From NCBI GenBank assembly GCA_011620765.1, contig WOYO01000082.1, positions 8,259-72,258 of the forward strand: a stretch of 64,000 nt of DNA. The letters are read 5' to 3'. The position numbers and the translations under genes are program-made. The DNA comes from Thermoplasmata archaeon. Its GTDB lineage: Archaea; Thermoplasmatota; UBA186; UBA287. The notes under the pieces are model-generated. The model was not told the origin of the DNA. It did not search any database and was given only the letters and a program-made list of their open reading frames with translations. Shown piece by piece: positions 1-64,000 of the stretch; positions within the stretch are counted from its first letter, which is position 1; every line of letters starts with the position of its first letter.

Positions 1-58
1 CGACAATCTTGTGTTTTATACCATCCATTCTCTCGTTTATCTTCTTAAGCTCATCCAT
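1..58 (-). CDS. hypothetical protein, 5' fragment (gene starts at 58 and runs off the left edge of the window)
   Basis: ATG at 58-56 on minus strand opens a frame reading MDELKKINERMDGIKHKIV that continues past position 1. Too short to assign. Confidence 0.25.
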   Translation of the reverse strand, partial: MDELKKINERMDGIKHKIV

Positions 59-144
59 AGAAAGAATAAGCTCCCTACCTATTCTTTTTTGCGCTTGTTA
101 TTTCATTAAAGCACGTTTGACGTAATAAAGTACACATAACATAA

Positions 145-156
145 ATATATAAAATA
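145..156 (+). promoter_or_regulatory. TATA-box-like element (ataaatatataaaa) about 25-30 bp upstream of the gmk-like start
   Basis: AT-rich box at archaeal promoter spacing relative to the ATG at 179 (leaderless arrangement). Sits in a divergent intergenic region. Confidence 0.4.
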
Positions 157-178
157 GTAACAATAAAAAATAAACCAT

Positions 179-898
179 ATGGCAGAGGTATTTGTTCTGT
201 GTGGACCATCATGCGTAGGCAAGAGCCCTTTATGGAATGCAACAAAAAGAATTTACCCTGAAGTTTCCTGCGAGAAAATTGTTCTCTACACCAGCAGAGC
301 ACCGAGAGCTGGAGAGGTTGATGGCATAGATTACCACTTCCGCTCAAGGAGCTTTGTAGAAAAGCTGAAGAATGACAGAGATTTTATTGTGATGGATGTG
401 CGTGGAGATCTGCAAGCAATGAACATAGGAGAGCTTAAACAAAAAAGAGGAAAGGTCCTCTATGAAGGAAATCCATTCATAGGAGAGAAATTGTTAGAGA
501 TAAAAGAAATAGAAACAACAGGAATCTTTCTCTCACCATTATCTGGAGAAGAAATAGAACAATCCAGGGGGATGGAAGAAAAGGTGTCTCTAGAAGGGCT
601 CATAGAAGAGCTAATGAGGAAAAAGCTTTTGAGGAGAGCAAAGAACCTTAAAGGAGTTCTCTCTCTTAAAGATCTTGAAGAGGTGGAGAGAAGGTGTAAA
701 AGCGCGTATAGGGAGGTGAAATCAGGATACAAATTCGATTATGTGATACCGAACCATGATGGAGAGGATAGTGATAACTGGAGTGCTTTCTATTACCCTA
801 TAGGAGATGCAAGAAGAGCTCTGCTCTCATTCCTCGATATCCTGGAGGGTAGAGAGCCCAGGTTCTTTGAAAAGTGGGAGAGAGATCTTCTAGATTAG
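179..898 (+). CDS. gmk: guanylate kinase-like P-loop NMP kinase (239 aa, C-terminal extension relative to bacterial Gmk)
   Basis: GPSCVGKS P-loop and VLYTSRAPRAGEVDGIDYHF, matching the Gmk motifs GPSGAGKS and SHTTRxPRPGExxGxxYxF. Confidence 0.7.
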   Translation: MAEVFVLCGPSCVGKSPLWNATKRIYPEVSCEKIVLYTSRAPRAGEVDGIDYHFRSRSFVEKLKNDRDFIVMDVRGDLQAMNIGELKQKRGKVLYEGNPFIGEKLLEIKEIETTGIFLSPLSGEEIEQSRGMEEKVSLEGLIEELMRKKLLRRAKNLKGVLSLKDLEEVERRCKSAYREVKSGYKFDYVIPNHDGEDSDNWSAFYYPIGDARRALLSFLDILEGREPRFFEKWERDLLD

Positions 899-967
899 GA
901 AAGGGTGGCAGAGAGAAAGGGCAACAAAGGCACAAAAGTTTAATATTAATACAACCAAATACCAGAT

Positions 968-1417
968 ATGGAAGAGATTGGTGAAGAGGTTATTTCTGAT
1001 ATGATATACTCTATATGCTCTGCTGTTTCAGAGGTTGCTGGGAGGAGCGGGATGGCTTTTATCTCTATGGTAGGTAAGAACCTGCTCTATGAGGTTGAGG
1101 AAAAGATGAAATTACCGTCAAATAGCGAAGATGCTATAGAATCCTTGAATGATTTTCTGAACTTTTTTGTTGAGCTCGGCTATATATCAAGCATAAAAGC
1201 ATCAATGGACAATAACATCCTTTCCTTTGAATTCCAGGACATAAGATTTTTAGAGAGTGAAAAGCTTCTCCAGAAAGAGAAGAGTGCGGTTCTGCCGCTC
1301 TACGTAACGTTCGCAGCAAGAGCCTTTTTAGAAAAATATTTTGGTATTGGCTTGATTTACAAGGATTACGGAATAAAGGATGAGCAGACAACTTCTGCGT
1401 CCTTAAGGGTTCTATGA
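968..1417 (+). CDS. hypothetical protein (149 aa)
   Basis: ORF with ATG start. Stop overlaps next gene start (ATGA at 1414-1417). No recognisable motif. Confidence 0.45.
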   Translation: MEEIGEEVISDMIYSICSAVSEVAGRSGMAFISMVGKNLLYEVEEKMKLPSNSEDAIESLNDFLNFFVELGYISSIKASMDNNILSFEFQDIRFLESEKLLQKEKSAVLPLYVTFAARAFLEKYFGIGLIYKDYGIKDEQTTSASLRVL

Positions 1418-2136
1418 ATAGGGAAGAAATAATAGAGCATTTTGGTGGGCTCATAGATGAAGAAGCTCTGGATCTCTTAGAAAGAGAGAGGGAAACAGAG
1501 ATCTTTGAGGTTGACAGATTAAACGCAGATCTCATCGGCAGGAACATAAATGTTAAAGGGAAGATAACCAAGATAAATGGAAGAAGAAAGATTGGGGAAC
1601 ATGAAGTCGCAACAGCTTTTCTCGGCAACCTGAAGCTATCGTTCTGGGATGAGGCGATAGATCTGCTTGAAAAGATAAAAGAGGGTTTTGTAATTGTGAT
1701 AGTAAATGGGATGCTGAGAAAAAGGGATGAAAACCTAGAGCTTGTTGTGAACAGATGGAGCGAGATGGATATTCTCTCTGAAAAAAGCGAGAGCTATTTC
1801 TTTCCATTAGATAGACTTCCGATCAATGAGCGGGTAAATGTGATGGGCATGGCTATAGAAAAACCCAGCATAAGGAGCTTCCTCAAAAACAACAATGAGA
1901 TAGGTGTTGTGGGATCTGTATTTCTGAGCGATGGTACAAACACTGTAAGGCTTGTTGCGTGGGATTCTGCGGTTAAGGGGCTAAAGGAAGTTGATATCTA
2001 TGATAAAGTTCAGGTATATGACTGCAGGGTAAAAAAGAACATGATGATAGAGCTTCACTGCGATAGTCTCAGCAGGATCCTGCTTTTACCAGAAAAAAGT
2101 GAAGAGACTGAGAATAGCGTACGGAGCAACGTATGA
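1414..2136 (+). CDS. RPA-like ssDNA-binding protein with two OB folds (240 aa)
   Basis: Two segments with RPA-type OB-fold pattern: NINVKGKITKI...KLSFWDEAIDLL...VIVIVNG and VNVMGMAIEKP...VRLVAWDSAVKGL...VQVYDCRV. 4-nt overlaps with both flanking genes. Confidence 0.5.
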   Translation: MNREEIIEHFGGLIDEEALDLLERERETEIFEVDRLNADLIGRNINVKGKITKINGRRKIGEHEVATAFLGNLKLSFWDEAIDLLEKIKEGFVIVIVNGMLRKRDENLELVVNRWSEMDILSEKSESYFFPLDRLPINERVNVMGMAIEKPSIRSFLKNNNEIGVVGSVFLSDGTNTVRLVAWDSAVKGLKEVDIYDKVQVYDCRVKKNMMIELHCDSLSRILLLPEKSEETENSVRSNV

Positions 2137-2753
2137 AAATAGTTGGCATTAATGGTAGCCCCAGAAAAGGGAAGAACACATCATACCTTGTGGAAAAGGC
2201 GCTCGAAGGAGCGCGGGCTATGGGAGCTGAAACCGAGATGATAGATCTTGTAGATTTCAGAATAGAGCACTGCAATGGGTGCAACCATTGCTTGACCCAC
2301 GATGAATGTCCTATTGATGATGGCATGAATAGTGTTGTTAGCCTCCTGCTGGATGCTGATGGTATCATCATAGGCACACCTGTTTATCATCTGAATGTAA
2401 GCGGACTGCTGAAGGATTTTATGGACAGGAGCAGATATCTGAAGATGGTTGAATTCAAAATGAAGAATAAAATAGGTGGAGCTATAGCGGTTGCCGGATT
2501 AAGGAATGGGGGGCAGGAGCTTGCGCTCAATGCATTGTATAACTATTTTCTGGGCCTGGGAATGATCGTTGTTGGACCTGCAACAGATGGTATAAGAACA
2601 ACTATGGGGGGGATAGGGACGCTCTATAAAGAGATAGATCAGGAAAACGGAAGGATTTACTACCAGAGAAGTTCGGACGATATTCTCGCTGTGGATTCCT
2701 GTTTTGCTCTCGGTAAAAGGGTAGTTGAAGTTGCTGGCGCCATTTTTAGCTGA
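2133..2753 (+). CDS. iron-sulfur flavoprotein (Isf) / NADPH-dependent FMN reductase family
   Basis: Flavodoxin-like N-terminus MKIVGINGSPRKGKNT and compact cysteine cluster CNGCNHCLTHDEC (CX2CX2CX5C) typical of Isf. Confidence 0.7.
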   Translation: MKIVGINGSPRKGKNTSYLVEKALEGARAMGAETEMIDLVDFRIEHCNGCNHCLTHDECPIDDGMNSVVSLLLDADGIIIGTPVYHLNVSGLLKDFMDRSRYLKMVEFKMKNKIGGAIAVAGLRNGGQELALNALYNYFLGLGMIVVGPATDGIRTTMGGIGTLYKEIDQENGRIYYQRSSDDILAVDSCFALGKRVVEVAGAIFS

Positions 2754-2792
2754 GATTTTTATTGCATTCTGTTCCAGTGATTCAAAAACAGA

Positions 2793-3143
2793 CTAACGTC
2801 CTTTTGCCTCAAACAACAGCGACAAACCCAGGGCGCTCTCCTTTACTCCGGAGAACCTCACCTCTTTGCCTATCTCAACTTCCCTCTCTACTCTAACCAT
2901 AAGTCTCATTCCATTGGAGAGCTCTACCAGAGCCACAGTATATGGCGCTTCAGAAGAGAATTCTTTGGGAGCAACAAAGATCTTCGTGCATGTTATTACT
3001 CTACCCTCCTCTGGCTCTATTTCCTTCTCAAGATCCCTTGAGCCGCAGAAAGGGCATATCTCTCTTATAGTGTGCTTACCGCATTCGCATCTGTATCCTA
3101 CTATCCTCCCCTTCTTTGCTTCTTCTACAAACTCTCTGTACAT
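2793..3143 (-). CDS. DUF35 Zn-ribbon/OB-fold protein (thiolase/HMG-CoA synthase-associated)
   Basis: CxxC...CxxC zinc ribbon (CECGK...CPFCGS) followed by an OB-fold region. Sits directly downstream of the thiolase-like gene as in archaeal thiolase/DUF35 complexes. Confidence 0.7.
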   Translation of the reverse strand: MYREFVEEAKKGRIVGYRCECGKHTIREICPFCGSRDLEKEIEPEEGRVITCTKIFVAPKEFSSEAPYTVALVELSNGMRLMVRVEREVEIGKEVRFSGVKESALGLSLLFEAKGR

Positions 3144-3144
3144 C

Positions 3145-4281
3145 CTAAGACCTCCTCAATATCCCAACAACGCATGAAGGACCTGAGCCACCTACATTGC
3201 TTATGAGCCCCACCTCTGCGCCCTTAACCTGATTGTGAGCCTCGTTATGAAGCTGCTTTACCACCTCTATAGCCATTGAGACACCTGTAGCTCCCACAGG
3301 ATGCCCCTTTGCCTTTAACCCTCCATCCGTATTCACAGGTTTTTTTCCATCGAAATATGTTTCTTTTTCTTTTGCGGCCTTTATCCCCTCTCCATGTTTA
3401 TAAAAACCTAAAGCCTCAATATTCTGGACCTCTGCGATCGTAAAACAGTCATGCACCTCTGCTACATCTATGTCCTCTGGTGCAACCCCAGCAACATTGT
3501 ATGCTCTTTTACCAGCTATCTCAACACCCTCAAGCCATGATATGTCTTCTCCCCTCTCAGCTAATGCCATTCGAGACACCGCTGCCTCACAGCTTGCAAG
3601 CTCTACATCCTTCTTTTCGCTAGTCAATATCATTGCAGCAGCACCATCGGATATAGGGCTGCAGTCGTATAAGCACAGAGGCTCGGCGATTATCGGAGAT
3701 CCGTAATACATCTCTTTCGTTATCTCCCTCTGAAACTGTGCATAAGGGTTTTTAGACGCATGATAGTGGTTCTTTATTGCTATCTCTGCGAGATCATCCT
3801 TTGTGCCTCCAATGTTTTTCAGGTAATAGCTGGCCATAAGTGCATAATAACCCGGGAATGTTATGCCGCAGGGCGCTTCATAAAATGCATCTCCTGCTGT
3901 CGCCAGGATCCCTGTTATCTCCGGTGTAGTTTTCGCGGTCATCTTTTCTACACCAACAACCATAACAGTCTTTGCAAAGCCTCCCTTGATCGCTCTGAAA
4001 GCTTCATGCAGTGCAAAGCTTCCACTGGCGCATGCGCTCTCAACGTGCGTTGCCTTTATGTTGTTTTTCAGGCCTAAACTGCCATAGAGCGCTGGCCCGA
4101 GATGCGCCTGCCCCTCAAACAGGTTCTGCGCGAAGTTGCCAACATAAAGCTCCTCTATCTCTTCGGGCGCGATCCCTGCATCTTCCATGGCTTTCGCCGC
4201 TGCCTCCACAGATAGCTCCATAGAGTTCTCAGCGTGTTTACCGAATTTTGTCATTCCCGTTCCTGCAACATACACATTCAT
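3145..4281 (-). CDS. thiolase-like protein (acetyl-CoA C-acetyltransferase, archaeal type)
   Basis: MNVYVAGTGMTKFGKH N-terminus, active-site Cys region SACASGS, C-terminal GHPVGATG and NVGGSG motifs of the thiolase fold. Confidence 0.85.
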   Translation of the reverse strand: MNVYVAGTGMTKFGKHAENSMELSVEAAAKAMEDAGIAPEEIEELYVGNFAQNLFEGQAHLGPALYGSLGLKNNIKATHVESACASGSFALHEAFRAIKGGFAKTVMVVGVEKMTAKTTPEITGILATAGDAFYEAPCGITFPGYYALMASYYLKNIGGTKDDLAEIAIKNHYHASKNPYAQFQREITKEMYYGSPIIAEPLCLYDCSPISDGAAAMILTSEKKDVELASCEAAVSRMALAERGEDISWLEGVEIAGKRAYNVAGVAPEDIDVAEVHDCFTIAEVQNIEALGFYKHGEGIKAAKEKETYFDGKKPVNTDGGLKAKGHPVGATGVSMAIEVVKQLHNEAHNQVKGAEVGLISNVGGSGPSCVVGILRRS

Positions 4282-4507
4282 TTATTCACCTCCGGTAGGA
4301 TCAGAGCCTATCTCTATTGGCTCCCCCACTCATCAAATTCAGTATATACCTCTCCAGATATATATGTGTAGCACAGTAGCGTATGGCGCAGAATAAAATA
4401 CATGCACCATACGTAACTGCCCTTTTATCAAAAAACCTGCAGGATCAGCTGTACATTCAGAGCCCTTCAAGGTGCAACAGGTATATATTAACAGTGCAAT
4501 TACTATT

Positions 4508-5899
4508 ATGAAGATCGTTGAGTGTGTGCCAAATTTCAGTGAAGGAAGGAGAAAAGAGGTTATAGACGAAATAGCAAAAGTTATAAGAAATGCAGGCGTC
4601 GAGATCCTGGATGTAGAGAGCAATGAGATCCATAATAGATGTGTTATCACCTTTGTCGGAGGATTGAATGACGTAGCGGAGGCTGCTTTTCTTGGAGCAA
4701 AGAGAGCAGCAGAGCTCATAGACCTGAACAAACATGAAGGAGAACATCCACGCATAGGTGCGTGTGATGTTATACCCTTTATACCCATAACCGCGAGTAT
4801 AGAAGATTGCAAAGAAATAGCCGAGCAAACCGGTAAAAAGATAGCGTCTGAGCTTCACATACCCATATATTTCTATGAGGAGAATGCCAGAAACGAGGAG
4901 AGAAAGAGACTTGAGAATATAAGAAAAGGGAACTATGAATGGCTGAAGGAGCATTTCGATGAGAGGCCAGCAGACATCGGGGATAGGATACATCCCACGG
5001 CAGGTGCCACGGTTGTTGGGGCTAGAAGACCTTTGATAGCTTATAATGTATATCTAAACAAGCCTTCCGATGCCATGGGAAAAAAGATAGCAAAAGCGGT
5101 GAGGGAAAGCAGTGGTGGACTGAAAAATGTGAAAGCAATAGGCTTTATCGATGGGCAAAGGACACAGATATCGATGAACCTTGTTGATTTCAACACAACG
5201 CCAATGTATAGAGTTTTTGAGCTCATCAAGGATGAAGCGGAGCGCTACGGTGCTGTTGCAGATGAGGGGGAGATCGTGGGACTGATACCCGAAAAGGCAT
5301 TGATAGATAGCGCGATGCACTACCTTCAGCTGAACAGCTTTGATGAGAAACAGATCCTTGAGAAGAGACTTGAGAGCCTGTTTGCTATGCAAAAGATATA
5401 TGACTTTGCCTCAGCCTTAGCTTCTAGCAATCCTGTACCAGGCGGAGGCTCAGCAAGCGCAATAGTGGGGGCTTTTTCCTGCGCTCTTGCTGAAAAGGTT
5501 TGTGCATTGAGCGGGCTCTATGAAGAGAAGGAGAAGCTTGAAGCTTTGAGAGATAGATTTTTTGGTCTCGCACAGAAGGATAGCGCAGCATTCATGCAGG
5601 TTATGGATGCTTACAGAATACCAAAAGAACAGGAAGATAGAAAAGAGAGAATACAGGAAGCACTGAAGCATGCAACTCTTGTGCCTTTAGAAACCTACAG
5701 TGCATGCAAGGAAGCTTTGGAGGTAGAGGAGAAAGTTTTAGAGCAGGGGAAGAAGAGCGCTCTTTCTGACATACAAAGCGCCATAGAGCTTGCCAGGAGC
5801 GCAATGAAATGTGCCAGATACAATGTTGAGATAAACCTGGATAGTATAAAAGATGAGAGATTCAAAAGCGAGATCTCTAATGGGATAAAGGATAATTGA
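4508..5899 (+). CDS. ftcD: bifunctional glutamate formiminotransferase / formimidoyl-tetrahydrofolate cyclodeaminase (FTCD-like)
   Basis: N-terminus MKIVECVPNFSEGRR...GEHPRIGACDVIPFIP matches the formiminotransferase domain. C-terminal part carries the cyclodeaminase signature NPVPGGGSASAIVGAFSCALAEKV. Start moved to the internal ATG at 4508; the track ORF begins at 4472. Confidence 0.8.
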   Translation: MKIVECVPNFSEGRRKEVIDEIAKVIRNAGVEILDVESNEIHNRCVITFVGGLNDVAEAAFLGAKRAAELIDLNKHEGEHPRIGACDVIPFIPITASIEDCKEIAEQTGKKIASELHIPIYFYEENARNEERKRLENIRKGNYEWLKEHFDERPADIGDRIHPTAGATVVGARRPLIAYNVYLNKPSDAMGKKIAKAVRESSGGLKNVKAIGFIDGQRTQISMNLVDFNTTPMYRVFELIKDEAERYGAVADEGEIVGLIPEKALIDSAMHYLQLNSFDEKQILEKRLESLFAMQKIYDFASALASSNPVPGGGSASAIVGAFSCALAEKVCALSGLYEEKEKLEALRDRFFGLAQKDSAAFMQVMDAYRIPKEQEDRKERIQEALKHATLVPLETYSACKEALEVEEKVLEQGKKSALSDIQSAIELARSAMKCARYNVEINLDSIKDERFKSEISNGIKDN

Positions 5900-5919
5900 A
5901 GATGTCATATCATCCTAGA

Positions 5920-6310
5920 TAGTTCCTAATAATAGTTGTCTCCCTGCCGCTCTGGCCCTCTTCCTTAGCTTAACTCCCGAAACAAACAGAGAGGAGTACA
6001 TGGGCATAACTTTAGAATCCCTATGATGGCCGGGGGTTTGCTTCTTGCTATAATGAGCATAGCTGCTGCATGGAATACAGCTTGGGGGCGGTAGAAGTTT
6101 GGATGGAAATAGGAGCAGTAAACAAGTCAAAAAAAAAGGATATCACAATAGCGCCATTAGCCTTGCCATCCATAGCTGGACCCGGAGCAATAGCCTTAGG
6201 TGTGGTGCTTACAAACAGGAGGCCGTGGTACATAGTGATAACCCTAGCTATGCTTGATGACGTCGCTGCTCTAACTAACCGACAACGCCTTTCTCCCTTT
6301 TCACGCCTCT
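5920..6310 (+). pseudogene. decayed MarC-family (UPF0056) membrane protein gene, frameshifted and lacking a start
   Basis: Frame 3 reads ...AALALFLSLTPETNREEYMGITLESL then stop. Frame 1 (6070-6315) reads ...DITIAPLALPSIAGPGAIALGVVL, the MarC C-terminal-half motif. An A9 homopolymer at 6131-6139 lies between them. No intact ORF over 81 aa in 375 bp. Confidence 0.35.
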
Positions 6311-7399
6311 CTTAAAGCGCTCAAAGGAAAAAGAAGAAACAAGATCTCTATACCTTTCAGAGCCCGTGATCATGGAAGCTATAGCTCTACCAACAAAAGG
6401 GCTGAGCATAAAGCCATGGCCGCTGAAACCGTTAGCCTGTATAAAACGCTCATAGCCTGCTGGGCCCAGTATGGGTAGAGCATCGGGGGTCATATCATAG
6501 GCTCCTGCCCATTGTCTAAGAAGCCTCAGGCTTTTTATCTGCGGTAAGTGTTCTTCGAAGAGCTTCTTTGCTCTTATTGCAAAAGAAAGAGTTGGAGTAA
6601 GATCTTCGGTTGGCTCTGCTTCTAATGGTGAGTATCCACCAACGAGTTCACCACGCACTGTCTGGCTTATGTAAAAGTTTTTTGAAAAGGACATTAACAT
6701 AGGATCCAGGAAATGATCCATCGCCTCGGTAGCAAATATCTCATGCTTGTATGGTTCTATCGGTAAAGAAACACCGAGCATATCTGCGATCTTTTTAGAC
6801 TCATATCCAGCCGCATTCACCACAAAATCCGCCCCATAGTTATTCTTATCTGTCAGGATCTCAAAGCCTCCATTATAGCTGATCTTTCTTACCTCTTCAT
6901 GCGTCCTTATGTCTGCACCAAGCTCTTTTGCCCTGTCTCTATAACCGAAAGAGACTTTGAATGGGTTCGCTACGCCGTCCATTTTGCAGAAAGAGGCCCC
7001 AACAGCATCATAGGGCTCAACGCCAAAAGCCTCTATCTCCTTTACGGTAAGGATCCTGCTAGGCACTCCGATAGAGTTTTGCATCCTGACGTTCTCCTTA
7101 AACTCTTCTAGCTCTTTATCGCTATGTGCGAGTATTAGATAGCCTCCCTTCCTGAGCTCAATATCGCATGCGAGTTCTTCAGCGAGAGAATCAAAGAGCT
7201 TTGAGCTCTCAAGAGCTATTCTGCACGTCTCTTCCGTTGTGAATTGCGTTCTTATGCCACCACCACATTTGCCTGTTGCTCCGTCCGTTATGTAGCCCCT
7301 CTCTATGAGGGTTACGCTTTCCCCAAGCTTTGCCAGATTGTATGCTATGGACGCGCCATTTACCCCTCCGCCTATGATAACGGTTTTACTCATTTTCAT
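6275..7399 (-). CDS. FAD-dependent oxidoreductase, sarcosine oxidase beta / L-proline dehydrogenase beta-like
   Basis: VIIGGGVNGASIAYNLAK dinucleotide fold plus IPIEPYKH, WAGAYDMTPD, GFSGHGFMLSPFVG and RFKRG motifs shared with SoxB/PDH-beta. Start set at an internal ATG (7399) to remove the overlap with the upstream gene. Confidence 0.8.
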   Translation of the reverse strand: MKMSKTVIIGGGVNGASIAYNLAKLGESVTLIERGYITDGATGKCGGGIRTQFTTEETCRIALESSKLFDSLAEELACDIELRKGGYLILAHSDKELEEFKENVRMQNSIGVPSRILTVKEIEAFGVEPYDAVGASFCKMDGVANPFKVSFGYRDRAKELGADIRTHEEVRKISYNGGFEILTDKNNYGADFVVNAAGYESKKIADMLGVSLPIEPYKHEIFATEAMDHFLDPMLMSFSKNFYISQTVRGELVGGYSPLEAEPTEDLTPTLSFAIRAKKLFEEHLPQIKSLRLLRQWAGAYDMTPDALPILGPAGYERFIQANGFSGHGFMLSPFVGRAIASMITGSERYRDLVSSFSFERFKRGVKREKGVVG

Positions 7400-7661
7400 C
7401 CCCCTCTCTCTCTTCAACTTCATCTTCCAGAAGGAAAAAGCTCACAGGCTTTACTGGAGGCCTGTTTTTTGTAAATGGTACCTCTTTAACTCCCTGCTCA
7501 AGAAGTATCTGTCTCAAAAGCCTGTTGCACCCTCTGCCCTGGCATGTGCCCATGGAGCAGCGCAGGTAACGCTTCAGCTCTTCTATGTCTGTATAACCCT
7601 TCTTTATGGCATCAAGAACATCATCATATGTAACATCCTCACATCTGCAAACAATCTTCAT
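7386..7661 (-). CDS. BFD-like [2Fe-2S]-binding small protein (SoxA N-terminal/HcnA/PDH-delta-like)
   Basis: KIVCRCEDVTYDDVLDAIKKG...CSMGTCQGRGC: four-Cys BFD-like domain. Immediately upstream of the FAD oxidoreductase. Confidence 0.6.
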   Translation of the reverse strand: MKIVCRCEDVTYDDVLDAIKKGYTDIEELKRYLRCSMGTCQGRGCNRLLRQILLEQGVKEVPFTKNRPPVKPVSFFLLEDEVEEREGDENE

Positions 7662-7669
7662 TTCTCACC

Positions 7670-8083
7670 TCAGAGATAGGCCTGTTTGTCCTCGTCCTTC
7701 CCCTCAAATTTCATTCTGGGTATGGGTAAAGGCGGTGGAAGGTTCAACTCCTTTGAGAGCATAAAAATCGTTGACATGCAGTACGCCATCGGCGCGTTCA
7801 TAAGCTCTTTTGCTGTTTCCTTATCCTCTATCTTTTTGCTACTCCCCCATGATTCAACCAGAGCATCAACGTTGCCACTGTAGAGCATTCTACCCTCTAT
7901 CCTTACCATGCCTATCGGTAAAAAGTTTGTTGAGAAAGAAAAATCTACACTGGCTTTTTCTCCGTCTTTTGTCACGTTAAGGATCGTTGTGCTATGGTTA
8001 ACACTTATCTTGTAGCTTTTCGCTTCTGCAAGCTCTATATATCTTCTTCCTTCTATCCCTCTCATCTCTATTCGCTCTATCAC
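7670..8083 (-). CDS. hypothetical protein (137 aa)
   Basis: ORF between argF and the BFD-like gene on the same strand with 1-8 nt spacers. No recognisable motif. Confidence 0.45.
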   Translation of the reverse strand: MIERIEMRGIEGRRYIELAEAKSYKISVNHSTTILNVTKDGEKASVDFSFSTNFLPIGMVRIEGRMLYSGNVDALVESWGSSKKIEDKETAKELMNAPMAYCMSTIFMLSKELNLPPPLPIPRMKFEGKDEDKQAYL

Positions 8084-8084
8084 A

Positions 8085-8987
8085 TCACATCAGCTCCAGA
8101 AGAATTGCCTTTTGTGCATGCAATCTGTTCTCAGCTTCATCAAAGACAACAGAATGCTCCCCATCAATCACCTCATGAGCTACCTCTAGCCCCCGGTGCG
8201 CAGGCAAACAGTGCAGGAATATGAAATCTTCCTTTGCGTTCTTTACCAGGGCATTATTTACCTGATATGGCATGAATAGCTTCTCCCTCTCTCCCTTTTC
8301 CTCCTCCATACCCATAGAGACCCAGACATCCGTGTAGATCACATCAGCCCCCTCGATGGCTTTTTTCGGGTCTTCAAAAACCTCTACTTTACTATGCTCT
8401 CTCTCTTTCGCAAGCTCCCTGGCTTTTTCTAACATGCCTGGTTCATAGCCTTTCGGGCAACCAACAGCTATGTCCATACCAACGATTGGAGCAGCAAGAA
8501 GCAGAGAATTGCAAACGTTATTTCCGTCCCCAACATATGCCAGCTTTAACCCTTTAAGCTTTCCTTTCTTCTCCTTGATCGTCATCAGATCCGCGACTAT
8601 CTGGCACGGATGCTCGAGATCATCCAGAGCGTTTATCACAGGAACTGTTGAGTTTGATGCAAGCTTTACCATCATCTCATGGCTGAAAGCCCTGTACACT
8701 ATCCCGTCAACAAACCTGCTCAGAACCTTTGCTGTGTCTTCAACAGTCTCTCCTCTGCCAAGCTGCATCTGGTCCGGGCTAAGGTAGAGCGCATGACCAC
8801 CGAGCTGTGTCATCGCAACCTCAAAGCTAACCCTTGTTCTTGTGCTTGACTTCTCAAAGATCATCGCAAGGCTCTTTCCCTTTAGCTCTTCGCTGTATCT
8901 CCTGCCCTTGATAGCTATCCCTTTGTCTACGAGCTCCTCGAGCTTATCCTCCACATCCAATATCGATAGAAGGTGCATAGAAAGCAT
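8085..8987 (-). CDS. argF: ornithine carbamoyltransferase
   Basis: [11 protein letters not shown] carbamoyl-phosphate binding motif, HPCQ, and [11 protein letters not shown] ornithine-binding motif. Confidence 0.9.
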
Positions 8988-9053
8988 AGCCTTGCTTCAT
9001 TAAATTCCTTTCGTTGATGGCAAAAGAGATTAACGCAATAGAGCATTTTTATT

Positions 9054-9785
9054 GTGGAACTGTATGAAGGTGTTGAGATCATAGAGAGCTATCCCGCACT
9101 CTACATAGAACAGATAGATACTATTGTGATCAGCGACCTGCATCTCGGCTATGAGAGCATAGCGGCTGAAGGAGGTATAATGCTACCGAAGGTGCAGCTT
9201 GAAGACGCTATAAGAAAGATGCAAAAGATAGTAAAGTCAAAAGAAAGCAGAAGGATAATAATATGCGGGGATGTAAAGCACGAATTCTCAGAAACAACCT
9301 ACCATGAGTTCAGGGAGGTAAGCTATTTCATAGATTTCCTGCACGAAGCTTTTGAAGAGGTTTTGCTGATAAAAGGAAATCATGACACATTCATTAACAG
9401 AGTTGCTAGAAGAAAAGGTGTTAAGGTGTGCGATAGGTACTCTGAGGGTGGTTTTCTATTCATCCATGGGGATAAGGACATAGACCTAAACATCAAAGAG
9501 AAGTTTCTGATAATGGGACATGAGCATCCATCGATAGTTCTCTATGATTCGATAAATAGAGAAAAGGTGAAGTGCTTTTTATACGGCGAGTATAAAGGAA
9601 AAAATATAATTGTCATGCCTGCCTTCAGCTATTTTGCGCTTGGAAGTGATATCAACACAACAACGGAGCTTCTTTCGCCCATACTGAGGAAAATAGGAGT
9701 AGGATCATTCAAAGCTATAGGCTTGATAGAAGGGGAGAGTTTGTTATCTTTTCCAGAAATCGACAGGATCTCTAATCTTTCTTAA
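9054..9785 (+). CDS. calcineurin-like metallophosphoesterase
   Basis: ISDLHLGYE, IICGDVKHEF, IKGNHD, GHEHP motifs. GTG start at 9054 (no in-frame ATG that keeps the DLHLG motif). Confidence 0.65.
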   Translation: MELYEGVEIIESYPALYIEQIDTIVISDLHLGYESIAAEGGIMLPKVQLEDAIRKMQKIVKSKESRRIIICGDVKHEFSETTYHEFREVSYFIDFLHEAFEEVLLIKGNHDTFINRVARRKGVKVCDRYSEGGFLFIHGDKDIDLNIKEKFLIMGHEHPSIVLYDSINREKVKCFLYGEYKGKNIIVMPAFSYFALGSDINTTTELLSPILRKIGVGSFKAIGLIEGESLLSFPEIDRISNLS

Positions 9786-10221
9786 GGATGATATCTCTTA
9801 TCCTGTATTCTATATCTCTTTTCCTGAGAACCAGGAGCATTATTGCTTCATCATAAAGGTGCTCATCATATCTATCCTCCAGCTCTCTGAAATCGACTGA
9901 AGCTTCATAAGGATCACTAACCAGAGAGAACATATCCAGAATAGCTCTGGAGCTATTGAGCACTTTCTCTATTGATTGGGGATTAAAATCTCTAATGCTG
10001 ACGCTTTTTGTATCTACGGTTATCCTTATCCTGTTCTCTATCTCCTCTATGAGCCCGTAAAGAAATGCAAGCTTCAAAAGATCCTCCGCTACCTTTGGCG
10101 GGACCCATCCCATATTTATAGATATGTAGTTCACAAAGCTCTTCTTATCAATCTCATCCGTGCTGTAACTTATAAATGGGCTGGCAACGGCAGCTTTTAC
10201 GATATCATCCTCCCGTGACAA
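9772..10221 (-). CDS. hypothetical protein (149 aa), apparently co-transcribed downstream of the SAMP-like gene
   Basis: ORF whose start overlaps the SAMP-like gene stop by 17 nt. No recognisable motif. Confidence 0.45.
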   Translation of the reverse strand: MSREDDIVKAAVASPFISYSTDEIDKKSFVNYISINMGWVPPKVAEDLLKLAFLYGLIEEIENRIRITVDTKSVSIRDFNPQSIEKVLNSSRAILDMFSLVSDPYEASVDFRELEDRYDEHLYDEAIMLLVLRKRDIEYRIRDIILKKD

Positions 10222-10405
10222 TCCGCACCACCTCTATAGTGTCCCTCTCAGTAAGATCTTCGTCAATTGGGGTAAGAGAGCCATTTTTCAAAACCAGGTT
10301 TTCGTTCTCCTCCAGTTCCAATGCATTCAACAAATCTCTAACCTTAGAATTGTTGTTGAGAGTGAGCATGGTTTCCTTGCCTTTGACAAAAACCTTTATT
10401 TGCAC
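10205..10405 (-). CDS. small archaeal modifier protein (SAMP) / MoaD-ThiS-like ubiquitin-like protein, C-terminal Gly-Gly
   Basis: GTG start: VQIKVFVKGKETMLTLNNNSKVRDLLNALELEENENLVLKNGSLTPIDEDLTERDTIEVVRIVTGG then stop. Beta-grasp pattern and terminal GG. The track ORF 10205..10504 carries a non-coding N-terminal extension that would read through the TATA box. Confidence 0.6.
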   Translation of the reverse strand: MQIKVFVKGKETMLTLNNNSKVRDLLNALELEENENLVLKNGSLTPIDEDLTERDTIEVVRIVTGG

Positions 10406-10426
10406 ATAATAAGATTGTATTGTGGG

Positions 10427-10436
10427 TATATAAAAG
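10427..10436 (-). promoter_or_regulatory. TATA box (minus-strand reading cttttatatacc) about 23-30 bp upstream of the SAMP GTG start
   Basis: Canonical archaeal TATA at the spacing expected for a leaderless transcript. Confidence 0.5.
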
Positions 10437-10617
10437 CTGGGGTAGCTTAGCGGACTAAAGCGCCGGCCTCGAGAGCCGGTGGGCGAAAGCCCTCGGGGGT
10501 TCAAAACAGCCCTTTCCCCACAAGTTGATTTCGCAAAGCGAAATCCAAGATTTGCCCTTTAGGGCAAATCAGCCTTTGGACGCTGTGCGGAAAGGAGTGA
10601 AAATCCCCCCCCCAGCG
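10436..10617 (+). tRNA. tRNA-Ser (anticodon CGA) interrupted in the T-loop by a ~98-nt insert (candidate intron at 59/60, about 10505-10602)
   Basis: Acceptor 5' GCTGGGG (10436-42), U8 A9, D-arm GCTT/AAGC with GG in loop, anticodon arm CCGGC-CUCGAGA-GCCGG (U33, CGA), long variable arm GGGC-GAAA-GCCC (class II), T-stem GGGGG + TTCAA (10495-10504). Then insert. Then AT + CCCCC (T-stem 3') + CCCCAGC (acceptor 3', perfect complement of GCTGGGG) + discriminator G at 10617. The contiguous sequence cannot form a T-arm without removing the insert. Confidence 0.6.
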
Positions 10618-10619
10618 CT

Positions 10620-11288
10620 TTATAGAGTGAAACCTGCGTATAAGAGGCTCATAGAAAAAAGCACCAGAGCCCTTCTCACAGGCAAAGAAAAAACAGCTCC
10701 CAGAGGCTCCTGGAAATCCACAAGAAAAACCAGAGCAAAAAATGATGCCGATATGATCAAGCTCTTTATCCTCTGCCTTTTGTCTTTTGTAACGATAGAG
10801 TAAGCGAGAACACACAATGGTGCTATCAGAGCCATAGCTATAGATACAAATACAGCTAGTGTCGCTCCTTCTCCTATCACCCATTCTCCAATGCCCATCT
10901 CACGAAAGGATGGCGGATAGATGATTATCAGAGCAGTGTCAAGAACTACCAGTGATATAGGTAATAGAGCAAGACTCTTCCAGCGCTTTGGAGCGAGCGT
11001 GAATATACCGAACATCGCGCCGAAAAATGGCCTTGAGCGGCCGATAATGAAGGACAGGATAGCAATAAATGGGTAGGAGAGCACTACGCTATTCGTCTCA
11101 TCCGGAAAACGGAGGAGGAAGGTCACAAAATAGTCTGCAGAAAAAAACAGAAAGTACAGCATCAGAAAAAATGCAGGAGGTGCTGGAGTCTGCATGTATC
11201 TCATGAGGAGCTTATAGAAAAGAAAAGCCGCCAGAGCTACTATCGCGAGAGTGAAACCCTGCACTGCAAAAAGCTCGGCGGGATTCAT
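10620..11288 (-). CDS. integral membrane protein (multi-TM, 222 aa), function unknown
   Basis: Hydrophobic segments throughout. Its stop codon abuts the 3' end of the tRNA gene on the other strand. Confidence 0.5.
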   Translation of the reverse strand: MNPAELFAVQGFTLAIVALAAFLFYKLLMRYMQTPAPPAFFLMLYFLFFSADYFVTFLLRFPDETNSVVLSYPFIAILSFIIGRSRPFFGAMFGIFTLAPKRWKSLALLPISLVVLDTALIIIYPPSFREMGIGEWVIGEGATLAVFVSIAMALIAPLCVLAYSIVTKDKRQRIKSLIISASFFALVFLVDFQEPLGAVFSLPVRRALVLFSMSLLYAGFTL

Positions 11289-11506
11289 ATATGTTCTTTG
11301 TATCTACATTTATATTAACATTTTTACTTTTACTGCGTAATAAATATGGGGTCTTGAGCCAGGTAAGATATAGGTGCACATGGAGATGAAGTTTGAGCTT
11401 TACTGCATGCTCACAGGGCTTTGGGCAATCATATCCGTTCAATCATTTGCCCCTTCGGCGCAGAGATTTGAGCAAAATATATTAATTGTAAAGTAGTAAT
11501 TTAATT

Positions 11507-12460
11507 GTGTACTTCTACAGGTACTCAACACCGGAGGGCGGGAGATACCTATTATCTAAAGAAGAGATAAGAAAAATAAAAGAAAATGTTCCCAACCTAT
11601 CAGAAGGATTGAAGATAAAACTATCTGATAAAATGCTGCAGATAGTAAAGGTTAGCGAGGATGGTAGAGATCTCTGGGTACCAGCCCTCTCCAGGACCGT
11701 ATATCCCGATCCTATAGAGCGCTGGGTGGGCAGCGAGATATTCGAGGCCATAAATATTCTTTATATAGATGGGCAGGTAGCTCTCATAGGGGAGAAGGGC
11801 ACAGGCAAGAACTATCTCTGCGAGCTCATAACGGAGATATTCGGTCTGGACTACTTTCAGATAGCTGGTTCGGAAGATGTGAGAGAAGCTTCGATAATGG
11901 GATCTACAGAAGTGAGGCAGGGTGAGACAAAGTTCGTTGAAGGCATATTGCCACAATGGGCAAGAAAGGGCGGGCTATTGGTGATAGATGAATCAAACAT
12001 GATAGATCCTGCGATACTCATGAGGATCAATGAGGCGACAGACTTCAGGAGACAGGTAACGGTATCAAAGAGCACTGTCATAAAGAGGCACGATGATGCA
12101 TATCTGATACTAACGCTCAACCCCACAACAAAGACCTACGCCGGAACCCATAACCTGAATCTAGCTTTTCTTGACCGCTTTCCTGTTATATCCTTTGACC
12201 TTCCAACCATAGAGAAAGAGGAGGAGATCCTGAGAAGGAAGAACCTTACAGTGCCACAGAAGCTGCATGAAGCCATAGGAAGGGTCAGGGAGCTTTACAG
12301 AGAGGGAAAGCTCAGCAACACAATATCCACGAGACAGATTGAAAAGTTTGCTGCTCTCGCAGAGGTTGTTGGTTATGAGAGGGCCGTGAAAATACTTTTT
12401 ATTAATCAGTATATGGATCCTGAGGAAAGAAAAACTGTAGAAAGACTACTCCTGGGTTGA
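11507..12460 (+). CDS. AAA+ ATPase, MoxR/AAA_5 (CbbQ-NorQ-GvpN-like) family
   Basis: Walker A-like GEKGTGKNYL, Walker B LLVIDESN, sensor region LNLAFLDRF typical of MoxR-type ATPases. GTG start at 11507. Confidence 0.6.
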   Translation: MYFYRYSTPEGGRYLLSKEEIRKIKENVPNLSEGLKIKLSDKMLQIVKVSEDGRDLWVPALSRTVYPDPIERWVGSEIFEAINILYIDGQVALIGEKGTGKNYLCELITEIFGLDYFQIAGSEDVREASIMGSTEVRQGETKFVEGILPQWARKGGLLVIDESNMIDPAILMRINEATDFRRQVTVSKSTVIKRHDDAYLILTLNPTTKTYAGTHNLNLAFLDRFPVISFDLPTIEKEEEILRRKNLTVPQKLHEAIGRVRELYREGKLSNTISTRQIEKFAALAEVVGYERAVKILFINQYMDPEERKTVERLLLG

Positions 12461-12462
12461 GT

Positions 12463-13041
12463 TTAAGAGGGGGAGAGCAGCTCTGTGAATTCAAGCATCT
12501 CTTTCCCCTGCTCATTAAATATAGAGAGTCTTATTCTCTTTCCCTGTCTGCCTTCAAACGTTACCAGCACTTCACCATTTTTCCCCGGCATAAGAAATAG
12601 CTGATTGGATTTAACATCCAGATGTCTGCTATCCAGTTCTGCTGTGCATCTATCCAGAAATATGGGGAGATCCCCCTTATTTGAGATCTTCAGTCTTACC
12701 CCTATAAAAGCCTCATAGCTTATACCGCCTTTTTCATACCTCTCTTTCATAAGCGCACTACCAGCAATTTCTGTTTTTCCACCATAAAACTTAACTCTTT
12801 GCTCACATGAGCCGTGCTTACTCTCAAATATGAATGCATAAGGCCCTCCTAAAGGGGTTCTGCGTAACTCAAAGATCTTGAATAAACTCTGCCCTTTTTT
12901 AACGTCGTACGCAACCTTAGCGTCTGGGCCTATTATTCTAATGTGTCCCTCCTTTGGCGGCGTTATAACTACTTCTGCATAAACACCATTTTCCTTCAGA
13001 ACTAAAGTGCGGTATACTATTGAGAGTTTTTTACGAAACAC
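12463..13041 (-). CDS. hypothetical protein (192 aa)
   Basis: ORF convergent with the AAA+ ATPase (3-nt spacer between their stops). No recognisable motif. Confidence 0.4.
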   Translation of the reverse strand: MFRKKLSIVYRTLVLKENGVYAEVVITPPKEGHIRIIGPDAKVAYDVKKGQSLFKIFELRRTPLGGPYAFIFESKHGSCEQRVKFYGGKTEIAGSALMKERYEKGGISYEAFIGVRLKISNKGDLPIFLDRCTAELDSRHLDVKSNQLFLMPGKNGEVLVTFEGRQGKRIRLSIFNEQGKEMLEFTELLSPS

Positions 13042-13045
13042 ACCA

Positions 13046-13948
13046 TTAATCTCTCATATCTTTAATCTCTTTTTCGTTAACGCACCTCTCGCATTCACAC
13101 TGAATGGTTGTATGGGCTATGTTATACCTTTCCTTAAGCATCTTGTTTATGTCACTGACTATCCTGTTTATTTCTGCGGTGGAATCAACTATCACGTGAG
13201 CGCTTAGCGCATATATGTCAGAGCTTATGCTCCATACATGCACATCATGTGCCCCTTTTACTCCATCTATCTTCTTTATGTCTTTCTCTATGTTTTTTAT
13301 GTCAATCTCCTTTGGAGATCCTTCCATGAGTATGAGCAGGGATTCTTTTACTAAAGGCAGGGAGTTTGATAGGATGAAACAACCTATCATAACACTTATC
13401 ACTGGATCTATAAGCGTTATTCCTGTCACAGCGATTATTACGCCTCCGATAACAACGCCTATCGAGGATAGGGTATCGCTCAGAACGTGGATGTATGCTC
13501 CTCTGACGTTCAAGTTACCTTTAACGCTGCTCTGCATTCTGACAGCTACATAAGCATTGGCCGCAAGCCCTATTGTAGATACTATAAGCATCTCACCACT
13601 CCGTATAGACGCAGGGTGCAGAAATCTCAGGTAAGCGCTGTAGAAGATATATGACGCAATGAAGATGAGGAGAGCTCCGTTCACTGCAGCACTTATTATC
13701 TCTGCTCTATAATATCCGAATGTGAACCTCTTGTTCGCTTCCCTTCTGGCAATGTGAATTGAGAAATATGCAAGAAGCAGAGATACAAAATCCGTAAGCA
13801 CGTGAAATGAATCGCTGAGAAGAGCAAGACTGTTTGTCAACAGCCCCCCAGCAACTTCGAGTAAAAAAATTGAGGCTGAAAGAAGCACAAAAATCCTGAA
13901 ATCTTTTTCAAGCGTCTCTCTCGGGATCACATTCAGAATGGGATACAT
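13046..13948 (-). CDS. cation diffusion facilitator (CDF) family metal efflux transporter
   Basis: HVLTDFVSLLLAY...FGYYRAEI motifs and 6-TM + C-terminal cytoplasmic domain layout of CzcD/ZnT-type CDF. Confidence 0.8.
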   Translation of the reverse strand: MYPILNVIPRETLEKDFRIFVLLSASIFLLEVAGGLLTNSLALLSDSFHVLTDFVSLLLAYFSIHIARREANKRFTFGYYRAEIISAAVNGALLIFIASYIFYSAYLRFLHPASIRSGEMLIVSTIGLAANAYVAVRMQSSVKGNLNVRGAYIHVLSDTLSSIGVVIGGVIIAVTGITLIDPVISVMIGCFILSNSLPLVKESLLILMEGSPKEIDIKNIEKDIKKIDGVKGAHDVHVWSISSDIYALSAHVIVDSTAEINRIVSDINKMLKERYNIAHTTIQCECERCVNEKEIKDMRD

Positions 13949-14091
13949 TGTATTTTATTTTACTGGATTTCTGGTTTTGAACAAAAAAGGATATATATCA
14001 TGCATACGGGTCAATCAAACCTGAACAGAAAAGATCTCGAGAGACGAATAAAATAAAGCTCATCAACAGGGCAGGGAATTAAAGAGGGTTA

Positions 14092-15924
14092 TTAAAAGAG
14101 CATCAATACCCTTGCGAAAATGCCGCCTAAAGCTATTGCAAAAAAGGTCTCAAAAAGCACTATGCGCGCGGTTCTCTTTGGGCCTATCTCTTTTAGAAGG
14201 GCAGCCATCGTTGAGAGACACGGCGTATATAGCATGACCACCAGAGTGAAGGTCAGCATCTGCGGGGCGCTCATTATTGCCCCCAGCTCTGTTGTGCCAT
14301 AGAGAGTAAAAAGCATTGTTACCGTTAGCTCCTTCCGCACAACACCGAATATAAGGACCACACCGGTAAGAGCTGGTATAAGAAGCCACCCCTCCGTTAC
14401 AGGACTAAAAAACCCGGCTATTGGCTCAATGAGCCCATAATGGTTAAGTGCGCCCACGAATAAGCTTCCAGCAATTATTATTGGAAAGGCTATCTCTATA
14501 AAATCCATTGTTCTGTGGTATGTCTGCTTTGTCACAACGCTAATAGAAGGCTTTCTGAGGTTTGGCATTTCCATTATGAGCCCTACAGCTTCGCCAGGAG
14601 TAATTTTGTATGCAATCCGTCCGAGGACAAAGAGGATAACAAAAACCAGCGCATAGAGCAAAAGCACATATGCTAACCCCAATGTTCTACCAACAGCGCT
14701 CATAACCACAACGCTAATAGCAGAGCATGGCACAAGGGTTGAGAGAAATATAGTTATGTCCCTCTCCCTCTCTCCCTCCATTATCCTGCAGCCAAGGCAC
14801 CCAGGAACATTGCAACCAAATGAGAGCAAAAGAGGTATTATCGCTTTTCCATGGATGCCAAGTTTATGCATAACCCTGTCCGCTAAAAAAGCAGCTCTAG
14901 CCATATAGCCCGTATCCTCAAGAATACCTAAAAGGAGATAGAAGGGGACAATGTATGGCAGGACTATCGTTAAACCAGCAACAAAACCTTCATACAAAGA
15001 ATAAAGGACATTATCGCCTGTGAAAAAGCTTAACAAGAGGGCTTCTAGCGTAGCGCTAACAATATTGCCGAAGAAGAAGATAAGAGCAAAAATGCCTATA
15101 AAGAAGAAGATAAGCGAGATTGAACCTGTCAGGGGATCTGTGAGAAAAGCATCAAGCTTTTCAGAAAAGCTTTTCTCAGGCTTTATTATTCTCTGCACAC
15201 TCTCAACGATCTCTCTTACTACCCTATAACGCTCAGATGCTATGTATGAAAAAGCACCCATACTTATTCTATCTTCAAGTGCCCTTTTTATATCCTCTAT
15301 ATCGATGCTTATGGGTGCTGTGCCTTCGAGGAGTTTTATTGCCAGCCAGCGCTTCGGGTACTTCTCTGTCTTTATTCTCTCTTCTACCTTTCTTATCGCA
15401 TCCTCAAGTGCCTCGCTATACCTTACCTCTTTCTCTGGTTTCTTATCCATTTTTATGGCAGCTTCCAGCAAATCCGTCAAACCCTCTCTTCTTATAGCCA
15501 CAACGGGAACAACAGGAACCCCAAGAAGCTCCTGCAGCTCTTTTATGTTTATATCTATCCCTTTCGTATTAGCAAGATCCATCTGGTTGAGCGCTATAAC
15601 CAGAGGTCTCTCCATCTCTAACAATTGCAGTGTGAAATACAGGTTTCTTTCAAGTGCTGTTGCATCAACTACATTTATGATAACATCCGGTTTTTCATTC
15701 AGAATGTAATCCCTTGTTATATCCTCTTCCTGGGAGAAAGAGGATAGGGAATAGATGCCAGGTAGATCTATAACATCGATTGTGCGATCTCTATACTTCA
15801 GAGTCCCTTCAGCTCTTTCAATGGTTTTGCCGGGCCAGTTGCCTATATGCTGATGCAACCCTGTTAAGGCGTTGAATATAACGCTCTTGCCTACATTGGC
15901 ATTTCCTGCTAGAGCTATTCGCAC
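14092..15924 (-). CDS. feoB: ferrous iron transport protein B
   Basis: N-terminal G-domain IALAGNANVGKSVIFNALTG...DLPGIYSL followed by a large polytopic membrane domain. Confidence 0.9.
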   Translation of the reverse strand: MRIALAGNANVGKSVIFNALTGLHQHIGNWPGKTIERAEGTLKYRDRTIDVIDLPGIYSLSSFSQEEDITRDYILNEKPDVIINVVDATALERNLYFTLQLLEMERPLVIALNQMDLANTKGIDINIKELQELLGVPVVPVVAIRREGLTDLLEAAIKMDKKPEKEVRYSEALEDAIRKVEERIKTEKYPKRWLAIKLLEGTAPISIDIEDIKRALEDRISMGAFSYIASERYRVVREIVESVQRIIKPEKSFSEKLDAFLTDPLTGSISLIFFFIGIFALIFFFGNIVSATLEALLLSFFTGDNVLYSLYEGFVAGLTIVLPYIVPFYLLLGILEDTGYMARAAFLADRVMHKLGIHGKAIIPLLLSFGCNVPGCLGCRIMEGERERDITIFLSTLVPCSAISVVVMSAVGRTLGLAYVLLLYALVFVILFVLGRIAYKITPGEAVGLIMEMPNLRKPSISVVTKQTYHRTMDFIEIAFPIIIAGSLFVGALNHYGLIEPIAGFFSPVTEGWLLIPALTGVVLIFGVVRKELTVTMLFTLYGTTELGAIMSAPQMLTFTLVVMLYTPCLSTMAALLKEIGPKRTARIVLFETFFAIALGGIFARVLMLF

Positions 15925-16568
15925 TCTTCCACCAGTATCTTTTTAGCTAAACCATATCCTATCGCAACCTTTGTTCCCTTTACTTCAACCTCTATGGGGC
16001 CATGAGCCATTCTGTTAACAACCTTAATTTTTTCTCCTGGAAGAAGACCGAGCTCATTGAGCCTCATGGATGCTTTCCTCCCACAGAGTGTTCTGAAGAT
16101 AACAGTCTCTTTTCCTGTGGATATGTCTGCCAGCGTTTTCTTGAGGCACTCAGAGCAATCTTTTCCGCACCGGGGAATCTCTTTACCATCGTCAGGGCAC
16201 CTTTCTGGTGCGCCCAGAAATTTGCATAGAGCATCAGCGCTCTCCTCAGAGATCCCATGCTCAAGCTTGCATGCCTCGTTGTGCACGTCCTTTTTTCCAA
16301 GAAAATGAAGGAAGGACTCCAAAAGACGGTGCTTCCTCTTTATGTTCCTTGCGATATTCATACCTTCTTCTGTGAGTTCTATCTCTCCATATCTTTCATG
16401 CTTCAAAAGTCTCTCTTCGCTCAGTTTTTTAATCATTTCGCTGGTGCTTGCCTTGCTGACTCCCATTGCTTCAGAGATCCTGCTTATGCTGATCTTTTCC
16501 CTGTCCTCAAATAGAGCATATATCTCTTCAAGATACTCTTCCTCGTTCTCACTGAGCATAAAGTGCAT
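15915..16568 (-). CDS. DtxR/MntR-family metal-dependent regulator fused to a C-terminal FeoA domain
   Basis: N-terminal wHTH (EEYLEEIYAL...ISISRISEAMGVSKASTSEMIKKL) plus dimerisation domain. C-terminal SH3-like FeoA segment LNELGLLPGEKIKVV...GPIEVEVKGTKVAIG. Overlaps feoB start by 10 nt. Confidence 0.8.
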   Translation of the reverse strand: MHFMLSENEEEYLEEIYALFEDREKISISRISEAMGVSKASTSEMIKKLSEERLLKHERYGEIELTEEGMNIARNIKRKHRLLESFLHFLGKKDVHNEACKLEHGISEESADALCKFLGAPERCPDDGKEIPRCGKDCSECLKKTLADISTGKETVIFRTLCGRKASMRLNELGLLPGEKIKVVNRMAHGPIEVEVKGTKVAIGYGLAKKILVEECE

Positions 16569-16650
16569 AGGCTTAGTGTTATAAAAATGTTAGGAGAACC
16601 TAACTAAATATGGAGAAAAACATATAAATAATAATAGAGTTATACTTTCA

Positions 16651-17031
16651 GTGGTTATGGGAGCAAGCATAGATCGGATGATAGAGGAGATCCTGGATAA
16701 CTTCAACCATTCAGTTGAAGGAATTAGAGCCAGTGTTGTTGCAACAAGCGATGGATTGCCCATAGCCAGCGCGATGCGCGAAGACACAGATCTTGCGATG
16801 GTAGCAGCTCTGGGTGCTGCGATAATGGGGTCCTCAAAATCTGCGGTTACAACACTAAATCTCAAGGGATATGATAATACAATGATAAATGCAGCTGGGG
16901 GGAAGATAGTTGTTACTTCTTTTTCAATGGCCTGTCTCATCGTTGTTTTGGAGCCCACAGCCAATACAGGCCTGGTATTGATCGCCCTCAATGATGTCAA
17001 GAAGAAGATCTCTCAGATAATAGGCGAATGA
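16651..17031 (+). CDS. Roadblock/LC7 (MglB-like) domain protein
   Basis: Roadblock-fold pattern: ...VEGIRASVVATSDGLPIASA...AALGAAIMGS...INAAGGKIVV... Confidence 0.65.
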   Translation: MVMGASIDRMIEEILDNFNHSVEGIRASVVATSDGLPIASAMREDTDLAMVAALGAAIMGSSKSAVTTLNLKGYDNTMINAAGGKIVVTSFSMACLIVVLEPTANTGLVLIALNDVKKKISQIIGE

Positions 17032-17617
17032 GCTCAGAGCTTTGTTTTGCTCTTGCCAGATCCTCCTGACTTTTTTCCATGATCGCTCTGCATGCATCCA
17101 CTTTCTGTTTCAGGTTTATCAGCCCCCTGGGATAATCAGCAGGTGCTAAAGTCTCATATATCCGTTCAATAGCTTTGCAATCCTGCTCTGCGCTCTCAAG
17201 ATCATTTTTTATAAGCGCGCATAACATATGTCTTCTCAGCTCACCTGTAAAATCACATAGCCCTAAAAGATATTCCGTTGCTTCAACACCGAGCTCTTCA
17301 GGCAGTGGCGGCTCTTCTTCACTTACGTATCTATAAAAAAGAAAAGCCTCTGTAAGCTCTTGAGCAGCCCCCTGTATATACCCGGAATAGAGGATATCTC
17401 CATGATCTCTCAAGCTATTCTTTAGTGCTTTGAGCTTTGCTTTCGCTCCTTCAATTGCTTTACTGTCCGGTCTGTTATCATGGAGCGCGCTTATCGTCTC
17501 TCTGCTTGCCTTTATGATATCTCTGGTCTCTTTCAAAGCTCTCTCTCTGAGCTCATCCTTTTCATCCACAACCTGCATCAGACGATTAGCTATTCTCTCG
17601 ATTTCCTCAAGGTTCAT
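16997..17617 (-). CDS. translin-family nucleic-acid-binding protein
   Basis: Signature region EATEYLLGLCDFTGELRRH (translin EAxEYLLGLxDxxGELxR). Helical protein of about 200 aa. Confidence 0.6.
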   Translation of the reverse strand: MNLEEIERIANRLMQVVDEKDELRERALKETRDIIKASRETISALHDNRPDSKAIEGAKAKLKALKNSLRDHGDILYSGYIQGAAQELTEAFLFYRYVSEEEPPLPEELGVEATEYLLGLCDFTGELRRHMLCALIKNDLESAEQDCKAIERIYETLAPADYPRGLINLKQKVDACRAIMEKSQEDLARAKQSSELIRLLSERSSS

Positions 17618-17821
17618 AACACAAATGTTGTTCTCTTTTTAAAGAACTTTGTAAATTTGGATATGGGTTACAGGATCTGTAGCCATTTTTTGCATTTTCC
17701 TTAAGGGAATCTAATAAGATGAATAGCTCTTTACCCGCGTTCATTATGCTCTTTCCAGTTAGAGAAGATCTATGATCTACAGCCATATCAAAGAGCAAGC
17801 AAAAATATATATAAACGCAAA

Positions 17822-18082
17822 ATGATTACTCCTTACAAAGGAGAGAAACACATGGTAGAATATAAGACCATAAAGTCGGAAGAGCTGCCGTTTGGCAAGA
17901 ACAACTTTATAGAGATAGCCAGAAAGAAAGCTGTGACAGATGATGGGGAGAATGAGTTCATCTCCATATCAAGAGGCTATAAATCGGGAGAGGATAAGAT
18001 AAGATGGAAGAGCACAATAGCTCTGCCATGCGATAAGGAGTTTGTGGAGAAGCTCTCTAGTAGTCTTCTAGAAATGCTGTGA
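17822..18082 (+). CDS. small hypothetical protein (76-86 aa) immediately upstream of, and overlapping, the Lhr-like helicase gene
   Basis: ORF ending in TGA that overlaps the helicase GTG start (GTGA). Probable start at the internal ATG (MVEYK..., 17852). Confidence 0.35.
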   Translation: MITPYKGEKHMVEYKTIKSEELPFGKNNFIEIARKKAVTDDGENEFISISRGYKSGEDKIRWKSTIALPCDKEFVEKLSSSLLEML

Positions 18083-20793
18083 ACTCCGAGAATCAGGGAT
18101 TCTCCCTCTTTTCTAAACCTATTTTTGAAGCTATAAGAGATAAAGGTTTTTTAACACCAACCCCTGCACAGGAGAAGGCCTTTCCACTGATAATGGAGCA
18201 TAAAAACCTGTTGTTGATAGCACCCACAGGCTACGGAAAAACTGAAGCTGCTTTGCTTCCCATATTTAATGAGCTTTTGATCGAAAAACCACCTGGCATA
18301 AGTGTTCTTTACATAACACCATTGCGTGCTTTAAACAGAGATCTGCTTGAGCGCATGGAGAGCTGGTGCAGGAGACTTGATATATCCCTTGCAGTCAGAC
18401 ATGGAGATACTGATACAAAGGAGCGCAGCAAACAGGCAAGCGTTCCGCCGCAGATGCTGATAACAACCCCGGAGACACTACAGGCAATAATCGTTGGCAG
18501 AGTTATGAAAAATAATCTGAAAAATGTGCGATGGGTTATCATTGATGAGGTCCATGAGCTTGTAGATAATAAAAGGGGAGCACAGCTGGCTGTTGCTCTT
18601 GAAAGGCTCAGGAGAATAGCAAAGTTTCAAACAATTGGGCTTAGTGCTACGATAGGAAGCGCTGAGACCGCGGCAAGATTTCTTGTAGGGCAGAAAAGAG
18701 AATGTGAGATAGTTACTATATCAATAGCTAAAGAAACAGATCTTGAGGTCCTTTATCCTGAGAAGAACGAAGAAGATGAAGCTCTTGCAAACGCGCTGTA
18801 CACTTACGCTCCGGTGGCTGCAAGACTCAGAGCAATAAAAAACATAATAGATAAACATAGTTCTGTTATAATATTCACAAACACCCGCTCAATAGCCGAG
18901 ACCCTTGCTAGCAGGTTTAAGGTCTGGGGCATAGAAGGCATAGGCGTGCATCACGGCTCATTATCAAAACCCACAAGACTTGTGATGGAGAGGGATTTCA
19001 AGGAGGGGAGGATAAAGGGAATAATAAGCACTTCATCTCTAGAGCTGGGTATAGACGTTGGAAAAGTGGATGCAATTGTGCAGTATGGCAGCCCGAGAGA
19101 GGTAACCAGAACGCTTCAGCGCGTGGGGCGAAGCGGACACAGAATAGGAAGGAGGGCAAAGGGATACATCATAGTGGAGAATGAGGACGATTACTTTGAA
19201 TCAATAGTTATAGCTAGAAGGGCTCTGGCGGAAGAGCTGGAAGATATAAGGGTGCCGGATAAGCCTTATGACGTTCTCATGCACCAGATAGCAGGACTGC
19301 TGCTCGAAAAAACGAGATGGAGATTTGATGATGCTTTAGCTATTATAAAAAATTCTGAGCCATTTAAAGACTTAAGCGAAGAGGATCTGGTTAAGGTCCT
19401 TGATTACATGCAATCGATATATCCCAGGCTTGTATGGTTCTCTAAAGAAGAAAGAGTATTCGCAAGAGCCAGGGTGAGAGAGAGGCTCTACAACTACTAC
19501 TTCAGAAACCTCTCTATGATTCCGGAAGAAAAGCATTACACAGTTATAAATGGGAAGGACGTTGTTGGCTTCCTGGACGAGTCTTTTGTTCTGGAGTATG
19601 GAGAGGTAGGAATGAAGTTCATCGAAGGGGGGATTCCATGGGAGATAGAGGGGATAACAAAGAATAGAGTTTATGTAAAACCTTCTGATGCCTTTGGTGC
19701 GATACCATCATGGGAAGGTGAGGAGATACCTGTGCCATTCGAGATAGCACAGGAGGTTGGGGAGATAAGGGCAAACATAGCTGGAGCAAGATCTCTTTAT
19801 CCCTTTGATGAGGAATCCATGAATAGGGCTTTGAGGGTTCTCACAGAGCATGCAGCTCACTACCCTATGCCAACAGATAAGAGGGTTGTTGTTGAGCGCT
19901 GGAATGAGTTCGTCATAGTCCACGCATGCTTTGGCACAAAACAGAACAGGGCTCTAAGCGTTATGCTGGGGGAGCTTCTGGGCGGAGGAGAGTCTATCGC
20001 TATAAGCACAGATCCTTATAGGGTTATATTGCGCACAGATGCTTCCGATGCAGAAATAGAGAAGGCTTTTCGCTCTCTTGACAATGCGCTGCTAGAGAAG
20101 GCTGTGGTCAGGACGGGTCTGTTTAGAAGGAATTTCATAAATACACTGCGCAAGTGTGGTGGTTTGGAGAGAGATGCTGATCTGAGCAGGATGGGGAGCG
20201 AAAGGATAATGAAGAGCTTTGAAGGCACTGCGGTGTGGGATGAAGCTCTGAAGACCACACTTTTCAAAGATTTTGAACCTTTGAGGGTTAAGCCCGAGCT
20301 GGAGTTCACAGAGGGCTTAACACCCCTTGGCAGGATAGCGATAGAGGATCTCTCAAGGGAGCTGGATGTGCTGAAGCCTGAGCGCATGGAGAAGCTCATA
20401 AATGAGTACACAAAAGCGAGGCTTCTTGATGAAGCTTTTACTTTTATATGCTGTGATTGCTGGAGCTATATCGAAACTGTAAAGATCAAAGATTTTGAAA
20501 AGCGCGTCTGTCCCGAGTGTGGATCCGAGCGTATTGGCTTTTTAAAAGAGAGCGAAGATGATGTTGAGAGAGCTCTCTTCATGAGAAGAGGGGAGGAGAC
20601 AAAGAAGGAAGCTGAGGAAAATCAAAAGCTTCTGGAGCAATATGGCTTTCCGCTCCTGCTTGCGATGGCTGCGAGGATAAAAAAAGAGGATGCTTTGAAA
20701 CTCGTTGTGAGATCTAAGGGAGATGAAACAGTACTCATACCCATGATAATAAAAGAGGAGCGCAGAGAGCTGCGCAAGAGATACACGCGCTGA
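18079..20793 (+). CDS. lhr: Lhr-like large ATP-dependent DEAD/DEAH-box helicase with C-terminal Zn-ribbon domain
   Basis: Q motif/Walker A (TPTPAQEKAF...LLIAPTGYGKTEAAL), DEVHE, SAT, and HHGSL...QRVGRSGHR helicase motifs. C-terminal CDCW...CPECGS zinc ribbon. Confidence 0.85.
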   Translation: MNSENQGFSLFSKPIFEAIRDKGFLTPTPAQEKAFPLIMEHKNLLLIAPTGYGKTEAALLPIFNELLIEKPPGISVLYITPLRALNRDLLERMESWCRRLDISLAVRHGDTDTKERSKQASVPPQMLITTPETLQAIIVGRVMKNNLKNVRWVIIDEVHELVDNKRGAQLAVALERLRRIAKFQTIGLSATIGSAETAARFLVGQKRECEIVTISIAKETDLEVLYPEKNEEDEALANALYTYAPVAARLRAIKNIIDKHSSVIIFTNTRSIAETLASRFKVWGIEGIGVHHGSLSKPTRLVMERDFKEGRIKGIISTSSLELGIDVGKVDAIVQYGSPREVTRTLQRVGRSGHRIGRRAKGYIIVENEDDYFESIVIARRALAEELEDIRVPDKPYDVLMHQIAGLLLEKTRWRFDDALAIIKNSEPFKDLSEEDLVKVLDYMQSIYPRLVWFSKEERVFARARVRERLYNYYFRNLSMIPEEKHYTVINGKDVVGFLDESFVLEYGEVGMKFIEGGIPWEIEGITKNRVYVKPSDAFGAIPSWEGEEIPVPFEIAQEVGEIRANIAGARSLYPFDEESMNRALRVLTEHAAHYPMPTDKRVVVERWNEFVIVHACFGTKQNRALSVMLGELLGGGESIAISTDPYRVILRTDASDAEIEKAFRSLDNALLEKAVVRTGLFRRNFINTLRKCGGLERDADLSRMGSERIMKSFEGTAVWDEALKTTLFKDFEPLRVKPELEFTEGLTPLGRIAIEDLSRELDVLKPERMEKLINEYTKARLLDEAFTFICCDCWSYIETVKIKDFEKRVCPECGSERIGFLKESEDDVERALFMRRGEETKKEAEENQKLLEQYGFPLLLAMAARIKKEDALKLVVRSKGDETVLIPMIIKEERRELRKRYTR

Positions 20794-20833
20794 TTGAAGA
20801 TAAGTGTTAATATAAGAAGCCCTATTCCGATAT

Positions 20834-21880
20834 ATGAGAATTGAAAAACTTGGTCTGGACGAGGGCGAGTGCGCTCTTGTTGCACCTGGAAGCAACTTTT
20901 TTTACCTGACAGGCATGGATTTTGTCGGGGTTCATGAAAGGCTCTTTCTACTCTTGGTTACAAAAAATGATAAACCGGCGATAGTTGCTCCAGAGCTGTA
21001 TGAAAACGAGCTCGATAAATGGAAAGGAGAGCTCTATCTATGGCAGGATGGAGAGGATCCTTTTGATGTTGTTAAAGATCTGTTGAAGGAAAGAAGGACA
21101 AAAAAGCTGCTAGTTGAAGAAAGCGCTCCGGCGGGCATCATTCTGCCTTTTATGGATGTATACGACATTGAGCCCTTGAGCAGGAGAATAAAGGATATCC
21201 GAGAACGAAAGGATGCAGAAGAAATAGAAAAGATAAAGAAAGCCTGTTCTATCGTTGATATGGTGTTTGAGGAGCTGCTCGACACAGAATTTGAAGGAAA
21301 AAAGGAGAGCGACATCGCTAAGCGCATAGATGAAAGGATCTTTGAGCTGGGTGGTAAACCGTCTTTTGAGACAATTGTAGCCTCCGGCGCTAATGGTGCA
21401 GAGCCCCATCACACGATCAGTGGAAAGATCATTGAGAGAGGCAACTTTGTGGTTATGGACTATGGAGCAAAGGTGGATGGATATTGCTCTGACATAACGC
21501 GCACAGTAGCGGTTGGGGAAAAGAAAGATAAAGAGATATATGACACAGTCCAGGAGGCACAGCAGAAGGCTTTTGAATCTGTACGCAAAGGCATAACAGC
21601 AGAGAGCATAGACAGGACTGCCAGAGAAGTGATAGCAAAAAAGGGATATGGTGAGAACTTTACCCATCGCACCGGCCATGGTCTGGGTATAGATGTGCAT
21701 GAGGATCCTTACATAACCGCAGGCAACAAAGAGGCTTTAGATGAAGGCATGGTCTTCACCATAGAGCCCGGTATTTACATAAAAGGATCTCTGGGCATAA
21801 GGATAGAGGATGATGTTGCTATAATCGATGGGAAGGGTAAAAGGCTGACGGGCGCTGAAAGGAATCTTCTGGTTGTATGA
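20834..21880 (+). CDS. pepQ: Xaa-Pro dipeptidase / M24B family metallopeptidase
   Basis: Pita-bread fold metal ligands: VMDYGAKVDGYCSDITRT, HRTGHGLGIDVHE, and the FTIEPGIY...GIRIED motifs. Confidence 0.85.
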   Translation: MRIEKLGLDEGECALVAPGSNFFYLTGMDFVGVHERLFLLLVTKNDKPAIVAPELYENELDKWKGELYLWQDGEDPFDVVKDLLKERRTKKLLVEESAPAGIILPFMDVYDIEPLSRRIKDIRERKDAEEIEKIKKACSIVDMVFEELLDTEFEGKKESDIAKRIDERIFELGGKPSFETIVASGANGAEPHHTISGKIIERGNFVVMDYGAKVDGYCSDITRTVAVGEKKDKEIYDTVQEAQQKAFESVRKGITAESIDRTAREVIAKKGYGENFTHRTGHGLGIDVHEDPYITAGNKEALDEGMVFTIEPGIYIKGSLGIRIEDDVAIIDGKGKRLTGAERNLLVV

Positions 21881-22043
21881 TCTATGTATAAGGTTTTCAC
21901 ATCAACACACCAAGGCTCTATTGCACTGCTCCCTTTAAAAAAGGCAATTCTACCTATGTCCACAGACAAAAAGGAGAGCTACAAAGGTTATTCAATGGCC
22001 AGATCAGGATAGCAGCAGAAACTACTGCCAACCAATTCTGAGC

Positions 22044-22070
22044 TTGAGATCTCTTGATCTCAATAAAAAA
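22044..22070 (-). terminator. inverted repeat (TTGAGATC/GATCTCAA) flanked by an oligo-T run on the minus strand, downstream of truD
   Basis: Minus strand reads ...CAGTTTTTTATTGAGATCAAGAGATCTCAAGCTC 70 nt after the truD stop. Oligo-T tracts are the archaeal terminator signal. Confidence 0.4.
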
Positions 22071-22139
22071 CTGAAGGGAAAACGATGAACAGGTGTGTTC
22101 CTCCTTCAAAGCGTTATCACAAAACACAGATGCTTATCG

Positions 22140-23381
22140 CTATCCGTAGGCTCTCATATCCTCGCTCTTCATGATCTCTCTTAGCAGGGATGTAGCATAT
22201 GTGCCTTTTGGGAGATAAAAAGAGAAAGAGACAGTGCTGTCATCCTCTACATTATAGCTTATTTTTGTCCTTATCTGCAGAACCCTTCTGAGCCCTTTGG
22301 CGCTCAACTCCGGCATCCTGTATATCCAGAACCTTTCCATATTTATGTTGTTTAATACTTTACTTTCTATATCCCCCTCAATCCCTCGAGGTAGCACACT
22401 GTCATATCCTGGTATAGCTCCAGTCGGAGAACACCTCCCCTTTCTGAAATTTCTCTCCACTTTCTGCATATTTCTCTCTGTGACCGGTATATCCTCATCC
22501 TCAGGGTTAAGGCTCTCATCTATGGGTTTTATCACATCATACATTAAAACACGGTTTATTAGCTTCCTTCTTATCCTCTCGGATAGTATGCGGTTGAATA
22601 AATAGGATTGATATGCGTAAACAAACATTGTGCGCAGGTTTATCGGCAGAGTTTTTATTGCATTGACATAATCCTCCTTTTTTGCCAGAGCGCTTAGCAA
22701 TATTCTCTCAAATTCCAGATTCCATGGAAAGATTTCAAGAGCTTCCTTAAACCTTTTTTCCATGGCAAGCTTCTTTGCCAATGCTAGCCTTTCACTATCA
22801 TATTCACCCGGTTCACATATGTATGTGAGCACAGCGCCCTCAAAATCGCCCTCAACTATCCTCTCTCCTATCCTGTGAGTGTTCGGCCTTGAAATACCAA
22901 AGCGCTGAATCCCAAAGAAGTTTGGAAAACCCCCTTTCTCTTCTATCTCTTTTATTATCAAGGGAACTTTATCAGGATTGCAGTGTCTAACCCTCACGAA
23001 GAACTCATTTCCATGCAGATCTCCGAGGTAAAGCTTCCTATCCGTGCTGTAGAGATATCTCAGCTCCACACCCTCTATTTGCAGTCTCTCAACGTCCTCT
23101 CTCTTCGCCTTTATAACAATCAGCTGTTCGCTTATAGCCCTCTTATCCTTTGTGCCGGCGATATGTATTCCATTCCTATCTATCCTGAGCTTTCTTGTTA
23201 TAAGGGAGAGCAGAGCATTTGTCTCCCAGTTTCTTGCTTTCATCCAGAAAACACAGTAAGCATTACCTGGTGGGAGAGAGATAGGGACTTCTTTTACAAC
23301 AAAATCTTCGGGCTCCTCTTTTATAACCCCACCTATGCCCTCAGTTTCTGTAAGGTATGTTTCAATTCCGAGATCAATCAA
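22140..23381 (-). CDS. truD: tRNA pseudouridine(13) synthase TruD
   Basis: Catalytic motif IAGTKDKRAIS (TruD GxKD). Archaeal-length (413 aa) TruD. Confidence 0.75.
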   Translation of the reverse strand: MIDLGIETYLTETEGIGGVIKEEPEDFVVKEVPISLPPGNAYCVFWMKARNWETNALLSLITRKLRIDRNGIHIAGTKDKRAISEQLIVIKAKREDVERLQIEGVELRYLYSTDRKLYLGDLHGNEFFVRVRHCNPDKVPLIIKEIEEKGGFPNFFGIQRFGISRPNTHRIGERIVEGDFEGAVLTYICEPGEYDSERLALAKKLAMEKRFKEALEIFPWNLEFERILLSALAKKEDYVNAIKTLPINLRTMFVYAYQSYLFNRILSERIRRKLINRVLMYDVIKPIDESLNPEDEDIPVTERNMQKVERNFRKGRCSPTGAIPGYDSVLPRGIEGDIESKVLNNINMERFWIYRMPELSAKGLRRVLQIRTKISYNVEDDSTVSFSFYLPKGTYATSLLREIMKSEDMRAYG

Positions 23382-23667
23382 GCTCTTCCCTTAACTCTTT
23401 CAGCCTTCCTCTCAGCTCTTTTATTGCATCATCTACAGCCGATTCGGCGCTACCTTTTTTCGTTCTTACAAGAATCTTTACTGTATCTTTCAGAGGGTGC
23501 TCTTTTATTTTGCCAGCGTACTCAACATCTTCATTTCTCACCAGCGCTTCTATCAATGGGTTGATAAAGTTCTCATCATCCATCTCGATCACAAGTTCTC
23601 TTTCATCGCTTTTCACTTTTGTCTTTATCACTTTCACTCTACCTCCTTTATTCCTATAGGTTTGCAA
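23374..23667 (-). CDS. rpo11: DNA-directed RNA polymerase subunit Rpo11 (RpoL)
   Basis: FINPLIEALVRNEDVEYAGKIKEHPLKDTVKILVRT matches the Rpo11/L core (DHTLGN-like...AGY..PHPL...I.I.T). Lies downstream of Csl4 as in the conserved archaeal arrangement. Confidence 0.7.
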   Translation of the reverse strand: MQTYRNKGGRVKVIKTKVKSDERELVIEMDDENFINPLIEALVRNEDVEYAGKIKEHPLKDTVKILVRTKKGSAESAVDDAIKELRGRLKELREELD

Positions 23668-24206
23668 TAGTCCTCTGAGATCTTTATTCTGCTCTCAAAG
23701 GTTTTGCATCTGAAGCACTGCAGCCTTGAGCCGACAACCCGCATTGTGCTCTTGCATCTCCTGCAGAAAGCCTTCACAACACCGAGATTGTCTCCCTTCA
23801 TCGTTAACTGCAAGGATGGTTTTACCTGCAAAACCTTTGCCTTTATGACATCGCCTATGCGAAAAGCATCGCTTATGTCCTTTACGTAGGAATCACTTAT
23901 CTGTGAAACGAAAAGCGTTGCATTCTTTAAGGCAGATATAGATTTCTTCTCCTCTCCCTCTTTTGCTATTATCTCTACAATAGCCATATTGCTCCTCACA
24001 TCACTTATTCTACCAAAAACTATGTCTCCAGGGTGCAATATCACTGGTTCACCTTTAAGAGGCTTTACCTCAAGAAGTTTGTTGTTGTTGTCTATGGACA
24101 CCTCCCCAAAAACACTGGCTTTTATTCTTCCATCCTTTTCATAACACCCTTTTCCACACAGATATTCCTCAGAATATCCGATCTCATCTCCAGGAAATAC
24201 CATCAT
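23634..24206 (-). CDS. csl4: exosome complex RNA-binding protein Csl4 (S1 domain + Zn ribbon)
   Basis: PGDIVFGRISDVRSNMAIVEI S1 domain and C-terminal CRRCKS...CFRCKT zinc ribbon. 190 aa. Confidence 0.8.
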   Translation of the reverse strand: MMVFPGDEIGYSEEYLCGKGCYEKDGRIKASVFGEVSIDNNNKLLEVKPLKGEPVILHPGDIVFGRISDVRSNMAIVEIIAKEGEEKKSISALKNATLFVSQISDSYVKDISDAFRIGDVIKAKVLQVKPSLQLTMKGDNLGVVKAFCRRCKSTMRVVGSRLQCFRCKTFESRIKISEDYCKPIGIKEVE

Positions 24207-24805
24207 GCTATCACCTTTATGAGTGAAACTTCATATTCCCTTTTATCTTTTGTGTGAAAATCGAACCTGTGTTTTATTTCAAAGGAGTATCCACCAATTT
24301 TCTGCGTCTCTTTGCTCTTATCTTTATAATATCTCTCCACAAAGTTTCCATCAAGACACAGGTGGTATATTATGTTTGCTATTTCTATTGCTTTGTCCAT
24401 GAACTTTCTGTCTGCATGCTTTCTCTGCGCCCCGAAAGGAGGGTTCATTATCACCGTATCACACCTCTCTGAAAAATCGGATATATCTGAGCATACAAAC
24501 CTTACGTTTATTCCATTTTCAGCGCAGAAATTTTCGGCTCTCTCTACAGCCTTTTCATCAATATCAACTCCTACGGCATCTGCACCTAAGAGTGCACTAC
24601 CGATAGCGAATATCCCCGTACCACACCCCAGGTCTACCACCTTTTTGCCATCTATGTTCTCTATGGCTTTAAACAGGATATCTGCTGCTATGGAAGCCGG
24701 GGTAAGATACTGCTCAAGCTCTGGTTTTGGATCAGGAAAGTCATACACCCTTTGCAGGATCATTTCCAGCTCTTTTTTCTTTATCTTCCTATCACATCTG
24801 TTCAT
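24203..24805 (-). CDS. class I SAM-dependent methyltransferase (probable RNA m6A methyltransferase, METTL5-like)
   Basis: Motif I VVDLGCGTGIFAIG, acidic motif II VDIDE, and NPPF motif IV (VIMNPPFG). Confidence 0.65.
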   Translation of the reverse strand: MNRCDRKIKKKELEMILQRVYDFPDPKPELEQYLTPASIAADILFKAIENIDGKKVVDLGCGTGIFAIGSALLGADAVGVDIDEKAVERAENFCAENGINVRFVCSDISDFSERCDTVIMNPPFGAQRKHADRKFMDKAIEIANIIYHLCLDGNFVERYYKDKSKETQKIGGYSFEIKHRFDFHTKDKREYEVSLIKVIA

Positions 24806-25676
24806 CTCTCATTTTCCTTTCAATATCGACAAGATCTGTGTAATTGACAATTGGTTTTTCAAATTCATCATCGAGCGCTATTCTCGGGCAGGCTGTGTTT
24901 ACATAAGCCTCCACATTATAACCTGTGAGGCTACTTTCCTCTATCCTGTCCATAACAAATATCTCAGCCTTTTTTCCTTTATTTTCCAGCATTTTTTTCA
25001 TCTCTATTGCTTCTTTCATCCTCTGCTGTCCCCTCTTTGTGCTGACCAGTATCCCTATTCTCTCTGCGCTCAAAACCCCTAAAAGATTGCCCCTCCTTTT
25101 TCTATCAAGCGCTTTTCCTTCCGCACTCATCTCCTTTAGCTCTGCTGTTAAAGGATCAAAGGCAAGAACACTGCTTTTTAGGGCTATGCCGAGCGGATGA
25201 AAACTGCCATCACCAATGTATAGCACCATACCCTCTATTGAAGGAAAACTGCATCCGAGAACGCATTGCATGCTCGAGGTTTTTTTCCCTGTGGATTCAA
25301 GGGCTGAAGCGATCTTATGCGCTACTCTCTCAAAGTTTATTGAGAAGCATATTGAAAATGCGTTATCACCTATGGCTTCGGAAATCCTTTCTATATCCTT
25401 GTCCTTTACATAGATATCATAATAGTAAGGATAGAACAGAACTGGAATACAATGCTCAAGCCCAAAATCTCTGTGCCCTAAATGGATCAACACCTCTGCA
25501 CCAAGCTCTTTTGCCTCTCTATCCTTTATATCACATGCGCCATAGCATGGATCGGTGAAGATAAAGGCATCTCCAAGCTTTCCAGCCAGTTCCTCTGCGA
25601 GTCGCTTAAGGCCATCTGGTGCCTGGATCGCTATCTTTCTGTATTTTTCAACCTCTTTTAAAATATCGTCTATCAT
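24792..25676 (-). CDS. dph2: diphthamide biosynthesis enzyme Dph2 (2-(3-amino-3-carboxypropyl)histidine synthase)
   Basis: IQAPDGLKRLAEELAG, YGACD...DREAKELGAEVLIHLGH, GDGSFHPLGIAL, ACPRIALDD, the three-Cys Dph2 signature blocks. Start placed at MIDDILKEV (25676); the 60-aa N-terminal extension in the track ORF has no Dph2 similarity. Confidence 0.8.
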   Translation of the reverse strand: MIDDILKEVEKYRKIAIQAPDGLKRLAEELAGKLGDAFIFTDPCYGACDIKDREAKELGAEVLIHLGHRDFGLEHCIPVLFYPYYYDIYVKDKDIERISEAIGDNAFSICFSINFERVAHKIASALESTGKKTSSMQCVLGCSFPSIEGMVLYIGDGSFHPLGIALKSSVLAFDPLTAELKEMSAEGKALDRKRRGNLLGVLSAERIGILVSTKRGQQRMKEAIEMKKMLENKGKKAEIFVMDRIEESSLTGYNVEAYVNTACPRIALDDEFEKPIVNYTDLVDIERKMRDEQM

Positions 25677-25969
25677 ATCACCGGGAAGAACAAAGCCACA
25701 AGAACAAAAATTCCTGCTATAGCGCCCCCTATCACAAGGCCTATAAGCATCAACAGAAAAGCCATCACAGAGTTCCAGAAATCTTCTCTGGCAAAATAGC
25801 TTTTGAAGAAAAGCACCAGAGCTACAACCCCCAGAACGAGCAGCACCGCTCCCCACAACCTTGAGATGCCTATAAATATTAGCGCCACACCAGCAATGAG
25901 GGAGACTATTATCAGTCCTGCAAGCATGAATGACTTTATTGCATCATTGTTTTCCATAGAAACATTCAT
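25673..25969 (-). CDS. small membrane protein (98 aa, 3 predicted TM helices)
   Basis: Highly hydrophobic ORF. Its stop overlaps the dph2 start. TATA-like box about 35 bp upstream. Confidence 0.4.
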   Translation of the reverse strand: MNVSMENNDAIKSFMLAGLIIVSLIAGVALIFIGISRLWGAVLLVLGVVALVLFFKSYFAREDFWNSVMAFLLMLIGLVIGGAIAGIFVLVALFFPVI

Positions 25970-26200
25970 AAAAATAAGGGCCTTGAGAATATTTCAACTT
26001 TCCTATAAAAATGTAGCGATGAAGACTAAAAGATCGTTAGACCCATACACAGACACAGGCAGCGCTATTAGAAGAGGGAAAGTCCCACAATGGTTGAGAG
26101 CACGAGAGTGAGGCACATTTAGAGGATAGAAAAGAAAAATTGCTAAAGCGTTGTGCTTCCAGTCTACTATCTTACATAACCTCCTATATGATCCGTCTAC

Positions 26201-27181
26201 TCAATCTATCCTTACAACAGCAGATCCATTTATCCTGCTCTCCTTTAAGAGCATGAGCGCTCTGTTCAACTCATCCAGCGAAAATAGCTCTATCTCTGTT
26301 TTTATTCCCTCTGCTAGCTCAAAGAACTCTTCTGCATCATTTCTTGTTACGTTAGCAACGCTAGTTATCTTCCTCTCCCCATATATGAGATCATATTCTA
26401 TTGGGGGTATGGGGCTCATGTGCACAGCATTTATCGCCACAGTTGCTCCCTTCTCAAGGAATCGTAAAGCCTCTTTCACAACTTTGCCTGAAGGCGCAAA
26501 GACTATTGCGCCATCCATCTTTTCTTTTATGTTATCCTCTGTGCCACCAGCCCATGTAGCGCCCAGCTTTCTTGCAAGCTCTCTGTGCTCTTCACTTCTA
26601 GTGAACACATATGTTTCCATATTTTTTGCGAGCTGAATAACTATGTGCGCAGAGCTACCAAATCCAAAAATGCCAAGGCGCTTTTTCGCTCCACTCAGTT
26701 TCAGCGATCTGTAGCCGATTATGCCAGCGCATAAAAGCGGGGTAGCATGCTCGTCTGAAAAGCTCTCCGGTATAGGCACCAGAAAATCTTCATCAGCGAG
26801 CATGTATTCTTCATAGCCTCCATCAACAGTATAGCCTGTGAACTCAGCATTATCGCAAAGATTCTCAAGGCCGTTCTTGCAGAAAGTGCAGGTTTTGCAC
26901 GTGCCTGCAAGCCAGAAACCTCCAACCCTTTCACCGCATGAAAACCTCTTAGCATTCTCCCCTAGAGCATCTATGTGCCCTACAACCTGGTGCCCCAGAA
27001 CCAGGGGCATTTTCTTTGCAGGCAGATCCCCCTCAGCTATATGCAAATCTGTTCTGCATACACCGCATGTCTTTACCCTTATCCTGACCTTTTTACCATG
27101 AGGTTCGGGCTTTTCCAGATCCTCGAGCATCAGTGGCTCTTCCTCTATCTTTTTTTGCTCTTCAAGCACCATTGCTTTCAT
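26201..27181 (-). CDS. zinc-dependent alcohol dehydrogenase (MDR superfamily)
   Basis: Catalytic zinc CGVCRTDLH...GHQVVG, structural zinc C..C..C..C (CKTCTFCKNGLENLC), and Rossmann GFGSSAH. Confidence 0.85.
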   Translation of the reverse strand: MKAMVLEEQKKIEEEPLMLEDLEKPEPHGKKVRIRVKTCGVCRTDLHIAEGDLPAKKMPLVLGHQVVGHIDALGENAKRFSCGERVGGFWLAGTCKTCTFCKNGLENLCDNAEFTGYTVDGGYEEYMLADEDFLVPIPESFSDEHATPLLCAGIIGYRSLKLSGAKKRLGIFGFGSSAHIVIQLAKNMETYVFTRSEEHRELARKLGATWAGGTEDNIKEKMDGAIVFAPSGKVVKEALRFLEKGATVAINAVHMSPIPPIEYDLIYGERKITSVANVTRNDAEEFFELAEGIKTEIELFSLDELNRALMLLKESRINGSAVVRID

Positions 27182-27536
27182 TTCTATCCGATATTAACAT
27201 TTATACCAGAATATAAAGGTTTCAGGCGTTTCTTCGATAATTCATAGAGCACAGCAGAACAAATTACCAGACCAACAGATTGGAGCTAAAGAGGTTTTTC
27301 ACGGTAAGCTCAATGCACTTTCCATCAGAATTATGAATTAGGATGGACTCAAGATAACAAAAGAGTTCCTGTCCAGAAGAGCCTTTTTTATCCTTTTTTA
27401 ATTCTATTGTGGGTTCTTTTATCATTTTTTCTTCCGAACTTTCTTCAGTCAGGTTTAACAGGATCTCAAATATTTTTTTGACATCCTAGTCCTGGTTTAG
27501 AAAAGTGAATAAAGGTGCAATAGCCTTTATTATTGT

Positions 27537-28502
27537 ATGGATTATGCAAAGGCCGGGGTAGATATAGAAGCGAGGGATAGTGCATTGAAGGGGCTTATGG
27601 ATGAGCTGAAAAAGACCCTTGGTAACAGAAAGGTTATGCTGGACATAGGGCAGTATGCAAATCTCATAGATTTTGGAAGCAAAGCGCTTGCTTTATGCAC
27701 AGATGGTGTAGGCACAAAGGTTCTTGTTGCCAGACAGCTCAGAAACTACAGTACAATAGGTATAGACTGCGTGGCGATGAACGTGAATGATGTAATATGC
27801 GTTGGTGCAGAGCCCATAGCCATGGTTGACTACATAACTATGGATAAGCCCGATCTTAGAATATTGAGAGAGATCGGTGCAGGTTTAAGAGCCGGCGCTG
27901 ATGAAGCAGGTATAGCGATAATTGGTGGAGAAACAGCCATAATGCCCGAGGTCGTCAACGGTATAGATCTTGCCGGCACCTGTCTGGGCATAGTAGAAAA
28001 AGATAAAATAGTGGATGGCTCAGCTATAGAAGAGGGTGATGTGCTCATAGGTCTGGAGAGCAATGGGATACATTCCAATGGCCTTACTCTGGCAAGGAAG
28101 GTTCTCGGGATAAGCGGAGAGGCGAAGGAGCTGCTTAAACCCACAAGAATATATGTAAAGCCTGTTCTTGGGTTGATGAATAACATTCATGTGAAAGGCC
28201 TGGCGCACATAACCGGCGGTGGCATACGCAACCTTAAGAGGCTCAAAAGGGGCATAGGCTTCGATATAGACATGGATCGCTGGCCCGAAATACCAAGGAT
28301 TTTCATAAAGATTATGGATGCAGGGGTTTCAAAGGCAGAGATGTTTAAGACATTCAACATGGGAATAGGCTTCTGCGCCGTTGTAGCACAGGAAGACGCA
28401 GAAGCTACGCTGAGGATATTGAAGGATCTCAAGCCAGCAATACTGGGCAAAGCAGTAAAGAGCGCTGAAAACACAATAAAGCTTGGCGATCTTCTGCTTT
28501 AA
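27537..28502 (+). CDS. purM: phosphoribosylformylglycinamidine cyclo-ligase (AIR synthetase)
   Basis: [12 protein letters not shown]-terminus, [11 protein letters not shown], and GLAHITGGG motifs. Confidence 0.9.
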
Positions 28503-28651
28503 TCTCCTTTATCTATGTACTTTTCGGGATCGCTATCAAATTCAGCCTTGCATCCCGGAGCACAGAAATAGTACTTTTTTCCTCTGTATTCGCTCGTATA
28601 TCTTGCCTCTTCCTCATCTATCTCCATTCCGCACACAGGATCTATTGCCAT
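28499..28651 (-). CDS. YHS/TRASH-domain metal-binding small protein (50 aa); not in the supplied ORF track
   Basis: Hand translation of minus strand: [50 protein letters not shown] then stop. Matches YHS consensus CxMxV...YxGxxYYFCSxxCxxxF. Convergent with purM. Confidence 0.55.
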
Positions 28652-28746
28652 ACAATTTATTATAAACTAGCGAACATATATATTTTGTCTCTTCATATTT
28701 ACTCATAGAAGAAATTTTTATATAAAAGAAAGTAGATAAAGTCTGG

Positions 28747-29760
28747 ATGAAACTCCGAGACTACATAGCTAGAAGATTGCTTTTGCTGATACCCACAATA
28801 ATCGGTGTAACGCTGGTCACCTTTTTGCTGACAAACCTTATGCCAGGCAATCCTGTCAGGCTTTTGCTAGGTGAGAGAGCAGCCAGCCCCGAAACGATAG
28901 CTGCATTAGAAGCGCAATACGGGCTTGATAGGCCTTTGTACATAAGGTATTTTGTCTACTTAAGAAATCTTTTTATGGGAGATCTCGGTATGGCGATACA
29001 CACCCCTTTCCCGGTAAGCACAGAGATCATGGCGAGGCTGCCAGCTACGATAGAGCTTGGCGTTACCGCATTAGTGCTAGCAACCATTGTTGGAATTGCT
29101 GTCGGTATAATCTCTGCCGTAAGGAGCAACAGACTTTCCGATCACGTGAGTAGAGTTTTTGCTCTCACAGGTGTTTCAATGCCCGTTTTCTGGCTTGGCC
29201 TGATGCTTCTCCTTTTATTTTATTACAGGCTCGGGTGGCTTCCGGGTATGGGAAGACTTTCAGTAAGCATAGGGTTGGAGCATATAACAGGATTGCACAC
29301 GATAGATGCGATACTCACAGGCAATCTGACAGCATTTGTTGATGCAGTAAAGCATCTCATATTGCCCGCCTTCTGTCTTTCATGGCTCGAAATGGCAATG
29401 ATAATGAGGATCACCCGCTCAAGCATGTTAGAGGTCATAAGGCAGGACTACATAAGGACAGCAAGAAGCAAAGGGCTTAGAGAAAGGGTTGTGATATACA
29501 GGCATGCACTGCGCAATGCTATGATACCAACCATAACGATTGTGGGTCTTTCTGTTGGTGCTTTGCTTGGTGGGGCTGTTTTAACTGAAACAGTTTTTGC
29601 ATGGCCAGGCATAGGCAGTTTTATGGTTGAGTCCATATCCTTTAAAGATATCCCTGTAGTCCTTGGCATAACTGTTGTTCTTGCCTTTGCCAATATCTTT
29701 TCAAATCTTATTGTGGATATTCTTTATGGGGTACTGGATCCAAGAGTGAGGTATGGTTAA
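28747..29760 (+). CDS. peptide/nickel ABC transporter permease (DppB/OppB-like)
   Basis: N-terminal TM anchor and EAA-loop region (IRTARSKGLRERVVIYRHALRNA). Confidence 0.85.
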   Translation: MKLRDYIARRLLLLIPTIIGVTLVTFLLTNLMPGNPVRLLLGERAASPETIAALEAQYGLDRPLYIRYFVYLRNLFMGDLGMAIHTPFPVSTEIMARLPATIELGVTALVLATIVGIAVGIISAVRSNRLSDHVSRVFALTGVSMPVFWLGLMLLLLFYYRLGWLPGMGRLSVSIGLEHITGLHTIDAILTGNLTAFVDAVKHLILPAFCLSWLEMAMIMRITRSSMLEVIRQDYIRTARSKGLRERVVIYRHALRNAMIPTITIVGLSVGALLGGAVLTETVFAWPGIGSFMVESISFKDIPVVLGITVVLAFANIFSNLIVDILYGVLDPRVRYG

Positions 29761-30655
29761 AATGTTTGAAGAGATGAGAAAGGAACCATTCTTTAAAGAG
29801 ATGCGCTATTCAATGCACCTTCTGGGGCAGTCATATCTCTCCATAGCGGGGCTTGCGATAATACTCCTCTTTGTTTTTATGGCAGTGTTCACTTCCTTTA
29901 TTGCTCCATATGAGCCAAACGTTATTGACCTTGCAAACACCCTTCAACCGCCATCCTTAGAGCACCTGATGGGCACAGATGAATATGGTAGGGATGTATT
30001 CTCGAGAGTTATTTATGGCACAAGATATGCTTTTTTGGAGGGTTTACTTGCAGTCTCCATATCCCTTACTGTAGGCACAACCTTAGGGTTACTATCAGGT
30101 TATAGAGGAGGCATGACGGATGAAGTAACTATGAGATTGATGGATATACTCCTGGCTTTCCCGTACCTTGTGCTGGCTATATGCATTGTCAGTGCTCTCA
30201 TGAAGCCAGAAGGGGGCTTTTTCTTAGACCCGCTGATGAGTGGCATTCTAGCGATATCTATTGTGTCTATACCTTCTTACGCAAGACTTGTCAGGGGTAC
30301 TGTTCTCTCAGTTAAGGAAACGGAGTTCGTTGAAGCTGCCAGGGCGAATGGGGCCTCTTCCTTAAGAATAGCTTTTGTTCACATATTGCCAAACTCTCTG
30401 GCGCCAATAATAGTTGAAGCCACAATGAGCCTGGGTACTGTTGTGATAAGCGCTGCTGGCCTGAGCTTCATAGGCCTTGGAGCGCAACCACCTACTCCGG
30501 AATGGGGAGCTTTAATAGCATCAGGAAGATTTCTGTTACCAACGTACTGGTGGTGCGCTACATTCCCGGGTATAATGATTCTGTTGTTTGTTATGGGTTT
30601 CAACCTTTTCGGAGATGGCCTTAGGGATATTCTTGATCCGAGGTTGAGGAGGTAG
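29753..30655 (+). CDS. peptide/nickel ABC transporter permease (DppC/OppC-like)
   Basis: Typical DppC topology and motif FVEAARANGASSLRIAFVHILPN. 8-nt overlap with the upstream permease. Confidence 0.85.
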   Translation: MVKMFEEMRKEPFFKEMRYSMHLLGQSYLSIAGLAIILLFVFMAVFTSFIAPYEPNVIDLANTLQPPSLEHLMGTDEYGRDVFSRVIYGTRYAFLEGLLAVSISLTVGTTLGLLSGYRGGMTDEVTMRLMDILLAFPYLVLAICIVSALMKPEGGFFLDPLMSGILAISIVSIPSYARLVRGTVLSVKETEFVEAARANGASSLRIAFVHILPNSLAPIIVEATMSLGTVVISAAGLSFIGLGAQPPTPEWGALIASGRFLLPTYWWCATFPGIMILLFVMGFNLFGDGLRDILDPRLRR

Positions 30656-30663
30656 ATGATAAG

Positions 30664-31647
30664 ATGGATCTATTAGAGGTTAAGGATCTCAAAACATACT
30701 TTTACACTTATGAAGGCACTGTGAAAGCCCTGGAGGGTGTAAGCTTTTCTGTTGGAAACCGTAAAACCATGGGGCTTGTTGGGGAAACTGGATGCGGAAA
30801 GAGCGTCACAGCCCTCTCAATAACAAGGCTTATACCTGATCCCCCGGGCAAGATAATTGCTGGTAGCGTTCTCTTTAAGAAAAAGGACCTCTTGAAAGTG
30901 AGCGATGAGGAGATAAGAGCAATAAGAGGAAAGGACATATCTATGATATTTCAGGAGCCAAAGTCTGCTCTCAACCCTGTCTATACCATCGGAGATCAGA
31001 TAGCAGAAAACGTTCTTCTGCATGATGAAGACTTAAAGAACCTGAGCAAAAAAGAAAAGAAGAGAGAAGCCTGGGCAAAATCTATAGAGGCTCTCAGGGT
31101 GGTAGGGATAGCAGAGCCTGAGAGGATTGCCCGCTCTTACCCACATGAGCTCAGCGGTGGCATGTGCCAGAGAAGCATGATAGCTTTAGCGATGGTGTGT
31201 AATCCTTCATTGCTTATAGCTGATGAGCCAACAACAGCCTTAGATGTGACGATACAGGCACAGATACTTGAGCTCATGAAAGATCTGATAAAGAAGTTTG
31301 ACTCTTCTGTTCTTCTGATAACCCATAACCTTGGCGTAGTTGCTGAGACATGTGATGATGTTGCAGTGATGTACGCTGGAAAGATAATAGAGAAGGGCAA
31401 TGTAAGAGAAGTTTTTAAAGAACCATTGCATCCATATACAAAAGGATTGATGGAAGCAATACCGAGTGTTGAAAAAAGAAAGGAAGCGTTAAAGAGCATA
31501 CCCGGCTCTGTTCCAAATCTTATCAATCCTCCATCAGGCTGCAGATTTCATCCCAGATGCCCTTATGTCAAAGAGATATGTAAGGAGAAGGAGCCCGAGC
31601 TCTTTGATGGTAGGGTTGCCTGCTGGCTCTATGGAGGGGCAAGATGA
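30664..31647 (+). CDS. peptide ABC transporter ATP-binding protein (DppD/OppD-like)
   Basis: Walker A GETGCGKS, signature LSGGMCQR, Walker [14 protein letters not shown]-terminal oligopeptide-transporter extension. Confidence 0.85.
31525..31602 (+). repeat. 78-bp perfect direct repeat, copy 1 (3' coding end of the first ATPase gene)
   Basis: aatcctccatcaggctgcagatttcatcccagatgcccttatgtcaaagagatatgtaaggagaaggagcccgagctc is identical to 32505-32582. Encodes [26 protein letters not shown] in both paralogs. Confidence 0.9.
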
Positions 31648-32621
31648 TAGAGATGGAGAGAGCAACGACGGATACGATTATACTAGCAAAAGATCTGAAA
31701 AAATATTTTCCGGTGAGAGGAGGAGTTTTTTCCAGGGTTGTAGACTATGTTCATGCCGTCGATGGCGTATCTATTGATATAAAAAAGGGCGAGACCTTCG
31801 GGCTTGTTGGGGAGAGCGGTTGCGGTAAGACCACTTTCGGAAGAACGCTGATGAGGCTTATAGAGCCCGATGGAGGAAGGATAGTTTTTAATGGTGAGGA
31901 CATAACAAAAATAAAGGGAAAAGATCTCGCAGAGATACGCAGGGAGATGCAGATAGTGTTTCAGGATCCCTTTAGTTCTCTTAACCCGAGGATGACAATA
32001 AAGAAGATAGTTGGAGAACCTCTTCTGTTGAACGGCATAAAAGGTAAAGATCTGCGTGAGAGAGTCATCGATCTGCTTGCTCTGGTAGGGCTCAATGAAG
32101 AGCATATGAACAGGTATCCGCACGAGTTCTCAGGTGGGCAGAGGCAGAGGCTATGCATAGCCAGAGCCATAGCAACCAATCCAAAGTTCATAGTTCTTGA
32201 CGAACCGACCAGCGCTCTTGACGTCTCGGTTCAGGCACAGATCTTAAATCTACTTATAGATCTGCAAAATAGACTTGGAATGGGCTATCTGATGATAAGC
32301 CATGATCTTAGTGTTGTAAGGCACATAAGTCAGAGGGTTGCTGTGATGTATCTTGGTAAGATAGTGGAGAAAGGTAAGACAGAGGAGATATTCGAGAACC
32401 CACTACATCCATACACCAAAGCTTTGCTCTCAGCCGTGCCTGTGCCCGATCCAGATAGGAAAAGGAACAGAATACTGCTTACCGGAGATGTACCGAGTCC
32501 TGTTAATCCTCCATCAGGCTGCAGATTTCATCCCAGATGCCCTTATGTCAAAGAGATATGTAAGGAGAAGGAGCCCGAGCTCAAAGGTGATGAGCGCTCT
32601 GTTGCCTGCTGGCTCTACTGA
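31644..32621 (+). CDS. peptide ABC transporter ATP-binding protein (DppF/OppF-like)
   Basis: Walker A GESGCGKT, signature FSGGQRQR, Walker [13 protein letters not shown]. 4-nt overlap with the preceding ATPase gene. Confidence 0.85.
32505..32582 (+). repeat. 78-bp perfect direct repeat, copy 2 (3' coding end of the second ATPase gene)
   Basis: Identical to 31525-31602. Confidence 0.9.
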
Positions 32622-32823
32622 TCTCTGCTCTGTATCAGTCGGTTTAGAGCCATACAAAAAGGACCATATATACTATGAGTAGGGCAAGAATGAGTAAGAT
32701 AAATGGCAGGGCTACGGTCTCTAAAGCCGCTATAAATAGGGCTATATAGTCCTTCCAGTCAGGCTTCATATACTTAATCTCTTTTTTAGTATATCTTTTT
32801 AAGCAGGAAAACCTTTTTTCTTT

Positions 32824-33321
32824 ATGGTTTCAATAAGGTTTGTTGGTTTTGGGGGGCAGGGAGTTGTTCTGGCGAGCACTATATTGGCGGAAGCAGCAAG
32901 CATGGAAGGCAAACATGCTGCACAGAGCCAGAGTTACAGCGCACAGGTGAGAGGGGACATAACAAGGGGGGATACCATAATATCCTCTGAGCCCATAATC
33001 TATCCTGTGGTTGAAAAGCCAGACATCATTGTAGCTATGGATGAAAAAGGCTTAAAAAAATACTGGAGTGATGATGCTGTTGTTGTGTATGACTCTTCTC
33101 TGATAACACTAACAGGCAAGAAAGAGGATGAAAAAGGGATAGCCGCAAATGCGATGGCAATGAAGGAGCTATCTTCTGCGCTCTACGCAAACATGGTCCT
33201 TCTCGGCTATCTGGTTAAAGAAACAGGTATAGTCAGCGCTGAAAGTGTTAAAAAGGTTCTTCAGAAGCATCCCAGAGCAGAAGAGAACATGAAGGCTTTT
33301 GAGCTGGGCTTTTATCAATAG
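32824..33321 (+). CDS. 2-oxoacid:ferredoxin oxidoreductase gamma subunit (PorG-like), with no alpha/beta/delta subunit genes nearby
   Basis: IRFVGFGGQGVVLASTILAEAA N-terminal motif of POR/VOR/KOR gamma subunits. 165 aa. Confidence 0.7.
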   Translation: MVSIRFVGFGGQGVVLASTILAEAASMEGKHAAQSQSYSAQVRGDITRGDTIISSEPIIYPVVEKPDIIVAMDEKGLKKYWSDDAVVVYDSSLITLTGKKEDEKGIAANAMAMKELSSALYANMVLLGYLVKETGIVSAESVKKVLQKHPRAEENMKAFELGFYQ

Positions 33322-34709
33322 GTTTTTGCGCCATATGCTATGGTGTCGCAATCTCTATGGCAGGAGATGCATCTTCCCTTTTCCTTCTCGCTGCCTGTGC
33401 CCAGCAAGGATACGCCCAAAGATTCTTCTATAGCGTGCCCGCACTCTTCACTTCCGCACCAGTTGAACCTTGCTATCTTTCTGCTGACCTTTCTTTTATT
33501 CATATCCTCTATGTTTACTATTTTTTCCCTGAGGAGCTTCTCTGCCTTTTTGTAGAGCCTATCGCTGAGCGCATTCAACTCTTTCTCCACTGTTTCTTTC
33601 ACATCCTCTTTAGCTATCTTTATCTTCTCTTTCGTATCCCTCGGCACAATCACAACACAGCCCTCATCAACCTCCCTGGGCCCTATCTCTATTCTCAGAG
33701 GCACGCCCTTCTTTTCCCAATCATAATACTTGTTCCCCGGGGTTATAGCTCTCTTATCTATCACAAAGTCTTTGAGATCCTCATGTACCTCATCCGCGAA
33801 TTCCATAACCCTCTTTTCCTTACCCTTGAATATCACCGGTATGATGACGCCTTTTATAGGCGCTATTGCCGGTGGCAGAATGAGGCCTGTGCTATCAGAG
33901 TGCAGTAACACCACAGCGCCTATGAGTCTCTCACTCATCCCATAGGTTGTCTGATGCACGTAGTGCTCCTTGCCTTCATCATCTTTGTATTTTATGTTGT
34001 AAGCCTTTGAAAAATTGTCCCTATAGTTGTGGATAGTCCCTATCTGCAGGGTTTTTCCTTCGGGCATGAAAGCATCAGCGCCCATGCTATAGTAAGCGCC
34101 GGCGAACTTGTCCCACTCAGGTCTTCGGTTTAGGAGGTAAGGGATGCAGAGCTTTTTTCCTATGTTTGACATTATCTCAACATCCTCTGCTATCTGTTTT
34201 TCAGATTCCTCAAATGTCTCATGCGCCGTGTGGGATTCAAAGAAATGGATCTCCCTTATCCTTATCAGAGGCCTCGTCTGCTTTGTCTCATAGCGATAGG
34301 TATTAACGATCTGAAATATCTTTAGAGGAAGATCTCTGTGGGTCCTTATCCATAGAGCAAAGGATGGGTACATTGCCGTCTCACTGGTAGGCCTGAGCAA
34401 GAGCTTTCTCTTCAGCCTTTTATCGCCCCCATGAGTTACCCAGTAGACCTGGGTGCTGAAGCCCTTTATGTGCTCCTCCTCCTTCTTAAAATAGTTCTCA
34501 GGTATTAGCAAAGGGAAATAGACCTCTCCATGAGATGTTCTTTTCATTTCTTCTCTTATAATAGAGTCAACCCTGTTTCTGATCTCCATGCCATACGGAA
34601 GCCATATGTACATCCCCTTTACCCCATACCTCATATCACATATGCCCGCTTCCAGCATCACATCCCTTTTCGTTTTGCTGCTCTTTTCTTTTTCCGTGCT
34701 CGTTTTCAT
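33315..34709 (-). CDS. proS: prolyl-tRNA synthetase (archaeal/eukaryotic type)
   Basis: Class II motifs (FLLRPTSETAMYP...; RIREIHFFESHTAH), anticodon-binding domain, and C-terminal Zn-binding extension ending in Tyr (CISCHRDCDTIAYGAKTY). Confidence 0.85.
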   Translation of the reverse strand: MKTSTEKEKSSKTKRDVMLEAGICDMRYGVKGMYIWLPYGMEIRNRVDSIIREEMKRTSHGEVYFPLLIPENYFKKEEEHIKGFSTQVYWVTHGGDKRLKRKLLLRPTSETAMYPSFALWIRTHRDLPLKIFQIVNTYRYETKQTRPLIRIREIHFFESHTAHETFEESEKQIAEDVEIMSNIGKKLCIPYLLNRRPEWDKFAGAYYSMGADAFMPEGKTLQIGTIHNYRDNFSKAYNIKYKDDEGKEHYVHQTTYGMSERLIGAVVLLHSDSTGLILPPAIAPIKGVIIPVIFKGKEKRVMEFADEVHEDLKDFVIDKRAITPGNKYYDWEKKGVPLRIEIGPREVDEGCVVIVPRDTKEKIKIAKEDVKETVEKELNALSDRLYKKAEKLLREKIVNIEDMNKRKVSRKIARFNWCGSEECGHAIEESLGVSLLGTGSEKEKGRCISCHRDCDTIAYGAKTY

Positions 34710-34711
34710 TT

Positions 34712-35770
34712 TTACACCCCCAGAGTTATTCTCAGCGCATCCCTTGTGCCTGGCGCTAACCCCAAGATTATAACCAGAAGCAGAATGATCTTTTTTATCA
34801 TCTCATCTTCATCCTTTATAGCGTATATGATCAAAAAGACAACCGCAATTTTTATCGGTATCATCACCCACGGTCCTGCAAAGTCCATGAAGAGGGAGGG
34901 TAGAACATGCTTTTCGTAATATCCAAAATAGGATAAACCAATGTATGTTGCTGTGGCATCAAGGCTCTGGGAAAAGATCGCCATCAGGCTATAGGGGCTT
35001 TTAAAATAACCTGGAGCCGGCAGAACAAAGGATAGGGCAGTGATCAATGCGGGCAGAGAGAGAGATGCAAGGAGCACCCTGATATCACTGTGAGCAGAAA
35101 GATAGAAGATATAGCACAGGGCAAGAGACAGGAGGAAAAGAGAGAAAATAAGACCCTGCATATGCCAGTCTCTGAATCTAAAGGAGAGAAAAATAAATAG
35201 AGCGCTTACAGCTATGAGATAGAGCGGGCTCATCTCTATTGCCAGATGCGGCTTTAACAGAACAATTGCTGCATCACATACTAAGATACCTGTAATCAGG
35301 GGATAGGGCAATCTGCTATTTTCTGCTCTCTTTGAGGCAAAAATGATGCATAAGAAGAGAATAAGGGTCTGTATGTATATCAGCGGGCTTATGAACAAAG
35401 CCTGGAGAGGAAGAGATAAAAAAAGGCCGAGATCCTCAAGAACCCTCGCAACAGAGCCGTAAATTATCAGAGGGAATAGAGCTAATATGAACCTTTCAAC
35501 ATCCTTTTCGCTGGACCTTTCCTTTAACTTCCCGTAGGATATATAGAGCGCAACTATTGTGAGAACAGCATATGTCAGGGTGTTAACCACATTGTAGCCA
35601 GATATTGCAGTGATCTCATTATACTCTATGCTGTATACACCATTTGCATCTGCTACTATAGGCCCCCAGAAATATTTCCATATGAATTGGTCATAGATTA
35701 TATGTGGAAAAGCTATCGCTATAGCAATGAAAAAGAATACAAATCCAAGGGCAACTAGCTTGGGGCGCAC
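34712..35770 (-). CDS. polytopic membrane protein (352 aa, about 9 TM), function unknown
   Basis: Strongly hydrophobic throughout. Sits between the GH65 fusion gene and proS on the same strand with 2-18 nt spacers. Confidence 0.5.
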   Translation of the reverse strand: MRPKLVALGFVFFFIAIAIAFPHIIYDQFIWKYFWGPIVADANGVYSIEYNEITAISGYNVVNTLTYAVLTIVALYISYGKLKERSSEKDVERFILALFPLIIYGSVARVLEDLGLFLSLPLQALFISPLIYIQTLILFLCIIFASKRAENSRLPYPLITGILVCDAAIVLLKPHLAIEMSPLYLIAVSALFIFLSFRFRDWHMQGLIFSLFLLSLALCYIFYLSAHSDIRVLLASLSLPALITALSFVLPAPGYFKSPYSLMAIFSQSLDATATYIGLSYFGYYEKHVLPSLFMDFAGPWVMIPIKIAVVFLIIYAIKDEDEMIKKIILLLVIILGLAPGTRDALRITLGV

Positions 35771-35788
35771 AAAGCAAATGGCGAAAGG

Positions 35789-38700
35789 CTAAAATAAACT
35801 TTTGCTCCACGAAGATAAGGGGAAGGATCTTGTCTCCCCTGGTCCAAGATCCACAACCGCTCCTTTAAATACTATGCCTATAGGGGCTGCATTGCTCGGG
35901 CTAGCGCTTATTATAAGGTTCTCCTTATCTATATGGACTCTTATGTTGTGCTGGCGGTAGAGGAGATTGAATTCCAGCATTTTCAGCTCTTCAGGAAGGT
36001 TGGGGTCAAACCAGAGCATCTCCCCTCTGGTCTCCATTCCCGTATATCCTCTCTGTATGAGATCAACGGTTCCACCCATTGCCCCAAGGTGAACCCCCTC
36101 TGAGGTTGTGCCGCCCTGTATATCGGAGATATCACTTTCAAGAGCTTCTCTGAAGAGCTGCCATGACCTCTCTTTGCTGTATTTCGCCAGGACCCATGAA
36201 TGGACAATCCTGCTCAGAGTTGAGCCGTGGGATGTTCTTTTCATGTAATAATCAATGTTTTTGCATATGATCTCTCTATTCAGTTGATAACCAAGTCTGT
36301 TGAACATGTTCTTAAGTTCATCCTCCGAGAGAAGGTAGAAGAGCATGAGCACATCTGCCTGCTTCGATAACTTGTAGCGGTTTGTAGTATCTCCTTCTGC
36401 TTCCAATATTCTGTCAAGTCTCTGCAGATTTCTGTACTTTTTTCTGTAAAGATCCCAGTCGAACTCCTCTAATGTCCCGTAACGGTCAAACTGGCTTATT
36501 ATCTCATCCCCATGGAAGGGTATTTTCATCCGGTAGCTCATATTCTCCCAGAGCTCTTTTTCCTCCGGGGTAATCCCCAGATCCTCTTCCAGAGCTTCCC
36601 TCCTCTCATCTGATAGCAGTTTTAAAGCATCTAAAGTCCTGCACAGCGTCCAGGCAACCATGACATTTGTGTAGGCATTGTTATCTATGCCGGGCTGCTC
36701 AGCCCCGGGATACCTGTCATGGAACTCATCGGGTCCCATAATACCATGGATCTCGTATCTTCCATGGATATTCTTTGCTATGCTTGCCCAGAAACGGGAT
36801 ATCTCTACAAGCATCTCTGCACCATAATAGGAAAGGAAGTGAAGATCGCCCGTAACCTGGTAATATTGCCAGATGTTGTAGGCTATGGCTATGTTTATGT
36901 GTTTCTGCAACCATGTGTTGTCATCCCTCCATCTACCAGATAGAGGGTTCAGATGGATCCTCTGGCTCTCCTCCCTCCCGTCGCTTCCGCTCTGCCATGG
37001 ATACATCGCTCCTTTGTGGCCCGCATTTCTGGCGGATCTCCTTGCTTCCGGTAGGCGGCGATAGCGATACATGAGCAAAGCCCTTGTGATGTCAGGAATC
37101 CTGAGATTTATGAACGGGAATATGAAGAGCTCATCCCACATTATGAGCCCCCTGTAAGCCTCTCCATGGAGCCCTCTGGGCGGAACACCAGCATCCATAT
37201 CTATCGAGTGCACAGACATTGTCTGAAGGAGATGGAATATGTGCAAATGAAGTATCTGCATGGTCCTTTTATTGTTCACAACCTCCAGGTTGCAGCGTCT
37301 CCAGAGGTGCTCCCATGCGAGCACATGACGCTCAAGTAGCTTTTGAAAGCATTCAGCTGCCCTCACCTCTTTCTCTGCAGCCATCATGCTCTCCGCCACG
37401 GCTCTGTCCCTCGAGGTAAATAGGGAGACTGTCTTTTCAACGCAGATGCTCTCCCCCTGCCTGATATTAACGGAAAAACTCTGGGATACGGATCCCCTAT
37501 CCTTCTCATCCTTCCTTCTCACATCCACAGGTTTCCCGTCCTTTGTGATTCTTGTCCTTGCAGCTTCAGCTATCCTTATATGTGATTGGTTTGTCTCAAC
37601 CTGAAGGGATATGATCTCTCCGTTAGATCTGCTTTTTACAGGCTTCAGATGTGTATTATTGAGCTGTTGATACCTTGCCACACCAGAGTTTTTCACTCTC
37701 CCATCCAGAGATGCTCTGAGCTCTACCTCCCCAGACCAGTTCTCAGCCACAAGTTTCAGCTCAAGTGCTGCAAGATGGGGGTTTGCCATGTGGACCAGCC
37801 TTTTTTCTGTGATAGCCGTGAGCCTGTTCTGATCATCCTTAAATCTGATGAATCTTGTTAACAGGCCTCTCTTCATATCCAGCTCCTCTCTGTAATCAAG
37901 AATATCAAACAGGCGCTCATCGAACCATTTGTCACCAATTCTAAAGGTGAGCGGAAGCCAATTTGGGGCATTCACCAGGCTCTCATTCTCTATAGTTTTA
38001 CCATCAATCCTTGATTTCAGTCTGTTATAGCACCCTGCAATGTAGGTTCCTGGATAATGAAAGTCACTCTCAGGTGAAGCACCCCTCGTTCCAAAGTATC
38101 CATTACCGAGCGTACACAGGGCTTCTCTGGTTTTCTCTTCCTCCGGGACAAAACCATTGTATCTCAGAACCCACGTGTCTTCCTCAAAGTTGTCCAAAAG
38201 GGCTTTCAGAAAGATTTCAACATCTGAAGTATCTTTCAGCGTATAGTCCGCAGCAGTCTTTCTGCTCCCGACCAGGATGGATATCCCCCAACCTTTTATA
38301 GCCCTGAAAGCATCCTCATCTGTTCGATCATCTCCTATGTATATAGGGACAACCTTCGATCCATTTATCCAGAGCTTTTCAATAAACCCTAGCAGAGCTT
38401 TTCCCTTATCCCAATCCACTCTGGGCATAAGCTCAAGGACTTTTTTGCCTGAAGATAGCTTTAGCTCTGGATGGTTGCGTGCTACCTCTTTTACCCCCTT
38501 TTTTACCTTCCCAACATCTTTATCAACCATGCGATAGTGAACAGCTATAGAAAATCTTTTCCTCTCAAAAAGGACCCCTTTGACAGGTCCAAGGGTTCTC
38601 TTTAACTCATTCTCTATGTCTTTGAGGTCTGGTTGCTCTATGGCTTTATTTAATCCATCACACTCCATCTCCAGTCCATGGCTCCCTGCATAACAGATCC

Positions 38701-39625
38701 CCTCTATCCCAACCATCCTTTTCACATCCTTCAGCTCTCTTCCGCTCAGGATGCCTACCCTGCAACGGGTAGAGAGCGCTTTTAGAATCATTCGCATGCT
38801 CTCTGATAGTATTGCCTTCTCAGGGCTCTCTACTATAGGAGTGAGGGTTCCGTCATAATCAAGAAACACGGCTGGTATACCCCTTCTCAATTGTGCAAAT
38901 ATTGTGCCCATTTTTTCAAGAGCTGGCTCAGGTTTTTTCAGGATGGAGAGCGCGGAGAGATCTTTCACAACCACATCAGCATCCATAAGTCCTTTTCCCG
39001 TGCGGTCTATCCCTATTACAGGTTTGAAGCCCTTTGCTGCCTTAACCCCTGCCAGAGAGTCTTCAACCACCGCGCACCTTTCGGGCAAACACCCTAAGCG
39101 CTTTGCTGCTTCAAGGAATATCCCCCGCTTGTCTGGAGCCTCATCTCCACCGACAACAACGTCAAATAGTTCTATCACCCCTGCCTTCTCCAGGATTTTC
39201 CTGCAGTTTCTGCTCGCAGAAACTGCAGCAACCTTCACGCCCATACGCTTCAGCTCCTTTATGAATGCGATCGTTGAGGGAAACGTTCTCACACCACCCT
39301 CAAGTTTTTCAAGGAACCTTGCATTCTTTCTGTTTCCGATGCCGCACACAGTGTTCTGAGAAAGATCGTTAGCAGGATTACCATATGGAAGGGATATATT
39401 TTTAGATCTAAGAAAGCTCTCAACCCCTTCATATCTGGGCTTTCCGTCTATATAAAGATAGTAATCTTTATCCTCAAAGCCAAAAGGCTCTAAAGTCTCT
39501 TTCCATGCCTCTGCATGAATAGTAGCAGTATCTGTTATCACACCATCCATGTCAAATATAGCGCAATCCTTTATCTCAACATTTTTTTTGATTTCTGGCT
39601 CTTTCGGCTCTTCTGGTATGCCCAT
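35789..39625 (-). CDS. three-domain fusion: HAD-IA beta-phosphoglucomutase-like / HAD-IIB trehalose-6-phosphate phosphatase-like / GH65 glycoside phosphorylase (1278 aa)
   Basis: Residues about 1-215: IFDMDGVITDTATIHAEAWKE...VEDSLAGVKAAK (beta-PGM-type HAD). About 240-480: VFLDYDGTLTPIV...IGDDRTDEDAF (OtsB-type T6PP motifs). About 500-1278: GH65 N-terminal beta-sandwich and (alpha/alpha)6 catalytic region (...GEAYRGLIMWDELFIFPF...; ...HGIMGPDEF...). Confidence 0.8.
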   Translation of the reverse strand: MGIPEEPKEPEIKKNVEIKDCAIFDMDGVITDTATIHAEAWKETLEPFGFEDKDYYLYIDGKPRYEGVESFLRSKNISLPYGNPANDLSQNTVCGIGNRKNARFLEKLEGGVRTFPSTIAFIKELKRMGVKVAAVSASRNCRKILEKAGVIELFDVVVGGDEAPDKRGIFLEAAKRLGCLPERCAVVEDSLAGVKAAKGFKPVIGIDRTGKGLMDADVVVKDLSALSILKKPEPALEKMGTIFAQLRRGIPAVFLDYDGTLTPIVESPEKAILSESMRMILKALSTRCRVGILSGRELKDVKRMVGIEGICYAGSHGLEMECDGLNKAIEQPDLKDIENELKRTLGPVKGVLFERKRFSIAVHYRMVDKDVGKVKKGVKEVARNHPELKLSSGKKVLELMPRVDWDKGKALLGFIEKLWINGSKVVPIYIGDDRTDEDAFRAIKGWGISILVGSRKTAADYTLKDTSDVEIFLKALLDNFEEDTWVLRYNGFVPEEEKTREALCTLGNGYFGTRGASPESDFHYPGTYIAGCYNRLKSRIDGKTIENESLVNAPNWLPLTFRIGDKWFDERLFDILDYREELDMKRGLLTRFIRFKDDQNRLTAITEKRLVHMANPHLAALELKLVAENWSGEVELRASLDGRVKNSGVARYQQLNNTHLKPVKSRSNGEIISLQVETNQSHIRIAEAARTRITKDGKPVDVRRKDEKDRGSVSQSFSVNIRQGESICVEKTVSLFTSRDRAVAESMMAAEKEVRAAECFQKLLERHVLAWEHLWRRCNLEVVNNKRTMQILHLHIFHLLQTMSVHSIDMDAGVPPRGLHGEAYRGLIMWDELFIFPFINLRIPDITRALLMYRYRRLPEARRSARNAGHKGAMYPWQSGSDGREESQRIHLNPLSGRWRDDNTWLQKHINIAIAYNIWQYYQVTGDLHFLSYYGAEMLVEISRFWASIAKNIHGRYEIHGIMGPDEFHDRYPGAEQPGIDNNAYTNVMVAWTLCRTLDALKLLSDERREALEEDLGITPEEKELWENMSYRMKIPFHGDEIISQFDRYGTLEEFDWDLYRKKYRNLQRLDRILEAEGDTTNRYKLSKQADVLMLFYLLSEDELKNMFNRLGYQLNREIICKNIDYYMKRTSHGSTLSRIVHSWVLAKYSKERSWQLFREALESDISDIQGGTTSEGVHLGAMGGTVDLIQRGYTGMETRGEMLWFDPNLPEELKMLEFNLLYRQHNIRVHIDKENLIISASPSNAAPIGIVFKGAVVDLGPGETRSFPLSSWSKSLF

Positions 39626-39646
39626 ACTTTAGAAATATAACTTCAC

Positions 39647-39656
39647 ACTATTTATA
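39647..39656 (-). promoter_or_regulatory. TATA box (minus-strand reading gctataaatag) about 25-30 bp upstream of the GH65 fusion gene start
   Basis: Canonical archaeal TATA at leaderless spacing from the ATG at 39625. Confidence 0.45.
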
Positions 39657-40006
39657 GCCTCCGCCGCTCTGCCAGGAATGCAGCAAAAGGGTTTTGGAGC
39701 ATTTTCCTCCACAGAGAAGCCTCCCTCTTTATATCTATACTGGGAAAAGTTTTGGTGAAAATGAGGTAACTATTCTTCCTTCCTCAGATGCTCTTTGAGA
39801 TCCTTGAAGAAAGATCTTTACTGTGCCCATTTCTCAGAAAAGAGGCAAAGATCTCAAGCTCAGGATCTTCCTCAAAGCCTCCGACACATAGCCAGGGGGT
39901 TATTTGCTTGAGCACAGATTCATTTGTCAATCTCTCATAACTCACCTTGCGAGTGTTATCCTACTCCTCCTTCTGTGGCCAGAGATCTCTTGGCGGCTTG
40001 AGAAAG

Positions 40007-42733
40007 TCAGATTCCATTCTCAACGAGCTTCAGTTTTATTATCCCTTCAATGTATTCGACAGCGTTCTTTGCGTTCTCTGCAGGAACACTTCCCTGAGCA
40101 AGATTCGCTCTACCTCCTGCTTTTCCACCAAACCTCTCCACTTCTCTGAGCAGCTCTGCACAGTTTATATCGATCTTTTCATTTCTTGCAACAGCTATGT
40201 TACCAAAATTATTTGCTATTATGGCCACAACTCCATCTCTCTCAGCAAGGGCTGTTGCTTCCTTGACTATGCCCTTAGCATCAAGTTCATTCACGTCTTT
40301 GAACACCTTTATGTTATCTACCTCTTCCGGATTAAGTATCTTTATCCTCTCACTTATAACATATTCGGTTAGTCTTTCAATGCTCTTTTTCATATCTTTC
40401 CACTCTGCAAATAGCCTTCCAGCAACCCTTTCAAGGTGCTCCTCTTTTGTGTTGAATGTGCTACAAAGGGATTCTATCAGCCTTTCCTTTTTTTCAAACT
40501 CCTCAAGTGCGCTGTCTGCAACTGCAAACTCTATTCTTTCGACTCCATCCTGGACCCTCTCTGTGCGAAGGATCTTTATCCAGCCTACTTCTCCAGTCCG
40601 CTGACAGTGTGTGCCTGCGCATGCCTGCGCATCTATGGAATCTATTGTGACAACCCTTATCTCATTTCCCTTTGGCACGCCACCTTCATAAAGAACGAAA
40701 CCATACTCCTGTTCAGCCTCATTCCTCTTCATGAATCTTGCTTCTACTGGCAGATCTGATAGAACTATCTCATTTGCCCTTTGCTCTATTCTTTCCAGAT
40801 CATCGCGCGCAATGCGCCTGTAATGGGTTATGTCAAGCCTGCTTCTTTCAATCCCTTTCTGCGCTCCATGTTGCCAAACATGTTTTCCCAGTAGCTCCCT
40901 TGCTGCAGCCAGAATTATATGAGTGGCTGTATGATTTCTCTCCAGAGCTCTTCTTCTTTTTTCATCAACCAGCCCAGAAACAATGCTGTCTTCCGCAGCC
41001 CCTAGATCCTTATCTGTATGATGGATAACAACTCCATTCACCTTTTCAACATCCAAAACATTTACCTCTCTGCCATCAGAGCTTAAAACACCTATATCGC
41101 TAGGCTGCCCACCGCCTTCAGGATAAAACAAAGTTCTATCCAGCACCACCTCTTTTCCTTTGCATCTCAGAACCTTTGCCTCAAATTCATACTCTCTCGG
41201 CTTATCATAAAAAAGGAGCTCTGTTGGTTTGAGATGGTATTCTTCTTTTTCTTTTCCCCCCTTCTCTTTTTCTATCCCCTTCTCACTTGAGTGCATCTGT
41301 GCGATCAGAGAATAAAAGTTATCAGGTATCTCAACGTCCACAATCGTTTTGACCACTTCGGGTGGTATGCCATAAGTGTCATAAAATCTCATGAGCTCCT
41401 CTATAGTGGCATTACCTCTAACCTCTCTCTTCACCATTGCTTTACCTTTCTCTATTGTTTCTTCATACTTTTTCTCTTCAATGTCTATGATCTCCCTGAT
41501 TCTCTCAATGTCCTCTCTGTATTTTTTAAGCCTCTCATTTATGTGCCTCTCAACCAGATCACTCAGGCTTACGTCTATGCGGAGATCCTGGAGTATCTTT
41601 AGACTTCTCCTTATCATGAGCCTCACAAGATACCCTGCTTTCGTGTTGCTCGGCACAATGCCATCACCGAGCATAAGAGCTATGCACTTTGTGTGGTCGC
41701 AGATTGTGTATACCTTCTCTATAGGCTCCATTATCCCTGCTATCTGCTCAGGTTCTATGCTATACCCGAGGAGTTTAAGTCTATTGGAGCACTGCTCTCT
41801 GAATAGCTTTATGTTTGTGCTGGCACTCATTCCCCCAGCCAATCTGGAGCTTTCTTCAACAATAGCTGCTGTTTCTTCATCGTTCATATCAATGCCAGCT
41901 TTAGTTAGAAGATCATCTATCATCTGGGGGTATATGGCATTGTATACCGTTGGGGTGCCCTGTGATGCCCATGCAAGTCGCTCTAAACCATAGCCTGTAT
42001 CAACTATGCGCATATCCATAGGCGTGTAGCGCTCCCCCTCTATGACTGTTGTGTCTTCATCTGATTCATTGGCTAACCTGAGGCTCATAAAAACCAGAGT
42101 AACAAGCTCCAGACCATGGCTGAGAACCTCAAGAGCTGGACCTGCGTTCCCTCCTCCACTCCAGGGGTTCTCTTTATACGTAACAAGATCCGTATCAACA
42201 CCTATACTTTTAAGAAAACCATCGCAGTACGCAACTGTTTCGTTTATCCAGTATATCTTCTTTCTTTTATAATTAAAGGCATGGTGGGCCATCATCTCAA
42301 AGTTGGTGAGATGCCTCCCGCTTCTGCCCACGGAGTCTAAATCATTCAGCCTTATGCAGGGCTGGGAGATGCAGAGCGGGTTTGCTGGTGGCTCACATTC
42401 CCCGCTGGTCACATTGGGTTGAAAATCAGCTATGCTTGCTATTGTGAGAAATATATCATCCCTCCACCTTGCTATCACAGGATAGCTTTCTATCCTTTTG
42501 TGGCCGTTTTTCTCAAAAAAGGAGAGGAAAGCCTCTCGCATTTCATCAACACTGTATTTTTTCTTGGTGATCGGATTGCCTATAAAAGAATATTCAACAC
42601 AGGGTGAATCACCGCACAGCTCCTGTTCTTTGTTCTTTGTCCAGAACGCGCTACCACAGCTTTTACATTTCTTGCGCACATAGCCATTCTCTTTGAAGAA
42701 AGGTATTCTGTAGGCTCTCTCGAGATCCACCAT
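40007..42733 (-). CDS. alaS: alanyl-tRNA synthetase
   Basis: Archaeal-type 908-aa AlaRS: N-terminal Zn-ribbon region (CKSCGSAFWT), class II catalytic core, editing-domain HxxxH/CxxxH motifs (HTATH...CAGTHC), C-terminal DHHA1-like domain. Confidence 0.9.
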   Translation of the reverse strand: MVDLERAYRIPFFKENGYVRKKCKSCGSAFWTKNKEQELCGDSPCVEYSFIGNPITKKKYSVDEMREAFLSFFEKNGHKRIESYPVIARWRDDIFLTIASIADFQPNVTSGECEPPANPLCISQPCIRLNDLDSVGRSGRHLTNFEMMAHHAFNYKRKKIYWINETVAYCDGFLKSIGVDTDLVTYKENPWSGGGNAGPALEVLSHGLELVTLVFMSLRLANESDEDTTVIEGERYTPMDMRIVDTGYGLERLAWASQGTPTVYNAIYPQMIDDLLTKAGIDMNDEETAAIVEESSRLAGGMSASTNIKLFREQCSNRLKLLGYSIEPEQIAGIMEPIEKVYTICDHTKCIALMLGDGIVPSNTKAGYLVRLMIRRSLKILQDLRIDVSLSDLVERHINERLKKYREDIERIREIIDIEEKKYEETIEKGKAMVKREVRGNATIEELMRFYDTYGIPPEVVKTIVDVEIPDNFYSLIAQMHSSEKGIEKEKGGKEKEEYHLKPTELLFYDKPREYEFEAKVLRCKGKEVVLDRTLFYPEGGGQPSDIGVLSSDGREVNVLDVEKVNGVVIHHTDKDLGAAEDSIVSGLVDEKRRRALERNHTATHIILAAARELLGKHVWQHGAQKGIERSRLDITHYRRIARDDLERIEQRANEIVLSDLPVEARFMKRNEAEQEYGFVLYEGGVPKGNEIRVVTIDSIDAQACAGTHCQRTGEVGWIKILRTERVQDGVERIEFAVADSALEEFEKKERLIESLCSTFNTKEEHLERVAGRLFAEWKDMKKSIERLTEYVISERIKILNPEEVDNIKVFKDVNELDAKGIVKEATALAERDGVVAIIANNFGNIAVARNEKIDINCAELLREVERFGGKAGGRANLAQGSVPAENAKNAVEYIEGIIKLKLVENGI

Positions 42734-42823
42734 ATAGATGGAGTGGTGTGCATTCTATTTAATTTTTTTTCGCAGCAGGAATCGAATACTGAAAATATTT
42801 TTAGTTAAAATGCGATAACACTT

Positions 42824-43672
42824 ATGGACTTTAGATCTGCTGAAAAGCCGGAAGGTGAGGGGGGAGTGCAGTATCACATAGCATGCAAGCCCGGAGATCT
42901 CTCGCGCTATGTTCTTTTGCCAGGGGACCCCGGGAGAATTGCAAAGATTATGGCTCTATGGGATAATGGGAAGGAGATAGCGTTCCATAGAGAGTACAGG
43001 AGCGCTACAGGGATATACAGGGGCACAGAGATATCAGCATGCTCTACAGGCATAGGATCTCCAAGCACAGCCATAGCCATAGAGGAGTTAGCAAATATTG
43101 GGTGTGATACATTTATAAGGGTTGGAAGCTGTGGGGCTATAAAAGAAGGGATAGAGTGCGGGGATATGATCATAGATGTTGCCGCTGTCAGACTTGAGGG
43201 CACTAGCAAGCAGTATGTGCGAACAGAGTATCCTTCATTCTCAAGTTATGAAGTTACTTTAGCTCTTATAGAAGCATGCGAATCTTTAGGTTTAAGATAC
43301 CATCTTGGCATAACCGCATCCACAGACTCCTTTTATCCTGGTCAGGGCAGGAAAGGATATAAGGATTATTCGACCAGTGAGAGCGAGAAGCTGGTAGAGG
43401 ATCTCAGGAGAGCTGGAGTAACAAACTTTGAAATGGAGGCTTCTGCCCTTTTTGTTCTCTCTTCCATCTACGGGCTCAGGGCTGGTTGTATCTGCACAGT
43501 TTTCGCGGATAGACTGGGAAATACATTTAAGACGGAGGGAGAGGAGGATGCTGCAAAGGCTGCATGCGAAGCTGTTAAGATATTGAAGGAGTGGGATTCT
43601 TTAAAAGAGAGGAAAGGGAAGAAGCATTTCTTTCCTTCTTTGAACCGGGAAACGAAAATAAGAGGTGAATAA
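42824..43672 (+). CDS. PNP/UDP-family nucleoside phosphorylase (uridine phosphorylase-like)
   Basis: LLPGDPGRIAKIMA, EISACSTGIGSPSTAIAIEEL, VGSCGA, NFEMEASALFV. PNP-UDP_1 fold motifs. Confidence 0.7.
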   Translation: MDFRSAEKPEGEGGVQYHIACKPGDLSRYVLLPGDPGRIAKIMALWDNGKEIAFHREYRSATGIYRGTEISACSTGIGSPSTAIAIEELANIGCDTFIRVGSCGAIKEGIECGDMIIDVAAVRLEGTSKQYVRTEYPSFSSYEVTLALIEACESLGLRYHLGITASTDSFYPGQGRKGYKDYSTSESEKLVEDLRRAGVTNFEMEASALFVLSSIYGLRAGCICTVFADRLGNTFKTEGEEDAAKAACEAVKILKEWDSLKERKGKKHFFPSLNRETKIRGE

Positions 43673-44919
43673 TGGAAGACATAGGAGCAAAACCCGTAGA
43701 GAAAAGAACCTCAAGTGCTGTTGATAGTTTTGTTATCTGGCTTATGGGTGGCATAGCGATGACAACAGCGCTTGTGGCGAGCTTTACATACTCTATGGGT
43801 GTCCTTGGTTTAGCCCTTGTGTGCGTCGCGGTGCTTGGGATAGGGGGCATAATGGCAGCGATCTGGGAGGAGCTTGGCAGAAAAACAGGGCTTCCTGCGC
43901 TAACAATAAGTCAAAAAACCTTTGGAGCATCAGGAACAGCACTCTTGGCTATGATATTCGCTCTATTGAATGTTGGCTGGTTCGGTATAAACACAGAGGT
44001 TCCCGCTGTGATGCTGGAGTCATATTTTGGTCTCCCTGCTCCACTCTGGTCTCTGCTGCTGGGTGTATTGCAGATCGTTATAGTCCTTCTGGGATTTGAA
44101 GTGATAAAAAGCTTTGATTATATAAGCTTAGTAATCATATTGATAGGCTCTATTGTTATGGTTTATGAGGGCTTTGTTGTTGAGGGTGTTAGCATAAGCC
44201 TTTCAGGCACGATAGACGCAAGGTCTTTTGCTGTAGCCCTGGAGTCGGCTGGAGCTTTTTCACTTGTGGCATGGTGCTATAAGATACCCGAAACCTCAAG
44301 GTTCTGCAAAAAGGATGGAAAGCCATGGGTATACGCTATTGCCCCCTCTCTGGGGGTGGTTCTGGGCTTGTTCCTCTTCGGAATCCTCGGGTTCATTTCC
44401 ATAGCCTCTACAGGATCGCTGGATGGTTGGAACATCTTTCTTTTAGGAAAAAGCATGGGGGCTATAGGTGCTATAATCGCTGTGACTGCCATAGTAGCCA
44501 ATGCCAATACAAACATAATCAACCTGTATCCTGCTGTAATGCAGTTTCTCTCAGGTAGTGAGGCCCTGGGGAAAAAGGTGAGGCAGCCCATCGTTTCTGC
44601 AGTCATGGGAGCGATAGGAACTGTTTTAGCTATGAGCGGGATATTGAGCAGGGTAACGGATTTTCTGAATGTTGTGGGCTCTCTCGTAGTGCCGTTTTCT
44701 TTTGTTGTCTTTGTTGATCTCTTTATTTTTAAGAACAGGAGCAAGAAAGGAGCGTATTCATCTCTTCTACCGCTGATCTCAGTTTTTGCTGGTTCTGCGG
44801 CAGCGCTCTTATCTTCCAACGCAAGGTTTCTCATACCATCATGGCTTGTTGGAGGAATGGTTTCAGGGGTGATGTACTTAGTTATAGGTGGTATACTCTA
44901 TCGGAGCAGCAGCTATTAG
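43672..44919 (+). CDS. 12-TM permease, probable nucleobase/nucleoside transporter (NCS1-like)
   Basis: Polytopic membrane protein of 415 aa. Its ATG overlaps the stop of the nucleoside phosphorylase gene (TAATGG). Family assignment is tentative. Confidence 0.45.
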   Translation: MEDIGAKPVEKRTSSAVDSFVIWLMGGIAMTTALVASFTYSMGVLGLALVCVAVLGIGGIMAAIWEELGRKTGLPALTISQKTFGASGTALLAMIFALLNVGWFGINTEVPAVMLESYFGLPAPLWSLLLGVLQIVIVLLGFEVIKSFDYISLVIILIGSIVMVYEGFVVEGVSISLSGTIDARSFAVALESAGAFSLVAWCYKIPETSRFCKKDGKPWVYAIAPSLGVVLGLFLFGILGFISIASTGSLDGWNIFLLGKSMGAIGAIIAVTAIVANANTNIINLYPAVMQFLSGSEALGKKVRQPIVSAVMGAIGTVLAMSGILSRVTDFLNVVGSLVVPFSFVVFVDLFIFKNRSKKGAYSSLLPLISVFAGSAAALLSSNARFLIPSWLVGGMVSGVMYLVIGGILYRSSSY

Positions 44920-46001
44920 AGTTTTTTCACGAAGTCATCTATGTGATCCCTGGCCTTTTCTCTCTTTTTTCTGTGCTCTGTGAGAAAAGAATTCACCTTT
45001 TCTGCCAGCATAGCCTTGCACTCCCCACATAGTAGAGAACCACTCCTGCACCTGTCGTGGATACCTCTAACCTTGCTATCATCAGGCTCGAAGAAGAAAT
45101 AGTAGTATGAATAAACAGCACAAACCTCAGGATTCCCGCCGTGAAGACGCTGCTCCTTTACAGTGGCTGCTCCGCCTGTGAACGCATTCATGATCTTTTT
45201 TCTCACCTGTTCTTCATCATCGGTTGTGAAGATGCTCGATTCGGGTGAGGAAGAGCTCATCTTTTCATTGCCGGTGAGAGAAGGCAGGAGCTTGCAATAG
45301 ATTGAAGCAGGCTTCGGATAGCCCAATGGCTCTGCGACATCTCTCGTAACCCTGAAGTGAGGATCCTGGTCTATAGCGCACGGTATGAGGCATCTCACGC
45401 TCTTCTTTTCAATTTCGCTCAGCAGAAATGCTGGAGCTGACTGGATGCTTGTATAAAATATAGAGCCTATGTTTGTTGATGAATCAAAACCGAAAACAGC
45501 TTTAGCTGTAGAGAATGTAACCCTCTTGGCAACCTTTATTGCGATAGGATAGAGAACATTCATGTTATCGGTGTCCAGAAATATTGTCGTCTTCTCTGGA
45601 TCAAAGCCAAGAGCTATTATGTCTAAAGCATTATCATAGGCAAGCCTTTTTGTATCCTCCAATGATAAATCCTCATTAAAGAGGAATTTCTCATCATCAG
45701 TCAGCTGAAAATAGAGCTCCGTACCCCACTCCTTTTGAAGAAAAAGGTTAAACACCCATGGTAAAAGGTGTCCTATGTGTATTTTCCCTGAGGGCCCCCT
45801 GCCCGTATAAAGATAAAACTTTTCCCTTGCATCTATTATCTTATCCAGATCTCTATGGGCATAAAAGATCCTGCGCCTGAGCATAAAGTGATCTGGCAAC
45901 TTTTGCAAAAGCTCATCCGTTATCTCGCTCACTCCAAACTCTTCTATCAGCTTCTGATAGTCTATCTTCCCGCTGACCTCCCAGGGGGTTACTTTGAACA
46001 T
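44916..46001 (-). CDS. trpS: tryptophanyl-tRNA synthetase (archaeal/eukaryotic type)
   Basis: Class I HIGH (PSGKIHIGHL) and KMSKS (NEKMSSSSP) motifs. 361 aa. Confidence 0.8.
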   Translation of the reverse strand: MFKVTPWEVSGKIDYQKLIEEFGVSEITDELLQKLPDHFMLRRRIFYAHRDLDKIIDAREKFYLYTGRGPSGKIHIGHLLPWVFNLFLQKEWGTELYFQLTDDEKFLFNEDLSLEDTKRLAYDNALDIIALGFDPEKTTIFLDTDNMNVLYPIAIKVAKRVTFSTAKAVFGFDSSTNIGSIFYTSIQSAPAFLLSEIEKKSVRCLIPCAIDQDPHFRVTRDVAEPLGYPKPASIYCKLLPSLTGNEKMSSSSPESSIFTTDDEEQVRKKIMNAFTGGAATVKEQRLHGGNPEVCAVYSYYYFFFEPDDSKVRGIHDRCRSGSLLCGECKAMLAEKVNSFLTEHRKKREKARDHIDDFVKKL

Positions 46002-46972
46002 TAAACCTTAAACCTCTCGCACTTTATGTAATTTATCTCGCTGCCAACCGAAGCGAATAACATTTTTTTCTTAACTGTGTGAGCTACCCGGGAGGCCCTG
46101 CTTATCTCATTCCATGCAACTCTTGAGCCCTCTTTAAAACTGTGAACAAGATATGGAGCATGTATATCATCAACCCTGAAATCATAGACTCTGAAGTGCG
46201 TCCCGTACTTGAATCCTGTCTTTGGTTCATAGCCTTTATCCATGAGATCTTCATAAACCGAGTATGCAAGCTCAAAATCTTTCTGTTCTTTTTTTGCTGC
46301 TTCAAGAAAGTCATCACACCCATAGAGCTCAAGTGCGCCCTTCTTCATGAGGTAATAGGTTTCATAGAGTGAAAGCTCATATATGTTTGAGAACAGCTCT
46401 CCGAAATGCTCTATCGCATTTTCAGCGAAGATCCTGCCACCTGTGAGGTAGGCGCTCATTCTATCCTCTATTTCTCTTCCATAGTTCTGGGGTTTAAAGA
46501 GAGATAGTCTGTATGCGGTTATGTCGCACTCTTCGTCAACAATGCACACTATAAAAGATCTCTCTCTCTTGAGAAGATTTATTATGCTGCGAAAACTGAA
46601 GCGCTCACGCTCTGAAAAAACTCTGATCCTTATCGAGCGCTCCCCCCTAACAGCCTTCATTATCCTGCCAGGTTTTACTCTATAACCTCTCTTTTTCAGC
46701 TCAATGTAGACCACAGCTCTGTCCTCTATGCCCTTTTCAATCTCTGAAGCCTTTATGAGAAAGTGTAAAAGATCCCCAGAGAGCTTTCTGTGCTCAATAA
46801 GGTAAGCAGCCTCCTCAAGCTCCAGATCGAGCTTACCTTTTTTCATCTTTCCAAAACCTTCGCTGCTCAACCTCTGGGCTGTCTCTTCATCATAAACCCT
46901 TAACTTTTTACCGACGAAGTGTTTTTCTTTTTCACCCTCATTTCCGAATTTATCCGCGTTTAATTTCATGTT
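46001..46972 (-). CDS. endA: tRNA-splicing endonuclease EndA, homodimeric (two-repeat) type
   Basis: C-terminal catalytic-domain signature GFKYGTHFRVYD and a preceding degenerate repeat unit. About 323 aa from the internal ATG (track ORF 46001..47095 would overlap the HD gene). Directly upstream of trpS, a linkage seen in many archaea. Confidence 0.65.
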   Translation of the reverse strand, partial: NMKLNADKFGNEGEKEKHFVGKKLRVYDEETAQRLSSEGFGKMKKGKLDLELEEAAYLIEHRKLSGDLLHFLIKASEIEKGIEDRAVVYIELKKRGYRVKPGRIMKAVRGERSIRIRVFSERERFSFRSIINLLKRERSFIVCIVDEECDITAYRLSLFKPQNYGREIEDRMSAYLTGGRIFAENAIEHFGELFSNIYELSLYETYYLMKKGALELYGCDDFLEAAKKEQKDFELAYSVYEDLMDKGYEPKTGFKYGTHFRVYDFRVDDIHAPYLVHSFKEGSRVAWNEISRASRVAHTVKKKMLFASVGSEINYIKCERFKV

Positions 46973-47012
46973 CTTTCTCTCCTGCCCTTTATTGCCCTCT
47001 CCAGCACATTGC

Positions 47013-48128
47013 TCATATTTTTTTATAATCTTGTGATTTTTCAAATACCTCGCGGGCAACCTCTTCTCTCTTCTCTTTTGGAGCATAAACGACAAGTTTG
47101 TAGTGATCCTTCTGAGCTTTCATAAGACTGTCCGCAAGTGTGGACACCTCGCCTATCCTCCTTTTACCCTGGGCTGTCATAACCTCAACATCCATTTCAC
47201 GCCAGATTGGTGGTTCTATTATATCTACTATGGCTTCCTGGGTTATGGCACATACTTTATCCTGTATTTCTTTCATCATTTTCCTGTTTTCATGGTCGTG
47301 TGTGAAGGTATAGGCTATTTTGTAGAGATCCCTTCTTTCAATTCTTTTCCAAAGCTTATTTTTTCTTGCTCTCAGGAGTGCTATCAAAGAGATATCATCC
47401 ATTCCCATGAGGTTTTTCATATCATTATTCATCTCTTCTTCTATAGCTTTTTCCAGCATGACTGCAGCGAGCCTTACAGTGTGGTGATAATAGACAGTGG
47501 GATACATCAGGGATCTGAAAACAAGTATGGATTCCACTGTGGCAATGCAGTTTTCATCAACAACAACCTTATTTTTAAGGATCTTTGTGCCTGTGAGCAG
47601 TCTTCCAATATCTATGTGCCCGAAATTTGCACCTGTATAATATGAATCCCTCATAAGATAGTCAAGTCTATCCACATCAAGAGAACCTGAGAGCAAACAC
47701 CCATAGGGTGGTTTCCCCCGTATAGTGTCTGTTATCCTTTTGGGATCAAGTCCTGTATCGTCCAGTATATCTCTGAGTTCACTGTCCTCAATAATGGCGC
47801 ATGATGCCTCAACATGGTTATAACCCCTCTTTTTAGCCACAGAGTCAGAAATGTGTGAGAAAGGTCCATGCCCGATATCATGCAAAAGCGCTGCGGCCAT
47901 AAATTCTTCTCTATGCTTTATGCATAGAGCATCAGCAAAGCTCTTGGCTAGATTATATGCGCCCAGAGAGTGCTCAAAACGCGTGTGGTTTGCTCCCGGG
48001 TAAACAAGACCTGCAGTGCCCAATTGCTTTATGTATCTAATCCTCTGCACATAAGGGCTATCCACAATTTTTACGAATGGGTCTTCCAGAAGGATATAGC
48101 TATGGATAGGGTCCTTTATTCTTTTCAC
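47013..48128 (-). CDS. HD-domain phosphohydrolase (dGTPase/SAMHD1-like family)
   Basis: RFEHSLGAYNLA...AALLHDIGHGPFSH...DRLDYLMRDSYYTG, the HD metal-binding motifs. Confidence 0.75.
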   Translation of the reverse strand: MKRIKDPIHSYILLEDPFVKIVDSPYVQRIRYIKQLGTAGLVYPGANHTRFEHSLGAYNLAKSFADALCIKHREEFMAAALLHDIGHGPFSHISDSVAKKRGYNHVEASCAIIEDSELRDILDDTGLDPKRITDTIRGKPPYGCLLSGSLDVDRLDYLMRDSYYTGANFGHIDIGRLLTGTKILKNKVVVDENCIATVESILVFRSLMYPTVYYHHTVRLAAVMLEKAIEEEMNNDMKNLMGMDDISLIALLRARKNKLWKRIERRDLYKIAYTFTHDHENRKMMKEIQDKVCAITQEAIVDIIEPPIWREMDVEVMTAQGKRRIGEVSTLADSLMKAQKDHYKLVVYAPKEKREEVAREVFEKSQDYKKI

Positions 48129-48256
48129 AAGTGTTATGTTTTTTGCTATATATTAAATTAAAGCTTTTCCTATCTTCTGTAACACATTTTTGTTGTTTGA
48201 GCCTGTGATCTCTGGAGTAAAGTAAAAAAGAAATATGAGGTACCCTTTTCACCTAT

Positions 48257-48541
48257 GTGAGCATAAAGAGACTTGTACTTGACGTCTTAAAACCACATAC
48301 ACCGGGGGTAATAGAGCTAGCAGAAGAGCTGAGTAAGATCCCTGAGGTTAGTGGAGTAAACATATCTCTTTCCGAGGTGGATCAGGAAACAGATACCGTA
48401 AAGATTGTTATAGAAGGCACGGCAATAGATTATGAAGAGGTCAAAAGCGTTCTTGCCGCTTTTGATGCTGTGGTGCACTCTGTAGACAATGTTGCTGCGG
48501 GCCAGAGGATAGTTGAGGATGTGGAAACCCCTCAGGATTAG
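48257..48541 (+). CDS. DUF211-family archaeal protein
   Basis: N-terminus MSIKRLVLDVLKPHTPGVIELAEEL matches the DUF211 signature (IRRLVLDVLKPH.P). Confidence 0.6.
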   Translation: MSIKRLVLDVLKPHTPGVIELAEELSKIPEVSGVNISLSEVDQETDTVKIVIEGTAIDYEEVKSVLAAFDAVVHSVDNVAAGQRIVEDVETPQD

Positions 48542-48571
48542 GGAATAAATATTTAACTGAAAAAATCAATA

Positions 48572-50503
48572 ATGGAGATTGAAATGGAAGAAACGATAGA
48601 AGAGTGGATAAAGCATCAGCAGTTTGAGACAACAGCAGAAATAGAGATACCACAACTTCAGGTGGATCAGGTTATAGGTCAGGAAGATGCTGTGGAGGTT
48701 GTGAAAAAAGCTGCATCGCAGAGAAGAAATGTCCTTCTGATAGGAGATCCTGGTACAGGAAAGAGCATGCTTGCCAGAGCGATGACCGAGCTTTTGCCCT
48801 CTGAAGAGCTGGAGGATATTATTGTTTATCCGAACCCTGAGGATCCAGACATGCCTAAGGTGAGAGTTGTACCTGCAGGAAAAGGGAGAGAAATAGTTGA
48901 CAGTTACAAGGAAAAGGCCCGTCAGGCAAGAGGCTCCAGGGACTGGATATTCACAACACTTATGGTTTTTACTGTTATCTTTTCGATCGTTGCTTTTGTG
49001 ATCTACCAGAGCATAGAGGTGATATTCATGGCTCTCATGATATTCCTAATGGTGATGTTGATGTCAAATTTCACCAGGAGAGGGCCTAACATGATGATAC
49101 CAAAGCTTCTTGTCTCTCACAAGCTTGGAGAAAAAGCGCCGTTTGTAGATGCTACGGGCTCGCGTTCTGGCGCTTTGCTGGGTGATGTGAGACATGATCC
49201 CTATCAGTCAGGTGGTCTGGAAACGCCAGCGCATGAGCGTGTTGAGCCTGGCGATATACACAGGGCTCATAAGGGTGTGTTGTACATAGATGAGATAGGC
49301 ACAATGGATCTTGACACCCAGCAGCATCTCTTAACTGCAATGCAGGAAAAGGAGTTTCCGATAACTGGCCAGAGCGAGAGGAGCGCTGGAGCGCTAGTAA
49401 AAACAGAGCCTGTGCCATGCGATTTTATACTGGTGGCTGCGGGAAACCTTCAAACGATAGAGCACCTGCATCCAGCGCTGCGCTCAAGGATAAAGGGTTA
49501 CGGCTACGAAGTTTACATGAATAGTGAAATGGACGATAGTGAGGAGAACAGAAGAAATCTTATACAATTTGTGGCCCAGGAAGTGGCAAAGGACAAAAAG
49601 ATCCCCCACTTCAAAAAAGAGGCTGTTGCCGAGATAATCAAAGAAGCGCAGAGAAGGGGAGGGAGAAAAGGAAAGCTAACTATGAGACTCAGGGAGCTCG
49701 GTGGGCTTGTGCGGGTTGCAGGCGATATTGCGGTGGAGCAGAAAAAGCAGTTTGTAGAACTTGAGGATGTCCTGAAAGCAAAGATGATAGCTAGGCCTCT
49801 GGAGCAGCAAGTGGTGGATAAGTATATAGAAAGGATGAATGACTACAGCACCATACGCACAGGAGGTGCAGAGATCGGCATAGTCAATGGCCTTGCGGTT
49901 ATGGGAAGTGATACAGGATTAAATGAGCTTTCAGGAATAGTTATGCCTATAGTCGCTGAAGTGACTCCTTCACAATCAAGTGAAGAGGGCAGGATAATAG
50001 CTACAGGTAAACTTGGGGAAATAGCAAAAGAAGCTGTGCAGAACGTTAGCGCTGTTATAAAAAAGATCGCAGGCAAAGATCTATCAAAGTATGACATACA
50101 CATTCAATTCATCGGAACTTATGAAGGCGTTGAGGGTGATAGTGCCAGCGTCTCCATAGCAACAGCCGTTATTTCCTCTCTGGAAAGCGTTCCGGTGGAT
50201 CAATCTATGGCAATGACTGGCTCACTCTCTGTGCGTGGAGAAATTTTGCCTGTTGGTGGGGTGAGTGCTAAGATAGAGGCAGCTATAAAGGCAGGGCTGA
50301 AGAAAGTTCTTATACCGGAAAGCAACATAAATGATGTGATGCTCGAATCAACATATGAGAACAGAATAGATATCATTCCTGTGAAGACGATAAAGGACGT
50401 GCTTGAAGCTTCTCTGGTTGGATCAAAGAAAAGAGGGATACTCAGCAGGATATCAAAGTTCTTGCCCACGATACAGCCTGACCTTCCAGTAACAAATCCT
50501 TAA
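48572..50503 (+). CDS. lonB: archaeal membrane-anchored Lon protease LonB
   Basis: Walker A GDPGTGKSMLA, two TM helices inserted in the AAA+ module (IFTTLMVFTVIFSIVAFVIY...), Lon proteolytic domain with Ser-Lys dyad region (MTGSLSVRGEILPVGGVSAKIEAA). Confidence 0.9.
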   Translation: MEIEMEETIEEWIKHQQFETTAEIEIPQLQVDQVIGQEDAVEVVKKAASQRRNVLLIGDPGTGKSMLARAMTELLPSEELEDIIVYPNPEDPDMPKVRVVPAGKGREIVDSYKEKARQARGSRDWIFTTLMVFTVIFSIVAFVIYQSIEVIFMALMIFLMVMLMSNFTRRGPNMMIPKLLVSHKLGEKAPFVDATGSRSGALLGDVRHDPYQSGGLETPAHERVEPGDIHRAHKGVLYIDEIGTMDLDTQQHLLTAMQEKEFPITGQSERSAGALVKTEPVPCDFILVAAGNLQTIEHLHPALRSRIKGYGYEVYMNSEMDDSEENRRNLIQFVAQEVAKDKKIPHFKKEAVAEIIKEAQRRGGRKGKLTMRLRELGGLVRVAGDIAVEQKKQFVELEDVLKAKMIARPLEQQVVDKYIERMNDYSTIRTGGAEIGIVNGLAVMGSDTGLNELSGIVMPIVAEVTPSQSSEEGRIIATGKLGEIAKEAVQNVSAVIKKIAGKDLSKYDIHIQFIGTYEGVEGDSASVSIATAVISSLESVPVDQSMAMTGSLSVRGEILPVGGVSAKIEAAIKAGLKKVLIPESNINDVMLESTYENRIDIIPVKTIKDVLEASLVGSKKRGILSRISKFLPTIQPDLPVTNP

Positions 50504-50526
50504 ATAAGCGTTGATGCATTACCCAT

Positions 50527-50679
50527 ATGGCTAGATTTCCTGAAGCAACAGAGAGGGTTTTAAACAGGAAGGTTTGTATGAAATGCTCTGCCACAAACTC
50601 TGTTAGAGCAAAGAGATGCAGAAGGTGTGGTAGCAAAGAGTTGAGATTAAAGTCTAAAGAGATCAAGGCTAAAGGCTGA
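50527..50679 (+). CDS. rpl40e: 50S ribosomal protein L40e (50 aa); not in the supplied ORF track
   Basis: Hand translation: [50 protein letters not shown] then stop. C4 zinc ribbon of L40e. The stop TGA shares its A with the pheT ATG (TGATG). Confidence 0.8.
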
Positions 50680-52244
50680 TGGTTACTCTTCACGTGCCTA
50701 TTGAGAAACTTTCCTTAAGCAAGCCTCAAATAGAGGAGGGCTTGAGGAACATTGGGTGCTCTATTGAAGGAGGAGGTATCGAAATAAACCCGAATAGGCC
50801 TGACCTCTTCTCAAGAATAGGTATAGAAAGAGCTCTGAAGCATTACTTTTTCAGGGAGCTTACGGATTACACGATTGAAAGGCCCAAAATAGAATGCTAC
50901 GCAGATGAGGTTGCTGTTAGACCATTCATAGTGTGTGCTGTGGTGAGGGGTGTGAGACTTGATGATGAAAATATAAGGGAGTTGATAGAGCTGCAAGAGC
51001 TTCTTCACCTTACCTTAGGGAGGAACAGACGATTTGCTGCGATAGGGCTGCATGATCTGGATGATGTATCACCACCTTTTTATTATAAAAGCGCACCGGA
51101 AAGCAGGAGTTTTACCCCTCTGGGGAGTTATAGAGAAATGAGCATAAAAGAGATCCTTGAAAAGAATGAGAAAGGAGCAGAATTCAAGCATCTTGTTGAG
51201 AATGATAAAAGGTTGTATCCTCTTCTTGAGGACGCTGAAGGAAAAGTTCTGTCAATGCCACCGATAATCAACGGTAACGTAACAGCACTCAAAGAATCAA
51301 CAAAGAATCTGTTCATTGATGTTACGGGAATAACAGAGCATGTGCCCTACACAGTTATAAACCTTTTAGTTTGTGACCTCCTTGATAGATTCAAAGACGC
51401 TAAAGCAGAGAAAGTCAGGGTGATAGGGAAGGAGACAGGAGAGTATCCTGATCTTACCAGAGTAAAATGGAGTATAAATTTAAGAGAGGCAGAAAGAATT
51501 ACAGGGATAAAGATGAGCACTGAAGAAGCAATAGATTCTTTAGAAAAGATGGGGCATATAGCATATGGCGATGGAAATGAAAAATTGTGCGTAGAGGTGC
51601 CATGTTACAGGAGCGATATAATGCACCCATACGATATATTTGAAGAGCTCGCTATTGGGTACGGCTATGGTAGAATAAAGGAAAAGCTGCCAGAGAGCTG
51701 GACCCCAGGGAAGAAAAGGTTCAGAACCAGAGATATACTGAGAGAGATATTTACAGGCATGGGCTTTATAGAGGCTACCACACTAAACCTGAGCTCTGAA
51801 GAAGAGCAGCTGGAGCTTATGAACTTAAAGACAAAAGAAACTGTTGAGATCCTGAACCCTGTCTCGAATCTATCCATACTCCGTTTCTGGCTCATACCCT
51901 CTCTGCTCTCAATACTCAGAGCTAATAAGCATAACCCGCTGCCGCAGAGGGTGTTTGAATGTGATCAGCTCTATGATAGAGAGCATGCTGCCTGCCTCAT
52001 AGAGAGCACCAGCGCAGACTTTAAGGAGATAAAATCTATATCTGAAGCCATATTCCATGCGCTCAACATTGAGGTTTCTTATTTGAGTGAATCTCACCCC
52101 TCCTTTATAAAAGGAAGGTGTGCCGTGATCGTTAAGGATAATGAAAAAGCAGGGATTATAGGAGAGCTGCACCCCTCAGTGCTGAGAAACTTTCAGCTTG
52201 AAACACCCGTGTGCGCTTTAGAGTTGTGGGGGTTGCAAGAATGA
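50679..52244 (+). CDS. pheT: phenylalanyl-tRNA synthetase beta subunit (archaeal type)
   Basis: N-terminal B3/B4 region IEINPNRPDLFSRIGIERAL parallels the archaeal PheT EVTPDRVDLLSEEGLARAL block. 521 aa. Confidence 0.75.
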   Translation: MVTLHVPIEKLSLSKPQIEEGLRNIGCSIEGGGIEINPNRPDLFSRIGIERALKHYFFRELTDYTIERPKIECYADEVAVRPFIVCAVVRGVRLDDENIRELIELQELLHLTLGRNRRFAAIGLHDLDDVSPPFYYKSAPESRSFTPLGSYREMSIKEILEKNEKGAEFKHLVENDKRLYPLLEDAEGKVLSMPPIINGNVTALKESTKNLFIDVTGITEHVPYTVINLLVCDLLDRFKDAKAEKVRVIGKETGEYPDLTRVKWSINLREAERITGIKMSTEEAIDSLEKMGHIAYGDGNEKLCVEVPCYRSDIMHPYDIFEELAIGYGYGRIKEKLPESWTPGKKRFRTRDILREIFTGMGFIEATTLNLSSEEEQLELMNLKTKETVEILNPVSNLSILRFWLIPSLLSILRANKHNPLPQRVFECDQLYDREHAACLIESTSADFKEIKSISEAIFHALNIEVSYLSESHPSFIKGRCAVIVKDNEKAGIIGELHPSVLRNFQLETPVCALELWGLQE

Positions 52245-52876
52245 AGGTGAATGTGATAGAGACGCCGTTAATACTGCATGAGCTTACAAAGATAAGGGAT
52301 AGGCACACAGGGGGCATAGCTTTCAGAAAAGGCTTAACCCATATAGGAAGATACTTTGGTTATGAGATAACAAAGAGCTTTGCTTATAAAGAAAAGGAGG
52401 TGGATACACCGTTGGGAGCGGCAAAGGGTATAGAGATAGAGGACATGAAAAATGTGCTCATGGTTAATGTCCTCAGAGCCTCAATGCCTCTGGTTGATGG
52501 TTTCCTCAAGGTTTTTCCTGATGCAAGGGTTGGGATAGTAAGCGCTTTCCGTGGTTCCCCACCGAATTTTGAGATAAGCATCGATTACATTCGCGTTCCA
52601 AAGATAAAAAAGGAGGATATAGTCATTGTCGCGGATCCCATGGTCGCAACAGGGTCAACTATGATAAGGGTTCTCAGAGAGCTTAAGCGATTTGGGGAAC
52701 CAAAGAGAGAGATCATTGCATGCGTGATAACAACACAATACGCGATAGAGAGGCTTGAGAATGAATATCCCAGCGTAGAGCTATACACCGCAGCCATAGA
52801 TCCAGAGATTGATGAGCATGGCTACATAATCCCAGGCCTGGGAGATGCTGGGGATAGGGCTTTTTCAAAGGCTTAA
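52241..52876 (+). CDS. upp: uracil phosphoribosyltransferase
   Basis: PRPP-binding motif VIVADPMVATGSTM and UPRT uracil-binding region YIIPGLGDAGDR. ATGA overlap with the pheT stop. Confidence 0.85.
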   Translation: MKVNVIETPLILHELTKIRDRHTGGIAFRKGLTHIGRYFGYEITKSFAYKEKEVDTPLGAAKGIEIEDMKNVLMVNVLRASMPLVDGFLKVFPDARVGIVSAFRGSPPNFEISIDYIRVPKIKKEDIVIVADPMVATGSTMIRVLRELKRFGEPKREIIACVITTQYAIERLENEYPSVELYTAAIDPEIDEHGYIIPGLGDAGDRAFSKA

Positions 52877-53440
52877 GATCAGAGAGATGACCAGGCCTAT
52901 AAAAATGAAAAGAATAAAAGGTATTTTTGGGGTTACAAGAGTTTTTGCTCCTTCCTTTTTATAGACCCAATATTTCCTTTCATCAAATTCTTCTTTTTCT
53001 ATAGCTAAGAAAGCATCCGGCAGCTTTCTCATGCCATTTTTCATGTTGTATATGAAAAGAGCTAATGGCACCATCAGCGCAGCGAGAGAGGCAATCAGAA
53101 GCACGGAAAGTGAAAAAAAGATGGGATAGCTCTTAACTGGCCATTCTGGCATCATTATTGAGAGGGAGATCAACGCCTTTGCATCAGCTCCGCCATAGAG
53201 GCCATGTTTAAAACCAAAGCGTTGAAGAAAAAGCCCCATATAGTAGAGAAGTAAAGCAAAAAGAGACATAAAGACTATGGAGACAGCAGTATAAGCATTC
53301 AGACGGGGGATAAGAAGAGGAATAGCTATCAGCACCATTATTCTCCATACCCAGTTGCTAACTCTTCTGCTTTTTATGTCTGAGTATGTGGCGTATCCTA
53401 AAAAGACTATGGAGACTATAACAGCAATAAGGTCTATCAT
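52865..53440 (-). CDS. A24-family prepilin/preflagellin peptidase (membrane aspartyl protease)
   Basis: Two catalytic-Asp motifs in the membrane context: YSDIKSRRVSN and GGADAKAL. 5-6 TM helices. Confidence 0.6.
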   Translation of the reverse strand: MIDLIAVIVSIVFLGYATYSDIKSRRVSNWVWRIMVLIAIPLLIPRLNAYTAVSIVFMSLFALLLYYMGLFLQRFGFKHGLYGGADAKALISLSIMMPEWPVKSYPIFFSLSVLLIASLAALMVPLALFIYNMKNGMRKLPDAFLAIEKEEFDERKYWVYKKEGAKTLVTPKIPFILFIFIGLVISLILSL

Positions 53441-53497
53441 AAAAAAAGAAAGGTGTTAGGGGTTTCTATCCTTTACGGTTTTTATAACATCAGTGAT

Positions 53498-54772
53498 CTA
53501 TGGAAATACTCCCCTGACCTTTATTGCATCAGCTATCCGCTCTATTGCCAGTATGTATGCAGCATCTCTCATTCCAACCTTGTGCTCTTCAGAGTATTGC
53601 AGGCAGTCATAGAAGCTTTCGAGCATTATTGCTTCAAGCTTTTCATTAACCTCCGCTTCTTTCCAGTATAAGCTTTCCCTGTTCTGAACCCACTCAAAGT
53701 AGCTAACTGTGACCCCACCTGCATTTGCCAGGATATCCGGAACTATGAAAACTCCCTTTTCTAGAAGGATCTTTTCGCCTTCAGGTGTTGTCGGCCCGTT
53801 GGCGCCCTCAACAATAATGGGCGCTTTAATAACGTCAGCATTTGAGCTGGTGATCTGGTTTTCTTTAGCTGCAGGTATAAGAACATCGCACTCCAATGAA
53901 AACAGATCTTTCTCATTTATCTCTTCAGCCTTCGGATATCCTTTTATCATCATTTTGTTTTTGAGGGCGTATTCATAGAGATCATAGGGATCTATGCCCT
54001 CATTATTATAGAGCGCACCCGATATGTCGCTTATCCCTACTATCTTTACCCCATTATCGTGCAGAAGCTTTGCCGTCCATGATCCAACGTTTCCAAAGCC
54101 CTGGACCACCGCTCTAGCTCCTTTTTCGTTTATTCCTTTTTTCTTCAGAGCCTCACGTGTGCAGAACATAACGCCTCTTCCGGTAGCACTGGTTCTACCC
54201 CGGCTTCCTCCAACCCTGATTGGTTTGCCCGTAACTGCGCCATAATTATCATATCCTTTAAGCATGGAATAGGTATCCATCATCCATGCCATTATCTGTC
54301 CATCCGTCCCAATATCAGGAGCTGGTATATCCTTTTCCGGGCCTATTATGGGGACTATTTCATAAGTAAATCTCCTGGTGATCCTCTCTTTTTCTCCATC
54401 TGAAAGGAGTGTAGGATCACAGGTTACTCCGCCCTTTGCGCCTCCATACGGTATATTGACAACAGCGCACTTTATGGTCATCCATGTAGCTAAAGCTCTA
54501 ACCTCATCCATATTAACATCAGGTGCAAATCTGATGCCCCCCTTCGCAGGGCCTCTCGCTGTATTGTGCTGCACCCTGTATCCTGTGAAGATCCTGACGC
54601 TTCCATCATCCATTTTTACAGGGAAATTTACACAGAGCTCCTTCTCACAGTGCTTTAGCCAGGTCTTTACTCCATCATCCACCGAGATGTGTTCGCATGC
54701 TCTGTCTATCTGCTTCTTCGCATTTTCATATGGGTTTAGCTCTCCTGCCCCTACCATGTTTTCACCGAACAT
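53498..54772 (-). CDS. gdhA: glutamate dehydrogenase
   Basis: GPAKGGIRF, catalytic-Lys region IPYGGAKGG, and dinucleotide fold VVQGFGNVG. Hexameric GDH family, 424 aa. Confidence 0.9.
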   Translation of the reverse strand: MFGENMVGAGELNPYENAKKQIDRACEHISVDDGVKTWLKHCEKELCVNFPVKMDDGSVRIFTGYRVQHNTARGPAKGGIRFAPDVNMDEVRALATWMTIKCAVVNIPYGGAKGGVTCDPTLLSDGEKERITRRFTYEIVPIIGPEKDIPAPDIGTDGQIMAWMMDTYSMLKGYDNYGAVTGKPIRVGGSRGRTSATGRGVMFCTREALKKKGINEKGARAVVQGFGNVGSWTAKLLHDNGVKIVGISDISGALYNNEGIDPYDLYEYALKNKMMIKGYPKAEEINEKDLFSLECDVLIPAAKENQITSSNADVIKAPIIVEGANGPTTPEGEKILLEKGVFIVPDILANAGGVTVSYFEWVQNRESLYWKEAEVNEKLEAIMLESFYDCLQYSEEHKVGMRDAAYILAIERIADAIKVRGVFP

Positions 54773-54848
54773 AATCGGTTTATGCTCTTAAATACTTTTC
54801 CCGTATACAAAAGAGCAAAAGAAAAAAGATCATAGAGCAATAAAGGAT

Positions 54849-55937
54849 ATGCGCTGTCCTGTATGCACAAAGCTCTATGGAGGAAACAGCTCAGAGACAG
54901 AGGAAGAGAATGAGGAGTGTGAGATCTGTGAGGACATAGGTATAGGCGTAAGAGATCTCATAGATGCGATGCTTGAAGCCTCCATGGATTATGAATTTTC
55001 AACATTCTCTCTCGGAACAAAGATATACAGAGAAATAGAGGAGAGAGAGAAAGCGCTGGGCGCCGAGGGGAAATTCAAGAGGGAGATAAATGAGGTGCTG
55101 AGAAACGCTTTTGAAGATGCTTCCGGGAAAAGTTACGTATCTGAAGGTGAAGAGCTCTACTTTCTGGTTGACTCAAGATTTAATTGGGTCAAGCTGACCT
55201 CAAGATCTGTGTTCATATACGGGCGCTACAATAAGTTTTCAAGAGAGCTCCCCCAGACAAAGAAGATCTGCACCAGATGCCTGGGTAGAGGATGCTATTA
55301 TTGCAATGGCAAAGGAAAACTGTTCGATGAGAGCGTAGAAGAGATCATTGCACAAACTTTTATAAAGCATTTCAAAGCGGAGTCTACCAAGTTTCATGGT
55401 ATGGGGAGGGAGGACATAGACGTAAGGATGCTTGATGAAGGGAGGCCTTTTGTGATAGAGCTGGTTGAGCCAAAAATAAGATGCGTTGATCTCAATGCTC
55501 TAGAAAATGAGGTTAATGTGAGCGATAAGGTAAAGATAAGAGATCTCGCCTACTCAGATTTCACAGAGGTTGTAAGAATAAAATCCGCAAAACCGGATAA
55601 GGTCTATGTTGCAGAGATTATGTTTGATAGAGAGGTAGAGGAAAGAGAGCTCCAGAGAGCTTTAGCATACCTGGAAAACAGGGAGGTGCACCAGCGCACA
55701 CCGTTGAGGGTGGTTATGAGAAGGAGCGATATTGTAAGGATTAGAAGAGTAAAAAAGGTAGAGCTTTTGGAATTTTCTGGAACAAAGGCAGAAATAAAGA
55801 TTGAAGCTGAAAGCGGAACATATATTAAGGAGCTAATCCATGGGGATAAGGGTAGGACCGTACCCAGCCTCTCATCTCTGCTAGGTTGTGAATGCAGGGT
55901 TGAGGCTCTGGATGTCACAAAAATAGAACTCATGTAG
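54849..55937 (+). CDS. pus10: tRNA pseudouridine(54/55) synthase Pus10
   Basis: N-terminal Zn-binding Cys cluster (CPVC...CEIC), THUMP-like region, and catalytic block GREDIDVRMLDEGRPFVIEL with a second Zn ribbon CTRCLGRGCYYCNG. Confidence 0.8.
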   Translation: MRCPVCTKLYGGNSSETEEENEECEICEDIGIGVRDLIDAMLEASMDYEFSTFSLGTKIYREIEEREKALGAEGKFKREINEVLRNAFEDASGKSYVSEGEELYFLVDSRFNWVKLTSRSVFIYGRYNKFSRELPQTKKICTRCLGRGCYYCNGKGKLFDESVEEIIAQTFIKHFKAESTKFHGMGREDIDVRMLDEGRPFVIELVEPKIRCVDLNALENEVNVSDKVKIRDLAYSDFTEVVRIKSAKPDKVYVAEIMFDREVEERELQRALAYLENREVHQRTPLRVVMRRSDIVRIRRVKKVELLEFSGTKAEIKIEAESGTYIKELIHGDKGRTVPSLSSLLGCECRVEALDVTKIELM

Positions 55938-55971
55938 GAGGAGAGTACACCAAAGGAAAGGAGGAGTAAGT

Positions 55972-56262
55972 ATGCCAAAGATGTCGCATGGTAAAAAAGC
56001 AAACACTAGAAAACTGCTCACTAAAAAGAAGAGCGAGAAGAGTAAAAACCTTGTAAGCAAAATGCTGCAGAAGTTTGAAGAAGGAGAGAGCGTATTCATA
56101 GATCTTGAACCAAGCGTAGAGAGTGGAATGCCATTCCGCAGGTTTAATGGTTTACAGGGTAAAGTTGTAGGGAAACAGGGTAGATGCTATCTGGTAGAAG
56201 TGAAATGCGGCAATAAGATAAAAACTGTTCTTGCAGGGCCTGCGCACATGAAAAGGTTGTGA
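55972..56262 (+). CDS. rpl21e: 50S ribosomal protein L21e
   Basis: MPKMSHGKKANTRKLL...GMPFRRFNGLQGKVVGKQGRCYLVEV pattern of L21e. 96 aa. GGAGG SD-like element upstream. Confidence 0.85.
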   Translation: MPKMSHGKKANTRKLLTKKKSEKSKNLVSKMLQKFEEGESVFIDLEPSVESGMPFRRFNGLQGKVVGKQGRCYLVEVKCGNKIKTVLAGPAHMKRL

Positions 56263-56266
56263 GAGA

Positions 56267-56587
56267 ATGAAAGTCTCAAAGGAAGGTCGCTACCTTGCAT
56301 TAGCAGAGGTAAAAGAATTGCTGGGGGAAGAAGCGCTCAAGGACGTACAGAAGCTTGCTCTTGAGCACGCTAAGGAATTCAGTAAACTAGGAGTTAAAGA
56401 AGCAAAAGCGCTAACAAAAGAGCTCTCAGAGCTGGATCTTCCCGAGAACATCGTGTGTAAAATAGTAGATATATTGCCCCAGGACACAGATACAATAATA
56501 ACAATACTCTCAACTGAAAAGAGCAGAATAAAGGAGGATCTGATAAATAAGGTCCTCGAGATCGTTTCAGGGTATACGAAGGAGTGA
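56267..56587 (+). CDS. rpo4: DNA-directed RNA polymerase subunit Rpo4 (RpoF)
   Basis: 106-aa helical protein (LALAEVKELLGEE...LEHAKEFSKL...CKIVDILPQD) at the conserved position between rpl21e and the DUF655 gene. Confidence 0.7.
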   Translation: MKVSKEGRYLALAEVKELLGEEALKDVQKLALEHAKEFSKLGVKEAKALTKELSELDLPENIVCKIVDILPQDTDTIITILSTEKSRIKEDLINKVLEIVSGYTKE

Positions 56588-56590
56588 GAA

Positions 56591-57130
56591 ATGGAAGAAT
56601 CCGCCTTCGTCCTTGACTATCTCCCAGAGGGGAGACCGAGCACAAGTTTCAGGAGAATGATGGAGCCTATAGCTTACGTTATAGGCAGGGATGAATTCAA
56701 GCTGTTTGAGGTGTCTCTGAGATCTACAGTAGAGATCGGAGAAAAGCTCTACATTGGAAAAGAGAAATCAAAAAGGAAAAAGGTGAACAGGATCCTGAGA
56801 AGGGTTAGATATGATGAACTCACAGGCTCTGCAAAGGACGAGCTACCCCATGTGCTTGAACAGATAGTTAAAGAGAGGGAGAGCTTTTTTATAAATTTTA
56901 TAAACAGGGCAGGACCAATAACAACAAGGTTTCATTCTCTGGAGCTATTACCAGGATTCGGAAAAAAGATGATGTGGAGCGTTATAGAAGAGAGAGAAAG
57001 AAAGCCATTTGAGAGCTTTGAGGATCTTGCACAGAGGAGTGATCTGAAAAATCCGGAAAAGGTCTTTGCTAAAAGGATAGAGGATGAGCTATCTGGCAAG
57101 GAAAACAAATATATTCTGTTTGTCAAATAG
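56591..57130 (+). CDS. DUF655-family putative RNA-binding protein (HhH motif)
   Basis: Conserved archaeal gene that follows rpoF. N-terminal OB-like region plus HhH-like LLPGFGKKMMWSVIEERERKPFESFEDL. Confidence 0.65.
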   Translation: MEESAFVLDYLPEGRPSTSFRRMMEPIAYVIGRDEFKLFEVSLRSTVEIGEKLYIGKEKSKRKKVNRILRRVRYDELTGSAKDELPHVLEQIVKERESFFINFINRAGPITTRFHSLELLPGFGKKMMWSVIEERERKPFESFEDLAQRSDLKNPEKVFAKRIEDELSGKENKYILFVK

Positions 57131-57191
57131 GGATATCGGGACTTTCTATTCTATATAGAAAAGTATATTCTTTTTAAAAACGATTGAATCT

Positions 57192-58082
57192 GTGGAGAAG
57201 TTCAGGATCTTTACGGCGGTCTTTGCCCTTTCTCTGACTGCTCTCGCAATGCTGCTTCTCACACAACTTATAATATCTTCATTACCCGTAATGGAGACGT
57301 TTGGATTTCGATTCGTAATAGAGAGCGTATGGGATCCTGTAAAGGAGGTTTTCGGGGCTCTTCCCTTTATATATGGTACCCTTGTGACATCATTTATAGC
57401 CCTGCTGATCGCTGTGCCCTTAAGCATCGGTGCTGCTGTTTTTCTCACGCAATACATCTCTCCCAAATTATCGTATGTGCTCTCTTTTCTCATAGAGATA
57501 ATAGCAGCCATACCTAGTGTTGTCATAGGTCTATGGGGTATATTCGTGCTCATCCCTTTTATAAGAGAAGAGGTAGGCCCCTTCCTTATAGAATACCTTG
57601 GTTTTATACCAGTATTCCAGGGGCCTGTGTATGGTCCATCTATCCTTACAGGAGCGCTGATATTGACGATAATGATAGTACCGATAATTACCTCAATGAC
57701 AAAGGATGCCATAAACACTGTACCGATCCTTCAAAGAGAGGGAATGATAGCCCTGGGTGCTACCAGGTGGGAGGTGATCACAAAGGTAACGCTACCTTAT
57801 GCAAGACCCGGGATCATAGGAGGGGTGATGCTGGGTCTCGGTAGAGCGATCGGTGAAACGATGGCAATAACTATGGTTATAGGTAACGCTCCCGAGATAC
57901 CCGCATCTCTTTTAGCACCAGGCGATACGCTCGCAAGTGTGATAGCGAATCAGTTCAGCGAAGCAACCTCTGCGCTCCATGAATCTGCATTGATAGAGCT
58001 CGGGCTCATACTATTTATCATCACTATAGTAATAAACATATGCGCTAGGCTTATCCTCAGAAGGGAGGTGGCCAGGGGATGA
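57192..58082 (+). CDS. pstC: phosphate ABC transporter permease PstC
   Basis: 6-TM permease with the conserved EAA-type loop (ALGATRWEVITKVTLPYARPGIIGGVMLGLGRAIGETMAI). GTG start. Confidence 0.85.
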   Translation: MEKFRIFTAVFALSLTALAMLLLTQLIISSLPVMETFGFRFVIESVWDPVKEVFGALPFIYGTLVTSFIALLIAVPLSIGAAVFLTQYISPKLSYVLSFLIEIIAAIPSVVIGLWGIFVLIPFIREEVGPFLIEYLGFIPVFQGPVYGPSILTGALILTIMIVPIITSMTKDAINTVPILQREGMIALGATRWEVITKVTLPYARPGIIGGVMLGLGRAIGETMAITMVIGNAPEIPASLLAPGDTLASVIANQFSEATSALHESALIELGLILFIITIVINICARLILRREVARG

Positions 58083-58903
58083 CAAGTCTTGGGGTTAGAA
58101 GAATAAAAGGGTACCTCATGCTGATCCTTGTGGCTGTAGCCTTCATAATCATAATGATCCCCCTCATAAGCATGCTATACATGATAATAAAGGAGGGTAT
58201 TGGTATTTTAAGCTGGGAGTTTCTTACAGCTCTTCCGAAACCGCCTGGTGAGGCAGGAGGGGGGATAGGGAATGCGATACAGGGAAGTCTGATGATGGTA
58301 GCCCTGGCTTCAATGATCTCTATACCAATCTCAATCTTTGCAGCCATGTATATATCTGAGTATGGAGGAAAGCTCTCCACAATCACAGAATTTATAGCAG
58401 AAGTCCTCAGTGGCACCCCCTCCATAATTGCTGGTATATTTATATATACGCTTATAGTTCTAAGAATAGGCTTTTCTGCTTTAGCTGGGGCGCTGGCTCT
58501 CTCGGTGCTTATGATACCCACCGTTACCATAGCGTCATATGAGAGTTTGAAGGCTGTTCCCAGGAGTATAAGGGAAGCAGCGATAGCTCTTGGCGTGCCA
58601 AAGTGGAGAGCTTCCCTCTTCGTTATTTTGAGAAGTGCGATGGTTGGCATAGGAACTGGGGTTATCCTCGGGGTAGCACGCATATTTGGAGAAACTGCAC
58701 CACTTCTGTTCACAGCTCTTGGAAACATGTACTGGAATGAGGGTCTATTGGAGCCAACCGCAGCCCTCCCATTGCTCATATATAACTATGCTACCTCACC
58801 CTATAAAAGCTGGCAGACGCAAGCCTGGGGTGCTGCACTGGTGCTTCTTGTGATCGTACTATTGTTGAACATTGGAGTCAGGATTATAGCGAGGAAAAGA
58901 TGA
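58079..58903 (+). CDS. pstA: phosphate ABC transporter permease PstA
   Basis: PstA topology with loop motif [41 protein letters not shown]. 4-nt overlap with pstC. Confidence 0.85.
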
Positions 58904-59652
58904 GCACAAAGATAAGAATAAAGAGCCTTAATGGATGGTTCGGCGAAAAGCAGGTGCTGAAGGATATAAACTTGGACATAGAAGAAAACAGCATAACCGC
59001 AATAATAGGTCCGAGCGGATGCGGCAAAACTACGCTTATAAGATGCATAAACAGGATGCATGAAGTAACTCCCGGGGCCAGAGTAGAGGGTAGCGTTTTG
59101 CTCGATGAGCAGGATATATATAAAGAGGACCCAGTTAAGGTTAGAGAGAGGATTGGCATGGTTTTTCAGAGGCCAAACCCATTTCCAACAATGAGCGTTC
59201 TGGAAAACGCGGTTGCTGGTTTGAAGCTAAAGGGCATAAGAAACAGGAAGCTTCTTGCCGAAAAGGCTGAAGAGGTGATTAAGGCAGTCGGGCTATGGGA
59301 CGAGGTAAAAAATGAGCTGAACAAGCCAGGCACAAGCCTGAGCGGTGGACAGCAACAGCGCCTGTGCATAGCCAGAGCCCTTGCTGTGGAGCCGGAGGTG
59401 CTTTTGATGGATGAGCCAGCTTCAGCTTTGGATCCTGTATCAACTATGCGCCTGGAGGATCTGATCTACGAGTTAAAGAAGGAGTACACGATTGTTATAG
59501 TAACGCACAACATGCAGCAGGCAGCCAGGGTAAGTGATTACACAGCCTTTCTGTACATGGGAGAGCTCATAGAGTATAGTAACACAAAAGAGCTCTTCGA
59601 GAGGCCAAAGAATGATCTGACAGAAAGGTATATAAGTGGAAGATTCGGTTGA
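58900..59652 (+). CDS. pstB: phosphate ABC transporter ATP-binding protein PstB
   Basis: Walker [10 protein letters not shown], signature LSGGQQQR, Walker [12 protein letters not shown]. 4-nt overlap with pstA. Confidence 0.9.
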
Positions 59653-59684
59653 TAAAGGTAAAAATGTCGATAAAGAGGTGAAGT

Positions 59685-60347
59685 ATGGGGACGAGAGAAA
59701 AGTTTGATAAAGATATCAATGAAGTGTACAGGATGCTAGGAGAGATGCGAGATCTGGCCATAGATAGCATCAACTCCTCTATGGAAGCTCTGGATAAACT
59801 GGATGAGGATGCGGCAAAGGTGGCACTGAGAAATGATGTAAAAAGCTATGATCTGATGAGAAACATAGAGAACAGATGCACAGCCCTTCTGATGCTTCAG
59901 GCTCCTGTAGCAAAGGATCTCAGGAAGATAGTTACCGCAATGAAATCCTCTGGTGATCTCAACAGGATTATAAGATATGCAAAGAATATATCCACGCTAG
60001 CTATCGAGATGGTAAAAGAGAAAGATGAGCACTTTAAAAAGCTTATAGGCCTGAAGGGAATGAAAGATAAATCTATAGATATGATCGAAAAAGCCATGAA
60101 AGCCTTGTTAGAGGAGAATAAAAACCTTGCTATGGAAGTGTATAAAGAAGAGGAAGATGTGGACGCTTTATACGAGCAGATATTCAGAGAGCTCATCACA
60201 TATATGGTGGAGGACAACAGGAAGATAACTAGAGGTGTTAGGTACTTACTCGCTGGCAGGTATCTTGAGAGGGTAGCAGATCATGCATGCAACATCGCAG
60301 AAGGAGCCATATATATAACAACCGGGGAGCGTATAGCACCGGATTAG
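59685..60347 (+). CDS. phoU: phosphate transport system regulator PhoU
   Basis: Two PhoU repeats with conserved Asp/Glu positions (ALDKLDEDAAKVALRNDVKSYDLMRNIE...; ...YLERVADHACNIAEG). Confidence 0.8.
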   Translation: MGTREKFDKDINEVYRMLGEMRDLAIDSINSSMEALDKLDEDAAKVALRNDVKSYDLMRNIENRCTALLMLQAPVAKDLRKIVTAMKSSGDLNRIIRYAKNISTLAIEMVKEKDEHFKKLIGLKGMKDKSIDMIEKAMKALLEENKNLAMEVYKEEEDVDALYEQIFRELITYMVEDNRKITRGVRYLLAGRYLERVADHACNIAEGAIYITTGERIAPD

Positions 60348-60401
60348 GCATTTATCAAAGATTTAAAGGACGCCCATAGCGTTATTCTAAGCTGGTTGTG
60401 C

Positions 60402-60980
60402 CTAAGATGGGCGGATATTTTTTATCTGCGTGATTGCGCTCTCTATACTTTCAACATCCCTTTGCATGACCGAAACAGCTCTAACAACCATAGGATATTT
60501 CTCTACAAGCTGGTTGAGATCTATATCTAGATCCTCGCTTGTTTGCTGCAGGTCCTCTCTCGTCTGCTGGATAGCAGTTGTGATAGCATTAATCAGCTCC
60601 ATAGGGATACCATAGACAAGGGACAGAGACCGCTCAAGGGTATTCAGAGAAGCGTTTATTCTATCCAGATCTCTTGAGATCACATCATTGTAATCGCGCT
60701 GTAGCGCCGAGACGTCCAGATTTTGGTTGTATACGGTGTTATTATGGCGCAGTGCGTAATCTACATATCCGAAGTAGTTGTTAAGATCTTCTAACAAAAC
60801 CTCAACATTGTTTGTCAGAGATTCAAAAGGGACCATGAGGAGATCATAGGGTTCAACTGCTGGTTGCACAGGCTGCTGGATCTCTGGTTGTGCAGTTTCA
60901 TTTTGTGGCTCCTCCATCGCGGGAGGCATTCCTATACAGCCACAAAGGAGAAGAGCTAGCATAATCACAAGCTTCTTCAT
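60402..60980 (-). CDS. secreted/lipoprotein-like hypothetical protein
   Basis: Signal peptide with lipobox-like MKKLVIMLALLLCGCIG, Gln/Pro-rich linker, then a helical domain. Start placed at the internal ATG; the track ORF extends to 61022. Confidence 0.45.
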   Translation of the reverse strand: MKKLVIMLALLLCGCIGMPPAMEEPQNETAQPEIQQPVQPAVEPYDLLMVPFESLTNNVEVLLEDLNNYFGYVDYALRHNNTVYNQNLDVSALQRDYNDVISRDLDRINASLNTLERSLSLVYGIPMELINAITTAIQQTREDLQQTSEDLDIDLNQLVEKYPMVVRAVSVMQRDVESIESAITQIKNIRPS

Positions 60981-61049
60981 ACTGCACAATATACATTTCT
61001 TTGTATTTAACAATGTCTGCAATGCAAATCAGTAAAATAAATATACGAC

Positions 61050-62381
61050 TTGAGCTCCTTTCTGTTTATGAAAAGAGGGATGGCAGTTTCGATCGCTCTT
61101 GCTATAGCTCTATTAGCACCGGTGGTGCTGTCACAGGACATAAAGAGCATAGTAGAGAATGTAAACGCAACAGGGCAGCTGGAGGTTGTGCACTGGTGGA
61201 CAGCTGGTGGAGAGAAAGAGGGAATAAATGAAGCTCTGAACTATTTTTCACGAATATATCCAAAGGTGAGGGTTATCTCAGGGCCAATAGCTGGAGGTGC
61301 AGGAACAAATCTCAAGCAGGTCGTTAAAACAAGGGTTGTTGCAGGTAATGCTCCTGAGAGCTTTCAGTGTCATGCGGGATATGAGATGTACCCATACTAT
61401 GAGGGTGATCTCCTTTACAACTGTGATGACGTCTGGAGCTATATGGGGCTAGAAAGCGTTACTCCGGATATGATAGAAGAGATATGTAAGATAGACGGGC
61501 ACTACTATTGTGTGCCCATTGGAATACACAGAACTAACGTTGTTTTCTACAACAAAGGGCTCTTTGAAGCGTATGGCGTAGAGGAGCCATCAAGCAACAT
61601 GACCTTGGAGGAATTTTTCGATTTTGCGGCAGAGCTTCAGGAAAAGCTGCCGGAGGGCGTGCGCGCTCTCGGTTTAGGTGATAGAAACAACTGGGAGGCA
61701 ACACACATATTTGAAACCCTCATGCTAGCAGAAAACCCGCGGACCTATGAGAAATTCATAAATGGAAAGGTGACAGCAAAAGAGCTCGTACCAGCTCTCG
61801 AGGCTTTTCAGGAATATCTGGGGTATGTTGCCCCAGATCACAGAGCAAGAACCTGGGATGAAGAATGCGGGATGATCATGCAGGGAAAGGTAGCTATGCT
61901 CATTCATGGAGACTGGGCAAAGGGTTACTTTACCGCAAATGGCTGGGAGTATGGAAAAGACTTTGGTGCTTTTGTTGTCCCGGGGACTGAAGGTTGGTTT
62001 GGAGCCAGCACAGACGCTTTTGTGAGACCGAAGAGCTCAGTGAATCATGAGAACGCTATAAGATGGCAGGCAACATATGTTACGCTGGATGCGCAGAAGG
62101 TGTTCAATCCTGCAAAGGGATCTATATCACCTTATACTCACGTACCAACAACGATCTATGATGAATACTCCAGGGAAGCTGCTGAGGATCTTTACTCCAG
62201 AGATATAAAGATATATCCGAGCATAACCCACGGTTCAGGCTCACCTGAGCAGGTCTTATCGCAATTAAATGTGATAATTGGAGACTTTGCCCAGAACCCA
62301 CAAAACGTCCAGGGAACCGCAAACTCGATAATAAACGCAATAAAGTATGTAGAGCATCCGGTACAGTGGGATATAATTTGA
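61050..62381 (+). CDS. ABC transporter substrate-binding protein (family 1, sugar-type)
   Basis: Signal/anchor segment MAVSIALAIALLAPVVLS followed by a 420-aa periplasmic-binding-protein fold typical of MalE-like sugar binding proteins. Sits upstream of two MalF/MalG-like permeases. Confidence 0.75.
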   Translation: MSSFLFMKRGMAVSIALAIALLAPVVLSQDIKSIVENVNATGQLEVVHWWTAGGEKEGINEALNYFSRIYPKVRVISGPIAGGAGTNLKQVVKTRVVAGNAPESFQCHAGYEMYPYYEGDLLYNCDDVWSYMGLESVTPDMIEEICKIDGHYYCVPIGIHRTNVVFYNKGLFEAYGVEEPSSNMTLEEFFDFAAELQEKLPEGVRALGLGDRNNWEATHIFETLMLAENPRTYEKFINGKVTAKELVPALEAFQEYLGYVAPDHRARTWDEECGMIMQGKVAMLIHGDWAKGYFTANGWEYGKDFGAFVVPGTEGWFGASTDAFVRPKSSVNHENAIRWQATYVTLDAQKVFNPAKGSISPYTHVPTTIYDEYSREAAEDLYSRDIKIYPSITHGSGSPEQVLSQLNVIIGDFAQNPQNVQGTANSIINAIKYVEHPVQWDII

Positions 62382-63247
62382 GAGCAAAGAGCGTGCTGGA
62401 GTTCTTGCCATTCATAGTGGCAATAGCTCTGGCCTTTTACTTTATATACGTTGCGATAGGATGGAATGTAATAGTCTCTATCTCTAAATGGGCAGGTCTG
62501 CGGCCTGACTACAGCTTTTCGGGCTTCCAGCAGTATGCGAGAATGGTGGATGATCCCCTCTTCTGGAAATCACTCACCAACACATTTTTCCTGTTTCTGA
62601 TGATGCCTCTATGCATGCTCCTTGGGCTATTAATAGCCATTCTGCTGGATCTCTGCGGAAAAGGTGCCGGGATCTTCAGAAACATCCTGCTTCTCCCTTT
62701 TGCCCTATCCTTTGTGGTAACAGGCACTCTCTGGGCATGGATGTATGCGCCGAGTAATGGGGTGATAAACACTATGCTCAGAGCTTTCGGACTTGAGAGC
62801 CTCACAAGTATGTGGCACACAGGTGAGGGCACAGTGATGTGGTCCATACTACTAGCATTAATATGGCAGTTCTCTGGATATACCGCTCTCATATTCCTGG
62901 CAGGGATAAAATCGGTTGATGAAGACGTAATCGGGGCAGCTAAGGTGGACGGGGCATCCACTTTTCAGATGTACCGGAGGGTAGTGCTTCCACAGCTAGG
63001 GCCATCAGTGCTCACAAATTTTGTTATACTGATGCTTTTTTCTTTAAAAGCCTTTGATTTTATATGGGTGCTTACCAGTGGCGGTCCGGGAACAGCATCC
63101 CATACATTGGCTATACTGATATACCGTGTGCTCTTTGAGCAGACTCAGTTCGCCTATGGCTCTGCTATCTCTGTGATCCTTCTGCTTATAGTGCTTGCCA
63201 TTGTTGTGCCATACATGTACTTTTCATACAGGAGTGCAGAGAGATGA
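62366..63247 (+). CDS. sugar ABC transporter permease (MalF/UgpA-like)
   Basis: 6-TM permease with EAA loop (GAAKVDGASTFQMYRRVVLPQLGP). Confidence 0.8.
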   Translation: MGYNLRAKSVLEFLPFIVAIALAFYFIYVAIGWNVIVSISKWAGLRPDYSFSGFQQYARMVDDPLFWKSLTNTFFLFLMMPLCMLLGLLIAILLDLCGKGAGIFRNILLLPFALSFVVTGTLWAWMYAPSNGVINTMLRAFGLESLTSMWHTGEGTVMWSILLALIWQFSGYTALIFLAGIKSVDEDVIGAAKVDGASTFQMYRRVVLPQLGPSVLTNFVILMLFSLKAFDFIWVLTSGGPGTASHTLAILIYRVLFEQTQFAYGSAISVILLLIVLAIVVPYMYFSYRSAER

Positions 63248-64000
63248 AGGCAAAAGATGTAATAATATATGTTGTGCTCACTATTTTTGCCATCGGAGCT
63301 CTTTTGCCTATCTGGGCTGCCATAACCACATCCTTCAAGAGCTCATATGAGGTTGCAACCACATCACCATTATTCTTCCCAGAGCAGCCGACTCTTGATG
63401 CTTATAGAACCGCCTTTGGTTCATTGAGTCGCCCGTATGTGAATAGCATCCTGATGACGATAGGTGGAGTCATCGGTTCGGTGCTGCTTGGATCTATATG
63501 TGGCTATTTCTTTTCAAAGATAAGGTTCAGGCATGATGAGCTCGTTTTCTACCTTTTAGCTGTGGGTGCTTTTATACCATATCAATCTGTGCTTGTGCCA
63601 TTATACACTACAATAATAGATCTCAATATGTACGGCACAGTTCAGGGGCTGATATTAACGCATACCGCTTATGGTATACCCATGTGTACAGTGCTCTTCA
63701 GAAGTTTTTACACTGCTGTGCCTGATGATCTCATAGATGCTGCAAAGGTGGATGGTGCGGGTGCATGGAGAATATATTTCAACATTCTGCTTCCGGTGAC
63801 ACTTCTTTCGATGGTTATAGTTGTTGTGTTCCAGTTCACCTCAATATGGAATGAATTTCTCTTCGGGCTAATTCTTGGAGGTGGCGAGATGCAGGCAATG
63901 CCTGTGACGGTGGCTCTTAACAACCTCAAGGGCAGCCTCGTAGCTCAGTGGAATGTGCAGATGGCAGGAGCCTTACTTGTAGCTCTCCCTGTGCTTTTGC
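63244..64000 (+). CDS. sugar ABC transporter permease (MalG/UgpE-like), 3' end beyond window
   Basis: ATG at 63244 overlapping the previous stop (ATGA). Open to the end of the window. EAA loop DAAKVDGAGAWRIYFNILLPV. Confidence 0.75.
   Translation, partial: MKAKDVIIYVVLTIFAIGALLPIWAAITTSFKSSYEVATTSPLFFPEQPTLDAYRTAFGSLSRPYVNSILMTIGGVIGSVLLGSICGYFFSKIRFRHDELVFYLLAVGAFIPYQSVLVPLYTTIIDLNMYGTVQGLILTHTAYGIPMCTVLFRSFYTAVPDDLIDAAKVDGAGAWRIYFNILLPVTLLSMVIVVVFQFTSIWNEFLFGLILGGGEMQAMPVTVALNNLKGSLVAQWNVQMAGALLVALPVLL

What the first reader, a model, noticed from the sequence alone, without database searches (positions are those of the whole stretch)
10436..10617. tRNA-Ser(CGA) whose T-loop is split by a ~98-nt insert: candidate non-canonical intron at position 59/60
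The 5' part (10436-10504) is a textbook class-II tRNA-Ser: acceptor GCTGGGG, U8, D-arm with GG, anticodon loop CUCGAGA, long variable hairpin GGGC-GAAA-GCCC, T-stem GGGGG and loop start TTCAA. The contiguous downstream bases cannot close the T-arm. About 98 nt further, the sequence AT-CCCCC-CCCCAGC-G supplies exactly the missing T-loop end, T-stem 3' strand, acceptor 3' strand and discriminator: 16 of 16 required positions. Introns in archaeal tRNAs are normally at 37/38. T-loop 59/60 introns are known but rare and mostly crenarchaeal. The only tRNA in 64 kb is of this unusual kind.
Basis: seen in the sequence. Interest (0 to 1): 0.75.

Follow-up and report, generated by a model that had tools for sequence, protein, structure and literature searches.

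The report
tRNA-Ser gene with mobile T-loop intron
This is a real archaeal serine-tRNA gene interrupted in its T-loop by a 98-base intron; near-identical copies of that intron sit at the same spot in other tRNA genes of the same Thermoplasmatota lineage, so it appears to move between genes.

Summary
Window 10436-10505 plus 10604-10617 join to a perfect 84-nt class II tRNA-Ser(CGA). ARAGORN scores the joined form 126.7 and the uninterrupted.5, and 10604 is the best of 400 downstream joining points.

The junctions form an archaeal bulge-helix-bulge motif. UUCA (54-57) pairs with UGAA at the intron's 3' end, and the 3-nt bulge AA|U abuts the T stem. That puts the 98-nt intron (10506-10603) at 59/60, the T-loop counterpart of 37/38. 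The 5' bulge is relaxed in this copy.

The host is an uncultured Thermoplasmatota archaeon. In its relatives, Ser(CGA), Arg(CCU), Leu(CAA), Gly(GCC) and Asp(GUC) all carry introns at exactly this site, from two sequence families.

The window's intron is 95% identical to the one in tRNA-Gly of the sister MAG. That MAG's orthologous tRNA-Ser holds an unrelated 36-nt intron between near-identical exons. The long form contains a covarying two-hairpin core. The core is absent from 28- and 47-nt mini-introns and also occurs free-standing beside tRNA-Leu.

T-loop 59/60 introns and intron transposition are both known. This is a new variant: specific to the T-loop, in Thermoplasmatota, with a nested structured element. 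No RNA evidence exists, and the lineage's endonuclease type was not determined.

The parts
10404..10412 (+). Putative archaeal TATA box (CATAATAAG), centred about 28 nt upstream of tRNA position 1
   Evidence: Read from the sequence. The block is conserved in L002 and L006. Its promoter function is inferred, not tested.
10436..10505 (+). Exon 1 of tRNA-Ser(CGA): tRNA positions 1-59 (acceptor 5' strand, D arm, anticodon arm with CGA, long variable arm, T-stem 5' strand GGGGG, T loop UUCAAA)
   Evidence: It is identical to exon 1 in L002 and differs by one base from L006.
10500..10503 (+). BHB central helix H, 5' strand (UUCA, tRNA positions 54-57). It pairs with 10598-10601.
   Evidence: UUCA/UGAA is present in seven of the eight genes analysed there; L007 has UGGA, with one G.U pair.
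10504..10506 (+). 5' bulge A58-A59|A, with the predicted 5' cleavage between 10505 and 10506. In this copy the bulge is closed only by a possible lone C10507-G10597 pair, so the form is relaxed (hBH-like).
   Evidence: the constrained fold leaves a 7x2 internal loop here. The bulge is canonical in L006, L047 and L007 and in L020 (CA/UG closing pairs read from the sequence).
10506..10603 (+). 98-nt intron of family A
   Evidence: MFE -40.4 kcal/mol, z = -5.5 against shuffles. It is 93/98 identical to the intron of tRNA-Gly(GCC) in the MAG GCA_034190325.1. There is no Rfam match.
10506..10510 (+). Helix P1a, 5' strand (ACAGC). It pairs with 10582-10586 (GCUGU) and closes the two-hairpin core. 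It is an alternative to P0 plus CACA/UGUG.
   Evidence: Covariation across copies: CAGC/GCUG, GAGC/GCUC, UAGC/GCUA.
10511..10517 (+). Helix P0 (extended h'), 5' strand CCUUUCC. It pairs with 10589-10595 (GGAAAGG).
   Evidence: This stem, closed by an AGA loop, makes up the whole 28-nt mini-intron of L059 tRNA-Leu.
10527..10545 (+). Hairpin 1: GAUUUCGC-AAA-GCGAAAUC
   Evidence: Four distinct, perfectly complementary stem variants occur across copies.
10549..10570 (+). Hairpin 2: GAUUUGCCC-UUUA-GGGCAAAUC
   Evidence: Four distinct, perfectly complementary stem variants occur across copies.
10582..10595 (+). 3' strands of P1a (10582-10586) and P0 (10589-10595)
10598..10601 (+). BHB central helix H, 3' strand (UGAA)
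10602..10604 (+). 3' bulge A-A|U60, with the predicted 3' cleavage between 10603 and 10604. It is flanked by H and by the T stem.
   Evidence: AAU is invariant in all eight genes analysed there.
10604..10617 (+). Exon 2: U60, T-stem 3' strand CCCCC, acceptor 3' strand CCCCAGC, discriminator G73. No CCA is encoded. A T-rich tail CTTTAT follows.
   Evidence: The convergent membrane-protein ORF ends at 10620, so there is no overlap.

Best explanation
Window 10436-10617 is a working tRNA-Ser(CGA) gene of an uncultured Thermoplasmatota archaeon. A 98-nt protein-spliced (bulge-helix-bulge) intron interrupts it between T-loop positions 59 and 60.

Proposed mechanism:
1. The gene is transcribed as a precursor of about 182 nt.
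2. The tRNA body folds. T-loop residues U54-A57 pair with UGAA at the 3' end of the intron to form the 4-bp H helix.
3. This leaves A58-A59-A(i1) and A-A-U60 as the two 3-nt bulges. The T stem is the outer helix and the intron's CCUUUCC/GGAAAGG stem is the inner one.
4. This is the exact T-loop counterpart of the canonical 37/38 arrangement: a 7-nt loop on a 5-bp stem, with the intron after the sixth loop base.
5. The splicing endonuclease EndA cuts after the second base of each bulge. An RtcB-type ligase then joins the exons into the 84-nt tRNA and probably circularises the intron.

Shown here: the sequence anatomy, the motif, its conservation and the covariation. Inferred: cleavage, ligation and circularisation.

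The intron is one copy of a family (A) that sits at exactly 59/60 in at least five different tRNAs of this lineage. It is exchanged with a second family (B) on short evolutionary timescales. At least between tRNAs that share a T arm (Ser-CGA and Arg-CCU), the exchange is most simply explained by gene conversion. That step is inferred.
For: **The tRNA**
- The joined product is perfect: ARAGORN 126.7 against 102.5 unspliced, and the best of 400 offsets.

**The splicing motif**
- In the eight genes folded, the 3' bulge AAU next to the T stem is invariant and H is UUCA/UGAA in seven (UGGA in L007).
- BHB-constrained folds lie only 0.4-3.5 kcal/mol above the MFE.

**The host**
- Archaeal, Thermoplasmatota: DUF2240 and SAMP2 neighbours; a neighbouring protein is 94% identical to one in the MAG GCA_034190325.1, titled 'Thermoplasmatota archaeon'.

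**Orthologues**
- L002, L006 and L067 keep both exons and the intron site, but carry introns of 36, 35 and 47 nt.
- T-stem pair 50:64 is G-C, G.U or A-U.

**The same site in other tRNAs**
- Gly(GCC) in L045, Asp(GUC) in L047, Leu(CAA) in L059, L032 and L020, and Arg(CCU) in L062, L063 and L065.
- Each complete joined product scores 119-127 in ARAGORN. L020 is cut off at its 5' end by the contig and was not scored.
- tRNA-Asp(GUC) is normally the only Asp acceptor, so its intron must be removable (inference).

**Mobility**
- The window intron is 93/98 identical to the MAG's Gly intron. The MAG's orthologous Ser carries family B, and the flanks are near-identical.
- The MAG's Ser and Arg B introns differ by 1 nt.
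- The window's Ser has C64, as Arg does, where the other Ser genes have U64.

**Structure of the intron**
- z = -5.5 against shuffles.
- Each hairpin has four perfectly complementary stem variants, and P1a has three covarying variants.
Against: - There is no transcript evidence of any kind.
- In the window copy the 5' bulge is not closed by a proper helix: at best a lone C-G pair followed by a 3x1 internal loop. The motif is therefore the relaxed hBH type.
- The one Thermoplasmatales EndA studied, T. acidophilum alpha'2, is classed as narrow-specificity (PMC6379350). The lineage's own EndA was not identified here.
- The BHB pairing is 2.3 kcal/mol above the MFE for the window copy.
- Rfam's tRNA model scores the locus 28.6 bits, just under its gathering score of 29. 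It gets there by mis-aligning the variable arm as a T arm.
- I could not check whether a second, uninterrupted tRNA-Ser(CGA) exists elsewhere in the genome.
Confidence: 0.87

Rival explanations
1. The gene is a pseudogene: a tRNA-Ser(CGA) gene killed by insertion of a hairpin-rich, MITE-like mobile element into the T loop. The UCG codon would then be read by tRNA-Ser(UGA) through wobble.
For: - The core looks like a repeat element: two GATTT...AAATC hairpins, copies in several loci, one free-standing copy, and an unrelated intergenic hairpin cluster.
- A C34 isoacceptor could be dispensable (general knowledge).
- The 5' bulge is relaxed.
Against: - The exons are intact and conserved. Pair 50:64 covaries across orthologues that all carry an insert at the same phosphodiester bond.
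- Every insert, whatever its length (28-136 nt) or family, ends in UGAA-AA and so recreates the H helix and the 3' bulge.
- The same design occurs in tRNA-Asp(GUC) and tRNA-Gly(GCC), which are not expected to be dispensable.
Confidence: 0.06
2. The locus is a split or rearranged tRNA. The 5' and 3' pieces would be remnants brought together by recombination or by integration of a mobile element, and would be joined in trans or not at all.
For: - L007 joins Arg exon 1 to Ser exon 2 across an A-type intron.
- L032 has a duplicated Leu 3' exon 3.9 kb downstream of the gene.
- Many contigs end inside these T arms.
Against: - In the window both pieces lie on one strand, 98 nt apart, between the same neighbours as in L002 and L006. 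They match each other perfectly.
- Nothing needs to be supplied in trans.
- Repeated T-arm-plus-intron sequence, at least 53 nt shared by Ser and Arg in the MAG, explains the contig breaks.
Confidence: 0.02
3. The 3' match is a coincidence, and ARAGORN's uninterrupted call (10436-10519) is the real, if odd, tRNA.
For: ARAGORN reports 10436-10519. Rfam gives 28.6 bits over 10440-10519.
Against: - That call has four non-Watson-Crick positions in the acceptor stem and a broken T stem. It scores 24 points lower than the joined form.
- The 12 consecutive complementary bases are unique in the window.
- Eleven more complete genes in relatives show the same split, each with its own matching exon 2.
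Confidence: 0.01
4. The insert is a self-splicing (group I or II) intron, or it is kept in the mature tRNA as an expanded T loop.
For: None specific. Bacterial and organellar tRNA introns are self-splicing (PMC4033280).
Against: - 98 nt is far too short for a group I or II intron.
- No Rfam intron family matches, even at E up to 10.
- Relatives carry inserts as short as 28 nt.
- An insert kept in the T loop would abolish the T-loop/D-loop contacts (general knowledge).
Confidence: 0.01

Closest known systems
ARMAN-2 (Ca. Micrarchaeum acidiphilum) pre-tRNA-Cys(GCA) intron at 59/60, and tRNA-Pro(GGG) with introns at 53/54 and 59/60 (Fujishima et al. 2011, PMC3239211)
   Same: An archaeal tRNA intron at exactly 59/60 in the T loop. 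The motif is the relaxed hBH type, with the T stem as the outer helix. It is removed by EndA rather than by self-splicing, and the ARMAN-2 case was cleaved in vitro.
   Different: - The ARMAN-2 intron is 13 nt; this one is 98 nt with a structured, covarying core.
- ARMAN-2 introns sit at many positions. In this lineage every intron found sits at 59/60.
- The host there is DPANN with an epsilon2 EndA. Here it is Thermoplasmatota, EndA type unknown.
[quoted passage not shown] 2010, as summarised in PMC4090602 and PMC4033280)
   Same: Near-identical BHB introns occur in tRNA genes of different isoacceptors, which implies recent movement of introns between genes.
   Different: - There the host is crenarchaeal, the positions are many, and genes often carry several introns.
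- Here the site is a single one (59/60). Two families replace each other at orthologous loci between genomes whose neighbouring proteins are about 94% identical.
- Mini forms (28 and 47 nt), full forms (94-98 nt) and a free-standing copy coexist.
Euryarchaeal tRNA-Trp intron that carries a box C/D guide RNA (PMC4090602)
   Same: A long tRNA intron that nests a separately structured RNA. Related RNAs also exist as free-standing genes.
   Different: - That intron is at 37/38.
- The nested RNA there has C/D boxes and a known methylation-guide function.
- The core here has no C/D boxes, no Rfam match and no known function.
[quoted passage not shown] 2012, PMC3293823)
   Same: Closely related genomes differ in the intron content of one tRNA gene. 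tRNA fragments and inserted DNA lie next to the gene, as in L032 and L007.
   Different: In that case a 1.8-kb recombinase-bearing element was implicated. Here no recombinase was found next to the window gene or in the L032 insert.

Membership tests
Archaeal protein-spliced (BHB) tRNA intron | Removing the insert yields a canonical tRNA cloverleaf | tested here: met
   ARAGORN gives 126.7 spliced against 102.5 unspliced. Offset 10604 is the best of 400 tried.
Archaeal protein-spliced (BHB) tRNA intron | A 4-bp central helix with a 3-nt bulge carrying the 3' splice site, flanked by an outer helix | tested here: met
   UUCA(10500-03)/UGAA(10598-601), bulge A-A|U60, then the T stem. The 3' bulge is invariant in all eight genes folded; the helix is UUCA/UGAA in seven and UUCA/UGGA in L007.
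Archaeal protein-spliced (BHB) tRNA intron | A second 3-nt bulge carrying the 5' splice site, closed by an inner helix h' (strict hBHBh') | tested here: inconclusive
   In the window only a lone C10507-G10597 pair can close the A58-A59-A bulge before a 3x1 internal loop and a 7-bp stem. That is the relaxed hBH-like form. The bulge is strict in L006, L047 and L007 and in L020 (by inspection).
Archaeal protein-spliced (BHB) tRNA intron | An archaeal host encoding EndA and an RtcB-type ligase | not tested
   The host is archaeal.
Archaeal protein-spliced (BHB) tRNA intron | A spliced mature tRNA and an excised intron observed as RNA | not testable with these tools
   No transcript data are available.
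Transposed (mobile) archaeal tRNA introns, Thermoproteales type | Highly similar intron sequences in tRNA genes of different isoacceptors | tested here: met
   - Family A occurs in Ser (window), Gly, Asp, Leu and with Arg exon 1, at 64-95% identity.
- Family B occurs in Ser, Arg and Leu.
Transposed (mobile) archaeal tRNA introns, Thermoproteales type | Related introns at several different positions within tRNAs | tested here: not met
   All 12 complete genes examined, plus the partial L020, carry the intron at 59/60 only. The sample is biased, however, because the search pattern was the intron core.
Split (trans-spliced) tRNA | The 5' and 3' parts are encoded at separate loci or in separate transcription units | tested here: not met
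   Both parts are on one strand, 98 nt apart, in conserved synteny.
Group I / group II self-splicing tRNA intron | A match to the ribozyme core, and a size of hundreds of nucleotides | tested here: not met
   The insert is 98 nt, and no Rfam intron family matches at E up to 10.
Intron-encoded box C/D sRNA (tRNA-Trp type) | C (RUGAUGA) and D (CUGA) boxes flanking guide segments | tested here: not met
   The window intron contains neither UGAUGA nor CUGA (sequence). No Rfam sRNA family matches.

The most novel reading that the evidence does not exclude
The 70-nt two-hairpin core is an autonomous structured element: an RNA, or DNA that forms hairpins. On this reading it has colonised a simple T-loop mini-intron, spreads specifically to the universally conserved GGUUCAAAU-CC T loop of many tRNAs, and drives recombination between tRNA genes. 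The Arg/Ser hybrid in L007 and the Ser allele replacement in the window would be products of that recombination. The core would be released by EndA as a stable, probably circular, RNA with a function of its own, which would explain the conserved free-standing copy beside tRNA-Leu. That would make it a T-loop-targeted mobile intron system in an archaeal phylum thought to have only canonical introns.
Probability: 0.25. Interest if true: 0.8.

Novelty: new variant of a known kind. Interest (0 to 1): 0.58.

Why it matters
Textbook accounts say Euryarchaeota in the broad sense have few tRNA introns, all at 37/38, cut by narrow-specificity endonucleases (PMC4090602, PMC6379350). Here a Thermoplasmatota lineage carries T-loop introns in at least five tRNAs.

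The mechanism by which archaeal tRNA introns are gained and moved is still unknown, and reviews ask for "snapshots" of the process (PMC4033280). These loci supply several:
- Orthologous genes in near-identical genomes hold different introns.
- Mini and full forms of one intron coexist.
- Two tRNAs that share a T arm appear to evolve in concert.
- One contig may record a crossover between them.

There is also a practical point. ARAGORN and Rfam miss or mis-call these genes. MAGs of this group would therefore appear to lack essential tRNAs.

Tried and rejected
- **Rfam.** I searched at gathering threshold and at E up to 10, on the window and on eight related loci. Only marginal tRNA hits came back. 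Nothing matched the intron, its core or the free-standing copy.
- **ARAGORN.** It found no tRNA at all in the first ten relatives' loci. The same run with -i was tried only on L020 and L032.
- **Other copies in the window.** blastn, a covariance model (R1) and a hairpin scan found none.
- **Viral contigs.** No match to the core pattern.
- **Chance hits.** Most hits of the core pattern in metagenome and genome collections were long single hairpins or coincidences, and I discarded them.
- **C/D-box or K-turn reading of the core.** Rejected by inspection.
- **Integrase in the L032 insert.** Not found.
- **Which family is ancestral in Ser.** I first thought family B was, because L002 and L006 carry it. 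L067 carries an A-like mini-intron, so the direction of replacement is undecided.
- **L007.** I could not settle whether it is a true recombinant or a misassembly. Only one assembly spans the junction.
- **MAFFT alignment A1.** It mis-registers the hairpin tips, so I counted covariation from explicitly located stems instead.
- **EndA type.** Not determined.

Full report
**1. The observation**

- From 10436: GCTGGGG-TA-GCTT...AAGC, the anticodon arm CCGGC-CTCGAGA-GCCGG, a long variable hairpin, then GGGGG-TTCAAA.
- After 98 more bases: T-CCCCC-CCCCAGC-G, ending at 10617.

ARAGORN on the raw window calls an uninterrupted tRNA-Ser at 10436-10519. Its drawing shows a broken T stem and four non-Watson-Crick positions in the acceptor stem. 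Rfam's tRNA model reaches 28.6 bits against a gathering score of 29, and only by treating the variable arm as a T arm.

Joining 10436-10505 to 10604-10617 gives a flawless 84-nt class II cloverleaf. It scores 126.7 in ARAGORN against 102.5 for the uninterrupted call. I tried each of the 400 downstream offsets as exon 2, and 10604 scored best.

The 14-mer of exon 2 is unique in the window. A generic search of both strands for a T arm split by 30-330 nt, with a matching acceptor stem, returns this locus and two A/T- and G.U-rich chance hits. The convergent ORF downstream ends at 10620, so exon 2 is not part of another gene.

**2. The splicing motif and the exact site**

The run of A's leaves the junction ambiguous by sequence alone. 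T-loop residues UUCA (10500-10503, positions 54-57) are complementary to UGAA (10598-10601). Directly after UGAA come A-A-U60 and then the T-stem 3' strand. This is a 4-bp helix H with a 3-nt bulge against an outer helix.

From the established geometry of the motif, cleavage falls after the second bulge base. I derived this rule from the canonical 37/38 case and it is not a tool result. It puts the cuts at 10505|10506 and 10603|10604, which is position 59/60.

This is the exact analogue of 37/38 in the anticodon loop: a 7-nt loop on a 5-bp stem, the first four loop bases forming H, and the intron after the sixth.

With H, the T stem and the bulges enforced, the window precursor folds 2.3 kcal/mol above its MFE. 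The eight genes tested range from 0.4 to 3.5 kcal/mol above.

The 5' bulge (A58-A59-A) is properly closed in L006, L047, L007 and L020. In the window copy only a lone C10507-G10597 pair can close it before a small internal loop and the 7-bp stem CCUUUCC/GGAAAGG. The motif is therefore the relaxed hBH type.

**3. The host and the orthologues**

The neighbouring genes are archaeal: DUF2240, SAMP2, ornithine carbamoyltransferase and FeoB. The membrane protein next to the tRNA is 94% identical to one in GCA_034190325.1, a MAG titled 'Thermoplasmatota archaeon isolate MAG05_tar_biofilm'.

Four syntenic loci show the following.
- **L002 (that MAG).** Its tRNA-Ser(CGA) has the same exon 1. Exon 2 differs only at position 64 (U for C).
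- **Same site, different intron.** At the same phosphodiester bond L002 carries a completely different 36-nt intron.
- **L006.** A 35-nt relative of that intron, with A50-U64 in the T stem.
- **L067.** A 47-nt intron, also with A50-U64.

Pair 50:64 is therefore G-C, G.U or A-U across the orthologues. The pairing across the insert is under selection.

**4. The same site in other tRNAs, and two intron families**

I scanned public collections for the core of the window's intron. The true copies found were as follows.

| Locus | tRNA | Intron at 59/60 |
|---|---|---|
| L045 (same MAG) | Gly(GCC) | 98 nt, family A |
| L047 (same MAG) | Asp(GUC) | 94 nt, family A |
| L020 | Leu(CAA) | full-length family A |

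The MAG's own tRNA-Leu(CAA) (L059) has only a 28-nt mini-intron, ACAGCCCUUUC-AGA-GAAAGGCGUGAAAA. This is the outer stem of the long form without the core.

tRNA-Arg(CCU) lies next to dCTP deaminase in L062, L063 and L065. Its 59/60 intron belongs to the second family (B, AUGAAGG...CCUGCAUGAAAA). tRNA-Leu in L032 also carries family B.

All eleven complete relatives' genes give ARAGORN scores of 119-127 once spliced, and each exon 2 matches its own exon 1. L020 is cut off at its 5' end by the contig and was not scored. A normal, uninterrupted tRNA-Thr(GGU) lies in L020 and L059, so not every tRNA is affected.

Standard tools mostly miss the interrupted genes. ARAGORN found none in the first ten loci. 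Rfam gave only marginal hits to Ser and nothing for Gly, Asp, Leu or the Arg-type gene in L007.

**5. Evidence for movement**

- The window's Ser intron is 93/98 identical to the MAG's Gly intron, 88% to its Asp intron and 85% to L020's Leu intron.
- The MAG's orthologous Ser gene, with near-identical exons and flanks, holds family B. An intron has therefore been replaced at this locus since the two genomes diverged.
- The direction is open, because L067 has an A-like mini-intron and L006 has family B. A third strain (L073) starts its Ser intron with ACA, as family A does.
- In the MAG, Ser and Arg share the whole T arm, and their B introns differ by one base. That is a repeat of at least 53 nt.
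- The window's Ser has C64, as Arg has, where the other Ser genes have U64. Gene conversion between the Arg and Ser T arms explains both facts (inference).
- For tRNAs with different T stems (Gly, Asp, Leu) only GGUUCAAA and UCC are shared, so another route is needed. It is unknown.

**6. The structured core**

The intron folds to -40.4 kcal/mol, z = -5.5 against shuffles.

Two hairpins with the conserved foot GAUUU/AAAUC (10527-10545 and 10549-10570) each have four different, perfectly complementary stems across the copies. The closing helix has three covarying versions: CAGC/GCUG, GAGC/GCUC and UAGC/GCUA. P1a (ACAGC/GCUGU) and P0 plus CACA/UGUG compete for the same 3' bases and are probably alternative folds.

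A free-standing copy lies 15 nt downstream of tRNA-Leu(CAA) in two genomes, 92% identical to each other.

The core has no C/D boxes and no Rfam match. Its function is unknown. The options I can see are a selfish passenger, a stabiliser of the excised (circular) intron, or an RNA that acts in trans.

**7. Loose ends**

- **L007.** It joins Arg exon 1 (88% identical to L062) to Ser exon 2 (91% identical to L006) exactly across a 136-nt A-type intron. This could be a real crossover or a misjoin over the repeat.
- **Contig ends.** L001, L003, L005, L008, L009, L064, L066 and L068-L073 all end inside the tRNA gene, most of them in the T arm or intron. That fits repeat-induced breaks in assembly.
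- **L032.** It has a 3.9-kb insert bounded by a second copy of the Leu 3' exon. I found no integrase in it.

**8. Comparison with what is known**

- A 59/60 hBH intron of 13 nt in ARMAN-2 pre-tRNA-Cys was cleaved in vitro by its epsilon2 EndA (PMC3239211).
- Similar introns spread among different tRNAs in Thermoproteales (Fujishima 2010, cited in PMC4090602 and PMC4033280).
- Population-level heterogeneity at a tRNA locus is known from Caldiarchaeum (PMC3293823).
- Reviews state that Euryarchaeota carry only canonical introns, and that T. acidophilum EndA is a narrow alpha'2 enzyme (PMC4090602, PMC6379350).
- I found no paper on T-loop introns in Thermoplasmatota.

**9. Verdict**

Taken alone, the gene is a new member of a known kind. 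In context it is a new variant:
- the introns sit only in the T loop;
- the host is Thermoplasmatota;
- two families turn over between close relatives;
- the long form carries a nested, covarying element.

Splicing, the enzyme involved and the mobility mechanism remain inferred.

Noticed in passing
L007 4668-4878 (minus strand); JGI Ga0082037_1000214: A hybrid gene. tRNA-Arg(CCU) exon 1 and a 136-nt A-type intron with an extra hairpin are joined to tRNA-Ser(CGA) exon 2, and the acceptor strands do not match. The left flank is 88% identical to L062 and the right flank 91% identical to L006, with the breakpoints exactly at the intron ends. This is either a real crossover between two intron-bearing tRNA genes or a misassembly over the repeat.
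   Followed up: partly
L059 6848-6947 (minus strand); L032 4224-4323 (plus strand): A free-standing copy of the two-hairpin core, closed by its own long stem. It lies 15 nt downstream of tRNA-Leu(CAA) and is not inside any tRNA. The two genomes' copies are 92% identical. No Rfam family matches it.
   Followed up: partly
L032 169-4240: An intact tRNA-Leu(CAA) with a B-type intron (169-295) is followed about 3.9 kb later by a second copy of its 3' exon plus trailer (AAAATCCGGyCCCTyGCACTATTTTA). The arrangement resembles an attL/attR pair. The insert encodes a PIG-L-type deacetylase and, by eye, IS5-like transposase fragments. I found no integrase.
   Followed up: partly
L065 428-510 and L066 303-385: An intergenic cluster of three perfect hairpins with the same GATT(T) foot, one of them identical in stem to a hairpin in L007's intron. 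It lies between a methyltransferase gene and eIF-6, not in a tRNA. The hairpin style may therefore belong to a wider repeat family.
   Followed up: no
Contig ends of L001, L003, L005, L008, L009, L064, L066, L068-L073: Independent short-read assemblies repeatedly break inside these tRNA genes, mostly in the T arm or intron. This fits the T-arm-plus-intron sequence being repeated within a genome; Ser and Arg share at least 53 nt in the MAG. MAGs of this clade will tend to lose or truncate these tRNAs.
   Followed up: partly
L045 3920-4090; L047 4152-4318; L059 6963-7075; L063 2978-3088: ARAGORN (L002-L010, L032) and Rfam (L045, L047, L059, L032) fail to detect, or only marginally detect, T-loop-interrupted tRNAs, including the MAG's tRNA-Asp(GUC) and tRNA-Gly(GCC). 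L063 was identified only by manual splicing and was not scanned unspliced. This is an annotation blind spot.
   Followed up: yes
L065 2970-3093: This tRNA-Arg(CCU) has the T loop UCCAAAU (C at position 55 instead of the universal U) and a 49-nt B-like intron. UCCA can pair with UGGA at the start of the intron. It may be a sequence error, a decaying gene or a variant motif.
   Followed up: no
window 10205-10504 (minus strand) and 10549-10570: The mechanical ORF for the SAMP2-like protein runs into the tRNA gene; the real start is probably the ATG at 10372. On the minus strand, hairpin 2 of the intron is flagged as terminator-like. It lies just downstream of the convergent membrane-protein gene.
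   Followed up: no

Follow-up and report, generated by a model that had tools for sequence, protein, structure and literature searches.

To our knowledge, nearly all records of mobile introns in tRNA genes come from a single crenarchaeal order. The Euryarchaeota, the traditional home of the lineage considered here, are described in reviews as poor in non-canonical tRNA introns. Position 59/60 in the T-loop is a recognised site of non-canonical introns, mainly in Crenarchaeota (PMC4090602), and similar introns in unrelated tRNAs of the Thermoproteales have been taken as a sign of transposition (Fujishima et al. 2010, as cited in PMC4090602 and PMC10714607). Circular tRNA introns occur in every archaeon examined, and a tRNA intron can house an RNA module that is released by splicing, often as a circle (PMC12558985).

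We describe here an insert in the T-loop of a tRNA-Ser(CGA) gene, located in a stretch of 64,000 nucleotides (the window) that its neighbouring proteins place in an uncultured lineage of Thermoplasmatota. Judged from sequence, the insert is likely to be a protein-spliced archaeal intron, belonging to a transposing family whose members carry a conserved three-way-junction RNA. Such a family would constitute a second, unrelated lineage with mobile tRNA introns, one in which two intron families appear to compete for a single exact T-loop site. The replacement of one by the other has been caught between genomes that are 92-97% identical, which would make this a much cleaner system for the study of how introns move. 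In addition, the larger family contains an RNA module that is conserved and covaries, has free-standing relatives and matches no Rfam family; this module is a candidate for a new non-coding RNA.

The host gene and its predicted splice junctions

The insert interrupts a class II tRNA-Ser(CGA) gene of the archaeal type (10436-10617) between T-loop positions 59 and 60. The parts of the gene and of the putative splice motif are as follows.

10436-10505, + strand: 5' exon of tRNA-Ser(CGA), with acceptor GCTGGGG, D arm, anticodon arm (CGA) and long variable arm
10495-10499, + strand: 5' exon part of the T arm, GGGGG, followed by T-loop nucleotides 54-59, TTCAAA (partial call by ARAGORN)
10495-10506, + strand: 5' half of the splice motif, GGGGG, UUCA (10500-10503) and AAA (10504-10506), read by hand
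10506-10603, + strand: intron of 98 nt at 59/60, from the T-arm scan; splicing in silico restores the cloverleaf
10598-10609, + strand: 3' half of the splice motif, UGAA (10598-10601), AAU (10602-10604) and CCCCC (10605-10609)
10604-10617, + strand: 3' exon, with U60, T stem CCCCC, acceptor CCCCAGC and discriminator G; CCA is not encoded

The T-arm scan looked for a stem, TTCAAA, an insert, T and the complementary stem, together with a UUCA:UGAA helix. The archaeal splicing endonuclease cuts between the second and the third nucleotide of a bulge, and with this rule applied the cuts are predicted after A10505 and after A10603, so that the intron spans 10506-10603 and not 10505-10602, as had been proposed in an earlier note made from the letters of this DNA; the length of 98 nt, which we take to be long for the class of non-canonical archaeal tRNA introns, is kept. 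An anticodon-loop intron described in PMC4090602 agrees with the rule. The correction amounts to a slide of one base inside a run of A residues, and the spliced product is identical. After removal of 10506-10603 in silico, ARAGORN recognises a perfect tRNA-Ser(cga) cloverleaf of 85 nt, whose 7-nt T-loop reads TTCAAAT.

The splice motif can form a structure of the bulge-helix-bulge type, relaxed on its 5' side. The AAU at the 3' site (10602-10604) is a true 3-nt bulge beside the T stem; the AAA at the 5' site is a clean 3-nt bulge only if the isolated pair C10507-G10597 forms, and otherwise lies in a 7x2 internal loop. A fold constrained to contain the central helix UUCA:UGAA costs only 2.3 kcal/mol over the minimum energy, and in the unconstrained ensemble this helix has a probability of only about 4-5%, a low value that, like the relaxed 5' site, counts against the proposed splicing. 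The type of endonuclease that the lineage possesses matters in this regard, because PMC5829648 reports that euryarchaeal-type enzymes need strict motifs and that only broad-specificity types cut relaxed ones. An inner helix of 2 bp, with the pairing judged by eye, is present in the related locus L104 and in the short intron family described below.

Both ARAGORN, which gives only a truncated call for tRNA-Ser in the window, and the Rfam tRNA model, which scores the exon part at 28.6 bits, just under the gathering score of 29, miss the full gene because its T-loop is interrupted. In eight related loci scanned whole, ARAGORN found no tRNA. Since standard tRNA finders miss such genes, the tRNA complements of genomes of this kind are expected to look incomplete.

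Fold of the intron

10507-10510, + strand: 5' strand CAGC of an alternative outer helix, with partner GCTG at 10582-10585; preferred by RNAalifold
10511-10522, + strand: 5' strand of the closing helix in the minimum-energy fold, CCTTTCC (10511-10517), a mismatched C and CACA (10519-10522)
10524-10526 (GTT), + strand, with 10571-10573 (AGC): 3-bp junction helix, closing the junction that holds both hairpins
10527-10545, + strand: hairpin 1, GATTT-CGC-AAA-GCG-AAATC, 8 bp with a 3-nt loop; as DNA GATTTCGC-AAA-GCGAAATC, as RNA GAUUUCGC-AAA-GCGAAAUC
10546-10548, + strand: linker CAA between the hairpins, of the YAA type
10549-10570, + strand: hairpin 2, GATTT-GCCC-TTTA-GGGC-AAATC, 9 bp with a 4-nt loop; as DNA GATTTGCCC-TTTA-GGGCAAATC, as RNA GAUUUGCCC-UUUA-GGGCAAAUC
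10571-10583, + strand: segment AGCCTTTGGACGC, which links hairpin 2 to the closing helix and is mostly single-stranded
10584-10595, + strand: 3' strand of the closing helix, TGTG (10584-10587), C and GGAAAGG (10589-10595)

The earlier note had drawn attention to the pairing of CCTTTCC (10511-10517) with GGAAAGG (10589-10595) and to the two perfect tandem hairpins, and had seen in them more order than a random spacer would have. A re-check of the sequence places all of these elements where the note had put them, and the folding check that it had proposed bears them out: the minimum-energy fold of the insert alone reproduces the named helices and adds CACA:UGUG (10519-10522 with 10584-10587) as well as CA:UG across the 2x2 loop. 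The energy of this fold is -40.4 kcal/mol, as against -22.7 +/- 3.5 for 200 dinucleotide shuffles (z = -5.0), none of which (0/200) folds as well as the insert; for the whole pre-tRNA, z is -5.8. The 64-kb window contains seven perfect hairpins whose stem has 8 bp or more and whose loop has 3-5 nt, compared to 3.6 in Markov resamples, and two of the seven are hairpins 1 and 2, which lie 3 nt apart. Two such hairpins three bases apart are no chance pattern, and the interpretation of the insert as a real, selected structure is supported.

For the outer part of the fold there are two competing models. One combines CCUUUCC:GGAAAGG with CACA:UGUG, and the other combines CAGC:GCUG with an extended helix, CCACAAGYU:AGCCUUUGG; the CAGC:GCTG and CACA:UGUG pairings are mutually exclusive. 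In the window, the segment AGCCTTTGGACGC may pair with CCACAAGTT at 10516-10526. This segment differs between copies of the element, and the extended helix is paired in 78% of the alignment cells.

Copies of the element in tRNA genes and elsewhere

The window itself contains no second copy that could be found with a repeat finder, a motif search or a covariance model run with its filters off. A clear homologue of the insert, with stems that differ and are yet complementary, is present in locus L006, which was found through the neighbouring membrane protein and which supplied the conserved blocks for a pattern search. Among 185,579 species-representative genomes this search yielded 89 loci, mostly chance hits in AT-rich bacteria, and the four real copies among them all lie in one MAG of a close relative; a scan of metagenomes added four further copies, all in assembly WOYI01. 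Ten copies were recovered in total, half of them in tRNA T-loops and half free-standing.

Window, tRNA-Ser(CGA): 59/60, sense
L022, tRNA-Gly(GCC): 59/60, sense; intron 95% identical to that of the window
L024, tRNA-Asp(GUC): 59/60, sense; intron 91% identical to that of the window
L104, tRNA-Leu(CAA): 59/60, sense; intron 86% identical to that of the window
L006, 5' part of tRNA-Arg(CCU): 59/60, sense; chimeric locus
L068, L086 and L112: free copies ~35 nt downstream of tRNA-Leu(CAA)
L108 and L113: free copies elsewhere, away from the tRNA-Leu(CAA) site

The ten copies were used to build a covariance model, in which they score 72-110 bits in the sense orientation and 30-58 bits in antisense; the model detected no additional copy in any other locus examined. 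All copies to which an organism name is attached come from Thermoplasmatota MAGs. Viral contigs gave chance hits only in three scans, the 89 loci of the last two having been judged with the model and the sole hit of the first by eye.

The closest relative of the window carries the element in the T-loops of tRNA-Gly(GCC) and tRNA-Asp(GUC); the copies in tRNA-Leu(CAA) and beside the 5' part of tRNA-Arg(CCU) come from other metagenomes. Across the Ser, Gly, Asp and Leu hosts the introns are 83-95% identical, compared to 54-68% for the exons, and the UUCA:UGAA helix and the junctions are the same in all tRNA-borne copies. Removal of the element in silico restores a perfect tRNA in each of the four intact hosts, namely Ser(cga), Gly(gcc), Asp(gtc) and Leu(caa). 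The sense orientation and single junction of the tRNA-borne copies (5/5), together with the restored tRNAs, thus point to a transposing family of bulge-helix-bulge introns.

The genes for tRNA-Leu(CAA) reveal further heterogeneity. L068 and L086 represent a single locus in two versions, the upstream flanks being 90% identical, and their tRNA-Leu(CAA) genes contain different T-loop introns, one of which is of a short AUGAAGG type; the other allele has a shell of 28 nt, ACAGCCCUUUC-AGA-GAAAGGCGUGAAAA, with ends of the window type and no hairpin core. At least two intron families thus occupy 59/60, each in several tRNAs, and alleles differ in the family they carry. L112 has a full tRNA-Leu(CAA) gene as well as a second 3' fragment, which lies at a distance of 4 kb and precedes the free copy; a Pfam search of the 4 kb between the tRNA-Leu pieces found no integrase or other mobile-element gene. 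The population heterogeneity at tRNA genes and the duplicated tRNA 3' fragments near the element recall integrating elements that carry the 3' parts of tRNA genes, a link that is only suggestive.

In the free copies the order of the two hairpins is swapped and the 3-nt linker is kept; because the linker between the swapped hairpins is retained, we rejected the idea that these copies are circular permutations of the intron. Inspection by hand for a splice motif around the free copies turned up only a 6-bp terminal helix, UCAAGA:UCUUGA, with no bulges. Arrays in which the hairpins are built the other way round (NNAAATC-loop-GATTTNN) are present in Methanolliviera, Woesearchaeota, Nanoarchaeia and another Thermoplasmata MAG. 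As members of the family they were rejected, with only 14-23 bits in the covariance model, and the Thermoplasmata locus, L087, has no match to the model at all.

The chimeric locus L006 consists of the 5' part of tRNA-Arg(CCU), the element, a remnant that resembles the short tRNA-Ser intron, and the 3' exon of a tRNA-Ser. It yields no tRNA when spliced in silico, and the gene order breaks at this point. Two further assemblies of that organism have contigs, L007 and L008, that stop precisely at the break, and the corresponding ThiS-tRNA-Ser 5' side lies on L004, a separate contig that ends inside the tRNA. The appearance of the locus suggests that assembly went wrong across a repeat or a polymorphic intron; it may alternatively reflect a real recombination between two element-bearing tRNA genes.

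Replacement of one intron by another in tRNA-Ser(CGA)

The nearest public genome, GCA_034190325.1, is a MAG from a tar biofilm with 91-94% protein identity to the window. It has the same gene order (L001/L010), and its DNA flanks are 92-97% identical to those of the window. The tRNA-Ser(CGA) gene of L001 is also interrupted at 59/60; its intron, however, is only 36 nt long (AAUGAAGGAUUGCAUCCUUUCAAAACCUGCAUGAAA) and 36% identical to the one in the window, with which it has only the junction bases in common. A short-type intron is found again in L005, where the neighbouring membrane protein is 61% identical, and here a compensatory change has occurred in its small hairpin. The presence of the short intron in this more distant locus implies that the 98-nt state of the window is derived: the short intron is the older state and the 98-nt intron a very recent replacement in the lineage of the window. 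The earlier note had looked to orthologous loci for conservation of the insert. The orthologous locus of the nearest relative is without it, and it is among the paralogous copies that conservation and compensatory changes are found.

T-stem pair 50-64 is A-U in L005, G-U in L001 and G-C in the window. A gene-conversion tract, which might be read from the C at base 64 in the window where the relatives have T, was rejected in favour of this ordinary compensatory series. A search for further orthologous tRNA-Ser loci by way of the neighbouring phosphoesterase gave none, the gene order being lost below ~60% protein identity. Several contigs from other assemblies break in or beside tRNA-Ser (L002, L004, L007, L008 and L011).

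Conservation and covariation of the core

An alignment of the ten copies, several of them near-identical, was made with MAFFT and was not fitted to the structure. In this alignment the feet of both hairpins, GAUUU and AAAUC, are invariant in 10/10 copies, as are the U and the A that flank the hairpin pair. The linker between the hairpins is UAA in eight of the ten copies and CAA in the window and in L104, so that its last two bases are invariant. The inner stems, on the other hand, are variable in sequence (CGC, GCC, GGC, UGGC, GCCC, UCCC, UCGC and UUCC) and always accompanied by the matching complement, and the loops vary freely. Two-sided changes affect the inner pairs of hairpin 1 in 3-4 copies, and the inner stems of hairpin 2 are GCCC, UCCC, UCGC, CGC or UUCC, again each with its complement. 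Between intronic and free copies, part of the compensatory differences might stem from the hairpin swap and not from independent substitutions.

Pairing according to the structure is possible in 92% of the cells of the alignment, as compared to 25-48% when the partners are slid, and one in 500 shuffles attained the covariation score; with only ten copies, several of which are near-identical, the statistics of covariation are weak. The covariance model gives 107 bits for the sense strand and 39 for the antisense strand, and this low antisense score, together with the G-U wobbles, indicates that the constraint acts on the transcribed strand.

The helices that enclose the hairpins are less uniform. 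The junction helix, GYU:AGC, is paired in 87% of cells, with GC, GU and AU pair types. The 7-bp closing helix to which attention had been drawn is real in the window; across the family it is only loosely conserved, with 86% of cells paired, changes that are one-sided (wobble) only, and a 5' arm that is without 4 nt in L024 and without most of its length in L006. In the alternative outer helix there is one compensatory change, from CAGC:GCUG to GAGC:GCUC, in L086 and L112.

Known RNA classes were compared with the core. A search of Rfam 15 with the window and the free copy L086, at the gathering threshold and with E values up to 10, gave nothing for the core and no C/D family. A box C/D RNA was rejected, with no UGAUGA, no kink-turn and a single CUGA-like string that is part of a hairpin 1 foot. 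An H/ACA RNA was likewise set aside on inspection by eye, with no pseudouridylation pocket and an ACA located 5' of the hairpins, as was a kink-turn at the UAA linker, where the GA dinucleotides are in standard pairs (by eye). A hammerhead ribozyme was rejected by eye as well: the string CUGAUUU...AAA resembles its CUGAUGA...GAAA, but Watson-Crick A-U pairs stand where the catalytic G residues should be. The twin-hairpin core thus appears from its sequence to be a previously undescribed multi-copy RNA element.

Splicing, movement and the role of the core

In the precursor, the T stem would be intact and the UUCA of the T-loop would pair with UGAA near the 3' end of the intron. The cut sites after A10505 and A10603 would then lie four base pairs apart on opposite strands, a geometry that would correspond to that of the classic anticodon-loop intron, shifted to the other tRNA arm with a 5-bp stem and a 7-nt loop. 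The endonuclease would cut at these sites, an RNA ligase would join the exons into a normal UUCAAAU T-loop, and the intron would be released, most likely as a circle. Splicing and circularisation themselves we infer from the established knowledge of archaeal tRNA splicing. Since UUCA is common to all of the T-loops examined, an intron ending in ...UGAAAA should be spliceable in almost any of these tRNAs, and we infer from this anatomy that the pairing with UUCA makes the intron portable. Its movement might proceed by reverse splicing followed by reverse transcription, by recombination at the short common T-loop sequence, or by transfer with integrating elements that carry the 3' parts of tRNA genes.

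The interior of the intron is occupied by a core of ~70 nt, in which a short helix closes a junction with the two hairpins, and the same core is found outside tRNAs. The core may have a function of its own, as an RNA or as a protein-binding module, which is a serious possibility, if something short of an even one; otherwise it would be a passenger, whose fold might matter only for harmless splicing or for spread. A fuller version, which taken as a whole we consider rather unlikely, would see in the twin-hairpin three-way junction small structured RNA genes of a new class, which spread with a portable, T-loop-specific intron. As parts of the same proposal, tRNA genes with a UUCAAAU T-loop would offer a ready-made promoter and processing site, splicing would free a stable circle that could reverse-splice into other pre-tRNAs and then be fixed in DNA, the free copies would be genes for this RNA, either ancestral or with expression of their own, and the RNA would bind a dimeric or tandem-site protein by way of its two invariant GAUUU/AAAUC helices.

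It is unlikely, although the best placed of the competing explanations, that the intron is real and mobile and its internal structure serves no separate function, the tight fold serving only to avoid interference with tRNA folding or with the splice sites, or to promote the spread of the intron itself, and the free copies being decaying relics of rearranged tRNA genes. Such a view would accommodate the shortened closing helices of L024 and L006 and the allele of tRNA-Leu(CAA) with the core-less shell (ACAGCCCTTTC-AGA-GAAAGGCGTGAAAA), which demonstrates that the core is dispensable for a spliceable intron. It also agrees with the T-loop-like flanks that the free copies keep (ATCAAGAGAGCC compared to TTCAAAACAGCC), as would be expected of relics, and with the missing 3' closing strand of L113. 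It is at odds with the pattern of conservation in the core, where the ten foot pairs and the linker are invariant and the inner stems free to change, since a generic constraint to stay folded predicts otherwise. It is also at odds with the free copy downstream of tRNA-Leu(CAA), which occupies the same position in two metagenomes (L086 and L112) and is 92% identical between them, when the downstream flanks are only 68% and 50% identical. This contrast, which is a single comparison, is in the direction expected of a functional RNA.

Beside a stable intron-derived RNA and a protein-binding element, the earlier note had also raised the possibility of a MITE-like insertion. Its multi-copy nature, with ten copies, does make the element mobile or duplicative in some sense; no feature identifies it as a DNA-transposon MITE, there being no target-site duplication, and the flanks of the free copies are different. 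We regard it as improbable that the element is a miniature transposon acting at the DNA level, either a MITE or a hairpin-ended derivative of the IS200/IS605 type, that targets TTCAAA and has ends that happen to splice. The closing helix, CAGCCCTTTCC ... GGAAAGGAGTG, is readable as an imperfect terminal inverted repeat, but it is not conserved in L024 and L006 and contains G-U pairs in L104. The flanking A-runs (TTCAAA/A ... A/AAAT) could hide a 3-bp duplication, but no target-site duplication is unambiguous: the flanks TTCAAA and TCCCCC have in common only the A-run required for splicing, these A residues are exactly as the splice motif needs them, and the unrelated short intron family has the same ones. 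The two subterminal-like hairpins may be likened to the ends of IS200/IS605 elements, and one free copy (L108) is preceded by TTCCAA. Nevertheless, the free copies do not have the termini of the intron, no transposase gene is present among the neighbouring ORFs scanned beside L108 and L112, and no copies were found in the viral contigs. Every tRNA-borne copy, moreover, has the sense orientation and occupies the same phosphodiester position, and the wobble pairs and unequal scores of the two strands speak for a strand-specific structure.

A dead tRNA gene or an assembly artefact with incidental structure is very improbable, in spite of the contigs that break in or beside the tRNA and of the non-functional Arg/Ser chimera in L006, in view of the window exons being intact and 97% identical to those of the relative, the improvement of T-stem pair 50-64 from G-U to G-C, the two precise mis-joins at short repeats that a misassembly would need, and the five positions at which the intron differs from its nearest other copy and which show that it was not pasted in from another locus.

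Comparison with known systems

With MITEs and IS200/IS605 derivatives the element shares its short, non-coding and multi-copy nature, its hairpins and ends that can be read as an imperfect terminal inverted repeat. It is unlike them in having no target-site duplication, in keeping within tRNAs to one orientation and one precise junction, and in its strand-specific wobble pairs; no transposase was found beside the two free copies scanned. Derivatives of IS200/IS605 are characterised by a subterminal hairpin at either end, by insertion on the 3' side of a fixed target of 4-5 nt and by a cognate Y1 transposase in the genome; the hairpins of the present element, in contrast, adjoin each other and are not subterminal.

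The box C/D RNA in the tRNA-Trp intron of euryarchaea provides a precedent for a discrete, functional-looking module in a long tRNA intron. The element differs from it in having no pair of C (RUGAUGA) and D (CUGA) boxes and in residing in the T-loop instead of the anticodon loop, and its occurrence in several tRNAs rules out a guide that serves only the tRNA in which it resides.

The archaeal non-canonical introns at 59/60 have the same insertion point, and their excision likewise restores a standard T-loop (PMC4090602); here too the transplantable motif would consist of the T stem, a 4-bp helix and the flanking bulges. Unlike those introns, which are mostly known from the Crenarchaeota/Thermoproteales, the introns described here have a host in the Thermoplasmatota and carry a conserved structured core.

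The closest parallel is with the transposing introns of the Thermoproteales, with which the element shares near-identical introns in tRNAs of different identity and, between close relatives, differences in the presence of an intron or its replacement by another. In the Thermoproteales, the similar introns occupy canonical as well as non-canonical positions (PMC4090602), whereas the tRNA-borne copies reported here are at the T-loop position only; and, unlike the Thermoproteales type, at least two families compete for this one site and the core also exists free-standing outside tRNAs. On both of these operational signs of transposition, near-identity across tRNAs and replacement between relatives, the element would appear from its sequence to work like the Thermoproteales introns, in a different phylum.

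A second intron family in the T-loop and the detection of its host genes

Site 59/60, the T-loop position of the introns in tRNA-Ser(CGA) and tRNA-Leu(CAA), is host not only to the twin-hairpin element but also to a second family of introns of about 35-42 nt, with the layout AUGAAGG-hairpin-CCUUUCAAAACCUGCA..UGAAAA. Compensatory changes between copies occur in the small hairpin of this family, which was found in the following genes:

L001 (closest relative, GCA_034190325.1), 7381-7499, plus strand
L005 (more distant relative), minus strand
L068 and L112 (loci with free-standing element copies), in tRNA-Leu(CAA)

With default settings and whole loci as input, ARAGORN reported zero tRNAs in L001, L005, L006, L007, L008, L009, L011 and L013; at least two of these eight loci (L001 and L005) hold a complete tRNA with a T-loop intron. 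Under routine annotation, several tRNAs will seem to be missing from genomes of this Thermoplasmatota lineage.

Chimeric or duplicated tRNA loci

Two loci with chimeric or partly duplicated tRNA genes carry the twin-hairpin element:

L006, about 3665-3890, minus strand: tRNA-Arg(CCU) 5' part, element, extra hairpin and tRNA-Ser(CGA) 3' exon
L112, about 170-330: complete tRNA-Leu(CAA)
L112, about 4190-4320: second copy of tRNA-Leu(CAA), last 18 nt only, followed by a free element copy

A break in gene order coincides with the chimera in L006, and the break point is also a contig end in other assemblies of the same organism. Either two tRNA genes recombined to give this chimera, or the assembly was misjoined across the repeat. 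In L112, 4 kb separate the complete tRNA-Leu(CAA) from its 18-nt 3' copy, a layout that resembles an integrated element between att sites; Pfam detected no integrase in the 4 kb between the two pieces. The free element copy of L113 (about 1630-1800) has no 3' closing strand and is bounded by a 19-nt direct repeat, GAGATCTCGGAGCAGTGAG.

An unrelated intron was seen in a Thermoplasmata MAG:

L087 (CAZPCW01), 2410-2760: tRNA-Arg(CCG)-like gene

This T-loop intron is 32 nt long with a UUCG:CGAA helix, and the D region of the gene probably holds another insert. At least three partial copies of the gene's own 3' end follow it, each preceded by a GGAAATC-TTT-GATTTCC hairpin.

Window neighbourhood

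The window genes beside the tRNA are:

10205-10369, minus strand: ThiS/SAMP-like (small protein, GG at its end)
9772-10221, minus strand: DUF2240
9054-9785, plus strand: metallophosphoesterase

This gene string is kept in all close relatives. Elsewhere in the window are a hairpin (39201-39228; perfect stem of 12 bp, loop of 4 nt) and a 101-nt direct repeat (31502-31602 and 32482-32582; 91% identical, 980 nt apart).

Other repeats and hairpin arrays

The pattern scans also returned:

L027, L077, L081, L091 (Methanosarcinales MAG CAYWNO01): a repeat some 150 nt long, present four times
L034, L058, L063 (Methanolliviera); L039, L071 (Woesearchaeota); L084 (Nanoarchaeia): tandem hairpin arrays

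In the CAYWNO01 repeat an AT-rich part precedes a GC-rich one (...TTTTTTAGTCGAACGCGTGCGAGCGAACCCGATTCGCTCGCATGTCCC...); its match to the search pattern is due to chance, and it is an unrelated multi-copy element. The arrays consist of 3-4 tandem hairpins of the unit NNAAATC-3 nt loop-GATTTNN; each genome has several, some of which adjoin tRNA genes. They share both pentamers with the window hairpins, but in reversed order.

What the first reader, a model, noticed from the sequence alone, without database searches (positions are those of the whole stretch)
35789..39625. Single 1278-aa polypeptide fusing beta-phosphoglucomutase-like, trehalose-6-phosphate-phosphatase-like and GH65 phosphorylase modules
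Motifs for all three modules are clear (DMDGVITDT; LDYDGTL...GDDRTDED; GH65 core). GH65 enzymes make or consume beta-glucose-1-phosphate. Beta-PGM interconverts beta-G1P and G6P. T6PP dephosphorylates trehalose-6-P. Fused in this order they could form a self-contained route G6P to beta-G1P, then with G6P to trehalose-6-P, then trehalose (an OtsA-independent synthesis), or the reverse catabolic channel. The gene has its own TATA box and is followed on the same strand by an unknown 9-TM membrane protein and proS.
Basis: partly seen in the sequence, partly recalled or inferred. Interest (0 to 1): 0.65.

Follow-up and report, generated by a model that had tools for sequence, protein, structure and literature searches.

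The report
OtsB1-like three-enzyme trehalose fusion protein

Summary
ORF 35789-39625 (-) encodes 1278 aa with three modules, each far above chance: a beta-PGM-family HAD, a trehalose-6-P phosphatase and a complete GH65.

New here: the GH65 part is a phosphorylase of the trehalose-6-phosphate type (TrePP). It keeps the catalytic Glu and the phosphate-site residues. It matches the published T6P specificity motif at 5 of 6 positions, and its closest solved structure is a lactic-acid-bacterium TrePP. All T6PP catalytic residues are intact. The beta-PGM module is closest to Rv3400, a characterised beta-PGM, but has a lineage-specific 8-residue deletion next to its motif III lysine. All three modules are under purifying selection.

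The fusion is not new as an object. At least 120 full-length homologues and about 600 species genomes carry these modules, fused or as adjacent genes. The literature describes M. tuberculosis OtsB1 (1327 aa, function unknown) as a protein of this kind.

Neighbours elsewhere point to synthesis from glucose-6-P under stress: PEP synthase, GAPDH, PGK, aldolase, PfkB, TrmB, universal stress proteins and sometimes OtsA.

Best reading (about 0.5): 2 G6P -> trehalose + 2 Pi without a nucleotide sugar. This is untested biochemically.

Verdict: new member of a known, uncharacterised kind; moderate interest.

The parts
35789..39625 (-). Whole gene: 1278-aa three-module protein plus stop codon
   Evidence: ORF. 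Domains. 96 %-identical orthologue with the same length and gene order in L081. Overall dN/dS 0.15.
38942..39568 (-). Module 1, aa 20-228: beta-phosphoglucomutase-family HAD (D25, D27, T33, H37, G61, R64, S136, S138, R139, N140, K166, E188, D189)
   Evidence: Pfam HAD/HAD_2. TIGR02009 scores 135.5-139.6 bits (cutoff 153.35) and TIGR01990 94.5-99 bits (cutoff 189.4). Best PDB sequence hit is 8h5s. AF2 model has pLDDT 90; Foldseek top hit is 8h5s = M. tuberculosis Rv3400, followed almost entirely by beta-PGM structures. Residue conservation.
39122..39151 (-). Motif III loop of module 1, aa 159-168 (GGDEAPDKRG): shortened by 8 residues compared with 119 of 120 homologues, which read '..LKGKPDP..'
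   Evidence: MAFFT alignments. One alternative MAFFT alignment and phmmer place K166 on the conserved Lys. In the model K166 starts helix 166-177, which precedes strand 184-188.
38195..38875 (-). Module 2, aa 251-477: trehalose-6-phosphate phosphatase (D256, D258, T260, S294, R296, H316, K407, D432, D433, D436)
   Evidence: Pfam Trehalose_PPase, E 1.6e-47. TIGR00685 equivalog scores 188.7 bits, above the cutoff of 68. Best PDB hit is 5gvx, E 7e-52. These residues are conserved in 118-121 of 121 sequences (query plus 120 homologues).
37409..38161 (-). Module 3a, aa 489-739: GH65 N-terminal beta-sandwich domain (includes N-loop residue S549 = CsKP position 64)
   Evidence: Pfam Glyco_hydro_65N, E 3e-73. 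Position mapping.
36065..37246 (-). Module 3b, aa 794-1187: GH65 catalytic (alpha/alpha)6 barrel. Catalytic acid E967. Phosphate site R817, Y824, S1135, T1136, H1179. Subsite -1: W830, D831, K1088, Q1089. Subsite +1 / specificity: W877, Q878, G880, Q888, D902, N903
   Evidence: Pfam Glyco_hydro_65m, E 2e-124. Alignment to 9lb6 and CsKP 3wiq. Residue roles from PMC11442529. Conservation.
35849..36037 (-). Module 3c, aa 1197-1259: GH65 C-terminal domain
   Evidence: Pfam Glyco_hydro_65C, E 1.7e-14.
39649..39656 (-). TATAAATA, candidate archaeal TATA box 24-31 nt upstream of the ATG. This spacing implies a leaderless or near-leaderless mRNA.
   Evidence: Sequence read. Promoter function is inferred from the position only.

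Best explanation
The gene encodes a trifunctional enzyme centred on trehalose-6-phosphate (T6P). It most likely synthesises trehalose from two molecules of glucose-6-phosphate (G6P) without any nucleotide sugar.

Proposed steps:
1. [quoted passage not shown]
2. Module 3 (GH65, TrePP type) runs in the synthetic direction: beta-G1P + G6P -> T6P + Pi.
3. Module 2 (T6PP) hydrolyses T6P irreversibly to trehalose + Pi and so pulls the two reversible steps.

Net reaction: 2 G6P + H2O -> trehalose + 2 Pi.

Fusion would keep the scarce beta-G1P and the potentially toxic T6P close to the next active site.

Shown here: the identity of the modules, their intact catalytic residues, the T6P-type specificity residues, purifying selection, and the recurrent linkage of the three modules across phyla.

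Inferred: the activities themselves, the direction of flux, channelling, and the physiological role (compatible solute or reserve made from gluconeogenic G6P under stress).
For: 1. Module identities.
2. The GH65 module is a phosphorylase, not a hydrolase. It has the catalytic acid E967 and phosphate-site residues R817, Y824, S1135, T1136 and H1179. These are identical to those of Lactococcus TrePP and are present in all 121 sequences and all 80 species loci (residue roles from PMC11442529).
3. T6P specificity. At the six specificity-determining positions of De Beul et al. 2021 (T6P phosphorylase = DQGQDE, verified on the Caldithrix enzyme), the query reads S-Q-G-Q-D plus the same sixth residue as Lactococcus TrePP. 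47 of 80 related loci have D at the first position. The best solved relative is 9lb6 (E 4e-139), which is 61-62 % identical to the Lactococcus lactis/cremoris protein that JGI names trehalose 6-phosphate phosphorylase.
4. T6PP module. It passes the curated equivalog cutoff, and all HAD motif residues are conserved.
5. Module 1. It is closest in sequence and predicted fold to Rv3400, a beta-PGM characterised in vitro and in vivo. D25, D27, T33, H37, G61, R64, S136, S138, R139, N140, E188 and D189 are conserved. K166 sits where the motif III Lys is expected.
6. Selection. dN/dS against the 96 % relative is 0.14 / 0.30 / 0.12 for modules 1 / 2 / 3.
7. Rosetta-stone pattern. The same three modules occur as one gene, as [bPGM-T6PP]+[GH65], as [bPGM]+[T6PP-GH65], or as [T6PP-GH65]+bPGM, in archaea and in at least 6 bacterial phyla. 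Fused enzymes are usually consecutive steps, and the only consecutive order that uses an irreversible phosphatase is the synthetic one.
8. Context elsewhere. PEP synthase lies within 10 kb in 12 loci (directly next to the fusion genes in about eight), PfkB in 7 loci, and universal stress proteins in 20 loci. In Methanomassiliicoccus luminyensis the gene follows TrmB and precedes GAPDH, PfkB, a DeoC-type aldolase and PGK. In a Dehalococcoidia genome it lies among Usp, PEP synthase and cation ATPases.
9. Chemistry. TrePP plus beta-PGM make T6P from beta-G1P alone in vitro (Taguchi 2020, cited in PMC11442529). T6P formation by TrePP is reported as strongly favoured (PMC13121652).
Against: - No enzymatic assay exists for this protein or any full-length homologue that I could find.
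- M. tuberculosis OtsB1 was reported to lack T6P phosphatase activity (data not shown), and its deletion gave no obvious phenotype.
- The beta-PGM equilibrium lies towards G6P (textbook value, from memory). Steady-state beta-G1P would therefore be low and the route depends on pull by the phosphatase.
- Module 1 of this particular protein has an 8-residue deletion at motif III and scores below the curated beta-PGM family cutoffs.
- The first specificity position is S, not D.
- The GH65 module is only 33 % identical to Lactococcus TrePP.
- An OtsA gene lies near the fusion in 5 of 80 loci, so the T6PP module may simply serve OtsA there.
- In this window the neighbours are housekeeping genes and say nothing about function.
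- Whether this archaeon has other trehalose genes or accumulates trehalose is unknown.
Confidence: 0.5

Rival explanations
1. T6P 'valve' or catabolic enzyme. T6P made by OtsA (or taken up) is either dephosphorylated to trehalose by module 2, or phosphorolysed by module 3 and returned to G6P by module 1, as in the Lactococcus TrePP/PgmB pathway. The protein would set T6P and trehalose levels rather than provide a new synthetic route.
For: - The TrePP and beta-PGM reactions are reversible, and the characterised Lactococcus pair is catabolic (reference list; PMC11442529).
- bPGM-GH65 fusions without T6PP exist in L045, L050, L056, L074 and L079, and in a 948-aa HAD+GH65 protein among the TrePP relatives (P0224).
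- OtsA lies near the fusion in 5 loci.
- Rv3400 is needed for growth on trehalose in M. tuberculosis.
Against: - Fusing two enzymes that compete for one substrate is unusual.
- Archaea such as Methanomassiliicoccus are not known to import sugars as phosphates (my knowledge, not tested).
- 75 of 80 loci show no OtsA within 10 kb.
- The neighbours of orthologues are gluconeogenic rather than sugar-uptake genes.
Confidence: 0.25
2. Same architecture but different substrates. The GH65 module would transfer glucose from beta-G1P to another phosphorylated acceptor (or act on trehalose or kojibiose), and the T6PP-like module would dephosphorylate that product, making a different glucoside solute.
For: - GH65 phosphorylases are relaxed about acceptors (PMC11442529).
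- The first specificity position differs from characterised TrePPs (S549).
- Identity to Lactococcus TrePP is only 33 %.
- The next-best solved relative is a kojibiose phosphorylase.
Against: - Five of six specificity positions and the whole W-Q-...-N +1 subsite pattern match TrePP, not the KP (WE..T), TP (WR) or MP (MV) patterns.
- Module 2 passes the T6PP equivalog cutoff by 120 bits.
- An OtsA neighbour in 5 loci ties the family to T6P.
Confidence: 0.1
3. One or more modules are catalytically dead relics (for example the beta-PGM module after its deletion). The protein would work only as a T6P phosphatase, only as a phosphorylase, or as a sugar-phosphate sensor.
For: - There is an 8-residue deletion at motif III of module 1.
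- Module 1 is truncated or degenerate in many Mycobacterium orthologues, and D27 is replaced in L001, L010 and L012.
- OtsB1 was reported to be inactive as a phosphatase.
Against: - Every catalytic residue of all three modules is present in the window protein.
- Module 1 has dN/dS 0.14, as low as the GH65 module.
- The module 1 model is confident (pLDDT 90), with K166 in the motif III position.
Confidence: 0.1

Closest known systems
Mycobacterium tuberculosis OtsB1 (Rv2006), a 1327-aa DosR-regulon protein listed in GH65
   Same: OtsB1 is described as a much larger T6PP homologue (1327 aa against 391 aa for OtsB2) and as a GH65 / 'glycosyl hydrolase' protein. Orthologues in Mycobacterium, Mycolicibacterium and Nocardia species align to the window protein over aa ~12-1268 at 43-47 % identity, with the same module order.
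   Different: - Function unknown; never properly assayed.
- Bacterial, and embedded in a dormancy island (Usp, nitroreductase, WS/DGAT, PfkB).
- In many Mycobacterium species the N-terminal HAD is truncated or degenerate.
- The window protein is archaeal, about 45 aa shorter (seven deletions), and sits among housekeeping genes.
- I did not retrieve the H37Rv sequence itself.
Lactococcus lactis trehalose-6-phosphate phosphorylase (TrePP) plus beta-phosphoglucomutase PgmB; TrePP-type structure 9lb6/9lb7
   Same: The same two chemistries. The GH65 module shares the catalytic and phosphate-site residues and 5 of 6 specificity positions with TrePP. The best PDB hit is 9lb6, E 4e-139.
   Different: - The Lactococcus enzymes are separate proteins.
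- They have a catabolic role downstream of sugar uptake as T6P (my knowledge of Andersson et al. 2001).
- No T6P phosphatase is attached.
- Only 33 % identity; position 64 is D in TrePP and S here.
OtsA/OtsB (TPS/TPP) pathway and OtsB-type T6P phosphatases (e.g. M. tuberculosis OtsB2, 5gvx)
   Same: The last step is the same. Module 2 matches 5gvx at E 7e-52 and passes TIGR00685.
   Different: OtsA uses UDP- or ADP-glucose. Here no GT20 domain is present, and T6P would come from beta-G1P + G6P.
M. tuberculosis Rv3400 beta-phosphoglucomutase (8h5s)
   Same: It is the closest solved relative of module 1 by sequence (E 1e-33) and by predicted fold (TM 0.78, 36 % identity). The cap motif GK(P/K)R...GNRKN is shared. 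Beta-PGM activity has been shown.
   Different: Rv3400 is a stand-alone protein with the canonical GKPAPD motif III. The window module has the shortened loop GGDEAPDKRG.
In vitro 'coenzyme-free' T6P cascades (maltose phosphorylase + TrePP + beta-PGM or polyphosphate glucokinase)
   Same: They use TrePP in the synthetic direction, with beta-PGM supplying G6P or beta-G1P. This shows the chemistry works and favours T6P.
   Different: These are engineered mixtures of separate enzymes that start from maltose, and they are described as new-to-nature. They stop at T6P and include no phosphatase.

Membership tests
Glycoside hydrolase family 65 (GH65) | N-terminal, catalytic (alpha/alpha)6 and C-terminal GH65 domains | tested here: met
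   PF03636 scores 246.7 bits, PF03632 415.7 bits and PF03633 53.8 bits, all above their cutoffs.
Glycoside hydrolase family 65 (GH65) | Catalytic acid Glu (CsKP E483) and the -1 subsite residues W343, D344, K596, Q597 | tested here: met
   E967, W830, D831, K1088 and Q1089 are present, and invariant in 121 sequences. Residue roles from PMC11442529.
GH65 phosphorylases (as opposed to GH65 hydrolases) | Phosphate-binding residues (CsKP K330, Y337, S631, S632, H675) | tested here: met
   R817, Y824, S1135, T1136 and H1179. The K->R and S->T changes are shared with Lactococcus TrePP and 9lb6. The absence of a hydrolase-type catalytic base could not be checked, because the region does not align with the hydrolase 7fe3.
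Trehalose-6-phosphate phosphorylase (EC 2.4.1.216; De Beul subgroup 22) | Specificity motif DQGQDE at CsKP positions 64, 392, 394, 402, 416, 585 | tested here: inconclusive
   The query reads S549, Q878, G880, Q888, D902 plus the same sixth residue as Lactococcus TrePP: a 5 of 6 match with S instead of D at position 64. 47 of 80 related loci have D. The alignment of loop 7 (position 585) is ambiguous: E by phmmer, R by MAFFT.
Trehalose-6-phosphate phosphorylase (EC 2.4.1.216; De Beul subgroup 22) | Closest characterised or solved relative is a TrePP | tested here: met
   9lb6 scores 468 bits, against 358 for kojibiose phosphorylase, 240 for glucosylglycerol phosphorylase and 231 for maltose phosphorylase. 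9lb6 is 61-62 % identical to the L. lactis/cremoris protein named trehalose 6-phosphate phosphorylase by JGI.
Trehalose-6-phosphate phosphorylase (EC 2.4.1.216; De Beul subgroup 22) | Reversible reaction T6P + Pi <-> beta-G1P + G6P | not testable with these tools
   This needs an enzyme assay.
Trehalose-6-phosphate phosphatase (TIGR00685 / PF02358, HAD-IIB) | Score above the curated equivalog cutoff | tested here: met
   TIGR00685 scores 188.7 bits against a cutoff of 68.05; PF02358 scores 162.1 against 27.
Trehalose-6-phosphate phosphatase (TIGR00685 / PF02358, HAD-IIB) | HAD motifs I-IV (DxDGT, S/T, K, GDDxTDE) | tested here: met
   D256, D258, T260, S294, K407, D432, D433, T435, D436 and E437 are present and conserved in 118-121 of 121 sequences.
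Beta-phosphoglucomutase (TIGR01990 equivalog; TIGR02009 family) | Score above the curated cutoffs | tested here: not met
   TIGR01990 scores 94.5-99 bits against 189.4; TIGR02009 scores 135.5-139.6 against 153.35. Module 1 of a canonical homologue (P0002) passes TIGR02009 (162.2) but not TIGR01990.
Beta-phosphoglucomutase (TIGR01990 equivalog; TIGR02009 family) | Catalytic Asp pair, hinge T/H, distal phosphate site (R49, S116, K117, N118 of the L. lactis enzyme) and Mg site E169/D170 | tested here: met
   D25, D27, T33, H37, R64, S138, R139, N140, E188 and D189. The L. lactis numbering is from my own knowledge of that enzyme.
Beta-phosphoglucomutase (TIGR01990 equivalog; TIGR02009 family) | Motif III lysine (K145 of the L. 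lactis enzyme) | tested here: inconclusive
   An 8-residue deletion removes the family's 'LKGKPDP' in one alignment. phmmer and a second MAFFT alignment put K166 on the conserved Lys. In the AF2 model K166 begins the helix that precedes the motif IV strand.
OtsB1-like HAD-T6PP-GH65 fusion proteins | All three modules in one polypeptide in the order HAD, T6PP, GH65 | tested here: met
   The query shows this order. 120 of the 120 best homologues, 1278-1369 aa long, have the same Pfam set. Most of the 80 species loci encode the three modules in one reading frame.

The most novel reading that the evidence does not exclude
The OtsB1-like fusion is a natural, nucleotide-sugar-independent trehalose synthase (2 G6P -> trehalose + 2 Pi, through beta-G1P and T6P). 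That would make it a sixth route to trehalose. It would be used from gluconeogenic carbon during stress or dormancy in archaea, Chloroflexota, Desulfobacterota, Proteobacteria and Actinomycetota. It would also assign a function to M. tuberculosis OtsB1 and provide a natural counterpart of cascades recently described as 'new-to-nature'.
Probability: 0.45. Interest if true: 0.75.

Novelty: new member of a known kind. Interest (0 to 1): 0.45.

Why it matters
Five routes to trehalose are recognised (by name, from my own knowledge: OtsAB, TreYZ, TreS, TreP, TreT). A TrePP-based route fed only by glucose-6-phosphate would be a sixth, and it would save one nucleotide triphosphate per trehalose.

The family includes OtsB1 of M. 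tuberculosis, a dormancy-regulon protein whose function has been open for two decades.

The survey here gives concrete assays to run. It covers T6P-type specificity residues, intact catalytic sites, the modules recurring fused or adjacent across phyla, and gluconeogenic and stress neighbourhoods.

The window's protein itself adds a compact archaeal member, about 45 residues shorter than the rest. That could make it a convenient construct for expression.

Tried and rejected
- **Neighbourhood of the window gene.** I looked for sugar genes around it. Within about ±13 kb there are only housekeeping genes: proS, alaS, a Trp/Tyr-type tRNA synthetase, a PNP/UDP-type phosphorylase, a permease, an Opp-type ABC transporter and a POR subunit. 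No link was found.
- **The DUF63 neighbour as a possible partner.** tblastn of it, and of the other neighbours, against 80 related loci gave no hit. It is conserved only in the 96 % relative. I dropped it as a functional partner.
- **Rfam scan of the window.** No hits.
- **PDB name 'trehalose-6-phosphate hydrolase' for 9lb6.** This raised a hydrolase rival. I rejected it because 9lb6 and the query keep the full phosphate site, and 9lb6 is 61-62 % identical to the Lactococcus protein named trehalose 6-phosphate phosphorylase. A 2025 paper on TrePP structure is cited; its link to 9lb6 is my guess.
- **Module 1 as a decaying relic.** Rejected on dN/dS 0.14 and amino-acid identity equal to the other modules.
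- **Literature.** Ten searches found no paper linking TrePP chemistry to OtsB1, Methanomassiliicoccus or Dehalococcoides. The supplement of De Beul 2021 holds no text on subgroups 21 or 22.
- **Not done.**
  - A model of the full-length protein (1278 aa exceeds the 1200-aa limit).

Full report
**1. Observation**

The ORF listing returns one uninterrupted ORF at 35789..39625 on the minus strand, 1278 aa, starting with ATG. Pfam finds five domains:

| Domain | Residues | E-value |
|---|---|---|
| HAD / HAD_2 | 20-199 | 7e-23 / 1e-18 |
| Trehalose_PPase | 254-466 | 1.6e-47 |
| Glyco_hydro_65N | 489-739 | 3e-73 |
| Glyco_hydro_65m | 794-1187 | 2e-124 |
| Glyco_hydro_65C | 1197-1259 | 1.7e-14 |

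NCBIfam gives the T6PP equivalog TIGR00685 at 188.7 bits (cutoff 68). The beta-PGM family models TIGR02009 and TIGR01990 are the best hits for the first module, but below their cutoffs.

A TATAAATA box lies 24-31 nt upstream of the ATG. The gene is followed after 18 nt by a PF01889 membrane protein and then by proS.

**2. The GH65 module**

The best solved relative is 9lb6 (E 4e-139, 468 bits). It is well ahead of kojibiose phosphorylase 3wiq (358 bits), glucosylglycerol phosphorylase (240) and maltose phosphorylase (231). 9lb6 is deposited as 'trehalose-6-phosphate hydrolase', but it is 61-62 % identical to the 769-aa Lactococcus lactis/cremoris protein that JGI names trehalose 6-phosphate phosphorylase.

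I used the residue roles compiled in PMC11442529 and an alignment numbered on CsKP; all 19 check residues reproduced the published numbering. On that basis the query has:

- the catalytic acid E967;
- the -1 subsite residues W830, D831, K1088 and Q1089;
- a complete phosphate site (R817, Y824, S1135, T1136, H1179), identical to that of Lactococcus TrePP.

These residues are invariant in the query plus 120 homologues. They are present in all 80 species loci.

De Beul et al. 2021 defined six specificity-determining positions. T6P phosphorylases read DQGQDE, verified experimentally on a Caldithrix enzyme that makes T6P from beta-G1P and G6P. The query reads S-Q-G-Q-D and has the same sixth residue as Lactococcus TrePP. 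Of the related loci, 47 have D at the first position, 32 have S and 1 has C. The kojibiose (EEAPxx), trehalose (TRIGPP) and maltose (KV[MF]NES) patterns do not fit.

Overall identity to Lactococcus TrePP is only 33 %. The specificity call is therefore a well-supported inference, not a proof.

**3. The two HAD modules**

*Module 2.* It carries every T6PP motif residue: D256, D258, T260, S294, R296, H316, K407, D432, D433, D436. Each is conserved in 118-121 of 121 sequences. Its best solved relative is 5gvx, deposited as trehalose-phosphate phosphatase (E 7e-52).

*Module 1.* It has the Asp pair D25/D27, hinge residues T33 and H37, the cap G61..R64, the distal phosphate site S136-A-S138-R139-N140, and E188-D189.

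Its closest solved structure by sequence is 8h5s. The AlphaFold2 model is confident (pLDDT 90.1, pTM 0.84). By fold, the top hit is again 8h5s (TM 0.78), and about 35 beta-PGM structures make up nearly all of the hits that follow. The fold search identifies 8h5s as M. tuberculosis Rv3400. Rv3400 is a beta-PGM shown in vitro and by a 30-fold rise of beta-G1P in the deletion mutant.

*A peculiarity of the window protein.* The protein and its 96 % relative P0001 are shortened by seven deletions compared with the other 119 homologues. One of these removes eight residues at the family's 'LKGKPDP' motif III.

The evidence on that deletion is as follows:

- phmmer and a second MAFFT alignment place K166 on the conserved lysine.
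- In the model, K166 begins the helix (166-177) that precedes the motif IV strand (184-188). From my knowledge of the HAD fold, that is where the motif III lysine sits.
- dN/dS between the window gene and its orthologue in L081 is 0.14, 0.30 and 0.12 for modules 1, 2 and 3.

None of the modules is therefore decaying.

**4. Distribution**

The 120 best hits in the protein collection are all 1278-1369 aa long with the same Pfam set. Apart from P0001 (96 %), they are 52-56 % identical to the query. NCBI names them 'trehalose-phosphatase' and JGI 'alpha,alpha-trehalase'. They come from Chloroflexota/Dehalococcoidia, Methanomassiliicoccus luminyensis and unnamed metagenomic sources. P0001 is from a Candidatus Thermoplasmatota archaeon.

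The best 80 include the following taxa:

- Archaea: Methanomassiliicoccus and an unclassified Methanobacteriota archaeon.
- Actinomycetota: Mycobacterium, Mycolicibacterium, Nocardia, Amycolatopsis, Gordonia, Rubrobacteraceae.
- Desulfobacterota, Chloroflexota and Bacillota.
- Alpha-, Beta- and Gammaproteobacteria.
- Binatia and Nitrospirae.

The literature describes M. tuberculosis OtsB1 (Rv2006) as a 1327-aa T6PP homologue, assigned to GH65, of unknown function and never properly assayed. The object is thus a member of a known but uncharacterised family.

**5. Architecture variants**

tblastn of the three modules against the 80 loci shows the following arrangements:

| Arrangement | Loci |
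|---|---|
| Full fusion in one frame | most loci |
| [bPGM-T6PP] then GH65 in another frame | 12-13 (e.g. L055, L057, L059, L062-L064, L066, L068) |
| bPGM then [T6PP-GH65] | L011, L037, L043, L047, L078 |
| [T6PP-GH65] then bPGM | L058, L061 |
| bPGM-GH65 without T6PP | L045, L050, L056, L074, L079 |
| GH65 alone | L060, L070, L071 |

Counts over the 80 loci:

| Module | Detected | Catalytic motifs intact |
|---|---|---|
| GH65 | 80 | 80 |
| T6PP | 68 | 63 |
| bPGM | 68 | 49 |
| All three | - | 42 |

Module 1 is the labile part. It is truncated or degenerate in many Mycobacterium species, and D27 is replaced in L001, L010 and L012.

The three modules recur either fused or as adjacent genes across domains of life. 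This is a classic sign that they act in one pathway.

**6. Context**

In the window the neighbours are housekeeping genes. None of them recurs near the fusion elsewhere.

I clustered the flanking ORFs of the 80 loci, named the clusters with Pfam and read their positions. This gives:

- PEP synthase within 10 kb of the fusion genes in 12 loci, and directly next to them in about eight. These include a Methanomassiliicoccus, a Dehalococcoidia, a Desulfobacterales and a Rubrobacteraceae genome.
- A PfkB kinase in 7 loci.
- OtsA (GT20) in 5 loci.
- In Actinomycetota, a dormancy-type set: universal stress proteins, a nitroreductase and WS/DGAT.

In M. luminyensis the gene follows a TrmB regulator by 53 nt. 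It precedes a 2-hydroxyacid dehydrogenase, GAPDH, PfkB and a DeoC-family aldolase, with PGK on the opposite strand. In a Dehalococcoidia genome it lies between Usp, PEP synthase and a Na/H exchanger on one side and LigD and two P-type ATPases on the other.

**7. Mechanism**

The phosphatase step is irreversible. The only order in which all three modules are consecutive steps is therefore:

1. G6P -> beta-G1P (module 1)
2. beta-G1P + G6P -> T6P + Pi (module 3)
3. T6P -> trehalose + Pi (module 2)

The chemistry is feasible. TrePP plus beta-PGM produce T6P from beta-G1P alone in one pot (Taguchi 2020, cited in PMC11442529), and T6P formation by TrePP is reported as strongly favoured (PMC13121652). 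From memory, not tested here, the beta-PGM equilibrium is about 28:1 towards G6P. That would make proximity of the sites and pull by the phosphatase useful.

I give this reading about 0.5. The rivals are:

- a T6P valve or catabolic role (0.25), favoured by the OtsA neighbours and by bPGM-GH65 fusions that lack the phosphatase;
- other substrates (0.1);
- dead modules (0.1).

**8. Verdict**

The thing itself is a new, compact archaeal member of the OtsB1-like fusion family, so it is not novel as an architecture.

What remains open is the biochemical function of the whole family. The analysis here makes that directly testable. The held literature contains no paper that links TrePP chemistry to OtsB1 or to these archaea.

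Noticed in passing
window 34712-35770 (-): The membrane protein 18 nt downstream of the fusion gene is a PF01889 (DUF63) family member. The collection's newer Pfam release lists PF01889 as AliA_AliB. A hydropathy scan shows about 9-10 separate hydrophobic segments. It is conserved next to the fusion only in the 96 % relative (L081), not in 80 other loci.
   Followed up: partly
window 35789-39625 (-); deletions after aa 44, 163, 215, 228, 331, 484, 521: The window protein and P0001 are a shortened lineage: seven deletions totalling about 66 alignment columns compared with 119 homologues. These include 16 aa in the beta-PGM cap, 8 aa at motif III and 23 aa in the linker between the HAD modules.
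   Followed up: partly
L020, L021, L024, L025, L028, L030, L032, L033, L035, L036, L041, L065 (Mycobacterium, Gordonia and unclassified Actinomycetota); L001, L010, L012: In many actinobacterial orthologues, mostly Mycobacterium, the beta-PGM module lacks its N-terminal half or has replaced catalytic residues. In L001, L010 and L012 the second Asp (D27) is Y or G. The T6PP-GH65 pair is the conserved core of the family.
   Followed up: partly
L002, L011, L020, L024, L031, L068, L084 and others: A PEP synthase gene (PPDK_N + PEP-utilizers + PEP-utilizers_C, about 800 aa) lies next to the fusion in archaea and several bacterial phyla, often with a PfkB kinase. This is an unexplained cross-phylum association that suggests gluconeogenic supply.
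   Followed up: partly
L082/L083 9136-9948 and 14132-19353: In Methanomassiliicoccus luminyensis the orthologue is preceded by a TrmB-family regulator and followed by a 2-hydroxyacid dehydrogenase, GAPDH, PfkB and a DeoC-family aldolase, with PGK on the opposite strand.
   Followed up: no
P0224 (948 aa): Among the relatives of the lactic-acid-bacterium TrePP 9lb6 (49 % identical to it) there is a two-module protein with HAD (PF13419/PF00702) plus GH65 and no T6PP domain.
   Followed up: no
window 57192-60347 (+) and 61050-63247 (+): There is an ABC transporter (two permeases plus an ATPase) followed by PhoU, probably for phosphate. After it comes a sugar-type ABC transporter (SBP_bac_1 binding protein plus a permease) that runs towards the end of the window, about 21 kb from the fusion gene.
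   Followed up: no
window 33315-34709, 40007-42733, 44916-46001, 50679-52244: Four aminoacyl-tRNA synthetase genes lie within 19 kb around the fusion gene: proS, alaS, a class Ib Trp/Tyr-type enzyme and the pheT beta chain.
   Followed up: no
PDB 9lb6/9lb7: The chain is deposited under the name 'trehalose-6-phosphate hydrolase', but it carries the full GH65 phosphate site and the DQGQD TrePP motif. It is 61-62 % identical to Lactococcus TrePP. The deposited name looks misleading.
   Followed up: yes
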